NCBI RefSeq assembly: GCF_003428155.1
Contig: NZ_QLIR01000001.1
Location: 120,001-152,000 of the forward strand
Origin: Fastidiosibacter lacustris
GTDB taxonomy: Bacteria > Pseudomonadota > Gammaproteobacteria > Francisellales > Francisellaceae
Direction: 5' to 3'
DNA: 32,000 nucleotides
Part shown: piece by piece, positions 1 through 32,000 of the stretch
Layout: every line of letters starts with the position of its first letter
How positions within the stretch are numbered: position 1 is the stretch's first letter
The notes under the pieces: generated by a model
Seen by the model: the letters and a program-made list of their open reading frames with translations, nothing else
What the model was told of the DNA's origin: nothing
The model's database searches: none
Program-made: the position numbers and the translations under genes

Positions 1-674
1 TAACGACCAATAGGTCGGTAAGGATGCCCGTTTTGACTGTCATATCCGACAAGAATGGTCTCGCCATTTGTAAGTTCTATTCTGCCAGATCCTTGAATTT
101 GTAAAAATGTGCGCTCAATACGAGAGCCTACCCAAGCAATCACATCTTTTTTACTGAGATAATTGTTATTAGAAATTTCTTCACGTGTGTAATAAGGTAC
201 AAGTTTACCTTTTACAATTCTGCCATATTGTGTGCCTGATTTTGTTTTCTTTTGCACTAAGTTGTTGGGTGTCTTATAAATAGGCACAGAATACTCCTCA
301 TTACGGTATAAGCTACCAGAGATGGCTGGAGCATAATATCCTGTAAAAAGACCTTCGACTTTGTCATCATAACGAACAAGATAGGGAGAAAAGTTTTGCT
401 CTATTATCTCTCGTGCTTTACGATCTGTATGGGCATAAGTAGCAAGAACGTTGTTGCAGCTAGTTATCCAGTTTTGGTTATAGTTTTTATTAGTTAGAAT
501 GGCTTTACATGAAATTTGTAAGGCTTGATAAGCGTACATTTGATCACCACAGTCCCAGTTAGGTAAAATTTGATAGCTCACAGGTTCAAAGCTAATACTC
601 GTGTTAGCAAAAGAACTAATAGGTAGAAAAAGGCTTAAAAGGTTTATTTTTAGGGCTTTGGGAATAAGGCTCAT
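1..674 (-). CDS. mltA: Membrane-bound lytic murein transglycosylase A-like protein, N-terminal part (runs off the left edge)
   Basis: Manual minus-strand translation from the ATG at 674-672 gives MSLIPKALKINLLSLFLPISSFA... (signal peptide). It continues ...GLFTGYYAPAISGSL...RTFLQIQGSGRIELTNGETILVGYDSQNGHPYRPIGR, which matches MltA family motifs. Absent from the ORF track because it is truncated by the window edge. Confidence 0.75.
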   Translation of the reverse strand, partial: MSLIPKALKINLLSLFLPISSFANTSISFEPVSYQILPNWDCGDQMYAYQALQISCKAILTNKNYNQNWITSCNNVLATYAHTDRKAREIIEQNFSPYLVRYDDKVEGLFTGYYAPAISGSLYRNEEYSVPIYKTPNNLVQKKTKSGTQYGRIVKGKLVPYYTREEISNNNYLSKKDVIAWVGSRIERTFLQIQGSGRIELTNGETILVGYDSQNGHPYRPIGR

Positions 675-835
675 ATTGTAAGAGATATATTTTTCATGCT
701 GGTATTTTGGCGAGGATTCGATGGAAGTCAAGGCTATTTTTTGTTCTGAATATAAATTATATTTACATAGTTTGATGATGAATAATGATAAATAGCTAAA
801 GCCTTAAGCTATAGAGATAAAAAGTAAGATATTTT

Positions 836-863
836 CTTGAAATGCAAAAAAGCGCCCGCAATT
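836..863 (+). promoter_or_regulatory. Candidate sigma32 heat-shock promoter for grpE
   Basis: CTTGAA (836-841), 13-nt spacer, CCCGCAATT (855-863), compared with the sigma32 consensus CTTGAA-N13-15-CCCCATNT. It lies about 45 nt upstream of the grpE ATG. Confidence 0.5.
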
Positions 864-906
864 GATACGCCGTAATAAAAACAGATAAATCAAAATAGGT
901 GTATCA

Positions 907-1485
907 ATGTCAAAAAAACATCATAAAGAATCCACAAATGAAATTGAACTTGAGCAGGGTGAAGATCAGATAGAATCAGTATCCCAAATGATTGATGAAG
1001 TATTAGTACTTAAAAAAGAGAATAATGAATTGCAAACTACAATCGCAAATATGCAAGAAACCGTTGCTACTGCGGATGATAAAGTTCTGCGTGCGCATGC
1101 TGAAATGGAGAATATTCGTCGTCGTGCGCAAAAAGATGTGGAAAATGCACATAAATTTGCACTAGAGAGATTTGCTAATGCGTTATTACCAGTGCTAGAT
1201 AGCCTAGAAAAGGCGGTTGAAGTTTCTGGTGAGTCAGATGAAGTAAAGGTAATGGCACAAGGCGTAACACTTACCATGAAAATGTTAGTTGATACATTAG
1301 AGAAATTTGGTGTGATACAGATTGATCCAATTGGTGAGGTATTTGATCCAAATAAGCATGAAGCAATGGCGATGTCACCTAATCCTGAAATGGATGATAA
1401 TATGGTAATGAACGTTTTCCAAAAAGGTTATGAGCTCAATAATCGTGTAATTCGACCTGCCCGTGTCTTGGTTGTGAAAAACTAG
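907..1485 (+). CDS. grpE: Nucleotide exchange factor GrpE
   Basis: The 192-aa ORF has the typical GrpE core (LRAHAEMENIRRRAQKDVENAHKFALERFANALLPVLDSLEKA ... KGYELNNRVIRPARVLV). It sits directly upstream of dnaK. Confidence 0.95.
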   Translation: MSKKHHKESTNEIELEQGEDQIESVSQMIDEVLVLKKENNELQTTIANMQETVATADDKVLRAHAEMENIRRRAQKDVENAHKFALERFANALLPVLDSLEKAVEVSGESDEVKVMAQGVTLTMKMLVDTLEKFGVIQIDPIGEVFDPNKHEAMAMSPNPEMDDNMVMNVFQKGYELNNRVIRPARVLVVKN

Positions 1486-1509
1486 ATTTAAAAGAAGCTG
1501 AAAATAAAA

Positions 1510-1538
1510 CTTGAAAAATAAAAACGCGTCGGCATATT
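1510..1538 (+). promoter_or_regulatory. Candidate sigma32 heat-shock promoter for dnaK
   Basis: CTTGAA (1510-1515), 14-nt spacer, CGGCATATT (1530-1538), upstream of the AAAGGAG Shine-Dalgarno and the dnaK ATG. Confidence 0.5.
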
Positions 1539-1570
1539 CCTTGGCGTTAAATTAAAAGGAGATAACAACA

Positions 1571-3514
1571 ATGGGTAAAATTATTGGTATAGATTTGGGG
1601 ACAACGAATTCATGTGTTGCTGTTATGGATGGTAAGAATGCGCGCGTAATTGAAAACGCAGAAGGTGCGCGGACAACTCCTTCAATTGTTGCTTATACAG
1701 AAGGGGGTGAGATTCTCGTTGGTCAAGCAGCTAAACGCCAGGCGGTGACGAATCCGCATAATACGTTATTTGCTGTTAAACGTTTAATTGGTCGCAAGTT
1801 TGATGAAAAAGTTGTGCAACACGACATCGTTAAAAAAGTGCCATATAAAGTCATTAAGGCAGATAATGGTGATGCTTGGGTTGAAGTATTAAAAGATAAA
1901 AAAATGGCGTCACCTCAAGTTTCAGCTGAAGTGTTGCGTAAAATGAAAAAAACAGCAGAAGACTTTTTAGGTGAGAAAGTAACAGAAGCAGTTATTACTG
2001 TTCCTGCTTATTTCAACGATGCACAACGTCAAGCAACTAAAGATGCAGGACGCATTGCAGGTTTGGATGTTAAGCGTATTATTAACGAACCAACAGCGGC
2101 AGCGCTTGCCTATGGTATGGATAAACAAAAATCAGATCAAACTATTGCTGTTTATGATTTAGGAGGTGGTACGTTTGATGTGTCTATTATTGAGATTGCA
2201 AACGTTGATGGAGACAGTCAAATTGAAGTACTGGCAACAAATGGAGATACTTTCTTAGGTGGTGAAGATTTTGATGTGGCTTTAATGAATTATTTGATCA
2301 ATGAGTTCAAAAAAGAAAGTGGTATTGATCTACATAATGATACATTAGCACTTCAACGCTTACGTGAAGCCGCAGAAAAAGCAAAAATTGAACTATCGTC
2401 TACACAGCAAACCGATGTGAATTTGCCTTATATTACAGCAGATGCAACAGGTCCTAAGCATTTAAACATTAAAGTAACACGTGCTAAATTTGAGTCTTTA
2501 GTTGAAGATTTGATTAAACGTTCAATTGAACCTTGTAGAAAAGCGTTAGCAGATGCAGGCTTAAAAGTATCCGATATTACCGATGTATTATTAGTTGGTG
2601 GTCAAACGCGTATGCCTAAAGTACAAGAGGAAGTCAAAAGCTTTTTTAACAAAGAACCACGCCGTGATGTTAACCCAGATGAAGCAGTAGCAATTGGTGC
2701 TGCAATCCAAGGTGGAGTATTAGCAGGAGACGTTAAAGATGTGTTGTTATTAGATGTAACGCCTTTATCTTTGGGTATTGAAACAATGGGAGGTGTAATG
2801 ACCAAGCTGATTGAGCGGAATACCACTATCCCAACTAAGAAATCACAAGTCTTTTCAACTGCAGAAGATAATCAACCTGCTGTGACCATTCATGTACTAC
2901 AAGGAGAGCGTGAGATGGCGTCAGCAAATAAGTCCTTAGGGCGCTTTGACTTATCTGATATTCCTCCAGCACCACGTGGAATGCCACAAATCGAAGTAAC
3001 TTTTGATATTGATGCCAATGGTATTTTGAACGTATCAGCAAAAGACAAGGCGACAGGTAAAGAACAAAATATTGTGATTAAAGCATCAAGTGGCTTATCT
3101 GAAGATGATATTAATAAAATGGTGCAAGATGCTGAAGCAAATGCAGAAACAGATAAGAAATTCCATGGGTTGGTAAATGCAAGAAATGCAGGTGATAATT
3201 TATTACACAGTGCACGTAAATCAATAAAAGACTTAGCAAATAAAATTACTGATGAAGAAAAAACAAAAGTAGAAACTGCATGTAATGAACTAGAGGCTGT
3301 GTTAAAAACAGATGATAAAGATAACATTGAGTTGAAGACAAAAGCACTAGAAGAAGCATTTGCGCCGATTTCACAAAAGGCCTATGAGTATGCACAAGGT
3401 AAAGCAGATGCAACACAAAATCATACTTCATCTGATGACTCAAATGCTAAGAAAGCAGATAGTAATGTCGTTGACGCTGAATTTGAAGAAGTGAAAGATG
3501 ACGATAAGAAATAA
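1571..3514 (+). CDS. dnaK: Molecular chaperone DnaK (Hsp70)
   Basis: 647-aa ORF with [30 protein letters not shown] and an acidic C-terminal tail. This is unmistakable Hsp70. Confidence 0.99.
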
Positions 3515-3535
3515 TAAAAGCTAACTTTTAACTTG

Positions 3536-3563
3536 AAAAATGCGGGCATGTTCCGCATTTTTT
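3536..3563 (+). terminator. Rho-independent terminator after dnaK (overlaps a third sigma32-like motif)
   Basis: AAAAATGCGG-GCATGTT-CCGCATTTTTT, a GC-containing stem followed by a T run, about 20 nt after the dnaK stop. Confidence 0.6.
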
Positions 3564-3603
3564 ATAGCGTTTTAAATGCAGACGAGAATAATGGTAAAAA
3601 GAC

Positions 3604-4719
3604 ATGCCCAGAGATTATTACGAAATATTAGGCGTATCCAAGAGTGCAACAGAACAGGAACTCAAACGTGCTTATCGTAAAATGGCGATGAAGTATCACC
3701 CTGATCGAAACCCAAATGATAAAGATGCCGAGACTAAATTCAAAGAAGCTTCAGAAGCTTATGAAATATTAAGCGATCCGCAAAAGCGTGCAGCATATGA
3801 CCAATTTGGTCATGCTGGTGTCCAACAAGGCTCAGGACATGGTGGGTTTAGCGGTGGTAACTTTAATGATGTTTTTGGTGATATTTTTAGTGATATTTTC
3901 GGTGGTGGGGCGCGGGGCGGAAGAAGCTCTCGTACTTATGCTCGTCGTGGTAACGATTTACAATATAACCTTGAAATTACCCTAGAAGAAGCAATTCATG
4001 GTACAACAAAGGAAATTAAAGTTCCAACTTATGTCAGCTGTGGTAGCTGTCATGGAACAGGGGGAACTGGTAAACAGACCTGTAGCATGTGTCATGGGGC
4101 TGGAGCTGTGAGAATGTCACAAGGTTTTTTTTCCGTTGAGCAGACATGCCCAACTTGTCATGGAACAGGTTCAATAATTAAAGATCCGTGTCGATCTTGT
4201 CATGGACAAGGTAGAAAACAGGATACCAAATCATTATCGGTTAAAATCCCAGCAGGTGTGGATACAGGGGATAGAATTAGGCTTGCAGGTGAAGGGGAAG
4301 CTGGTGAATATGGTGCCTCTTCTGGAGATTTATATGTGCAAGTACGTGTAAGAGAGCATGCTATTTTTGAGCGTAATGGTTCGGATCTTTATTGTGAAGT
4401 ACCTATTACTTTCATCATAGCATGTTTAGGTGGTGAGTTAGATGTGCCTACTATTGATGGTAAGGTGAAGCTTAAAATTCCACCTGAAACGCAAACAGGT
4501 AAATTATTTAGGTTACGTGGTAAAGGCGTTAAAGCGTTGCGAGGTAATAGCATGGGAGACTTAATGTGTAAAGTAACCGTTGAAACACCCGTTAATTTAA
4601 ATACCAAACAGCGTGCTTTATTAGAGGAGTTTGCTGCCTCTTTAGGCGAACAACATACGCACTCGCCAAAGTCAAAATCTTGGTTTGATAACGTTAAAGA
4701 GTTTTTTGCAGGTTCCTAA
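3604..4719 (+). CDS. dnaJ: Co-chaperone DnaJ (Hsp40)
   Basis: J domain with the HPD motif (KYHPDRNP), a G/F-rich region and four CxxCxGxG zinc-finger repeats. Confidence 0.98.
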
Positions 4720-4812
4720 AATTTCAGGCGTTATAGAAAAACGTGATTATAAATCCGAGATTTTGATTGCTTTTTTTTGATACTTTCACAATCTGCAAAC
4801 GATTAGAATTAG

Positions 4813-4889
<77 letters not shown>

Positions 4890-5105
4890 TATGAAAGCCT
4901 TACAAAATAATATTTTATCAAATAAATAAAAAAGCAATAAAAGGTAATGATTAAAACTAAAGGTAACATATAGGTAACAAGGAAAATCTGTTATGAGGTG
5001 TGATGTTGGTTGTACAATTCACTCAGGTACAGCCAGGATATCAATTAAAAAAATTGAGTTTGTGTAAAGTTTTAGTTTTTAATGCACAAAGTTTTAATGT
5101 TTTTA

Positions 5106-5125
5106 TTGCATAATATAATATGCAA
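5106..5125 (+). promoter_or_regulatory. Near-palindrome containing a TATAAT box upstream of hicA (candidate hicAB promoter/operator)
   Basis: TTGCATA-ATATAA-TATGCAA has outer 7-nt arms that are perfectly inverted. TATAAT lies at 5114-5119, about 45 nt upstream of the hicA ATG. Confidence 0.35.
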
Positions 5126-5163
5126 AGCCATAATTTGATAAAATTTTGGATGACGGAAGCAAT

Positions 5164-5365
5164 ATGCCGATAAAGCCAGAAGAAATTGCTAAAATCCTAA
5201 AACAAAATGGATGGATAGAGCTTAAGAAAAGGCAAGGGTTCGCATAGGCAATATATAAAAGATGGTAAATTGACAACAATTCCATTTCATAAAGGTAGAG
5301 ACGTTCCTTATCCAACTGTTAAAATGATTGAAAAACAAACAAGTGTAAAATTGTTGAAAAAATGA
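5164..5365 (+). pseudogene. hicA: hicA-like mRNA interferase toxin, disrupted by a 1-nt frameshift
   Basis: The ATG at 5164 gives MPIKPEEIAKILKQNGWIELKKRQGFA and then a stop. The next frame continues GSHRQYIKDGKLTTIPFHKGRDVPYPTVKMIEKQTSVKLLKK and a stop. Joined, they form a typical roughly 66-aa HicA. The span is 202 nt, which is not a multiple of 3. Confidence 0.7.
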
Positions 5366-5373
5366 GGTAGATT

Positions 5374-5799
5374 ATGGAAACACTACGTTATCCCGCAAAA
5401 ATCACCCAAGAGGATGAGGCTTATATTGTGCTTTTCCGTGATTTAGAGGGATGTCATACTTTTGGTGATACTTTGGAGGAAGCACGTGCTATGGCGCAAG
5501 AAGCATTAGATTGCTATCTTGAAGCTTGCTTGCAGGAAGGAATTAAAGTGAATCGCCCATCAGTAAAACTTGATGATGAAACAGAATTTTTCCCATCAGT
5601 TGAGGTATCTGTGCCTCTCTTACTGCGTTTTTGTCGTGAAGACCATAATATGACGATGATACAGATGGCAAATGCAATGGATATTGCCTACCAGAATTAT
5701 CAAGCAATTGAATCTGGTAAACGCAAGAATTTGACTCTCATCACGCTCAAAAAAGCATTTGCTGCAATCGGTTGCCAAGCAAGATTACAGCTTGGTTAA
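5374..5799 (+). CDS. hicB: HicB-family antitoxin (N-terminal HicB fold plus C-terminal XRE-type HTH)
   Basis: METLRYPAKITQEDEAYIVLFRDLEGCHTFGDTLEEARAMAQEALDCYLE is a classic HicB N-terminus. It sits immediately downstream of hicA. Confidence 0.85.
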   Translation: METLRYPAKITQEDEAYIVLFRDLEGCHTFGDTLEEARAMAQEALDCYLEACLQEGIKVNRPSVKLDDETEFFPSVEVSVPLLLRFCREDHNMTMIQMANAMDIAYQNYQAIESGKRKNLTLITLKKAFAAIGCQARLQLG

Positions 5800-6105
5800 A
5801 TCATCCTCAACGCTTTGCGAGCGAGCGATTCCGTCCTTCTTTAATCTTTTTACGTTAAGTTCATTATTTTGTTGAGACATAATGTTTTTCTACATTTTTA
5901 TGAGTTAACAGATAGATAATATATGAGATTGTTAGGTTTAATAAATATATTATTTTTAATATAAAGCTTTATTTCTTTTCACTATATAACATCTTAGGTT
6001 CTATTTGTTACATAAAATATCTTGTTAAAAAAATTATAACTTGGATAATCAATTTTGCTTTAAATGCTTTATGAGCAATTTTCAGTAACTTTATTAGGGA
6101 GACTC

Positions 6106-6861
6106 ATGATGAAAAAATTATTTGGTAGTTTAGTTTTTGCTATAGGATTTGGTTTTTCTGTAGCATATGGAGGACCTTTTTACTTGCTATGTTTTATGTC
6201 ATGTGTCGCTGGATGTGAAGCAATTTGCGCTGCGCTTACAGGACCTGCTGCTGTTGCATGTTTGCCTCCTTGCGTTGAGGGTTGTGGAGCATCATGTGTT
6301 GCGTCATGTTTTTCTCCCTCAACAAAATTAATCACCAAAGAAAATGGAGTAGAAATAGAAAAAGAAATAGCTAATATACATCCTGGCGACCAAGTTAAAA
6401 CCATTAAAAATGGAAAACCATTTTGGACGACAGTAACAAAAAATATTAAAACTGAAGGATTATTTGAATTTATCCGAATTAAGGCTAATTCATCATCAAA
6501 TCAACAAACGATAGAACTTGAAATTACTCCAAGTCATGGTGTGGTAATGCTTGTTGACAACAATAAAACGATTGATATAGCAAAAAACTTAGTTCTTGGT
6601 GATAATTTGTTGGCATCTAATGGTGACATGTTGTCAGTAACCGAGATTAATACGGTAGTAGTGCCAGATAGATACACTCTTGAAACTGCTGAAGGTAGTG
6701 TATTAGCCTCTAATGTGTTTGTCTCTACTATTTGTAGTGAAGAAATAGCTAATGGAGAGCAACTTTGGGATGATAAATTAAAAGATTGGAGCGAAAGGCA
6801 TAGAGATATTTTTTCAGCTCAAATTGTGGGACAGGTTTTTGATAAATCAAAAAATAACTAA
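6106..6861 (+). CDS. Secreted Cys-rich (CxxxC-repeat) peptide fused to a Hedgehog/intein-type Hint autoprocessing domain
   Basis: GGGAG Shine-Dalgarno before the ATGATG at 6106. Sec-type signal peptide MMKKLFGSLVFAIGFGFSVAYG, then about 45 aa with 8 Cys, mostly spaced CxxxC. Next comes CFSPST (Hint block A Cys-Phe), ITPSHGVV (TxxH block B) and VLASNVFVSTIC near the end of the domain. Confidence 0.6.
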   Translation: MMKKLFGSLVFAIGFGFSVAYGGPFYLLCFMSCVAGCEAICAALTGPAAVACLPPCVEGCGASCVASCFSPSTKLITKENGVEIEKEIANIHPGDQVKTIKNGKPFWTTVTKNIKTEGLFEFIRIKANSSSNQQTIELEITPSHGVVMLVDNNKTIDIAKNLVLGDNLLASNGDMLSVTEINTVVVPDRYTLETAEGSVLASNVFVSTICSEEIANGEQLWDDKLKDWSERHRDIFSAQIVGQVFDKSKNN

Positions 6862-6918
6862 AAATAACACTTTATATGATCGTAAGCTAAACCTGATGTT
6901 TGGTTGGTTTACTCTTAT

Positions 6919-7122
6919 TCACTTATAGGCAAACCTACACTTATCAGTTATTACCCTTGCAAATCCAATAATTTCATCATTAAAAAATATGGCTGCACAT
7001 AAAGAGTTTTGTATTGCCTTTTGTACAATATTTAAAGGTATATTCTTACACCAATAGCATTCTTTTAGCCAATGGTGTAATGTTTTTATATCAATTTTTT
7101 CTTTTTGAATGTCAAAAATATG
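6919..7122 (-). pseudogene. Remnant of a GNAT-family N-acetyltransferase gene (N-terminal about 65 codons only, no ATG)
   Basis: Manual minus-strand translation gives HIFDIQKEKIDIKTLHHWLKECYWCKNIPLNIVQKAIQNSLCAAIFFNDEIIGFARVITDKCRFAYK and a stop. This matches the N-terminal half of small GNAT proteins (..SYWA.. NSL.. GFARV.TD..FAY) but ends before the acetyl-CoA binding motif. Confidence 0.4.
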
Positions 7123-7168
7123 CTAAAATGATTCATAATGATGTTTTATTGAATCTAAAGGCGTTGTG

Positions 7169-7399
7169 ATGAGTGGAAAAATTCAAGTTACAGTCGATGA
7201 AAGTTTAAATAAGGCTATTCATGTTCAGGCACAAAAAATGGGGTTGTCTGTTAGTTCTTATGCAAGGTATGCCATTAAGGATTTTATGGAGCGAAATAAG
7301 TCGAAGAAGACACTACTGGAAAAGGCGCTGGAATCTGAGAGCAAGGAAATTAGTTTGGCTGCTTTTAAAGAACAAATTAAGGCGCTGAGAGGTGCTTAA
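7169..7399 (+). CDS. Ribbon-helix-helix antitoxin (RelB/DinJ/ParD-like)
   Basis: Small ORF MSGKIQVTVDESLNKAIHVQAQKMGLSVSSYARYAIKDFM with an RHH pattern. Its end overlaps the toxin gene start by 8 nt. Confidence 0.7.
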   Translation: MSGKIQVTVDESLNKAIHVQAQKMGLSVSSYARYAIKDFMERNKSKKTLLEKALESESKEISLAAFKEQIKALRGA

Positions 7400-7664
7400 A
7401 TTATATCAAAAGAAAGAGTTCAAGAAATCGCTTAAAAAATATCGTCATAAGCAAAAGGTACTTAATGAATTAGAGAAAGTCGTCGAATTGTTAATACATG
7501 AGAAGGTTTTGCCCGTGAAATATAGAGATCATGAATTATCGGGAAATTTTAAAGGAATTAGAGAATTGCACTTATTTTCAGATGACCTTTTGATGTATGT
7601 TAAGATTGAAAAGGAAAGCATTACATTGGTTGCTATAGGCAGTCATGCTGAGTTGTTTGGTTAA
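7392..7664 (+). CDS. YafQ/RelE-family type II toxin (mRNA interferase)
   Basis: GTG start after GAGAGG. The protein ...KYRDHELSGNFKGIRELHLFSDDLLMYVKIEKESITLVAIGSHAELFG matches the YafQ signature (DH.L.G...G.RECH...D.LLIY......L.L.R.GSH..LF). Confidence 0.8.
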   Translation: MLKLYQKKEFKKSLKKYRHKQKVLNELEKVVELLIHEKVLPVKYRDHELSGNFKGIRELHLFSDDLLMYVKIEKESITLVAIGSHAELFG

Positions 7665-8316
7665 ACAAATCATCCTCAACAGTTGCCCAGCTGGTGCTGA
7701 ACATTTGCAAAGCGTCAGATGTTTGTAATGGTTCTTCAGCGAGCTTTCTTAAAATGTCACTCGGTGCAGTCACCGCTTGCGCGCCAATGTCCATGCTGTA
7801 GTAAATATCCTCAATGTTTTTAATGCTTGCCATCATTAATTTGCTCTTGCAGTTGACGCTTTTGACGATGTCAGCCATCCTCCTGATTTCGTTTTCCCAG
7901 TTTATATTAGATTGTTTTATATGATCAAAATAAGGGGCAATATAGTCAACATTTAGTTGACAAGATGTAAGCACCTGTCCAGCAGTGAATATGGCTGTCG
8001 ATAACACGGGAATATTCTCACTAACAAGCTCTTTCATTGCCTTGAATCCTTGCTTATTGGCTTGGATTTTTACTATAAATCGGGTAGAAATTGTTCTCAG
8101 ATGACGTGCTTGAGCAATGATCCCGAGAGTATCCTGTGCAGTAACTTGAACGCAGATAGGCTGATCGTTTATTTCAAGCAATCGTTGAAGAGTCTGCAAG
8201 GGACTATTTTGGCTACTAGCTAAGATTTTAGGATTAGTAGTAATGCCACTTGTAAGTCCGACATGATCAAAGTATCTAGCATCACTTAAGTTTGAGCTGT
8301 CTAGCCATATTTCCAT
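7633..8316 (-). CDS. Transaldolase-family protein (fructose-6-phosphate aldolase/TalC-like)
   Basis: MEIWLDSSNLSDARYFDHVGLTSGITTNPKILA..., then FIVKIQ (position of the Schiff-base Lys motif VKIP) and ...YIAPYFDHI. Length is about 220 aa, like the FSA/TalC subfamily. Confidence 0.75.
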   Translation of the reverse strand: MEIWLDSSNLSDARYFDHVGLTSGITTNPKILASSQNSPLQTLQRLLEINDQPICVQVTAQDTLGIIAQARHLRTISTRFIVKIQANKQGFKAMKELVSENIPVLSTAIFTAGQVLTSCQLNVDYIAPYFDHIKQSNINWENEIRRMADIVKSVNCKSKLMMASIKNIEDIYYSMDIGAQAVTAPSDILRKLAEEPLQTSDALQMFSTSWATVEDDLFNQTTQHDCL

Positions 8317-8325
8317 GTTGTTTCC

Positions 8326-9114
8326 TTATAAATTAATTTTTGTCGCTTTTGCAGCGAGCTCATACAATGTATTGCATTCAAATTTTGCTTTTAATGTTGA
8401 TAGTTGATTGTCAACCGTTTTTACTGATCGACAGCGTTTGCTTGCTGTTTCTTTTAAATTTAATCCTCCTTTAAGAAAATTTAAAATTCTGCGTTCTTGT
8501 CTTGTGATATATTGACCTGATTGTGAATCAATATATATTTTGCTAGTGCTCTTATCAAGCACTGTCACAAGCTCATTAATAATTTGATCAGATATTGAGA
8601 CACTTGAAGGCTTAATAACAAAGTCTGGAATAATGATTTTTTGATTTTCTGCTTCTGTAATAATATGTGATGCTTTGTCATTAAAATAATTGATAAATGC
8701 ATGCAGTGCGGACAGTATTTTACCTAAATCATTGTGCTCTAAAGATACATGGCGGTGAAAACCAAAGTGATAAAATTTGGTTTTAGTTGTATGCTTTTTA
8801 ATGATTGTAATACCATTTTCTATGCCGAAATCACTAGCCTCACGATACACTGGGGATTGAACCCATTCCCAAAGAATGTGACCATCTTGCATGTGTTGAA
8901 ATCCTTTTTCAAAGATAGCAACATTATACAGCTTATGATCATAATAATGCTGAATCCAGTCTGAGTGGGTAGTTAATCTGACATGTGAGCCATCTAAATA
9001 ATTCGCGTCAAATGTAAAGTAGTTTAAGCCGATTCGTTCCAATGGTTTTACAAGTAGTTTGATATCATGCACGTTGCGTTCCATTACTCTGTTTTGAATT
9101 AAATTTTGCTCCAT
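8326..9114 (-). CDS. LuxR-family transcriptional regulator (C-terminal GerE/LuxR HTH, N-terminal ligand-type domain)
   Basis: The C-terminus ITRQERRILNFLKGGLNLKETASKRCRSVKTVDNQLSTLKAKFECNTLYELAAKA is a LuxR-type HTH. Confidence 0.8.
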   Translation of the reverse strand: MEQNLIQNRVMERNVHDIKLLVKPLERIGLNYFTFDANYLDGSHVRLTTHSDWIQHYYDHKLYNVAIFEKGFQHMQDGHILWEWVQSPVYREASDFGIENGITIIKKHTTKTKFYHFGFHRHVSLEHNDLGKILSALHAFINYFNDKASHIITEAENQKIIIPDFVIKPSSVSISDQIINELVTVLDKSTSKIYIDSQSGQYITRQERRILNFLKGGLNLKETASKRCRSVKTVDNQLSTLKAKFECNTLYELAAKATKINL

Positions 9115-9193
9115 TTATTAAGTACCTCAATATTATTTCTGTTGTGAAAACAATTCTTATCTTGATACCCCATTCCCCAGTCCCAGCGGTTCG

Positions 9194-10525
9194 TTATACA
9201 TGCACTAGAATTTCACCTCCTTGAGTTATTTCCTCAAGGGACTTTTGCTTGGTTTCAGTAATGCAATAAGTAAAAAATATAAACCCAATTATTGATATTA
9301 TGGCAAATGTAAGAAATGTTGCTGATGTGCCCAGCAAACTTATCATTGTCGGGAAAAACATTGCAACAATTATGTTTGTAAACCAATTAGCTGCAATTGA
9401 TAAGCTCATGCCCAATCCGCGAATATCAATTGGGAAAATTTCAGCTGGTAGCAAAAAGCATGCTGGTCCAACGCTTAACCCTTGGCACAATACAAATATA
9501 ACAGATAGTATCAGAATGACGCTTGCAAGGATTATAGGGTTATTTATCAATGCATATGAGGCACTCATCAAAACAAGGCACGTGATAATGCCAACCAATC
9601 CAGTTAGCAGCATTCTTCTTCTGCCAAGTTTATCTAACTTTCTGCTAGCTATAATTGCAGCAAACATAACTGCAAAACCTATAAATATGGATGCAAATAT
9701 AGCTATATTCCCATTTCTAAACCCTGCATCCATCAAAATGGTTGGAGCATAGTAAATCACAGCATTAATTCCAACCGCTTGCGTAAATATGCCAATGGCA
9801 ATGCCAATTAGCAAAAGTCGTTTATGTGTCCACGTAAGTTTGCTTAATTTTGTCACTTGGACATGCTTGTTTTTGCGAACAAACTCAAGTTCAGTATTTT
9901 GGTCAACGATGGAATATAACTCTTTAATAACCCTATTAGCTTGTGCTTCGCGTCCTTTTGTATAAAGCCATCGTGGAGACTCTGGTAATACTTTTAAACA
10001 TAAAGTGAATATAATTGCAGGAATCGCGGTGATTAAAAACATTAACTGCCAAGATTCAAAGCCTGCAAGTAGCGCATTGCTTACATAGCATAAGAATATT
10101 CCTGCATTAACTGATATGAGATAGTATGTCACAATTTTACCTCTATGCTGAGCAGGTGACAACTCGCTAAGATATAGAGGTGTAATAGTTGAGCTTAATC
10201 CAACACCTAATCCCATAAATAGTCGACCAATGATTATCCAGTCAATATTCATGCCTATGGTGCAAAAAATACTCCCAGTTAAGAATAGTAAACCAGTTAT
10301 CACTAAGGCTTTTTTTCTGCCAAAATAGTCTATAACTCTGCCTGACAATACAGCTGAAACTAGGGCGCCTATAGGTACTCCGCTTACAATAATACCCTCA
10401 GCCAACGGTGTTAAATGAAAGTCGTTTTTTAAATAAATCATTGCCCCTGAAATGATACCAGCATCAAAACCGAACAGCAGTCCTGATATTGAGCACACAA
10501 ATAGAATAAACTTCAAATTCCTCAT
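9194..10525 (-). CDS. MFS sugar porter family transporter
   Basis: 12-TM-type sequence with the sugar-porter motifs GRKK, PESPRWL and PAEIFP. Confidence 0.9.
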   Translation of the reverse strand: MRNLKFILFVCSISGLLFGFDAGIISGAMIYLKNDFHLTPLAEGIIVSGVPIGALVSAVLSGRVIDYFGRKKALVITGLLFLTGSIFCTIGMNIDWIIIGRLFMGLGVGLSSTITPLYLSELSPAQHRGKIVTYYLISVNAGIFLCYVSNALLAGFESWQLMFLITAIPAIIFTLCLKVLPESPRWLYTKGREAQANRVIKELYSIVDQNTELEFVRKNKHVQVTKLSKLTWTHKRLLLIGIAIGIFTQAVGINAVIYYAPTILMDAGFRNGNIAIFASIFIGFAVMFAAIIASRKLDKLGRRRMLLTGLVGIITCLVLMSASYALINNPIILASVILILSVIFVLCQGLSVGPACFLLPAEIFPIDIRGLGMSLSIAANWFTNIIVAMFFPTMISLLGTSATFLTFAIISIIGFIFFTYCITETKQKSLEEITQGGEILVHV

Positions 10526-10614
10526 TTTAAAACTCCCTTATTTTTGTAGTAGAGACTTATGACAAAATGTAACTAAATTTGCATAAAGCACAACAATTTT
10601 TTATATACATCAGC

Positions 10615-10662
10615 AATATTTAGGGGGTTTCCCCTAAAAATCCGAAATATTTAGGGGATTTC
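10615..10662. promoter_or_regulatory. Direct repeat AATATTTAGGGG(G/A)TTTC x2 with a 20-bp dyad TTTAGGGG-GTTT-CCCCTAAA, upstream of the MFS/LuxR/aldolase genes
   Basis: Repeats lie at 10615-10631 and 10646-10662, 31 bp apart. The dyad is at 10619-10638. The element is 90-135 bp upstream of the transporter start on the minus strand. Confidence 0.4.
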
Positions 10663-11029
10663 GATGAATGATTTTTACGTGTTGATACATGAAAATACTA
10701 AACACATGGCAGCCAAGATGGATTGCTATTAAGTACAAACTAAGCGCTTAGTTTTTGAGATTATTCATGAGAAAATACTAAAAAGGATTAGATATGACCT
10801 TGATTAATATATTCGACTTGCTACAATCGCTAGTGTCGGGCTTCGAAACCCAGATCATAAGCGGATGGATTACGTTATTAATCTTTCTAAACAAACTCCG
10901 AAGTTTTTTCAAATTTCGGGTGGGCGTATGCCATACAACACCAGCAATGGGAAAGCATATGCGCGTAGCTTGTGATACGTTTCGAACCACCCGATGCAAC
11001 TTTCGAAAAAAATCATAAGGAGTCTAGCT

Positions 11030-11860
11030 ATGGCAGAAAGACGAATGTTTGCAAAAAGTATCATTGATAGTGATGCTTTTCTCGATATGTCATTGTCCAC
11101 ACAAGCATTATATTTTCATTTATGTATGCGTGCAGATGATGATGGCTTCATAAACAACGCTAAAAAAATCATACGAATGATTGGCGCAGGGGATGATGAA
11201 ATCAAGATTCTACTTGCCAAGAAATTTTTAATTGCCTTTGAAACTGGGGTTATAGTCATCAAACATTGGCGCATCCATAATTACATCCGTAGTGATAGAT
11301 ACAAGCCAACGAATTATCCTCATGAGTTTACAAAACTGAGTATTGACAGTAACAATTCTTACTCTTTGGGTGTAAATGGTATACCAAACGACAACCATAT
11401 GGATACCAGTCGTATACCAAATGGAAACCCAGGTAAGGTTAGGTTAGAGTTAGGTAAGGATATAGATACTTCTAACGAAGTATCTTTGTCGGGCAACCCC
11501 GACGATACAAATCCAAAAAGCTACCCTTATGCCGAGATTGTAAATTACCTCAACCAGAAAACAGGTAGCAATTACCAGTCAACCTGCAAAAAAACACGTG
11601 AGCTCATTCGTGCACGTTTTGCCGATGGTCATGATGTCGATGCGTTTAAACGAGCAGTCGATAATCAAGTCGCACTTTGGTGGCATGATTTTAAATTTCG
11701 TCAGTACTTACGACCCGATACACTTTTTGGTCCGAAAATGGATAGTTATGCCAATGCAAACGTAACACCTGAGCAGATAGCCGTGGCACAGGGCAAAGTG
11801 GGGGTGGCAATTGCTCGAGGAATGGAAGAAGGCACTTTTAACATCAAAGACATGTTTTAG
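11030..11860 (+). CDS. Phage replisome organizer / replication protein (Phage_rep_org_N-like N-terminus, conserved phage C-terminal domain)
   Basis: AAGGAG Shine-Dalgarno then the ATG at 11030. N-terminus is MAERRMFAKSIIDSDAFLDMSLSTQALYFHLCMRADDDGFINN. C-terminus is YPYAEIVNYLNQKTGSNYQ...IRARFADGH...FKRAVDNQV..W......YLRPDTLFG. Confidence 0.8.
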   Translation: MAERRMFAKSIIDSDAFLDMSLSTQALYFHLCMRADDDGFINNAKKIIRMIGAGDDEIKILLAKKFLIAFETGVIVIKHWRIHNYIRSDRYKPTNYPHEFTKLSIDSNNSYSLGVNGIPNDNHMDTSRIPNGNPGKVRLELGKDIDTSNEVSLSGNPDDTNPKSYPYAEIVNYLNQKTGSNYQSTCKKTRELIRARFADGHDVDAFKRAVDNQVALWWHDFKFRQYLRPDTLFGPKMDSYANANVTPEQIAVAQGKVGVAIARGMEEGTFNIKDMF

Positions 11861-11874
11861 GAGGGGGATTGAAT

Positions 11875-12504
11875 ATGTTAGATAAAAACATTTTTAGCTC
11901 TTGGTTTACGTTTATCGAAAACCAGTACGGTCAAAAAGACCAGAGTTTTAAAGAGATTTATTTTGAGATGTTGAATGACATCGAAACAGGCGACTTTAAA
12001 GCGGGCGTTAAAAAGCTTTTAAGTCAAAGGGTATATAACTCGTTTCCAACGATTGCAGAAATTAGAAACGCTTGCCTAGTTGATGTTGATAGTCGTGCAA
12101 TTATGGCGTGGCAGGCGGTTTATGATGCAATATCACGTTATGGAGCTTATGGCACAGTAGCATTCGGTGACAAGGTGATACATATGGCGCTGGAGGCTGT
12201 TGGTGGTTGGCATCGTTTGTGTACGAGCACAATTCAGCAGTTGGAGTTTTTGAAGAAAGATTTTGCCAAGGCATACGTGAGTTATTCGTTTACGCCGATG
12301 GAGACAAAACCATATTTTGCAGGAATTTGTGACCAACAAAACGGCTCGGTAATGATTAACCGAATTGGCTGCAATTACCTAAGCGAATCAGAGAGCAACA
12401 AACAACTAGCCTATGTTGCGGGCAATAAAGGCAGTGCCAAGCAAATCATGGCAGAGATAAAAAACAAGATTGCATTTAAGGAAGTTCAAGGAGGTGCAGC
12501 ATGA
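11875..12504 (+). CDS. Hypothetical phage protein in the replication module
   Basis: ORF with a GGAGGGGG Shine-Dalgarno, tightly packed after the replisome organizer. No family recognised by eye. Confidence 0.6.
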   Translation: MLDKNIFSSWFTFIENQYGQKDQSFKEIYFEMLNDIETGDFKAGVKKLLSQRVYNSFPTIAEIRNACLVDVDSRAIMAWQAVYDAISRYGAYGTVAFGDKVIHMALEAVGGWHRLCTSTIQQLEFLKKDFAKAYVSYSFTPMETKPYFAGICDQQNGSVMINRIGCNYLSESESNKQLAYVAGNKGSAKQIMAEIKNKIAFKEVQGGAA

Positions 12505-12803
12505 GTTTTGATAAGTTAATTTATGCGCAAGTGCAGGAAGCGTTGCAGCCGGTTCTAAGTCGGTTAAACCAGTGTATTGATGTGATGACGCAAGTAAAAA
12601 AATACCAAGAGGTGCAAATAACATCGGCAGAAGCAGCAAGAATACTTGGTAAGACACCTGAAACAATCCATAACTATGTTGAACATGGGAAGCTTACACC
12701 AGTTGACCCTAGTGCAAGATATAAAAGTTTTACTTTAGCTGAAATTGAAGCATTTAAGCAAAAATATGTGGCTTCAAGCATCACAAAAACCAAGGAGGGC
12801 TAA
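12501..12803 (+). CDS. Helix-turn-helix DNA-binding protein (excisionase/MerR-like HTH)
   Basis: ATGA overlap with the upstream gene. Contains ITSAEAARILGKTPETIHNYVEHGKLTPV. Confidence 0.6.
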   Translation: MSFDKLIYAQVQEALQPVLSRLNQCIDVMTQVKKYQEVQITSAEAARILGKTPETIHNYVEHGKLTPVDPSARYKSFTLAEIEAFKQKYVASSITKTKEG

Positions 12804-12806
12804 GCC

Positions 12807-12998
12807 ATGAAAATAACTAGCAAGATGTTGAAATATCGTACACAGAGAATAATCCAGATGGACAGAGAGGAAATTGCAAGCGATAAAAATGCGCATAAAT
12901 TGCCTTCATGCAACTTTTTTCAAAAACCTATAGAAAGGTATTACCGTGATGTCGTTCGTTCATTGGCACCATATTTACGGCGAAATGCGGGGGTTTAA
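12807..12998 (+). CDS. Hypothetical small basic phage protein
   Basis: ORF with an AGGAGGG Shine-Dalgarno just upstream. No recognisable family. Confidence 0.4.
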   Translation: MKITSKMLKYRTQRIIQMDREEIASDKNAHKLPSCNFFQKPIERYYRDVVRSLAPYLRRNAGV

Positions 12999-13061
12999 AT
13001 TAAGGCAGTACAGCTTTAATGGCAACATCTTTTAATTAAAAGCTAAACAAGGGATAAGGAA

Positions 13062-13571
13062 ATGATTTTCAATAAAAAACAAACTGAAGAAGAAACGTGG
13101 GACGTGGAGTGGGATAAAGTTGATGATGCAATAGCAGATTATGTGATAGACCAGGGTAATCAGTTACTGCAAAGTTTAGCGGAGGATATTACAGAAACTC
13201 ACAAAAAAACAACAACTTTATTGGCGCTACTGATTTCCGCGGTATCAGCATTGATGACACTGCAAAACTGGTTGCCGCACAAGTTTGTGGTCATCATGGT
13301 AGTTGGGTTCATTCTGTCAATACTGATATTTCTAGCTGCAATCAAAACAGTGGGCTTAAGCGGTGGAGTCAGACCGTCAAGACTACTGCACAGCCACACT
13401 TACAAGCACAAGATGTTGTATTTTAAACAGTGCATCATTATTGGCATAGAAAAAAGCATTAGCGATGATTCAACCAAACTTGCCTGGAAATCAAAGTTGT
13501 TCAACGCTGGATTGTGTACTGCACTGGCAACAGTTGTTCTTGCTGCCTTAAGTTTTATCGTGACGAGTTGA
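13062..13571 (+). CDS. Hypothetical membrane protein (about 3 predicted TM segments)
   Basis: Hydrophobic stretches LLALLISAVSALMTL, FVVIMVVGFILSILIFLAAI and LCTALATVVLAALSFIV. Confidence 0.55.
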   Translation: MIFNKKQTEEETWDVEWDKVDDAIADYVIDQGNQLLQSLAEDITETHKKTTTLLALLISAVSALMTLQNWLPHKFVVIMVVGFILSILIFLAAIKTVGLSGGVRPSRLLHSHTYKHKMLYFKQCIIIGIEKSISDDSTKLAWKSKLFNAGLCTALATVVLAALSFIVTS

Positions 13572-13776
13572 AGTCTCTTCGTCTGTCGTTGTCTCCAGGC
13601 TTGTATGGGACTCTGTCAGGAACTGGTTGGCGCGGGTTTAAGTCAAACATGTAAACATCCTTATGGTTTGTTAATTGGCAAGAAAAGTTTACCAGAGCGC
13701 TCACTGCATAACAATCCTTGCAGTTAATTGGCGTTAGCGTGAGGCGTGGGTGTTCTGGTATGAGGGAGAAAAATAG

Positions 13777-13977
13777 ATGCACCAATCATTAGAGATATTA
13801 AATCACTTAAAAGATAACGGCAGCATAACGCCGCTTGAAGCATTAAACCGCTACGGCTGTATGCGTCTTGGTGCCCGTATTTTTGACTTACGTAGCAAGG
13901 GTTATCCGATTAAAACGGAGATTTTAAAGAGCAATAAGAAGTACGCAATTTATAAATTGATGGAGGGGGAGTTATGA
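13777..13977 (+). CDS. Small winged-helix DNA-binding protein (HTH_39-like)
   Basis: LEILNHLKDNGSITPLEALNRYGCMRLGARIFDLRSKGYPIKTE matches the common phage/plasmid helix-turn-helix family with the ...ITPLEAL...G..RLAARI.EL...G..I pattern. Confidence 0.65.
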   Translation: MHQSLEILNHLKDNGSITPLEALNRYGCMRLGARIFDLRSKGYPIKTEILKSNKKYAIYKLMEGEL

Positions 13978-14046
13978 GCAATCTCAACTTCAATCAGCGT
14001 TTGGTATATGGGTGATGTCGATAACAACTTTAATGGATAAATTAAG

Positions 14047-14379
14047 ATGAAAGAAAAATATACAATAGATGAACAGCTTAAAATATTTGATCAGTTAATA
14101 AAATTAAAAACTAAGATGATACTATGCGCAAGAAAACTTGATAATTTACATCATGATATTCGGCTATGCGATGATATGGATAATTTTCAGGAAATACACA
14201 TGTACAACGGCATTGATGTTTTGGCTAAAAAGTATGACAAAAAAATAAACATAGATCGAAGATTCATGGAAGGTCGATGTTACAAAAAATACATAAATAT
14301 AGATGTTGGTAATAAGTGTATTATGAAGGTTTTTCAGCTAGAGAAAAAAGACGAAGAGTGGTGGAAATTATGGATGTAA
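14047..14379 (+). CDS. Hypothetical phage protein
   Basis: 110-aa ORF in line with neighbouring plus-strand genes. No family recognised. Confidence 0.45.
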   Translation: MKEKYTIDEQLKIFDQLIKLKTKMILCARKLDNLHHDIRLCDDMDNFQEIHMYNGIDVLAKKYDKKINIDRRFMEGRCYKKYINIDVGNKCIMKVFQLEKKDEEWWKLWM

Positions 14380-14547
14380 ACGAGAAAACAGTTCAGAAAA
14401 GCGGATTTGGTTGATGCTGATTTAACAAGGGCTGAATTAAATGGTGGCTAAATTAAGGGAACGCACAAGGGAATTGAAATTAACTTTCACAAAGCAGTTA
14501 ATACAGATTGGTAATATTGGACTTATAGCAGTAATGAATATTTAGTC

Positions 14548-14739
14548 ATGAGCGAGTCAAAAAACGCAGCAATTTTAAAAGCACAGCGACAGCTATTACA
14601 AAGCCAAAGTTTATCTAGCATTACATTATACGCAAGTGGGGAGGTGGGGGCTGAGTGCGTCTTAAATGGGAAGTTTACCTTTTCATCTTTTGACGCATTT
14701 CAGTATTGGCTTGATAACGAGGGTAATCTATTCATTTAA
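14548..14739 (+). CDS. Hypothetical small phage protein
   Basis: 63-aa ORF immediately upstream of recT. Confidence 0.4.
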   Translation: MSESKNAAILKAQRQLLQSQSLSSITLYASGEVGAECVLNGKFTFSSFDAFQYWLDNEGNLFI

Positions 14740-14754
14740 AACCTGGGGGGAGGA

Positions 14755-15486
14755 ATGAGTCAAGAAATACAAACAGCAAATAATCAGGTGCCGATGGTCA
14801 CTGATGAACAAATTGGCAAGTATTTGGAGTCAATGGGGAATAACCTAAACCCAGTTCATAGAACGCAATTTGTTGAGCTTGCCAAGGCGTTTAATTTAAA
14901 TCCGTTTTTAAGGCAAATTCATGGCATTGCGTATGGTGACAATTTTAACATCGTGGTCGGTTATGAGGTTTATATTCAACGTGCTGAACGCAGCGGTCAG
15001 TTAGCCGGCTGGAAAGCGTGGACGGAAGGTGTCGCGCCAAATTTAAAAGCTTGTATTGAAATTAAGCGCAAGGACTGGTCTGAACCTTTTTATCACGAGG
15101 TTTATTTTGATGAGTACGCGCAAAACAATCAAATGTGGAAATCTAAGCCGCGTACCATGCTTAAAAAAGTGGCGATTGCACAAGGGTTTAGAATGGCGTT
15201 TAGCGTAGAGCTAGGCGGAATTCCCTACACGCAAGACGAGTTACCGCCAAGCGAACCAATAGACGTTACACCAAAGCAAGAGCCCCCCAAGAAAGAGCCA
15301 GCACATCCAGTTGTAAATCAATTGCTATTTAAAATTCAAGAGGCGGGACTTGATGTTAAGGATTTTGCCAAATTTGCACAGTTTAAGTCGGATGATTTAG
15401 ACAGTTGCCAGTTGGCATTGAATAACTTTATGGACTTGGTCAAACAGTACAAAGCATCCAAGGTAATTGACCATGAAACTTTATGA
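14755..15486 (+). CDS. recT: RecT/Bet-family single-strand annealing recombinase
   Basis: GGGGGGAGGA Shine-Dalgarno. Contains ...FVELAKAFNLNPFLRQIHGIAYGDNFNIVVGYEVYIQRAERSGQLAGW...MLKKVAIAQGFRMAF, typical of the RecT family. Confidence 0.8.
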   Translation: MSQEIQTANNQVPMVTDEQIGKYLESMGNNLNPVHRTQFVELAKAFNLNPFLRQIHGIAYGDNFNIVVGYEVYIQRAERSGQLAGWKAWTEGVAPNLKACIEIKRKDWSEPFYHEVYFDEYAQNNQMWKSKPRTMLKKVAIAQGFRMAFSVELGGIPYTQDELPPSEPIDVTPKQEPPKKEPAHPVVNQLLFKIQEAGLDVKDFAKFAQFKSDDLDSCQLALNNFMDLVKQYKASKVIDHETL

Positions 15487-15961
15487 CATTAATCAGGAAA
15501 TTATGCAGGTCATTTGTGAAGCGGTTGACGTTGAAACGGGTGAAGTGATTGCTGAGCTTGATACGGAAAAGCTAACAAATCTCAAGATAGCGCGTGAGGA
15601 AAAGGTGCTTAATCTCGGGAAATACATTAAAAACTTAGATGCTGAATTAACTGCAGTAAGTAATGAAAAAGCAAAATTTGTTAAGTGGGAACAATCACTC
15701 AAAAAACGCATTGAATCGATTAAAACTTATTTGGCTAAAAACATGGCTGAGGGCGAGAAGTTTAAAGACGCGCAAATCATGGTGAGTTGGCGTATGCCTG
15801 GCGAACAGGTACATGTGTCTAACGTTAATATGATTCCCGAAAAATACAAACGAATTACCGTCGAGCCCGACAAAGTTGAGCTTAAAAAAGCAATTAAAAA
15901 TGGCGAAGCAATTACTGGCGCTTATTTGCAGTACGGTGAGCCAGGTGTGTTGATTAGGTAA
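15473..15961 (+). CDS. Siphovirus Gp157-family protein
   Basis: MKLYDINQEIMQV... with a coiled-coil middle, positioned after recT as is usual for Gp157 family genes. The track start at 15467 is a TTG. The ATG at 15473 is preferred. Confidence 0.6.
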   Translation: MKLYDINQEIMQVICEAVDVETGEVIAELDTEKLTNLKIAREEKVLNLGKYIKNLDAELTAVSNEKAKFVKWEQSLKKRIESIKTYLAKNMAEGEKFKDAQIMVSWRMPGEQVHVSNVNMIPEKYKRITVEPDKVELKKAIKNGEAITGAYLQYGEPGVLIR

Positions 15962-15967
15962 ATAATA

Positions 15968-16333
15968 ATGCAGTACGAATTTACAACAATATACCCACCA
16001 AGCGTCAATAACCTCTATATGACGACCAAGAGTGGCAAAAAATGCTTATCAAAGAGGCATATTAAATTCAGAAATCAGCTGTATTTTGATGCGATTGAGC
16101 AATGCGGGCGTGTTATTAAACCTATTACTGGAGATGCCAAGTTAGTCGTTTTGCTTAGTCCGCCAGATAATCGCGTCCGTGATGTTGATAACGCGCTTAA
16201 GTCACTATTTGATGGGATTAAGCAAGCCCGTATTATCAACGATGACAGTCAAATTAAAACGCTCTATGTGCGCATGTTAGCTAAAAAGCGTGGCGGTAGC
16301 TGCACAGTTAAAATTAAATCAATAGGAGATTAG
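15968..16333 (+). CDS. rusA: RusA-family Holliday junction resolvase
   Basis: YPPSVNNLY ... RDVDNALKSLFDGIKQARIINDDSQI matches RusA motifs. Length is 121 aa. Confidence 0.8.
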   Translation: MQYEFTTIYPPSVNNLYMTTKSGKKCLSKRHIKFRNQLYFDAIEQCGRVIKPITGDAKLVVLLSPPDNRVRDVDNALKSLFDGIKQARIINDDSQIKTLYVRMLAKKRGGSCTVKIKSIGD

Positions 16334-16336
16334 TTA

Positions 16337-16510
16337 ATGATTGAGATTGCAAAACATCAAGAGTGGAGAGCTGCACGAATCATAGCAAATATGGCTAAAA
16401 AAGGCGAAATACAGCCATTGCATTGGCTTAAGATTCCAAATGCAGTAATCAAAAAATATTACATGACTATTAACAAAGAAAACAGGAAAAATAAACATGC
16501 ACAATTATAA
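16337..16510 (+). CDS. Possible small hypothetical protein (57 aa, below the ORF-track cutoff)
   Basis: Manual translation gives MIEIAKHQEWRAARIIANMAKKGEIQPLHWLKIPNAVIKKYYMTINKENRKNKHAQL. It fills the gap between rusA and the next gene. Confidence 0.3.
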   Translation: MIEIAKHQEWRAARIIANMAKKGEIQPLHWLKIPNAVIKKYYMTINKENRKNKHAQL

Positions 16511-16799
16511 TATTGTTGCTACAACAGGCACCTACATCGGACAAGATGGTCAAAAAAGATATCTAAATAAAACAGTTGGCAAAGTATTTGAGACGAAAAG
16601 CGGCGTTAAGCTAAAGCTCGATGCCAGCTTTAATTTAGCGGCACTTGAGCAAACTGCTGATGGTAGTGTGTGGTTAGCTGTATTCCCACCTAAAGAGCAA
16701 CAACCTGAGCAAACACATCAAAGACCACGTGCGCAGCCGTACGCACCGCCGACAATGCAACAGGTTAATGACTTTCAAGATGATGAGATACCGTTTTGA
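16497..16799 (+). CDS. Short protein ending in an SSB-type acidic tail (FQDDEIPF); candidate non-canonical ssDNA-binding protein
   Basis: The C-terminus ...PPTMQQVNDFQDDEIPF mimics the bacterial SSB C-terminal tip (DDDIPF), preceded by a Pro/Gln-rich linker. It sits inside the recombination module. Confidence 0.55.
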   Translation: MHNYNIVATTGTYIGQDGQKRYLNKTVGKVFETKSGVKLKLDASFNLAALEQTADGSVWLAVFPPKEQQPEQTHQRPRAQPYAPPTMQQVNDFQDDEIPF

Positions 16800-16830
16800 G
16801 CCTGCTACAATAATTAAGAGGTTAGATTAA

Positions 16831-17250
16831 ATGTATATATTTAATGACAAGGCATTTAAAACAAAAAAAGCGCTGTTTCGTTATGTTAAAGATAATAACC
16901 TGACTACATGCGCAGAAAAGTACTTTATTAGAGCGCTTGCAGAGAATGATTTTAACGTTATTGAGACGATTGCTTATGTTAAGCAAAATTATAAAACCAA
17001 CAAAATTTCAAAAAAATCTTTTGAAATTAATGGCATGCGCTATAAAAATATGCGCGAATTTGAAGAGCAATATGACCTACCACAGGGCACATTATCGGTC
17101 ATTAAAGTAAAAAACAAAATAACGGTGGAGCAAGCTGTTTTACAGGCACTGGAGTTGCCATTTGTAAAACAACAATTGGCTTATAAAAACTCATTTGCCG
17201 CCAAATTTTTACAATTAAGATTACCAACGACGAATTTTGTTTACCATTAA
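16831..17250 (+). CDS. Hypothetical phage protein
   Basis: 139-aa ORF with a GAGG Shine-Dalgarno. No family recognised. Confidence 0.5.
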   Translation: MYIFNDKAFKTKKALFRYVKDNNLTTCAEKYFIRALAENDFNVIETIAYVKQNYKTNKISKKSFEINGMRYKNMREFEEQYDLPQGTLSVIKVKNKITVEQAVLQALELPFVKQQLAYKNSFAAKFLQLRLPTTNFVYH

Positions 17251-17269
17251 AGTAAATAGGAGGGGGGGG

Positions 17270-17683
17270 ATGGAAACTTTAATATTGTCAACAGGTTACA
17301 AGCTGGTTAAAAATGCAATCGGAGAGCAATACGCTGAGATAGTGTACAATATTGCATGTACAAATGCGCGCAATATGGTCAATATCCCGCTTTATGCCGA
17401 TAAATCGACTGGCTATCTTAAAAAAGCATTGCCAGAAGCCGTGTTTAAGAAATTGGTCCAGAATCTTGGTGGTCAAAGACTGCCCATACATAAGGAAAAC
17501 GTTAAGATAAGCGACTCAAAACTTAAAGAATGGGCAGCTAGGAAGTTAAGCGAAGCAGGTGCATCACCGCATGAAGTAGCACAACTGCTTGGTGTAAAAG
17601 AAAAGACGGTTTTGAATTGTTATACTGAGCAGCCGCGGAAGCCTGTTGACAAGAGTGTGCAACGGCAGTTGTGTTTGTTTTAA
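17270..17683 (+). CDS. Hypothetical protein with a C-terminal HTH (possible Mor-like late activator)
   Basis: An AGGAGGGGGGGG tract sits directly before the ATG at 17270. The C-terminal segment is GASPHEVAQLLGVKEKTVLNCY. It lies just upstream of the packaging/late genes. Confidence 0.45.
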   Translation: METLILSTGYKLVKNAIGEQYAEIVYNIACTNARNMVNIPLYADKSTGYLKKALPEAVFKKLVQNLGGQRLPIHKENVKISDSKLKEWAARKLSEAGASPHEVAQLLGVKEKTVLNCYTEQPRKPVDKSVQRQLCLF

Positions 17684-17862
17684 GTAATGTTTTGTTCTTG
17701 CGTATTTTCTTCTTCATTAAATAATATAAGCCAAAGTTGCACAATCTATCTGATGGTTGGTTGATAGGATGCGGTAAGCAAAATGTTTTTAGGTACTTTT
17801 AAAAGGATAAATCAAAGCGGGTTTGATACGCGCAAAAAGCACTTTCTGCGTGAATTAAAAAA

Positions 17863-19197
17863 ATGACTTCGTTTCGCTTTATATACATATGTAAATGGGA
17901 AAAATGCCTAAAAAACGAAATCAATGGCGAAGTTAAAAGGGGCTGGGGTTTGGAAAATAAGATTGAATATTTAGGCGTTGATGACTTAATGCCATACAAA
18001 AATAACGCACGCACACACAGTGAAAGTCAAATCAAAAAGATTGCTGCAAGCATGAAAGAGTTTAGCTTTATAGCACCAGTTGTTATTAACGATGAAAATA
18101 TGATTTTGGCTGGTCATGGTCGTCTAATTGCGGCAAAACAGATAGGGTTGCAAAGAGTCCCTGTCGTGCGTGTTGTGCATTTAACTCAGGCACAGCAGCG
18201 TGCTTATATATTGGCAGATAATCGCATTGCCGATGATGCAGGGTGGGATGATGAGCTATTAAAAATTGAGCTTAGTGAGCTCAATGAGCTCGAGTTTGAT
18301 TTAGCGATTACTGGTTTTGAAGATGAAGAGTTAAACAATCTTATTTTTGAAGATGAAGAAGATGCATTTTTAACAGATGAGGACGATTGCCCAGATGCTA
18401 ATGATGTCCATATTGTTACAGTTAAAGGTGACATTTGGCAGATTGGTGAGCATAAATTATTGTGTGGTGACAGCACAATTTTGGGTGACGTAGAAAAATT
18501 AATGGATGGGGAACAAGCAGATTTACTGATTACTGACCCTCCTTATAATGTGAATTATGAGGGTAAGACATCAAAAAAACTTAAAATACAAAATGACTCA
18601 ATGAGTGAAACAGCCTTTAGACAGTTTTTAAGCGATGCTTATAGCAATGCTAATGTTGTAATGAAAAGCGGGGCTGTTTTTTATATCTGGCATGCTGCAT
18701 CAGAGAGTTACAACTTTTATGGGGCAGCAATAGATGTTGGTTGGGATATTAAGCAGTCCTTAATCTGGTCTAAAAACAATATTGTACTTGGGCGGCAGGA
18801 TTATCATTGGAAACATGAGCCATGTTTATATGGTTGGAAAAGTGGAAAGCATTACTGGGGAAGCGATAGAAAGCAGACGACCATACTTGAGTTTAACAAA
18901 CCTGTACGCAACGCGGAGCACCCGACCATGAAACCAGTCGATTTGATACAATACCAAATCGAAAACAGTAGCCGAAAAAATGAAATTGTGCTCGACTTAT
19001 TTGGTGGGTCTGGGACGACGCTTATTGCTGCTGAAAAAACATCAAGAAAAGCAAGATTAATTGAGCTTGATACGAAGTATTGCGATGTAATTGTTAAACG
19101 TTGGCAAAATTTGACAGGCAAAGAAGCAATACATCTGGAATCTGGCAAAACTTTTAATCAATTACTCAATGCAGCAGATGAGAAAATAAGCGCATGA
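17863..19197 (+). CDS. ParB-like nuclease domain fused to an N6/N4 DNA methyltransferase
   Basis: N-terminus is LMPYKNNARTHSESQIKKIAASMKEFSFIAPVVINDENMILAGHGRLIAAKQIG (ParB/Srx fold). The methyltransferase motifs are ITDPPYNVNY and DLFGGSGTT. The true start may be the in-frame TTG at 17950, after AAAGGGG. Confidence 0.85.
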   Translation: MTSFRFIYICKWEKCLKNEINGEVKRGWGLENKIEYLGVDDLMPYKNNARTHSESQIKKIAASMKEFSFIAPVVINDENMILAGHGRLIAAKQIGLQRVPVVRVVHLTQAQQRAYILADNRIADDAGWDDELLKIELSELNELEFDLAITGFEDEELNNLIFEDEEDAFLTDEDDCPDANDVHIVTVKGDIWQIGEHKLLCGDSTILGDVEKLMDGEQADLLITDPPYNVNYEGKTSKKLKIQNDSMSETAFRQFLSDAYSNANVVMKSGAVFYIWHAASESYNFYGAAIDVGWDIKQSLIWSKNNIVLGRQDYHWKHEPCLYGWKSGKHYWGSDRKQTTILEFNKPVRNAEHPTMKPVDLIQYQIENSSRKNEIVLDLFGGSGTTLIAAEKTSRKARLIELDTKYCDVIVKRWQNLTGKEAIHLESGKTFNQLLNAADEKISA

Positions 19198-19198
19198 T

Positions 19199-19711
19199 AT
19201 GGCGGCAAACATTGTCACCGCGAGAGTCCTTGCAAAATTACTAAAGTTATCAGAACGAAGAGTTCAGCAACTTGTTAAAGAAGGAGTTTTGACAAAAGAA
19301 AAAAATGGACAGTATCCGATGATTGAAAATATTCATCGTTATATTGATTACATTGGTGTGCGAGCAAAGAACGATGACAGTGATATTGATTTAAATGTGG
19401 CATTGAAGGAAGAAAAATTGCGATTGATAAAAGCCCAAGCCGATAACGAAGAAATCAAAGCGCGGCTTGCATCAAACAAAGCAATCGATGCCGAGCAGTT
19501 AGAGCATGCGTTAGCAGAAGTGTTAGGTATGATGCGCAACAAGTTACTCAGTATTCCCGAACGTGTTGAAACCACGTTAGTGGGCGAAACTGATAAAGAC
19601 GTATTCAAAAAAATCCTCACTGCCGAGCTTAAAGATGCGATGTATGCCGCATGCGATGGTGTTGACGATACATTAGATAAATTAACAATAGGAGAACAGA
19701 GCAATGATTAA
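19199..19711 (+). CDS. Terminase small subunit (Nu1-like: N-terminal HTH plus coiled coil)
   Basis: ARVLAKLLKLSERRVQQLVKEGVL....YPMIENIHRYIDY resembles lambda Nu1 architecture. It lies immediately upstream of the GpA-family large subunit. Confidence 0.65.
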   Translation: MAANIVTARVLAKLLKLSERRVQQLVKEGVLTKEKNGQYPMIENIHRYIDYIGVRAKNDDSDIDLNVALKEEKLRLIKAQADNEEIKARLASNKAIDAEQLEHALAEVLGMMRNKLLSIPERVETTLVGETDKDVFKKILTAELKDAMYAACDGVDDTLDKLTIGEQSND

Positions 19712-20027
19712 TATGATTGATATGAATGAAGAAAATGACTTGATCCCAAACACTGCCCAAATAAAAGAACGAGCGTATGTTGATGCGTTGCATCTTTCTG
19801 GCTTAAGGTATGCGTCCCTTAGTGAGCAACTATATACGACAACAACTAAATTTGCAGAGCTATTTAGATCAATATTATCTGAAAAAGACGCTGATAGAGA
19901 GATTCTAGTGGACTATGTTGAAACGCTGCCGCGAGATGTTGCCGTGATGATTATTGGTGATTTGCTTGTGAAAGAAGATATTACACACGATGAATACCAA
20001 AATCTTGAAAGTATTATTTTTGACTAA
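19704..20027 (+). CDS. Hypothetical protein between the terminase subunits
   Basis: 107-aa acidic ORF overlapping both neighbours. Confidence 0.45.
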   Translation: MINMIDMNEENDLIPNTAQIKERAYVDALHLSGLRYASLSEQLYTTTTKFAELFRSILSEKDADREILVDYVETLPRDVAVMIIGDLLVKEDITHDEYQNLESIIFD

Positions 20028-21831
20028 CGTGCTATCTAAACTAATCAAACAAACCTTTGAGCAGCACTTCAAGCCCGTTAAAGACCTGGGGATAAGCGAT
20101 TGGTCAGAATCGCATGTGTACTTACCTGCGGGGACCTCAGCAGTGCCAGGCAGGTGGCGCACGATTGCCTATCAAAAAGGCGTGTTTGAAGCGATTGAAT
20201 CTCCAAAAACCAACAAGATTACGCTGATGTTCGGGGCACAATTGGGCAAAACATCAATTTTAAACAACAGCCTTGGCTACTATATTCAGCATCAACCCGA
20301 GTCGCAGATTGTGATGCAGCCGTCTGAATCAGATGTTAAAACGTGGTTAGAAACTAAGTTTAACCCGATGGTGGATAATTGCCCAAGCATCCGTGATTGC
20401 TTGGCAAAGCCACGCGGGCGTGAGGGAGTCAATAACCAAAAGATGAAGTCTTATCACGGTGGTTTTTTAATGCTTTCTTGGTCTGGGTCCCCCAACACCA
20501 TGCGAGGTCGTTCAGCACCTAAGATTTATGCCGATGAGGTGGACGGTTATGAACGCACCAGCGAGGGGCATCCAGTTAATTTGTTATGGCAACGTGCGGC
20601 AACCTTTGGCAGTAAGCGTAAGCTATTAATCACGAGCACACCCACGCACAAAGGTGCATCTTTTGTTGAGATGAGTTATCTGTCAGGCGATCAGCGTCAA
20701 TACTATGTACCTTGCCCGCATTGTGAGGAATATCAGGTGTTGCAGTGGAAAAACGTCACTTGGCATAGTGACAAAGGCAAGCATGACACACAAAGCGCGT
20801 ATTATACGTGTGAGCACTGTGGCAGCTTAATCAACGATGGACAGAAACTTGCAATGATACGTAAAGGTGAATGGCAGGCAAGAATGCCATTTAATGGACA
20901 TGCAAGCTTTCATTTAAATGAGTTATACAGTCCATTTAGAACCTTTGCTGATATTGTGCAATCGTTTTTGGAGAAGAAACAAACAGGTGATTTAAAAACC
21001 TTTGTCAATGTATCCCTTGCTGAAACGTGGGAGGAAGAAGGTGAGCAGGTCGAAGCAGGCAGTTTACTTGCCCGTGTTGAGCATTGGGAGGTATTACCAG
21101 AGGGAATCGTGTTAATCACTGCAGGTATTGATGTGCAGCAGGATAGAATTGAGCTCCAAGCAGTTGGCTGGGGAGTGGATGAAGAAAGCTGGGTGATTGA
21201 TTATAAAATCTTTCACGGCGAGACAAGTGAGGATGAGGTTTGGCGCGAGTTGACGCAATACCTCCTGCATAAGCGTTATCAGCATGAGTCTGGGAAACAG
21301 CTGCCAATTGCCTTTGCCTGTTTAGATACTGGCGGCACCAATAACATGACCTCTAAGGCGTACGATTATGTCAGACGCAGTCGCATTGGCTTACCCTTTG
21401 CGATTAAAGGGCGTGGTGGTGAGTATCCGTTTGTTGCCGCCCCCAATCGCAAGAGGGTGCCCAATAAAAAGGCATTTGACCTGTACATGATTGGCACCGA
21501 TGAAGGTAAAAGTATTTTATACAATCGCTTGAAGCTTGAAGAAGAGAAGGGTGCCAGCGTCATCCACTTTGACGCTAATGTATGTGATGCCCGTTACTTT
21601 GGACAATTAACCGCTGAGAAGCGTCTCTTACGCTATCAAAAAGGTTTCCCAAAATATGAATGGCATAACGTTGCCGCTGATAAGCGTAATGAGGCATTGG
21701 ATACTTATATCTATGCTCTAGCGGCATTAAGGATTACTAATATTGATTTGAGCTTAAAGCGGCAGCAGCTAAAGCAGGAAGCAAAAACAAAACCGCAAAA
21801 AATAGCAAACAACAAAAGTTTTAAACTTTGA
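19990..21831 (+). CDS. Terminase large subunit, lambda GpA family
   Basis: ISDWSESHVYLPAGTSAVPGRWRTIAYQKGVFEAI... then Walker A LMFGAQLGKTS, a CPHC...CEHCG zinc motif and the C-terminal nuclease region. The start could also be the GTG at 20029. Confidence 0.9.
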   Translation: MNTKILKVLFLTNVLSKLIKQTFEQHFKPVKDLGISDWSESHVYLPAGTSAVPGRWRTIAYQKGVFEAIESPKTNKITLMFGAQLGKTSILNNSLGYYIQHQPESQIVMQPSESDVKTWLETKFNPMVDNCPSIRDCLAKPRGREGVNNQKMKSYHGGFLMLSWSGSPNTMRGRSAPKIYADEVDGYERTSEGHPVNLLWQRAATFGSKRKLLITSTPTHKGASFVEMSYLSGDQRQYYVPCPHCEEYQVLQWKNVTWHSDKGKHDTQSAYYTCEHCGSLINDGQKLAMIRKGEWQARMPFNGHASFHLNELYSPFRTFADIVQSFLEKKQTGDLKTFVNVSLAETWEEEGEQVEAGSLLARVEHWEVLPEGIVLITAGIDVQQDRIELQAVGWGVDEESWVIDYKIFHGETSEDEVWRELTQYLLHKRYQHESGKQLPIAFACLDTGGTNNMTSKAYDYVRRSRIGLPFAIKGRGGEYPFVAAPNRKRVPNKKAFDLYMIGTDEGKSILYNRLKLEEEKGASVIHFDANVCDARYFGQLTAEKRLLRYQKGFPKYEWHNVAADKRNEALDTYIYALAALRITNIDLSLKRQQLKQEAKTKPQKIANNKSFKL

Positions 21832-21864
21832 TTTTTCTGTCGGTGTGTAGCCATTAGTCACCTG

Positions 21865-22209
21865 TTATGCTATTTCTTTTAGAGCGCTAACTGAGATTAA
21901 TTTTTGTACATCTCTACCAATCCAAACGCAGTCATCTCCTTTTAAATATTCCGCTCCTGCATGAGCTTTTGCATCATGCCAACTGATATTATGGATAATA
22001 AATAGCTGGGCTATTTGTTTTGCTGTCATGGACTCTAATACATCATGATCAACATGTGTAAAAATAGCTTTTTCAATGTGATCTTGTTGAGAGGGAGTTG
22101 GGTTAATCTTTGAGATATGCCAAGCTCTATCTATTTTTCTCCGGCGCATAGTTTTTGTCCTTAAACCAGTTATGTGATTTATATTGCCAACGACAACGGT
22201 AGCAAACAT
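21865..22209 (-). CDS. Hypothetical protein (first gene of the antisense island; likely start is the ATG at 22149)
   Basis: Minus-strand ORF convergent with terL. AAGGA lies 8 nt before the internal ATG, giving MRRRKIDRAWHISKINP... No family recognised. Confidence 0.45.
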   Translation of the reverse strand: MFATVVVGNINHITGLRTKTMRRRKIDRAWHISKINPTPSQQDHIEKAIFTHVDHDVLESMTAKQIAQLFIIHNISWHDAKAHAGAEYLKGDDCVWIGRDVQKLISVSALKEIA

Positions 22210-22264
22210 CTTTTTTAATAAATAACAATTACTTATTAAAATCTTTAATAAAAAACAATTACTT

Positions 22265-22442
22265 ATTAAAAACCACGCTGTTTATTAAAACAGCGACTTA
22301 TATTAAATTTTGATAACAAACAAAAGTTTCAATCCAACGCTATTTAAATATTTTAAATAGCGACTAATATTTTCTTTATATTAAATTTTAATAACAAATA
22401 AAAGTTTCAATCCAACACTATATTAACTGTTAATATAGCGAC
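22265..22442 (-). CRISPR. Orphan phage-borne mini-array of type I-C-like CRISPR repeat units (2 full units plus 1 degenerate terminal unit)
   Basis: Read on the minus strand. Unit B is GTCGCTATATTAACAGTTAATATAGTGTTGGATTGAAAC (22442-22404), followed by a 39-nt spacer-like segment. Unit A is GTCGCTATTTAAAATATTTAAATAGCGTTGGATTGAAAC (22364-22326), followed by a 28-nt spacer-like segment. The degenerate unit is GTCGCTGTTTTAATAAACAGCGTGGTTTTTAAT (22297-22265). The flanks match the I-C repeat pattern GTCGC...GCGTGGATTGAAAC. Confidence 0.5.
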
Positions 22443-22511
22443 CAAATCATTAAACATTATTTATTTTTTTTTGCAAGTTTTTTTTAGCCTTTCGGTGCTA
22501 TTGTAACTATT

Positions 22512-22781
22512 TTAGAACCGACGTAGATCATTCCATGCTGCCTCGATGATTCGCTTAACAGTTTCGTACATTAAATTACTATCTTTACCCTGATAGCCAA
22601 ACGAATTAACAAAGGTTGAAAAGGTAAGCTCATCTCCTGTCTTAGTTGACCATTTGCTAAAGGCATGCGCAATAGCAATTGCTTTGCTCTGAAATGCTTT
22701 CGCTGCATCATATTGTGCTAGTTTTTCACGCCGCGATTGAATTATTTCTATTTCATCTTGTGTCAATTCATTGATTTTCAT
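22512..22781 (-). CDS. Hypothetical 89-aa protein (copy 1; identical to 30924..31193)
   Basis: The translation is identical in both cassettes. It lies downstream of the 107-aa ORF under the repeated promoter. No family recognised. Confidence 0.6.
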   Translation of the reverse strand: MKINELTQDEIEIIQSRREKLAQYDAAKAFQSKAIAIAHAFSKWSTKTGDELTFSTFVNSFGYQGKDSNLMYETVKRIIEAAWNDLRRF

Positions 22782-22793
22782 ATTTTTCTACTC

Positions 22794-23118
22794 TTATCCC
22801 CAAATCATCTTGTGCTCCAATTTGTCAACATACTTAATAGACACGGCAAGTTTTAAAATTTCCCTAAGCGCATCTCTTTCTGTGAGGCACCATTCATGTC
22901 TGTCTCGCACTGTAGGCATGACATTAATACCTGCATAATCCCCGCCAACAAACTCGGCTACCCATTGCTCTGGGTAATCGTATAGTTTGGCTGGGAATAA
23001 TCCAAAAGCAGGGACATCATCTTGATTGTCTTTAAGTTTGACTAATCTAATCACTCCAAAAAAAAGTTTCGATTTCTTTCGTTTCGATTATTAGCTGCTC
23101 TTCAAATATTGTTCTCAT
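22794..23118 (-). pseudogene. Frameshifted copy of the 107-aa cassette protein (T8 instead of T7 on the coding strand)
   Basis: It shares the ATG (23118), Shine-Dalgarno and sequence of 31206..31529. The extra A at 23058-23065 (plus strand) shifts the frame after codon 20, giving ...ETFFWSD and a stop. The remaining 86 codons stay open behind a GTG. Confidence 0.7.
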
Positions 23119-23190
23119 TTTTTAACTCCTATTTTTATTGCCTGCTCACGTGAGGCTTTCCGCTACCAGGTCCGTCCTGGTATGTTTGTT

Positions 23191-23219
23191 ATTATATGGC
23201 GTTACGCCATGTAAAGCAA
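23191..23219 (-). promoter_or_regulatory. Strong sigma70-type promoter, copy 1 (TTGCTT-17 nt-TATAAT) with palindrome TGGCGTAACGCCA in the spacer
   Basis: On the minus strand, the -35 TTGCTT is at 23219-23214 and the -10 TATAAT at 23196-23191. The perfect 6-1-6 palindrome is at 23197-23209. An A/T-rich UP-like tract lies upstream. A roughly 65-nt leader with the hairpin TACCAGG-ACGGA-CCTGGTA runs before the GGAG Shine-Dalgarno. Confidence 0.7.
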
Positions 23220-23237
23220 GTGGTTTTTAAAAAAATA

Positions 23238-23486
23238 TTAAATATTTTTGAATAAAATTTTTATGAAATCATCATCCAAAGCCCTATCATTATTATGCAA
23301 GTACAACAATATCTGCTCGGCTAAATAAGATAGATTCATTTTCCCATTTTCCCATCGGTTTACATGTCTGCCTTTGCTGCGGTCGTGACCAAGCAATATA
23401 ACCTCAAGTTGCGTTTGATTTAATCCAAATTTTTTGCGCACGGATTTAACGAGCGCTGGAGTAGCTAATTGATTATTACTTTGCAT
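23238..23486 (-). CDS. Small XRE-family HTH protein (Aca-like regulator or antitoxin candidate)
   Basis: MQSNNQLATPALVKSVRKKFGLNQTQLEVILLGHDRSKGRHVNRWENGKMNLS is an XRE-type HTH. Its ATG follows the stop of the upstream ORF within TAATATG. The track start at 23501 lies inside the upstream gene. Confidence 0.7.
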   Translation of the reverse strand: MQSNNQLATPALVKSVRKKFGLNQTQLEVILLGHDRSKGRHVNRWENGKMNLSYLAEQILLYLHNNDRALDDDFIKILFKNI

Positions 23487-23487
23487 A

Positions 23488-24033
23488 TTAAACAACCTCA
23501 AGTTGTGGTTTGTCAGTTATCCATGTCCAGGCAATGCAACGCTCAAAATCGGCAAGCCACAAAAATGCATCAAGATACAACGCTCCACAGTCATGTATAA
23601 CCGTTGTGATCGACGGAGCATTAGGTATTTGCTGCGCGTTTACTTTTGCTGTCAAAAATCTAAAATGCTCTTTAATCAACATCCACGCTCGCACTGCTTG
23701 CCTTGATCTTTGGACTATATAGCTTGTTGTCAGTGGGATGCCAGCACTACTTGCCTGAGCTTGCTCATGAGGAGCGGCAGGACCATAAACAGTAACAATT
23801 AATACACTGTGATCTGTTAGTATTTTTGCAGAGTAGTGTGCTAAATCGGGGACAGGCAGAGGCTGTGCGATACGAGAGTCAATACACTTTTTGAGCCACG
23901 GTTTTAATAATTTTATTGTTTTATCGTTTATGGTGTCGCGATAGCATCTATCTTTATCACCAGTTGGCAAGGTTAAATGTGTTAGATAGTTATTGCTCAA
24001 TATTATCTCCTTTAATCTTGTTAATTTTATCAA
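23488..24033 (-). CDS. Hypothetical protein, translationally coupled to the HTH gene (likely start is the TTG at 24000 after AAGGAG)
   Basis: ORF with no in-frame ATG near its 5' end. A perfect AAGGAG lies 6 nt before the TTG at 24000-23998. No family recognised. Confidence 0.55.
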   Translation of the reverse strand: MIKLTRLKEIILSNNYLTHLTLPTGDKDRCYRDTINDKTIKLLKPWLKKCIDSRIAQPLPVPDLAHYSAKILTDHSVLIVTVYGPAAPHEQAQASSAGIPLTTSYIVQRSRQAVRAWMLIKEHFRFLTAKVNAQQIPNAPSITTVIHDCGALYLDAFLWLADFERCIAWTWITDKPQLEVV

Positions 24034-24107
24034 TCATTCCAATTTCTCTTGTGGTTGATACATACTAAAAAACTTGCAAAAAAAAATAAATAATGTTTAA
24101 TGATTTG

Positions 24108-24177
24108 GTCGCTATATTAACTGTTATTAATATAGTGTTGGATTGAAACTTTCGTTTGTTATTAAAATTTTAACATA
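24108..24177 (+). CRISPR. Solitary type I-C-like CRISPR repeat unit plus conserved spacer-like segment, in inverted orientation relative to the other two loci
   Basis: Plus strand GTCGCTATATTAACTGTTATTAATATAGTGTTGGATTGAAAC (24108-24149) followed by TTTCGTTTGTTATTAAAATTTTAACATA. Flanking sequence from 24066 is the reverse complement of about 22376-22487. Confidence 0.5.
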
Positions 24178-24225
24178 TTCGCCTATGTATGTTGTGTGCT
24201 GGCATACCCAGCACTATGATACGTA

Positions 24226-24684
24226 TTATTTATTTTTGTATATCTCAAGCGCCTTGCCCTCTAGGTACCTATATGTTTTGAGCAGGCTAGCAAAACTATC
24301 TTTTGCATCAATCCAAGTCTTGCTATTAGGAGCATTTATCAGATCGTCAATTGCTTGCAGTGCACACTCTAGCCTAGATTGCTGCTCTCGATCCTCAGCT
24401 TTTGCATAAGTCTCGTCCACTTGCTCTTTTACCTTTTTGATGTGTTGGATTGCATTGGCGCGTATTGCGTTTGCCCAATCTATTTGCTTAGGGGACCCGC
24501 TTAATTGGACTAGAGTTGCATTTGTGGTATTTATTTTGTCTTGTTTTGCTTTGTCCTTGCAGTCAGAGCAAATTAGCTCTGCTAACCATGCGGCTTTGTG
24601 CTCCCTCTCGTTACGCACATTTGTACCGGTGATGTTATGCTCTTTGGTATGTCCGCATGCGTGTGTCACTGTATAATTAGCCAT
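24226..24684 (-). CDS. Hypothetical 152-aa protein with an N-terminal CxH...CxxC zinc-ribbon-like motif
   Basis: MANYTVTHACGHTKEH...LICSDCKDK..., then LSGSPKQIDWANAIRANAI. It is driven by promoter copy 2. No confident family assignment. Confidence 0.6.
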   Translation of the reverse strand: MANYTVTHACGHTKEHNITGTNVRNEREHKAAWLAELICSDCKDKAKQDKINTTNATLVQLSGSPKQIDWANAIRANAIQHIKKVKEQVDETYAKAEDREQQSRLECALQAIDDLINAPNSKTWIDAKDSFASLLKTYRYLEGKALEIYKNK

Positions 24685-24694
24685 TTTTTATTTC

Positions 24695-24907
24695 CTATTT
24701 TTATTGCCTGCTCACGTGAGGCTTTCCGCTACCAGGTCCGTCCTGGTATGTTTGTTATTATATGGCGTTACGCCATGTAAAGCAAGTGGTTTTTAAAAAA
24801 ATATTAAGTTTTTTTTGGATAATGATGGTTAGTAGTCAATCAAATAATCCCGCACAATCTTAACTCATATTTAGCCCCATTCTTGATCTATACCATCGGG
24901 GGAGGGG
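24695..24907 (-). repeat. Promoter/leader plus about 120-bp outer arm, near-identical to 31535-31750
   Basis: By-eye alignment is identical apart from a T8 (24809-24816) versus T7 (31554-31560) run. Identity ends at CCATCGGGGGAGGG, just before the start of the downstream plus-strand phage gene in both places. Confidence 0.85.
24757..24785 (-). promoter_or_regulatory. Strong sigma70-type promoter, copy 2 (drives the 152-aa ORF)
   Basis: Same TTGCTT-17-TATAAT arrangement, with -35 at 24785-24780, -10 at 24762-24757 and the palindrome at 24763-24775. Same leader, but the Shine-Dalgarno is GGAA instead of GGAG. Confidence 0.7.
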
Positions 24908-24909
24908 AT

Positions 24910-25158
24910 ATGGATATAGACGAAGAATTACAACAGAAGAAAGCTGAATTGCAGTCGATACGCGCATCGATTAACAAAGCGTTGGCTAATGCGCATATTG
25001 CGTCATATGGTGCAGCTGGTAATACGGCAAACTATCGTGATTTAAAAAACTTGCGTGTGGAAGAATCGCAACTTGCGTTTGCAGTTAAACAGTTGGAATT
25101 AATCAAAATAGGTAAAAATCCGTATGGCATTGTAACCACAAGTTTTAGGTGGCGCTGA
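24910..25158 (+). CDS. Head-tail joining / head completion protein, lambda gpW-like
   Basis: GGGGGAGGGG Shine-Dalgarno then the ATG at 24910. Small coiled protein located between TerL and portal as in lambda (A-W-B order). TGATG overlap with the portal start. Confidence 0.55.
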   Translation: MDIDEELQQKKAELQSIRASINKALANAHIASYGAAGNTANYRDLKNLRVEESQLAFAVKQLELIKIGKNPYGIVTTSFRWR

Positions 25159-26633
25159 TGGGATTATTGTCACTTTTTAGACGCTCAAAACCCTCTGGGC
25201 ACATAGGGCAAAAGTGGGCAGTTGTCTCACATCAAAGAATGTATGAGTCGGCTCGATCACAATTGATACGTGATATTTTTAGTGGTGGGGATATTGATGA
25301 GATTATCGAGTCTCAAGCCAGTGCAATTGTAAGGCGCGCCCGTGAAGCTTATGCCAATAATGATTATGTGAAAGGCTATATATCAATGGCATGCACTAAT
25401 ATCATCGGGCACAAAGGCATCCGTATCCAATGCAAAACTAAAAGCGAGATATTAAACGACAAAGTTGAGCTTGGTTTTAATCGCTGGACGCGTCGAGGCA
25501 AGTGTGATGTTACGGGGCAACTATCGCTTATTGATGTGCAATTGGCGTGTGTGCGGTCATTATTAAGGGATGGCGAGTTTTTTGTGCTAAAACATGTCAT
25601 TGACGGGCAGTTACAATTGCAATTAATTGACAACTCGCGCATCGATGTCACTAAACGCGCAAGCTTAAGCAATCGCAATAGAATTATTAACGGTATTGAG
25701 CTGAACCAATTTGGTAAGCCTCAAGCATATTATTTAGTGGCTGATGATGGTGCGGATACACAACGCATTGCGGCTAATAACATGATTCACGGCTTTATTC
25801 ACGAATTTGTTGGGCAAAAGCGCGGCATTTCGACGATTGCTACGGCGTTAATTCGATTGGGTCTACTAAAAGAGTTTGAAACGGCTGCGGTGGATAATGC
25901 CAGATGTAACGCTAAATCGATGGGCTTTTTTAATCAAGCAGAAACAGAGGTTGATTATAGCGCATTAATCGATAGAGATGGGGGCGCAGATAATAGCTTT
26001 GACATCCAAACATTGGATGATCGCGCGCAATTTCACGTCATCAAATCAGGTTACAAGCTTGAAAAGTTTGACGGGCAGTTTCCAAGCTCCAACTACGCCC
26101 CTTTTAAAGAATCAATTTTAAAAGCGATTAGCTCAAGTTTAGGCTATGGAGTGAATTACATCAATCTAGGCAATGACTTAAGTGGAGTGAGTTACTCAAG
26201 CGCAAGACAAGGGCTATTAAGCGAGCGTGATGCGTGGCGCATGCTGCAAACACTTGTTATTGACGCGCTGATGCGCCCAATTTTTGAAAGTTGGCTTGAG
26301 GTTGAGTACGCAAGTAGCAGATTGGGGAATATCAGCGTATTAAGCTTTGATAATTTAATTGACACAGTACGCTTCCAAACTCGCTCATGGGCGTGGATTG
26401 ACCCGCTAAAAGATGCCAAAGGCACCTCGGAAAGCATTAACAATCACACGATGAGCTTGTCACAAGCGATTTTAGATGCAGGTGGCGACCCTGAGGATAC
26501 CTTAAACCAGATTGCCGCTGATTTAGCGCGCTTAAAAGAGTTAGGTATCGTTAATCAAATAAGCACTGAGGGGGACATTAAAAAACAAGTAGAGGAGGGG
26601 GTAAATAATGCAGGGCTATATCAAGACGATTAA
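25158..26633 (+). CDS. Portal protein, lambda family
   Basis: Size and position fit (after gpW, before the protease). Sequence resembles the lambda gpB family (..YANNDYVKGYI......GIRIQ...). The ATG at 25158 overlaps the gpW stop. Confidence 0.8.
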   Translation: MGLLSLFRRSKPSGHIGQKWAVVSHQRMYESARSQLIRDIFSGGDIDEIIESQASAIVRRAREAYANNDYVKGYISMACTNIIGHKGIRIQCKTKSEILNDKVELGFNRWTRRGKCDVTGQLSLIDVQLACVRSLLRDGEFFVLKHVIDGQLQLQLIDNSRIDVTKRASLSNRNRIINGIELNQFGKPQAYYLVADDGADTQRIAANNMIHGFIHEFVGQKRGISTIATALIRLGLLKEFETAAVDNARCNAKSMGFFNQAETEVDYSALIDRDGGADNSFDIQTLDDRAQFHVIKSGYKLEKFDGQFPSSNYAPFKESILKAISSSLGYGVNYINLGNDLSGVSYSSARQGLLSERDAWRMLQTLVIDALMRPIFESWLEVEYASSRLGNISVLSFDNLIDTVRFQTRSWAWIDPLKDAKGTSESINNHTMSLSQAILDAGGDPEDTLNQIAADLARLKELGIVNQISTEGDIKKQVEEGVNNAGLYQDD

Positions 26634-28509
26634 AGAAGCGGAAGTTTTGACACGTGATTACACATTTAACGCCACGCATAGCAAGATTGACGTGGATGAG
26701 CGCACGGTTGAGCTCAGTTTCTCGAGCAATACGCCTTATCAGCGCTGGCAAGATGCCAATGAGGTATTAGAGCATCGCGCGGGAGCAATTGATTTATCGC
26801 GTTTAAACAACAAAGGCGCTCTGCTCGTTAATCATGATTGGAATCGTCAAATAGGGGTGGTGGAGCATGCTTATATAGATGGGGATAAAGCGCGCGCGGT
26901 GGTTAAATTTTCCAAGCGTCAAGAGGCACAGGATTTTTTCCAGGATGTCCAAGATGGGATTATTGCCAATGTTTCCGTTGGCTATAAAGTCGACAGAGCG
27001 GAGCCTGACCATACCAACAAAGCGGTGAGAGTTACTCGCTGGCAGCCGTTTGAAATTTCATTGGTTAGTGTGCCTGCCGATGTTACGGTCGGCATTGGAC
27101 GCAATCTTGCACAAAATAACAACAATGACGTTGCTGAACTAAAATCGGCTTTAAATCAAGTAAACCAAAACGTAAATAATATCAATCCAGAGGGGGAGAG
27201 AATGAACCAAGAAGCAAGAGAAGTTAAAACAGAGCCACAAGTCACACGCTCATTTGATGAGGGGTTAAAAGATGGAGTTAAAAATGAGCGTGAGCGTATA
27301 GCAAAAATTGATGCACTGGCGCGCGAGTTTAAGCAAGCGGACTTTGCCCGAAGCTACATCGATAATGGTACAGGCTTTGAGACATTTCAGAAAGATTTAC
27401 TCTTACATGTACAGTCCACACAAAGAGAACGATTAAAAATGTTGGAAAGTCAAAGCCCACAAGTCAATGCGGTGCAATCCTGTGCTAATAATATCGGGAT
27501 GAATGACAAAGAAACGCGAGAGTTTAGTCTCTCACGTGCAGTGCGTGCATTGGTGAATCCATTTGATATAAAAGCGCGTGAGGCTGCCAGTTTTGAGTTT
27601 GAGGCGTCCGATGCCGCAAAGCGTAAGCTTGGCATTAATGATGATTCGCTTATGATCCCGCCAGATGTGTTACAGCGTGATTTTAGTATTGCCACTGGCG
27701 GTAATGCATTAGTCCCAACGCAACTACAGGCGTCTAGTTTTATTGATATGTTACGCAATAAATCGATTATGCTGAGCATTGCACGGAGATTATCGGGCTT
27801 GCGAGGCAATATAGATATTCCGCGCCAAGTGGAAGGGTCTAATATTTACTGGGTGGGTGAGAATCAGGATGTTGGCGAAGGTAAGGTCACCACTGACCAG
27901 ATTCATTTAACGCCTAAAACTCTGGGAGCTTACCTAGAAGTCTCGCGTATGCTGATGATTAATAGCTCACTAGATGCTGAAACCATGGTGCGCAATGACT
28001 TGTTGGCAGCTGTGGCATTGGGGATTGATACGGCAGCATTATATGGCACAGGCAGCAATCATCAACCGTTAGGTTTGACGGGGGTTAGCGGCATCACGGC
28101 AGTTGAATACACTGGGGACAGTCCGTCTTTAGCGGATTATATCGGCTTAGAAACCAGTATTGCGTTACAAAATGCCGATGTTGCTAACATGCGTTATCTC
28201 TTGAACCCTGCACTAAGGGGCGCAGCTAAAACCACGCCAAGATTACCAGGCAGTGAAATGACGGTGTGGGAGCCAGGTAACACTATTAACGGTTATACGG
28301 TAGAGGTTACTAATCAGATTAAAGCCAAGCAGGTTATTTTTGGTGATTTTAGTCAGTTAATTATTGGGCTGTGGGATGGTTTGCGTTTGACCGTAAACCC
28401 TTATAGCTTGGACAAATCAGGTGGTATTCGTTTGGTCGTGATGCAAAGCGTGGATTTTGCCGTGCGCCGCCCTGAGTCGTTTGCGATTGCCAACAAAAAA
28501 ATAGTATAA
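26608..28509 (+). CDS. Fusion of HK97-family prohead protease (S78/U35), a coiled-coil scaffold-like linker and an HK97-fold major capsid protein
   Basis: The N-terminus LLVNHDWNRQIGVV...ANVSVGYKV...FEISLVSVPAD carries the protease His/Ser motifs. The C-terminal half has HK97 MCP-like segments (...IPRQV...LEVSRMLMINSS.. LYGTGSNHQPLGL). An in-frame ATG at 27202 is preceded by GAGGGGGAG. Confidence 0.8.
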   Translation: MQGYIKTIKEAEVLTRDYTFNATHSKIDVDERTVELSFSSNTPYQRWQDANEVLEHRAGAIDLSRLNNKGALLVNHDWNRQIGVVEHAYIDGDKARAVVKFSKRQEAQDFFQDVQDGIIANVSVGYKVDRAEPDHTNKAVRVTRWQPFEISLVSVPADVTVGIGRNLAQNNNNDVAELKSALNQVNQNVNNINPEGERMNQEAREVKTEPQVTRSFDEGLKDGVKNERERIAKIDALAREFKQADFARSYIDNGTGFETFQKDLLLHVQSTQRERLKMLESQSPQVNAVQSCANNIGMNDKETREFSLSRAVRALVNPFDIKAREAASFEFEASDAAKRKLGINDDSLMIPPDVLQRDFSIATGGNALVPTQLQASSFIDMLRNKSIMLSIARRLSGLRGNIDIPRQVEGSNIYWVGENQDVGEGKVTTDQIHLTPKTLGAYLEVSRMLMINSSLDAETMVRNDLLAAVALGIDTAALYGTGSNHQPLGLTGVSGITAVEYTGDSPSLADYIGLETSIALQNADVANMRYLLNPALRGAAKTTPRLPGSEMTVWEPGNTINGYTVEVTNQIKAKQVIFGDFSQLIIGLWDGLRLTVNPYSLDKSGGIRLVVMQSVDFAVRRPESFAIANKKIV

Positions 28510-28519
28510 GGGGCTAAAA

Positions 28520-28741
28520 ATGAAGGTAGAGTTGTTGCGATCCATTGTTGCTGCAGGTCAAGCGCGTAAGGTGGGGGATGTGGTGGAATTAAGTGCGCAT
28601 GAGTTTGATTTTTTAGCTAGTCGCGGACTTGTTAAGGAGGTTGCTAAAAATTTACTAAACGATGAAGAGCGACCTCAAGATGTGGAGGAGGATAAAAAGC
28701 TTGTATCACGTAAAGCAAGCAGCAAAAAGGCGGACAAATAA
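28520..28741 (+). CDS. Hypothetical small head-module protein
   Basis: 73-aa ORF directly after the capsid gene. Confidence 0.5.
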   Translation: MKVELLRSIVAAGQARKVGDVVELSAHEFDFLASRGLVKEVAKNLLNDEERPQDVEEDKKLVSRKASSKKADK

Positions 28742-28744
28742 ACG

Positions 28745-29065
28745 ATGGCAGTTTATCTGGACAGCTTTGATTGTCTGTTTAATGATTTTGGTGAGCCTGT
28801 ACGCGTTGAGCGTACAGGGGACGAGTTAATTATTAAGCATGAACTGATAGAAAGCCTGCACGATTTGAGTTTGGCTAAATATAAAAACTGCTCAGGTGTG
28901 GCATGGCTTAAATTTATTGACAAAAACAAAATCGAGCGGCATGACATGCTGACATTATTAAACAGTGCACAGACGTATCGCGTCGAGCATAAGATGCTAG
29001 AGGGCGGTGGACTGGTCAAACTGATTTTAAGTGATGCGGTAAATAATGAGTATATCGATTTCTAA
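28745..29065 (+). CDS. Possible head-tail connector (lambda FII-like)
   Basis: The N-terminal FDCLFNDFGEPV and the C-terminal ..TYRVEHKMLEGGGLVKLIL pattern loosely resemble FII-type head-tail joining proteins. Position is consistent. Confidence 0.4.
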   Translation: MAVYLDSFDCLFNDFGEPVRVERTGDELIIKHELIESLHDLSLAKYKNCSGVAWLKFIDKNKIERHDMLTLLNSAQTYRVEHKMLEGGGLVKLILSDAVNNEYIDF

Positions 29066-29549
29066 GTCAGAGGCATTTGCTATTGCTGATGCGATAGGTG
29101 GCATACAAGCAACTGAGAAAGAGCTTGCTAATGCTTATCACCAATCCATAGGGCGTGCGGTGAATTATACCAATAAGCGCGTAACGCATGAAATAGCCAG
29201 CCGTTTAGATATTCCGTTAAAGTTATTAAGAAAACGACTGTTTGTTTTTAAGCAAGCGGACCAAAATCGCACTTACAAGGTTTGGGCAGGTTTAAATGAT
29301 TTGCCATTAGATGCTCTCGGCAAACCGAGAAAAAGTGGTGCTGACGTGATTGTGAAAGGTATTACAGCAAGCAATGCCTATATCACAAAAGCAGGACGTG
29401 TGCGCTTGCGTGGTACAAGTGAACTAGCAGTGCTGCCAATTGATGAAGCAGCAGAAGATTTGCTACAGAAGCTATTGCCTTACTACTTTTATTATTACTT
29501 TGAGAAAGAGTTCACCCGGTTGGTTAAATTTAAGTTTGGTGGCAATTGA
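29046..29549 (+). CDS. Possible tail completion protein (lambda gpZ-like)
   Basis: Layout resembles the gpZ family (..IGRAVNYTNKRVTHEIASRLDIPLKLLRKRLFVFKQA....KVWAGLNDLPLDALG). This is a weak by-eye match. Confidence 0.35.
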   Translation: MSISISKSEAFAIADAIGGIQATEKELANAYHQSIGRAVNYTNKRVTHEIASRLDIPLKLLRKRLFVFKQADQNRTYKVWAGLNDLPLDALGKPRKSGADVIVKGITASNAYITKAGRVRLRGTSELAVLPIDEAAEDLLQKLLPYYFYYYFEKEFTRLVKFKFGGN

Positions 29550-30031
29550 TGAAAAACAGCATACGAAATACGCGCGCATTAAGCGAGCATATATTAAACA
29601 CATTACAAACACATGAACCGCGCATTGATTGGCAATTATATCCTGATGTGCAAACACTTAATGGGGTTAAGTTACCACTGGCGCATTTAGAGCTACAAAG
29701 CTTTGACTTAACGCCAAAAATCACCACGGATTTAAATACCGTTGAATGCACTTTTGCATTGCGTTTGTTGTTTAATGACACGTCCCTTGGGCAGCTTAAT
29801 ATTCGTGATGCAGCGCTTGCACTCAGTACATTTATTGATGGTAATTATTTTAAAAGCGAACAATTAGAGGCTGCGCAAGTCATTGCCAACCAACAGGACT
29901 TTTTTGCGCCAGAAGTGGACGGTTATATCAGTTGGGAAATCCTGTTTTTAATCCGTTTTTACTATGGTGATTCGGTATACGAAGAAAATGGCGCCTCGCC
30001 TGATGTTGAAGTAAATAGCAATCTGGATTAG
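29549..30031 (+). CDS. Hypothetical neck/tail morphogenesis protein
   Basis: ORF whose ATG overlaps the upstream stop (TGATG). It sits between the head completion and baseplate genes. Confidence 0.45.
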   Translation: MKNSIRNTRALSEHILNTLQTHEPRIDWQLYPDVQTLNGVKLPLAHLELQSFDLTPKITTDLNTVECTFALRLLFNDTSLGQLNIRDAALALSTFIDGNYFKSEQLEAAQVIANQQDFFAPEVDGYISWEILFLIRFYYGDSVYEENGASPDVEVNSNLD

Positions 30032-30033
30032 CG

Positions 30034-30741
30034 ATGGACGTGATGCAATACTTAACAGACATGCAACGGCGTTTAAATAATTTGGTTCGCGTGGGTACAG
30101 TTATTGAGACAAATGACACACGCTTAAAGGTAAAGTTGGGCGATAATAGCACGGGGTGGCTGCCGTGGGTGACACAAAGAACAGGGGATTGCGTCACATG
30201 GTGGAAGCCGTCCGTTGGTGAACAGGTGCTTGTTTTAAGTCCCTCTGGTGAGTTAAATAATGGTATTGTGCTACCTGCCATTTACACTAAAAATCAACCA
30301 ACACTAAACCAAAATGAGCACACAACGGTTTACAAAGATGGCACTCGTATTAGCTATGATTATGCGCAAAAGAAGCTATCTGTAAATTGCGTTGGTGATA
30401 TTGAAATCACAGCCGCTAAGATGCTCACTGCCGATATTACAGACTCGGTAACCATTAAAGGTGCTAAGACACTCAGCATTGATTTTGCGGGCAATATTGA
30501 CATCAAAACACCCACGCAAGTCAAAATTGATGCGCCTAATATGATTTGCACGGGCAACTTGTTAGTACAAGGTGGTTTAACGTATATGCAAGGCATGACA
30601 GGCTACAACCAAGGCGGTGGTAAAACGGCAACCATTCAAGGGGCGATTAATGTAACTGATGATGTGGTCGCTGGTGGCATCTCACTTAAAGGGCATATGC
30701 ATACTGGGGATAGTGGCGGTAGTACGTCAGCACCAAAATAA
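30034..30741 (+). CDS. Baseplate assembly protein V (P2 gpV-like central spike)
   Basis: LVRVGTVIETNDTRLKVKLGDNSTGWLPWVTQRTGDCVTWWKPSVGEQVLVLSPSGELNNGIVLPAIY is the typical gpV N-terminal OB fold, with a C-terminal beta-helix-type repeat region. Confidence 0.8.
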   Translation: MDVMQYLTDMQRRLNNLVRVGTVIETNDTRLKVKLGDNSTGWLPWVTQRTGDCVTWWKPSVGEQVLVLSPSGELNNGIVLPAIYTKNQPTLNQNEHTTVYKDGTRISYDYAQKKLSVNCVGDIEITAAKMLTADITDSVTIKGAKTLSIDFAGNIDIKTPTQVKIDAPNMICTGNLLVQGGLTYMQGMTGYNQGGGKTATIQGAINVTDDVVAGGISLKGHMHTGDSGGSTSAPK

Positions 30742-30754
30742 AAAACAATTACTT

Positions 30755-30854
30755 ATTAAAAACCACGCTGTTTATTAAAACAGCGACTTATATTAAATTT
30801 TAATAACAAACGAAAGTTTCAATCCAACACTATATTAACTGTTAATATAGCGAC
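30755..30854 (-). CRISPR. Type I-C-like CRISPR repeat unit, 28-nt spacer-like segment and degenerate terminal unit
   Basis: Minus strand GTCGCTATATTAACAGTTAATATAGTGTTGGATTGAAAC (30854-30816), then TTTCGTTTGTTATTAAAATTTAATATAA (30815-30788), then GTCGCTGTTTTAATAAACAGCGTGGTTTTTAAT (30787-30755). Confidence 0.5.
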
Positions 30855-30923
30855 CAAATCATTAAACATTATTTATTTTTTTTTGCAAGTTTTTTTTAGC
30901 CTTTCGGTGCTATTGTAACTATT

Positions 30924-31193
30924 TTAGAACCGACGTAGATCATTCCATGCTGCCTCGATGATTCGCTTAACAGTTTCGTACATTAAATTACTATCTTTAC
31001 CCTGATAGCCAAACGAATTAACAAAGGTTGAAAAGGTAAGCTCATCTCCTGTCTTAGTTGACCATTTGCTAAAGGCATGCGCAATAGCAATTGCTTTGCT
31101 CTGAAATGCTTTCGCTGCATCATATTGTGCTAGTTTTTCACGCCGCGATTGAATTATTTCTATTTCATCTTGTGTCAATTCATTGATTTTCAT
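30924..31193 (-). CDS. Hypothetical 89-aa protein (copy 2)
   Basis: Identical translation to 22512..22781. Confidence 0.6.
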   Translation of the reverse strand: MKINELTQDEIEIIQSRREKLAQYDAAKAFQSKAIAIAHAFSKWSTKTGDELTFSTFVNSFGYQGKDSNLMYETVKRIIEAAWNDLRRF

Positions 31194-31205
31194 ATTTTTC
31201 TACTC

Positions 31206-31529
31206 TTATCCCCAAATCATCTTGTGCTCCAATTTGTCAACATACTTAATAGACACGGCAAGTTTTAAAATTTCCCTAAGCGCATCTCTTTCTGTGAGGC
31301 ACCATTCATGTCTGTCTCGCACTGTAGGCATGACATTAATACCTGCATAATCCCCGCCAACAAACTCGGCTACCCATTGCTCTGGGTAATCGTATAGTTT
31401 GGCTGGGAATAATCCAAAAGCAGGGACATCATCTTGATTGTCTTTAAGTTTGACTAATCTAATCACTCCAAAAAAAGTTTCGATTTCTTTCGTTTCGATT
31501 ATTAGCTGCTCTTCAAATATTGTTCTCAT
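31206..31529 (-). CDS. Hypothetical 107-aa protein (intact copy)
   Basis: ATG preceded by GGAG and the repeated promoter/leader. MRTIFEEQLIIETKEIETFFGVIRLVKL... No family recognised. Confidence 0.6.
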   Translation of the reverse strand: MRTIFEEQLIIETKEIETFFGVIRLVKLKDNQDDVPAFGLFPAKLYDYPEQWVAEFVGGDYAGINVMPTVRDRHEWCLTERDALREILKLAVSIKYVDKLEHKMIWG

Positions 31530-31601
31530 TTTTTAACTCCTATTTTTATTGCCTGCTCACGTGAGGCTTTCCGCTACCAGGTCCGTCCTGGTATGTTTGT
31601 T

Positions 31602-31630
31602 ATTATATGGCGTTACGCCATGTAAAGCAA
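31602..31630 (-). promoter_or_regulatory. Strong sigma70-type promoter, copy 3
   Basis: -35 TTGCTT at 31630-31625, a 17-nt spacer containing TGGCGTAACGCCA, and -10 TATAAT at 31607-31602. Confidence 0.7.
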
Positions 31631-31760
31631 GTGGTTTTTAAAAAAATATTAAGTTTTTTTGGATAATGATGGTTAGTAGTCAATCAAATAATCCCGCACA
31701 ATCTTAACTCATATTTAGCCCCATTCTTGATCTATACCATCGGGGGAGGGTCTAAAAATA

Positions 31761-32000
31761 ATGAGAGGGGTAGACCGTTTTACAGGACGTGCCATTGATG
31801 ATATTGAGCACGTCCAGCAATCAATTAGAGATATTTTAACCACGCCAATTGGGACGCGTGTAATGCTGCGTAACTATGGCAGTCGTTTGTTTGATTTTAT
31901 TGACAAACCGATGAATAACCAAACGATTGTACAAGTGATATTAGCAGCAGCGCAAGCTATTGATACATGGGAGCCAAGGGTCAAACTTACGCGCGTTGTG
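31761..32000 (+). CDS. Baseplate protein W (GPW/gp25 family), N-terminal part (runs off the right edge)
   Basis: MRGVDRFTGRAIDDIEHVQQSIRDILTTPIGTRVMLRNYGSRLFDFIDKP matches the gp25/GPW signature. Confidence 0.8.
   Translation, partial: MRGVDRFTGRAIDDIEHVQQSIRDILTTPIGTRVMLRNYGSRLFDFIDKPMNNQTIVQVILAAAQAIDTWEPRVKLTRVV

Follow-up and report, generated by a model that had tools for sequence, protein, structure and literature searches.

A Fastidiosibacter lacustris prophage with three cassettes for candidate type I-C crRNA-like RNAs

Three repeat-like cassettes in the accessory islands of a prophage

The window analyzed here is a stretch of 32,000 nucleotides from Fastidiosibacter lacustris (assembly GCF_003428155.1, contig NZ_QLIR01000001.1, positions 120,001 to 152,000 of the forward strand). 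Positions 1604-4894 of the window are 99.8% identical to 'Ca. Nebulobacter yamunensis' (JAMBMW01), whose genome belongs to the same species as F. lacustris, within the Thiotrichales (PMC9837558). This identity ends 3 bases past a tRNA-Arg(CCG) gene (4813-4889), and the rest of the window therefore represents an island and a prophage that this symbiont genome lacks at the corresponding position. The prophage genes encode a Phg_2220_C protein, RecT, Gp157, a ParB-methylase, the large terminase gpA (19990-21831), a lambda-type portal protein (25149-26633), a protease-capsid fusion and a baseplate protein (30034-30741).

Two accessory islands are found among the structural genes. The first one is a 3-kb antisense island between terL and the portal gene and contains two of the cassettes described below (A and B). 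The second island follows the baseplate gene, partly duplicates the first one and contains cassette C. The islands consist of small ORFs with unassigned function, an HTH ORF and putative promoters that bear a palindrome. The small-gene operon preceding cassette A has a putative operator-promoter at 23191-23219 on the minus strand (TTGCTT, 17 nt, TATAAT), with the perfect palindrome ATGGCGTAACGCCAT between the -35 and -10 hexamers. Copies of this element are also located at ~24757-24785 and ~31602-31630, and about 125 nt are 100% identical in the three. The helix-turn-helix ORF (87 aa, 23238-23501, minus strand) showed a weak match to an MqsA-type HTH domain (E 8e-4, below the Pfam cut-off) and is a candidate Aca-like regulator of the island. 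Judged by sequence, the islands resemble an anti-defence locus that includes a regulator. None of their products was recognised as a known anti-CRISPR protein.

Cassette A is encoded on the minus strand. It begins with a promoter-like sequence at 22443-22483, in which a putative -35 element, TTGCAA (22476-22471), is separated by 16 nt from TTTAAT (22454-22449), so that transcription would start at about the G of GTCGC. Unit 1 (22442-22404, GTCGCTATATTAACAGTTAATATAGTGTTGGATTGAAAC) is made up of GUCGC, an 11-bp AU-rich stem, GUG, a single U and GGAUUGAAAC. The guide-like segment behind it comprises 39 nt (22365-22403), of which the first 28 are conserved (TTTTATTTGTTATTAAAATTTAATATAA, 22403-22376) and 11 are additional. 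Unit 2 (22364-22326, GTCGCTATTTAAAATATTTAAATAGCGTTGGATTGAAAC) is followed by a second guide-like segment of 28 nt (TTTTGTTTGTTATCAAAATTTAATATAA, 22325-22298) and by the truncated terminal unit 3 (22297-22273, GTCGCTGTTTTAATAAACAGCGTGG), which runs into TTTTT (feature span 22268-22297). Unit 3 combines GUCGC, an 8-bp stem, GCG and UGG with the U run, and a terminator scan of the window called it terminator-like. By its position and make-up, it would be a candidate for both the 3' hairpin of a second crRNA-like RNA and an intrinsic terminator.

An earlier reading of the letters alone (the sequence-only reading) had described this array. The minus-strand units with the outer parts of type I-C repeats, their hairpins and the conserved segments between them are all present, the last unit is degenerate and may well be a terminator as proposed, and the claimed lack of cas genes agrees with our domain scan, which detected no cas domain among the ORFs scanned in the window. 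Three details had to be corrected. The array does occupy the proposed extent of 22265-22442, but two further cassettes beyond these coordinates had been missed (24067-24177, plus strand; 30758-30895, minus strand). The 28-nt segment is conserved as stated, but the 'spacers' actually measure 39 and 28 nt. The position behind small ORFs in an antisense insertion is right in that the insertion is an accessory island, but the units have a promoter-like sequence of their own, which points to more than mere read-through.

Cassette B (24108-24177, plus strand) is preceded by a promoter-like sequence at 24067-24107 that matches the one of cassette A. It contains a single unit of 42 nt with a 6-nt loop (24108-24149), then a guide-like segment that begins with TTTCGTTTGTTATTAAAATTTT; a second or 3' repeat after this segment was not found. 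Past the cassette, a GC hairpin is located at 24196-24214. Cassette C (30758-30854, minus strand) has its promoter-like sequence at 30855-30895 and consists of a unit (30854-30816), the 28-nt segment TTTCGTTTGTTATTAAAATTTAATATAA (30815-30788) and, at 30787-30758, a truncated unit that ends in a U run. Across all three cassettes, a stretch of 63 nt that reaches from the promoter-like sequence into the first part of the unit shows 97% identity. Cassettes A and C both close with a hairpin-only repeat, and a terminator was called at each of them. The arrangement TTGCAA-16-TTTAAT gave no call in a strict consensus promoter scan. Each cassette carries its own promoter-like start and is therefore a candidate for expression independent of the upstream ORFs. 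We also considered the conserved segment as an internal promoter of the next unit and rejected this, as it offers no acceptable -35/-10 spacing and no scan call.

Type I-C features and RNA structure of the units

The ends of the units are those of canonical type I-C repeats. A comparison with the repeats of L. pneumophila (gtcgcgccccgtgcgggcgcgtggattgaaac), X. citri and D. vulgaris revealed the same 5' end (GTCGC), a stem that opens with CGC and closes with GYG (G[C/T]G in the units), and UGGAUUGAAAC at the 3' end, with one extra U. Altogether, at least 16 terminal bases are identical to I-C repeats and correctly arranged, and the exact 12-mer TTGGATTGAAAC occurs in 4 copies in the window. The units differ from canonical repeats in their length (39-42 nt versus 31-32 nt), in their stem (11 bp and AU-rich versus 7 bp and GC-rich) and at the junction, where one U is inserted ahead of a handle that directly abuts the stem in canonical repeats. 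Due to this length, the AU-rich stems and the extra U at the presumed cleavage junction, recognition of the units by Cas5 is putative.

We scored the window with a covariance model built from the canonical I-C repeats of L. pneumophila and D. vulgaris together with one viral unit that has a canonical junction. The whole window was scored on both strands with filters switched off. The four full units occupied ranks 1-4, which confirms the resemblance to CRISPR repeats of other bacteria that had been suspected. Unit 2 of cassette A was matched over its full length with 19.2 bits (E 0.0012), and in this alignment the handle and the outer stem pairs matched while one U was inserted. The other three full units reached 15.3 bits each (E ~0.02; unit 1: 0.019), whereas the truncated units alone stayed at the noise level of 7.7 bits. 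The Rfam model CRISPR-DR gave no match in the window, neither at its gathering cut-off nor at E up to 10. This negative result has little weight because canonical I-C repeats, run as a control, score 24-26 bits and are themselves below the cut-off.

When folded one by one, each unit forms a perfect hairpin of 8-11 bp between GU and the handle (z = -2.6 to -3.9). This fold of GU, perfect stem and single-stranded handle is the architecture of a canonical I-C repeat folded in parallel, and the hairpins are retained in the fold of the entire 183-nt transcript (z = -3.3). Between units 1 and 2, 8 of the 22 positions in stem and loop are different, but all 17 positions of GTCGC plus handle are the same. 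The pair changes were taken from the per-unit folds; a MAFFT alignment of all units misplaced the 5' halves. Stem pairs 5, 7 and 9 change on both sides (A-U/G-C, A-U/U-A and U-A/A-U), pair 2 is either G-U or G-C, and not a single pair is broken. The variable but paired stems that the sequence-only reading had pointed out are thus perfect hairpins with compensatory changes, and these changes point to selection on the RNA structure.

In the segments that follow units 1 and 2, 26 of the 28 positions are identical and two differ, in agreement with the near-identity that had been claimed for them. While a canonical CRISPR array has identical repeats and variable spacers, here the stems vary and the spacers are nearly the same; in addition, the units lack the neighbouring cas genes of canonical I-C arrays. 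The guide-like segment is present in 4 copies and nowhere else in the window, and its 21-nt core, with the same 4 copies, compares with 0.13 expected. The consensus reads TTT[T/C][A/G] followed by TTTGTTAT, with the seed variants TTTTA, TTTTG and TTTCG.

Related modules in other phages and an adjacent protein family

Relatives were sought in viral contigs and metagenomes with the pattern GTCGC, gap, GYGTTGGATTGAAAC. A viral contig of Shinella sp. JR1-6 (L001, ~62% G+C) carries three tandem units and then a terminator, and each of the units precedes a related but distinct segment (CCTCTAAGTGG, TCTTTAAGTGA and TCTCTTATTGG). The metagenome scan returned 43 loci, which are mostly chance matches in coding DNA; only L025/L027, L038 and L031/L037 are clearly genuine, and a regular many-repeat array with this junction was not found among the 43. 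In L025/L027, a unit, 20 nt, a second unit and 21 nt precede the terminator. L038 combines a strong promoter with units and a terminal hairpin-only unit that ends in GTGTGG, which is the same truncation as in unit 3 of cassette A. In L031/L037, a terminator follows directly after a single unit. Short or related guides within one array are found in L001, L025/L027, L038, L070, L071-L073, L077 and L084-86, with L072 resembling L001 in its related but distinct guides. Homologous modules with related but distinct fixed 'guides' recur in unrelated phages.

These findings also bear on the possibility that the cassettes have nothing to do with CRISPR and are ordinary terminators, REP-like hairpins or protein-binding sites whose likeness to I-C repeats is accidental. 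Unit 3 would be plausible as an intrinsic terminator, the region is AT-rich and the pattern matched mostly by chance in metagenomes. We nevertheless regard this explanation as extremely improbable. Apart from the terminal identity and the top ranking of the four units in the model of canonical repeats, the same handle is common to phage modules from 38% to 62% G+C, where it lies beside homologous proteins. Furthermore, no copy of the units was found at 1-10700 of the window, 10.7 kb that comprise host and island DNA, or in L002/L003. The scenario that the sequence-only reading had named as a counter-argument, a generic REP or terminator element that belongs to the host, is unsupported within the DNA covered.

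The protein in question is encoded just downstream of cassette A by an ORF at 21865-22209 on the minus strand, with a likely start at Met21 (22149). It is homologous to the ORFs adjacent to the units of L027 and of the Shinella contig. All four proteins found in a first database search adjoin I-C-like units, and with an HMM search (E up to 0.001) the family grew to 226 cluster representatives, most of which measure 80-90 aa. A gene of this family and an I-C-like unit are adjacent in nine of 13 independent loci (the window, L001, L025/27, L070, L071, L072, L073, L077 and L084-86), a count that leaves out one contig that was too short and one member without DNA. In these nine loci, the distance between unit and gene is ~40-210 nt and the orientation mostly divergent, sometimes downstream or convergent. 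No unit was seen near the family gene in L076, L078/79, L080 and L081.

The ~85-aa family gave no sequence match in Pfam, PHROG, NCBIfam or the PDB, and its members are all named 'hypothetical protein' in their sources. The AF2 model of the partner protein is confident (pLDDT 85.6) and shows four helices, then a small sheet and one last helix. Structure searches with this model gave no match in the PDB and, among viral models, a single one, to a viral protein that is itself uncharacterised. One family member bears a C-terminal XRE-type HTH domain. We tentatively suggest that the ~85-aa protein (22149-21865) is a functional partner of I-C crRNA-like RNAs, although this is far from certain. It may represent a new anti-CRISPR family that cooperates with the RNAs, as AcrIF24 does with I-F Cracrs, or it may act directly on the RNA or on RNA-loaded Cascade. 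The linkage of acrIF24 to CracrIF is similar in that a small phage protein gene recurs beside genes for crRNA-like RNAs. Here, in contrast, the linkage is to I-C-type units, and no solved or annotated protein was detected that resembles the protein in sequence or fold. We found no published description of a linkage between I-C-like units and this family. If the suggestion is true, the two components would form an anti-I-C module with a wide distribution among proteobacterial phages, on contigs of 38% to 62% G+C, and the family of ~226 clusters would be a candidate new I-C anti-CRISPR or RNA cofactor and a possible marker for such RNAs. This protein-family linkage is the most promising lead of the analysis.

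The same linkage would be expected for a safeguard of the CreTA type, in which the small protein would be a toxin repressed by RNA-loaded Cascade, and inhibition of Cascade by a superinfecting phage would lead to abortive infection. CreTA systems are known, and the tight association of the small protein with I-C-like units in nine loci, with variable orientation, is that of toxin-antitoxin pairs. A PAM-flanked seed match near the protein gene is, however, missing in all nine loci, four family members have no unit nearby, and the HTH fusion of one member is commoner in anti-defence or regulator genes. This makes a safeguard very unlikely.

Candidate function and comparison with known systems

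Two classes of phage RNA are relevant for the interpretation. Racr RNAs are solitary repeat mimics with promoter and terminator that sequester Cas proteins, and RacrIC1 is found beside acrIC5 (Camara-Wilpert et al. 2023, PMC10651486). Cracr RNAs are viral copies of host regulatory mini-arrays, in which a short guide, loaded onto Cas effectors, represses cas or toxin promoters (bioRxiv 10.1101/2024.10.29.618823). We consider the three cassettes to be phage genes for type I-C crRNA-like RNAs, with a Racr-like origin and a Cracr-like architecture, and put the probability of this reading at about 50%. Most likely, as far as can be read from the DNA, the RNAs are decoys or regulators that disarm the CRISPR immunity of the host. 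The sequence-only reading had offered three explanations, namely solitary repeat units, anti-CRISPR RNAs and a phage mini-array whose guide is fixed; this group is in line with our reading, and the fixed-guide mini-array is its favoured member.

In type I-C systems, the Cas5 nuclease cuts the repeat at the 3' base of its hairpin, so that a handle of 11 nt remains. Each cassette would be transcribed from its own promoter, starting with GUCGC, and the host I-C Cas5 would then cut the base of each hairpin. Given the cleavage site of Cas5, this processing would yield a 5' handle of the UGGAUUGAAAC type, a fixed guide of 28 nt (or 39 nt) and a 3' hairpin. In such a mini-array, the first repeat would serve as the source of the 5' handle and the fixed segment would take the place of a spacer. 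The terminal unit retains exactly the part of the repeat that is left on the 3' end of a mature I-C crRNA, and the U run follows. The RNAs would load onto the I-C Cascade of the host and divert Cas proteins from phage-targeting crRNAs. The loaded Cascade would probably bind without cleavage and repress a regulatory site of the host, such as a cas or toxin promoter; a guide that is conserved and short and that comes in three seed variants makes binding without cleavage probable.

A simpler function would be that of a pure decoy, whose units sequester Cas5 and Cas7 only and whose segment is a Cas7-binding tail or conserved for another reason. This is the role of Racrs, which are solitary mimics between promoter and terminator and include an I-C representative in RacrIC1. 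Cassette B with its one unit and no 3' repeat would fit, as would L031/L037 with a terminator at once after the unit, and a target of the guide was not found in our searches. We regard a pure decoy as rather unlikely, though, since the 28-nt segment is conserved far beyond the stems, occurs as three seed variants and has related but distinct counterparts in the arrays of other phages. The hairpin-only closure of two cassettes would be needless for a decoy but is expected for a crRNA-like RNA. A Cracr-like RNA is favoured over a bare decoy on the basis of this guide conservation, the three seeds, the short length of the guide and the closing hairpin-only repeats.

Alternatively, the cassettes could be targeting mini-arrays that direct the I-C Cascade and Cas3 of the host against a competing phage or plasmid, or silence a host gene outside CRISPR. 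The repeat-guide-repeat anatomy agrees with this idea, and phage mini-arrays against competitors are known; a review is said to cover them. Spacers of I-C systems are usually longer than 28 nt. The guide is shorter than these, and seed differences among otherwise near-identical guides suit variant regulatory sites better than a single invader. In addition, the comparison of the 28-nt segment with phage and plasmid databases that the sequence-only reading had suggested yielded no protospacer in IMG/VR (2.9 million viral contigs), INPHARED (50,697 phage records) or PLSDB (72,556 plasmids). A targeting function is therefore distinctly improbable. A match in an Acinetobacter plasmid was rejected as protospacer or unit, being a chance AT-rich match without a hairpin.

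For the crRNA-like RNAs that we favour, we also searched for regulatory targets and for a cognate host system. No PAM-flanked seed match was found near the cassettes, and no NTC-flanked match to the seed of any guide lies near the partner gene in the nine loci. A site at 6513 on the minus strand, TTC with a 9/10 seed match, was discarded because such sites occur at the frequency expected by chance. The same applies to an 11-nt identity between the guide and the island's own promoters, which has the wrong flank and seed mismatches and is at chance level. A scan of species-representative genomes with the repeat-guide junction GATTGAAACTTTNNTTTGTTAT gave eight chance matches and no host CreR. Among the best 120 homologues of D. 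vulgaris Cas7c, the named ones are from Desulfovibrio-like deltaproteobacteria, and none of these named ones is from F. lacustris. Caedibacter taeniospiralis, which belongs to the same bacterial family, has been reported to possess I-C cas genes. If the reading as mimics is true, an I-C locus with repeats ending in GCGTGGATTGAAAC is expected in the host.

It was recognised only recently that phages use RNA mimics of CRISPR repeats as a counter-defence, and the type I-C examples studied so far are few. The locus described here is a clean natural case with three cassettes in one prophage, each behind its own promoter-like sequence, in which the stems are rebuilt with A-U pairs while the I-C termini and the fixed 28-nt guide are intact. 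It could show which parts of the I-C repeat are needed by Cas5 and Cascade, and whether Cascade becomes a repressor when it is loaded with a short fixed guide. The host is studied as a model of early endosymbiosis, with one strain that carries the prophage and a near-identical symbiont without it at the site.

With Racrs, the cassettes share the phage-borne repeat mimic, the preserved structure of the cognate repeat and the position among small accessory genes. Racr candidates are recognised by a terminator and by a promoter no more than 250 bp upstream, and each unit here is repeat-like and located on a mobile element outside a CRISPR-Cas locus. In contrast to the solitary repeat of a Racr, the cassettes have a guide-like segment that is conserved, and two of them close with a hairpin-only repeat. 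These are features of Cracrs, which likewise combine a degenerate repeat, a short fixed guide and a repeat, stack related guides in one transcription unit, lie outside CRISPR-Cas loci and are frequently linked to small-protein genes. They often consist of several related guides and often adjoin acr genes, the spacers of one array target variants of one system, and the psi-spacers of I-E measure 21-24 nt (bioRxiv 10.1101/2024.10.29.618823); the I-C candidates include nine two-spacer arrays (Liu et al., bioRxiv 10.1101/2024.10.29.618823). A complete repeat-guide-repeat unit is present in cassettes A and C, and their guides are related but distinct. The guide of a Cracr is further required to match a CreR/CreA of the host and to pair with a cas or creT promoter over 9 or more PAM-proximal bases. 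The three cassettes with a putative promoter each, the extended AU-rich stems and the extra U at the junction set the locus apart from Cracrs. CreR/CreA, in which degenerate repeats around a short guide repress a promoter without cleavage, have also been reported in association with I-C systems (Liu et al., bioRxiv 10.1101/2023.03.10.532045). These elements sit inside the cas loci of the host, whereas the cassettes are located in the structural-gene region of a prophage. The kind of element has already been described between 2023 and 2026 and is not categorically new. What is new is an unusually clear I-C example from a host lineage that had not been sampled; its stems are rebuilt with A-U pairs, it comprises three cassettes, and its presumed cleavage junction is changed by one base.

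Duplicated accessory module and its putative promoters

The prophage has one accessory island between the terminase and portal genes and a second one behind the baseplate gene, which in part duplicates the first. The two islands are 98-99% identical over the duplicated segments (22376-22675 vs 30788-31087 and 23059-23255 vs 31470-31666), and the duplicate takes in an 89-aa ORF (phrog_18280) together with cassette C of the type I-C-repeat-like units. The accessory module of this prophage has therefore undergone recent internal duplications.

A putative promoter/5'UTR element of about 125 nt is present in three 100% identical copies in the window (23138-23225, 24704-24791 and 31549-31636 in plus-strand coordinates, with promoters reading on the minus strand), each ahead of a small-gene operon on the minus strand. 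All copies consist of TTGCTT, 17 nt and TATAAT, with the perfect palindrome ATGGCGTAACGCCAT between the two hexamers. The palindrome-bearing element looks like an operator for the 87-aa HTH ORF at 23238-23501.

Matches of the guide-like segment in the window

Positions 5-15 of the guide-like segment, the conserved 28 nt after the full unit, share the 11 nt GTTTGTTATTA with the -10/+1 region of the palindrome promoters (23185-23195 and its two copies, plus strand). Because the match is flanked by CTG instead of the type I-C PAM TTC, with mismatches at positions 1, 3 and 4 of the seed, this identity is probably due to chance and the promoters were rejected as a guide target. At 6486-6513 on the minus strand, TTC is followed by TATCGTTTGTTGATTTG, which agrees with the TTTCG guide variant at 9/10 seed positions. 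This site falls within an ORF of unknown function (6064-6861), and the number of such hits is close to the chance expectation.

The DNA from tRNA-Arg(CCG) to the prophage (4895-10700) is missing at this place in a 99.8%-identical 'Ca. Nebulobacter' genome. It encodes a HicB-like antitoxin that includes an HTH (5374-5799), together with an MFS sugar porter, a fructose-6-phosphate aldolase and a regulator of the LuxR type.

Units and partner genes in other genomes

At three loci where the unit and the partner gene, which encodes a protein of about 85 aa, are divergent, the guide-like segment begins with TGTCA (L027, about 810; L071, about 2400, minus; L084, about 1955, minus). On the partner-gene strand this start reads TTGACA or ATGACA, and a putative -35 box of the partner gene may therefore overlap the handle/guide junction. 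The viral contig L072 carries, on top of a two-unit array adjoining the partner gene, two more solitary units, at 504 (+) and 1780 (-), whose junction is canonical (TCG/GCG + TGGATTGAAAC).

Upstream of cas3 on D. vulgaris pDV1 (L074, 4590-4710), GGGGATTGAGGC ... GCGCGTCCCCCCGCGCGGGATGCGTGG resembles two degenerate remnants of repeats ahead of the I-C cas operon and could be a host CreR-type element. The partner-family member P0021 has an XRE-type helix-turn-helix domain fused at its C-terminus, and similar HTH fusions are known from some anti-CRISPR/regulator proteins.

Follow-up and report, generated by a model that had tools for sequence, protein, structure and literature searches.

The question raised by this stretch of the Fastidiosibacter lacustris genome is why the late operon of a prophage should carry, at two separate junctions, the same block of about 1 kb running against the structural genes, and what that block might do. 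Within the window (the whole stretch of 32,000 nucleotides that was analysed), a repeat search and a global alignment bore out the observation, made earlier in a sequence-only reading of the DNA, that a near-identical cassette is present twice. The two copies (A and B; Table 1) are 99.4% identical over about 1 kb and match throughout except for a single 78-nt unit, five substitutions and a difference of one base in a homopolymer, in agreement with the extra 78-bp unit, few substitutions and one homopolymer length described at that time. The extra unit is found only in copy A (22298-22375), and its 78-nt period was confirmed by TRF. Two of the substitutions form an adjacent pair in a pseudo-spacer (22399-22400, TA in copy A and CG in copy B), the other three lie at 23242, 23244 and 23251, and the homopolymer at 23058 is A8 in copy A and A7 in copy B. 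Both copies read antisense to the late operon and have the same internal order: a 135-nt promoter-leader block (P-block), an ORF of 107 codons, an ORF of 89 codons and a mini-array of hairpin units with a predicted promoter of its own.

Although the count of two was correct, it was incomplete, as a third, partial copy at 24067-24906 had been missed. The end of the cassette had also been placed too far to the right, at 31750: the 116 nt from 31635 to 31750 are no part of copy A, and this block recurs at 24791-24906. Positions 31688-32000 of the window are 99.4% identical to the region upstream of baseplate gene W in a sister prophage, L001, from an independent assembly of 'Ca. Nebulobacter yamunensis'. 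The minus-strand ORFs of copy B were as had been described and, within the reach of sequence analysis, every element of the earlier reading was borne out.

Table 1. Features of the duplicated cassette and its surroundings (positions in the window).
Feature	Position	Strand	Remarks
Copy A	22247-23255		TerL/gpW-like junction
Copy B	30737-31666		Baseplate V/W junction
Orphan 114-aa ORF	21865-22209	-	Directly downstream of mini-array A; 96.5% conserved in L001
Mini-array, copy A	22265-22483	-	Read from sequence; TRF; covariance model. From the leader end: leader 22443-22483; psiR 22404-22442; 39-nt psiS; psiR 22326-22364; 28-nt psiS; terminal psiR 22265-22297
89-aa ORF, copy A	22512-22781	-	Identical to copy B ORF
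107-aa gene, copy A	22794-23118	-	Frameshift from extra homopolymer base (23058); 86-aa ORF left
P-block A	23119-23255	-
Small HTH protein, 82-87 aa	23238-23486	-	MqsA/XRE-like C-terminal HTH; TIGR03830 7e-8, below family cut-off
181-aa-family protein	23488-24033	-	Conserved partner of leader and regulator in many phage contigs
Module C	24067-24215	+	Leader, one psiR (24108-24149), psiS, terminator hairpin (24196-24214)
152-aa protein	24226-24684	-	CxH...CxxC motif; phrog_16123, unknown function; first gene after P-block C
P-block C	24685-24821	-
Copied W-upstream region, before gpW-like head gene	24791-24906	+	Conversion tract stops at common RBS GGGGGAGGG
Terminal degenerate psiR, copy B	30755-30787	-	GTCGCTGTTTTAATAAACAGCGTGGTTTTTAAT; covariance-model match 42.8 bits
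psiS, copy B, 28 nt	30788-30815	-	TTTCGTTTGTTATTAAAATTTAATATAA; read from sequence
Full psiR, copy B	30816-30854	-	GTCGCTATATTAACAGTTAATATAGTGTTGGATTGAAAC; covariance-model match 45.1 bits; type I-C repeat layout
Mini-array leader and putative own promoter, copy B	30855-30895	-	TTGCAA, 17 nt, (TGT)TTAATG; ends 5 nt before psiR
89-aa ORF, copy B	30924-31193	-	Orphan; phrog_18280, unknown function
107-aa ORF, copy B	31206-31529	-	Orphan
P-block B	31530-31666	-	-35 TTGCTT 31625-31630; -10 TATAAT 31602-31607; RBS; palindrome ATGGCGTAACGCCAT 31607-31621; leader hairpin TACCAGGacggaCCTGGTA 31575-31593; GCCTC..AGCAGGCA motif 31550-31567
Upstream region and RBS native to baseplate W	31635-31750	+	D4 repeat, 94%; second copy 24791-24906

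The hairpins of the mini-arrays, which had been called CRISPR-like, proved to resemble type I-C CRISPR repeats in their ends and layout, and published RNA anti-CRISPRs in their arrangement. Each repeat-mimic unit (psiR) reads GTCGC, a stem-loop and then (GT/GC)G(T)TGGATTGAAAC, and the exact ends of an I-C repeat (5' GTCGC and, beyond an internal stem-loop, the 11-nt 3' tail TGGATTGAAAC) were found in four units of the window and two of L001. In the fold of the full copy B psiR, an 11-bp stem is preceded by 2 nt and followed by a 12-nt tail; the published I-C repeats of X. citri (GTCGCGCCCTCACGGGCGCGTGGATTGAAAC) and L. pneumophila (gtcgcgccccgtgcgggcgcgtggattgaaac) share this layout (2 nt, stem, 11-12-nt tail). 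However, the repeats of type I-C have a stem of 7 bp and a length of 31-32 nt, whereas psiR has an AT-rich stem of 11 bp, a length of 39 nt and one extra U in the tail. Viral solitary repeats of the form GTCGC...GCGTGGATTGAAAC are all typed I-C in the accessible part of the supplement to the Racr paper (Camara-Wilpert et al., 2023; PMC10651486). The psiR hairpin is conserved through compensatory changes: all cells of the psiR stems are paired and 3 of the 11 pairs contain such changes. Leader and psiR of the mini-array are conserved as a single unit at all three sites in the window; the promoter within that leader is putative, recognised only from its match to the consensus. The psiR that closes the array of copy B also scores as an intrinsic-terminator-like hairpin (30766-30785, 8-bp stem; terminator scan and fold), and a distance of 14 nt separates this psiR from the baseplate V stop codon. 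The third hairpin unit, module C, is inverted in orientation: it runs antisense to the operon around it and converges on the 152-aa gene. A bona fide CRISPR array was rejected because the repeats vary in their stems and the 'spacers' are near-copies of one another. Rfam contained no family for the psiR units or the leader.

The two proteins of the cassette are candidate anti-CRISPR (Acr) proteins, or in the case of the 89-aa protein possibly an accessory one. Among 1.84 billion representatives the only relatives of the 107-aa protein were its Nebulobacter orthologue, which in L001 is 118 aa long and has its stop codon 14 nt before the first psiR, and one weak 114-aa match. The 89-aa protein has one relative, 61% identical and found in a non-phage IS605 context without psiR, and its gene is absent from L001. 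AlphaFold gave a three-helix model of the 89-aa protein (pLDDT 81) and a model of the 107-aa protein with a pLDDT of 61. For the 107-aa gene dN/dS was about 0.71, whereas terminase, portal and capsid gave values of 0.05-0.11; the higher figure reads as rapid evolution and is compatible also with decay, the gene being frameshifted in copy A; the 86-aa product left there is annotated in F. lacustris (P0002). The sequence-only reading had suggested a comparison with known Acr proteins, and neither protein showed similarity to any of them by sequence or structure; nor did PDB (sequence and fold), NCBIfam, Pfam or PHROGs reveal a gene homologous to a validated Acr. In phmmer searches of all PDB chains with the five orphans (107, 89, 152, 181 and 114 aa) and the HTH protein, the only match was a weak one between the HTH protein and Aca3. 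Foldseek comparison of the 107-aa and 89-aa models with the PDB gave nothing below E = 0.001, with the same outcome in BFVD for the 89-aa model, and tblastn of both proteins against phage records gave nothing. No known Acr or Aca among the PDB chains was matched by the variable proteins of related operons (as one concatenated query) or by the 181-aa family (as a profile). The five orphans resembled no NCBIfam or Pfam family, Pfam, NCBIfam, PHROGs and PADLOC yielded no functional assignment, and the defence-system models of PADLOC matched none of the proteins.

Each copy had been proposed to be an autonomous antisense unit, and the analysis is consistent with this: both carry a predicted promoter (TTGCTT-17-TATAAT) with an operator-like palindrome, and a predicted terminator-like hairpin adjoining the stop codon of the upstream late gene. 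In 5/5 blocks the two promoter hexamers (-35 and -10) enclose the 15-nt palindrome ATGGCGTAACGCCAT, an operator-like inverted repeat that overlaps the promoter. In the window this palindrome occurs exactly three times, against about 0.09 expected by chance, and the hairpin TACCAGGACGGACCTGGTA also occurs exactly three times, against 0 expected. A second palindrome keeps its symmetry by a double change (CTCACGTGAG versus CTCCCGGGAG). Besides the promoter, the block contains a hairpin whose position is fixed although its sequence is free, and an GCCUCCGGUAGCAGGCAGGAG element that hardly varies.

In acr-aca loci, anti-CRISPR genes are followed by the gene for an HTH repressor ('Aca') that binds inverted repeats in the acr promoter, and Aca2 also binds a stem-loop in the leader RNA. 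The locus described here is similar in that variable small orphans follow a predicted strong promoter containing inverted repeats, and in that the same promoter-leader serves several sets of cargo. The operon running from the 152-aa to the 181-aa gene ends in the conserved small HTH gene, a candidate counterpart of aca, and cassettes A and B use its promoter block without a regulator gene of their own. The locus differs in that the HTH protein is not an established member of a known Aca family (Aca3, the best PDB match, is weak at E = 0.024) and in that the 181-aa-family protein precedes the regulator. We regard the small HTH protein as a candidate Aca-like regulator of the P-blocks; some relatives presumably carry a ribbon-helix-helix protein in its place. 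Downstream genes in two further loci, L065 and L066, were considered as homologues of the 87-aa and 152-aa proteins and rejected as not homologous.

Phage morons are autonomous promoter-gene-terminator units between the late genes of lambdoid and P2-like phages. The cassette is such a moron, an independent unit between two late genes that is absent or different in a close relative and is bounded by a terminator hairpin, its promoter and terminator being predictions. On its TerL side L001 repeats the layout, having two promoter-leader blocks together with three hairpin units, and its V/W slot holds unrelated cargo, an XRE-type HTH gene; because of this different cargo, and in line with the earlier suggestion, the cassette is moron-like. 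Unlike the usual morons it is antisense to the late operon, occurs twice in one genome and includes a non-coding CRISPR-mimic module. The copies have evolved in concert: the 107-aa genes of A and B show no substitutions, compared with 89% identity to the L001 orthologue, and the P-blocks are 96-97% identical within the window compared with 86-89% between genomes. As the copies are closer to each other than to L001, we attribute their likeness to gene conversion, and the recent conversion or mobility that had been proposed is thus supported.

Taking these results together we lean, with some reserve, towards the view that a temperate Fastidiosibacter phage carries the duplicated unit as an accessory cassette ('moron') of the anti-CRISPR type. 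Most likely the cassette would act as an RNA decoy or hijacker that, with small partner proteins, disables host CRISPR immunity. By analogy with acr-aca loci, the small HTH protein encoded nearby would probably bring about repression through the palindromes of the conserved P-block, and this block would drive the two fast-evolving orphans of 107 and 89 aa, the candidate Acr proteins. Downstream, the mini-array would use its own promoter, with psiR mimics of type I-C repeats flanking a conserved pseudo-spacer (psiS) and the degenerate repeat at the end probably serving as terminator. The I-C machinery of the host (Cas5c, Cas7c and Cas8c) would then process and load the mini-array RNAs, with either of two consequences: Cas proteins may be titrated into dead-end complexes, as by a Racr, or Cascade may be redirected to repress cas or safeguard promoters, as by a viral crRNA-like RNA (Cracr). 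The copies, including the partial third, may have arisen and stayed alike by homologous recombination or gene conversion between P-blocks and mini-array modules. Transcription, Cas processing, inhibition of CRISPR immunity and the roles of the small proteins and of the HTH protein are elements of this scheme that we only infer.

Both modes have published counterparts. The arrangement resembles acrIC5-racrIC1 (Camara-Wilpert et al., 2023; PMC10651486), a prophage mimic of a type I-C repeat just downstream of a small protein gene and in the same orientation, the gap between stop codon and repeat being 14 nt in L001 and 11 nt for RacrIC1 after AcrIC5; neither RacrIC1 nor the cassette lies beside cas genes, and both lie in an acr-like locus. 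The mimics described here stand in the structural region of a prophage, away from cas genes and arrays. Unlike RacrIC1, they are not solitary, since a conserved psiS follows every unit and is itself followed by a repeat or a terminator, and they have their own promoter-like leader and AT-rich 11-bp stems; the proteins encoded upstream show no relationship to AcrIC5, so far as they can be compared. The GTTGGATTGAAAC variant is absent from the accessible part of the catalogue of that paper. As in Cracr RNAs and arrays, to judge from the accessible text of the report (Liu et al., bioRxiv 10.1101/2024.10.29.618823), the order is psiR-psiS-psiR or psiR-psiS-terminator with a short psiS, the spacers are variants of one another, and the units lie near candidate acr genes in a Caudoviricetes prophage; in modules A, B and C and in a related unit of a more distant locus, L064, psiR and psiS are followed by another psiR or a rho-independent terminator. 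The same text reports nine two-spacer I-C Cracr arrays and does not report three modules per prophage with two of them inside a duplicated protein cassette. The psiS variants described here start TTTCG, TTTTG or TTTTA and differ at positions 4-5, and the spacers of the published arrays are likewise aimed at variants of the cas locus. A Cracr is defined by a psiS match to the host cas or CreT promoter or to CreR/CreA, and our cassette is likened to Cracr arrays by its architecture; no psiS match of at least nine PAM-proximal positions was found in the window or L001.

The elements could instead belong to an ordinary moron of unrelated function (toxin-antitoxin, superinfection exclusion or regulator), with the CRISPR-like units being terminators or the decayed remnant of a captured array. 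The terminal unit and the module C hairpin do score as intrinsic terminators, the proteins are without Acr similarity, the HTH protein is MqsA-like and its gene and that of the 181-aa protein overlap in toxin-antitoxin style, and psiR is missing from most operons of the leader/181 family. We nevertheless consider this explanation unlikely. In the four units of the window the 16 defining I-C end positions are intact and the stems are altered only by compensatory substitutions, and a plain terminator would need neither the 12-nt GGATTGAAAC tail nor a promoter of its own upstream. Moreover, the antisense psiR arrangement is conserved in L064, whose proteins are only 34-39% identical to the 152-aa and 181-aa proteins: between those two genes, and antisense to them as in module C, stand GTTAGCGGGGCTTTTGCCCTGATGGATTGAAAC, then psiS and then a perfect terminator. 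An exact TGGATTGAAAC in the 98-nt spacer of L064, in that orientation, would be expected by chance about 2e-5 times. Pattern scans for more psiR units in IMG/VR, JGI metagenomes and GTDB genomes gave chance matches only, and blastn searches, of phages with the cassette and of plasmids with the psiR-psiS unit, brought up nothing of note. As IMG/VR and the JGI metagenomes contained no related units, the comparative support rests on three lineages.

A still less probable explanation is that the module is an offensive, phage-borne mini-CRISPR array, whose psiS would be loaded by host Cascade against competing phages or plasmids in superinfection exclusion or inter-viral conflict. Such virus-borne mini-arrays are a described class (PMC10651486; 10.1101/2024.10.29.618823), and the repeat-spacer-repeat order, the leader with its putative promoter and the full I-C repeat layout would all suit one. 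Real guides, however, would be diverse acquired sequences, whereas the 'spacers' are near-copies conserved between two prophages and across three sites, and at 28 nt the shorter form is below the usual length of an I-C spacer. In addition, module C and the L064 unit consist of a single repeat followed by a terminator, the form of a regulatory crRNA-like RNA. Compared as a whole with the phage collection, the cassette gave no protospacer match.

It is very improbable that short-read assembly created the second copy by mis-joining or duplicating a repeat. The assembly is a draft, the copies are about 1 kb and 99.4% identical and their homopolymer difference could be a sequencing error, but the 78-nt unit and five substitutions tell them apart, the sequence flanking each copy is unique on either side with clean junctions at a stop codon and an RBS, both lie inside one 256-kb contig, and the independent L001 assembly also has repeated promoter-leader blocks and the same TerL-side mini-array.

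Several observations count against the favoured anti-CRISPR view. The stem of psiR is longer than that of canonical I-C repeats and its tail has an additional U, psiS is AT-rich and of low complexity, the small proteins resemble no solved Acr, and the window and L001 contained no pseudo-spacer target. The lone psiS match, within the 107-aa gene, is a seed of 8 nt with a TTC PAM; L001 does not share it, and it probably arose by chance. When 185,579 species genomes were searched with the pattern GTCGCT-N17-23-GTTGGATTGAAAC, no array was returned; as the source genome itself was not returned, the scan is uninformative for the host. No cas genes were found in the window or L001. In favour of a suitable host, cas1 and cas4-cas1 are annotated in F. 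lacustris and Nebulobacter, and a seven-gene type I-C system is present in Caedibacter taeniospiralis, a member of the same family.

If confirmed, the cassette would add a lineage to the type I-C RNA anti-CRISPRs and show such RNAs multiplied in one genome inside a recombining promoter-protein-RNA cassette, and its orphan proteins would be candidates for new inhibitors of type I-C systems; if not, it would be a tidy case of moron duplication by gene conversion. The SRUFinder approach of the Racr paper looks for at least 90% identity to catalogued repeats (PMC10651486), and because the stems of psiR are AT-rich and lengthened and its tail is altered, a search of that type would probably miss these units.

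The promoter-leader marks a widespread and so far undescribed phage accessory operon of variable genes, then a 181-aa-family protein and then a small regulator, and, if the anti-CRISPR role is confirmed, this operon could mark anti-defence genes genomically, as aca genes do now. More speculatively, the 135-nt block may be a portable expression platform for the anti-defence cargo of a large operon family, one that is copied with CRISPR-mimic RNAs to new slots in the late operon to make a self-homogenising multi-copy anti-CRISPR cassette, the leader being a new cis-regulatory RNA; we put this forward as a tentative possibility. Such a leader might, for example, be controlled by the operon regulator on DNA as well as on RNA.

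The sequence-only reading had described a cassette of about 1 kb present twice in the structural operon of the prophage, and this was borne out by a repeat search and global alignment, in which 22247-23255 (copy A, between the terminase gene TerL and a gpW-like head gene) and 30737-31666 (copy B, between baseplate genes V and W) aligned end to end. The two are on the minus strand and run antisense to the late operon; what separates them is an indel of 78 nt, a pair of adjacent substitutions, a one-base difference in a homopolymer and, close to one end, three further substitutions. All of the parts originally listed (promoter, 107-aa ORF, 89-aa ORF, hairpin units and terminal hairpin) were recovered by sequence analysis. 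The interval first given, ending at 31750, does contain the cassette, but its last 116 nt (31635-31750) are absent from copy A and represent the native region upstream of baseplate W. This region is also copied at 24791-24906, before the gpW-like head gene, and 116 nt of 5' flank are now common to the two late genes; one conversion tract extends from the promoter-leader (P-block) towards the next late gene and ends at the common RBS (GGGGGAGGG). Two elements had been overlooked, a third promoter block (24685-24821) and a third hairpin unit in inverted orientation (24067-24215; module C). At the left end of copy A a 30-bp unit that is single copy in the sister prophage L001 is tandemly duplicated, probably as a recombination scar. 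The homopolymer at 23058 is A8 in copy A, compared with A7 in copy B (31469-31470) and L001, and it frameshifts the 107-aa ORF, which is intact in copy B; possible explanations are sequencing error, a pseudogene and phase variation.

L001 derives from 'Ca. Nebulobacter yamunensis' (JAMBMW), which its genome paper regards as conspecific with F. lacustris, and is ∼95% identical to the window over those structural genes that were aligned (terminase; 152-aa gene to baseplate V). Its TerL side is arranged alike (P-block, 152 aa, two small genes, 160 aa, HTH, P-block, 118 aa, three units, 114 aa), with the two small genes at the position of module C and the 89-aa gene absent. The suggestion of a moron-like organisation was strengthened by the L001 V|W slot, where cassette B is replaced by an XRE-type HTH gene with some further sequence; a putative small hydrophobic ORF, uncalled, also lies there on the gene V strand. 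As the two prophages differ at both junctions, both are variable cargo slots, and cassette B, judged by this comparison, is a moron in the classical sense. The 107-aa genes of copies A and B show no substitutions between them but reach just 89% identity with their L001 counterpart. Likewise, P-blocks are 96-97% identical among the three in the window and 92% within L001, but 86-89% between genomes, in contrast to the neighbouring HTH and 181-aa genes, which are 98-99% identical between genomes. The greater likeness within than between genomes indicates concerted evolution, in keeping with the gene conversion or mobility first suggested, and on these alignments the copies have recently been homogenised by gene conversion or recombination. 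The duplication of this autonomous antisense unit is genuine.

Read along the minus strand, the cassette comprises the P-block, the 107-aa ORF, the 89-aa ORF and a hairpin module with a putative promoter of its own. The P-block (135 nt) contains a predicted promoter, TTGCTT-17-TATAAT, whose hexamers flank a perfect palindrome (ATGGCGTAACGCCAT); a hairpin of 7 bp begins ∼8 nt past the -10 hexamer, followed by the motif GCCTC(N5)AGCAGGCA, an RBS and ATG. Among 1.84 billion representative proteins the 107-aa protein had one orthologue and one weak relative; its structure model was of low confidence (pLDDT 61), and its dN/dS against the orthologue was ∼0.71, whereas the terminase, portal and capsid genes gave 0.05-0.11. 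The 89-aa protein gave a confident predicted three-helix model (pLDDT 81); the PHROG that it matches has no assigned function, and its one relative, at 61% identity, lies outside phages. Neither protein had a significant sequence or fold match to solved structures, Acr proteins included, or matched a defence-system model. Small, fast-evolving orphans beside a repeat mimic fit Acr proteins, which is not positive evidence that they are such.

The hairpin module begins with a promoter-like leader (TTGCAA-17-TGT-TTAATG) followed by the units, which in full form consist of GTCGC, an AT-rich 11-bp stem-loop and (G)TTGGATTGAAAC. The segments between them are 28 nt or 39 nt long, are near-copies of one another and start TTTCG, TTTTG or TTTTA. 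The terminal unit of both copies (GTCGCTGTTTTAATAAACAGCGTGGTTTTTAAT) scores as a predicted intrinsic terminator and lies 14 nt from the gene V stop codon; in module C a single unit is followed by a pseudo-spacer and a distinct predicted terminator hairpin. With published type I-C repeats (X. citri, GTCGCGCCCTCACGGGCGCGTGGATTGAAAC; L. pneumophila, GTCGCGCCCCGTGCGGGCGCGTGGATTGAAAC) the units have in common five 5' bases, eleven 3' bases and a fold of 2 nt, stem and 11-12-nt tail. Across distinct units all stem positions are paired, with three pairs changed on both sides. The common ends, fold and compensated stems argue that the units are derived from, or mimic, I-C-type repeats. A normal CRISPR array was ruled out, as the 'spacers' are copies of each other, the stems vary between units and there are no cas genes nearby.

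A combination of this kind is described for two classes of viral RNA, the phage-borne repeat mimics known as RNA anti-CRISPRs (Racrs; PMC10651486) and the crRNA-like regulatory RNAs (Cracrs; bioRxiv 10.1101/2024.10.29.618823). In the part of the Racr supplement considered, the viral solitary repeats of I-C form are all typed I-C (PMC10651486). Cracrs consist of a repeat mimic, a pseudo-spacer and then a second mimic or a terminator; loaded onto Cas proteins, they repress the promoters of cas or toxin genes, and nine two-spacer I-C Cracr arrays are reported (bioRxiv 10.1101/2024.10.29.618823). RacrIC1 lies 11 nt 3' of, and is co-transcribed with, an AcrIC5 homologue (PMC10651486); in L001 the gene for the 118-aa orthologue of the 107-aa protein stops 14 nt before the first unit. 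A type I-C system in the host is plausible, since the supplement of the Nebulobacter paper records cas1 for Nebulobacter and 'cas4-cas1' for F. lacustris, and seven type I-C cas genes with a three-repeat array are reported for Caedibacter taeniospiralis, of the same family. The non-coding module mimics I-C repeats much as Racr and Cracr RNAs do, and we lean, with modest confidence, towards reading the cassette as an RNA anti-CRISPR.

A search with the 181-aa protein encoded beside copy A found three distant relatives (37-39% identical). In the contig of one, L064, the order is leader, a 152-aa-family gene (34% identical), spacer, a 104-aa gene, a 181-aa-family gene and a small gene for a putative ribbon-helix-helix protein. 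The opposite strand of the 98-nt spacer carries a promoter-like site, GTTAGCGGGGCTTTTGCCCTGATGGATTGAAAC (a 6-bp stem, then the I-C tail), a pseudo-spacer of 22 nt and a perfect predicted terminator. Module C is likewise antisense and convergent. By chance, an exact TGGATTGAAAC would fall there in that orientation ∼2e-5 times. This arrangement is the strongest argument for regarding the units as functional partners of such operons rather than as incidental hairpins. That the cassette is an unrelated moron, with CRISPR-like units that are merely terminators or a decayed array remnant, therefore seems unlikely, even with a terminal unit that scores as a terminator. An offensive mini-array is more doubtful still, and an assembly artefact is very improbable. 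No pseudo-spacer target was found in the window or L001. An I-C-type PAM (TTC) with the initial 8 nt of the pseudo-spacer of the cassette itself does occur within the 5' end of the 107-aa gene; it is not kept in L001 and is probably a chance match, though it could reflect self-regulation.

The leader is kept in L064, L066/L067 and, from IMG/VR, eleven contigs, at G+C contents of 36-64%; a twelfth exact match, L076, is without promoter context and looks like chance. In these distant contigs it consists of a promoter, a hairpin that keeps its position but not its sequence, GCCTCCGGTAGCAGGCAG, SD and ATG, with GCCTCCGGTAGCAGGCAG(GAG) before the start codon almost invariant. It matches no Rfam family, no description was found in the literature searched, and it may be an undescribed cis-regulatory leader. 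Where enough downstream sequence is available, variable small genes are followed by the 181-aa-family protein and then a small HTH protein, except in L077, where no 181-aa-family ORF was detected within 5 kb. In members other than the HTH-bearing ones and L064, small unclassified ORFs follow instead. One member adjoins an integrase and another carries putative PAPS-reductase-like and ParB-like cargo. The 181-aa family (motifs YxNHITLxTGH, PLVT, RSRQ and DFERC), which closes operons with varying upstream genes, matches nothing in Pfam or the PDB and belongs to phrog_28365, a group with no assigned function. Variable genes before a conserved regulator is also the architecture of acr-aca loci (Aca, HTH repressor), but no member matches a known Acr or Aca; the 181-aa-family protein and small regulator could also be a toxin-antitoxin-like pair. 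The family of phage accessory operons to which the promoter-leader belongs is widespread and uncharacterised, and the multi-copy cassette and conserved leader go beyond what has been described.

Locations of cassette, leader and neighbouring features (window coordinates unless a contig is named)
Feature	Location	Strand	Remarks
Copy A units	22404-22442, 22326-22364, 22265-22297	minus	covariance model
Copy B units	30816-30854, 30755-30787	minus	covariance model
Module C unit	24108-24149	plus	covariance model
L064 mimic, pseudo-spacer and terminator	1617-1694	minus	antisense between 152-aa-family and 181-aa-family genes
Leader sites	31530-31666, 24685-24821, 23119-23255; L064 ∼985-1082; L066 ∼40-137; L068-L075, L077-L079		
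181-aa-family protein	23488-24033		also L064, L065, L066, L068-L072, L074, L075, L078
Small HTH protein	23238-23486		after 181-aa-family protein in window, L001, L068, L070, L072, L074
gpW-like head gene	24883-25158		acquired baseplate W upstream region up to common RBS
30-bp tandem duplication, TTTAATAAAAAACAATTACTTATTAAAATC	22214-22271		left end of copy A; 1.9 copies, 96% matches
TTC + TTTCGTTT	23077 and 31488	plus	within 5' end of 107-aa gene
L001 V|W slot	1379-2063		XRE-type HTH gene 1480-1785
tRNA-Arg(CCG)	4813-4889		directly 3' of dnaJ
HicB-like antitoxin gene	5374-5799		after tRNA-Arg(CCG)

Two of the distant contigs carry other RNA or repeat features. In L068, isrK and C4 antisense RNA (P1/P7-type immunity RNAs) score above Rfam gathering thresholds at 396-602, ∼6.6 kb from the leader, and in L065 a 19-nt unit (TTGAAAACCTGTCGAGACC) forms three tandem repeats (2815-2875) directly 3' of the gene following the 181-aa-family homologue. 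The window itself holds host genes up to ∼10.9 kb (grpE-dnaK-dnaJ, tRNA-Arg, and genes for a HicB-like antitoxin, a transaldolase-family protein and an MFS transporter) and prophage from there on (replication/recombination genes, ParB-methylase, GpA-type large terminase, portal, protease-capsid fusion, baseplate V and baseplate W/gp25). The tRNA-Arg(CCG) and HicB-like antitoxin genes may form a small integrated island, apart from the prophage.
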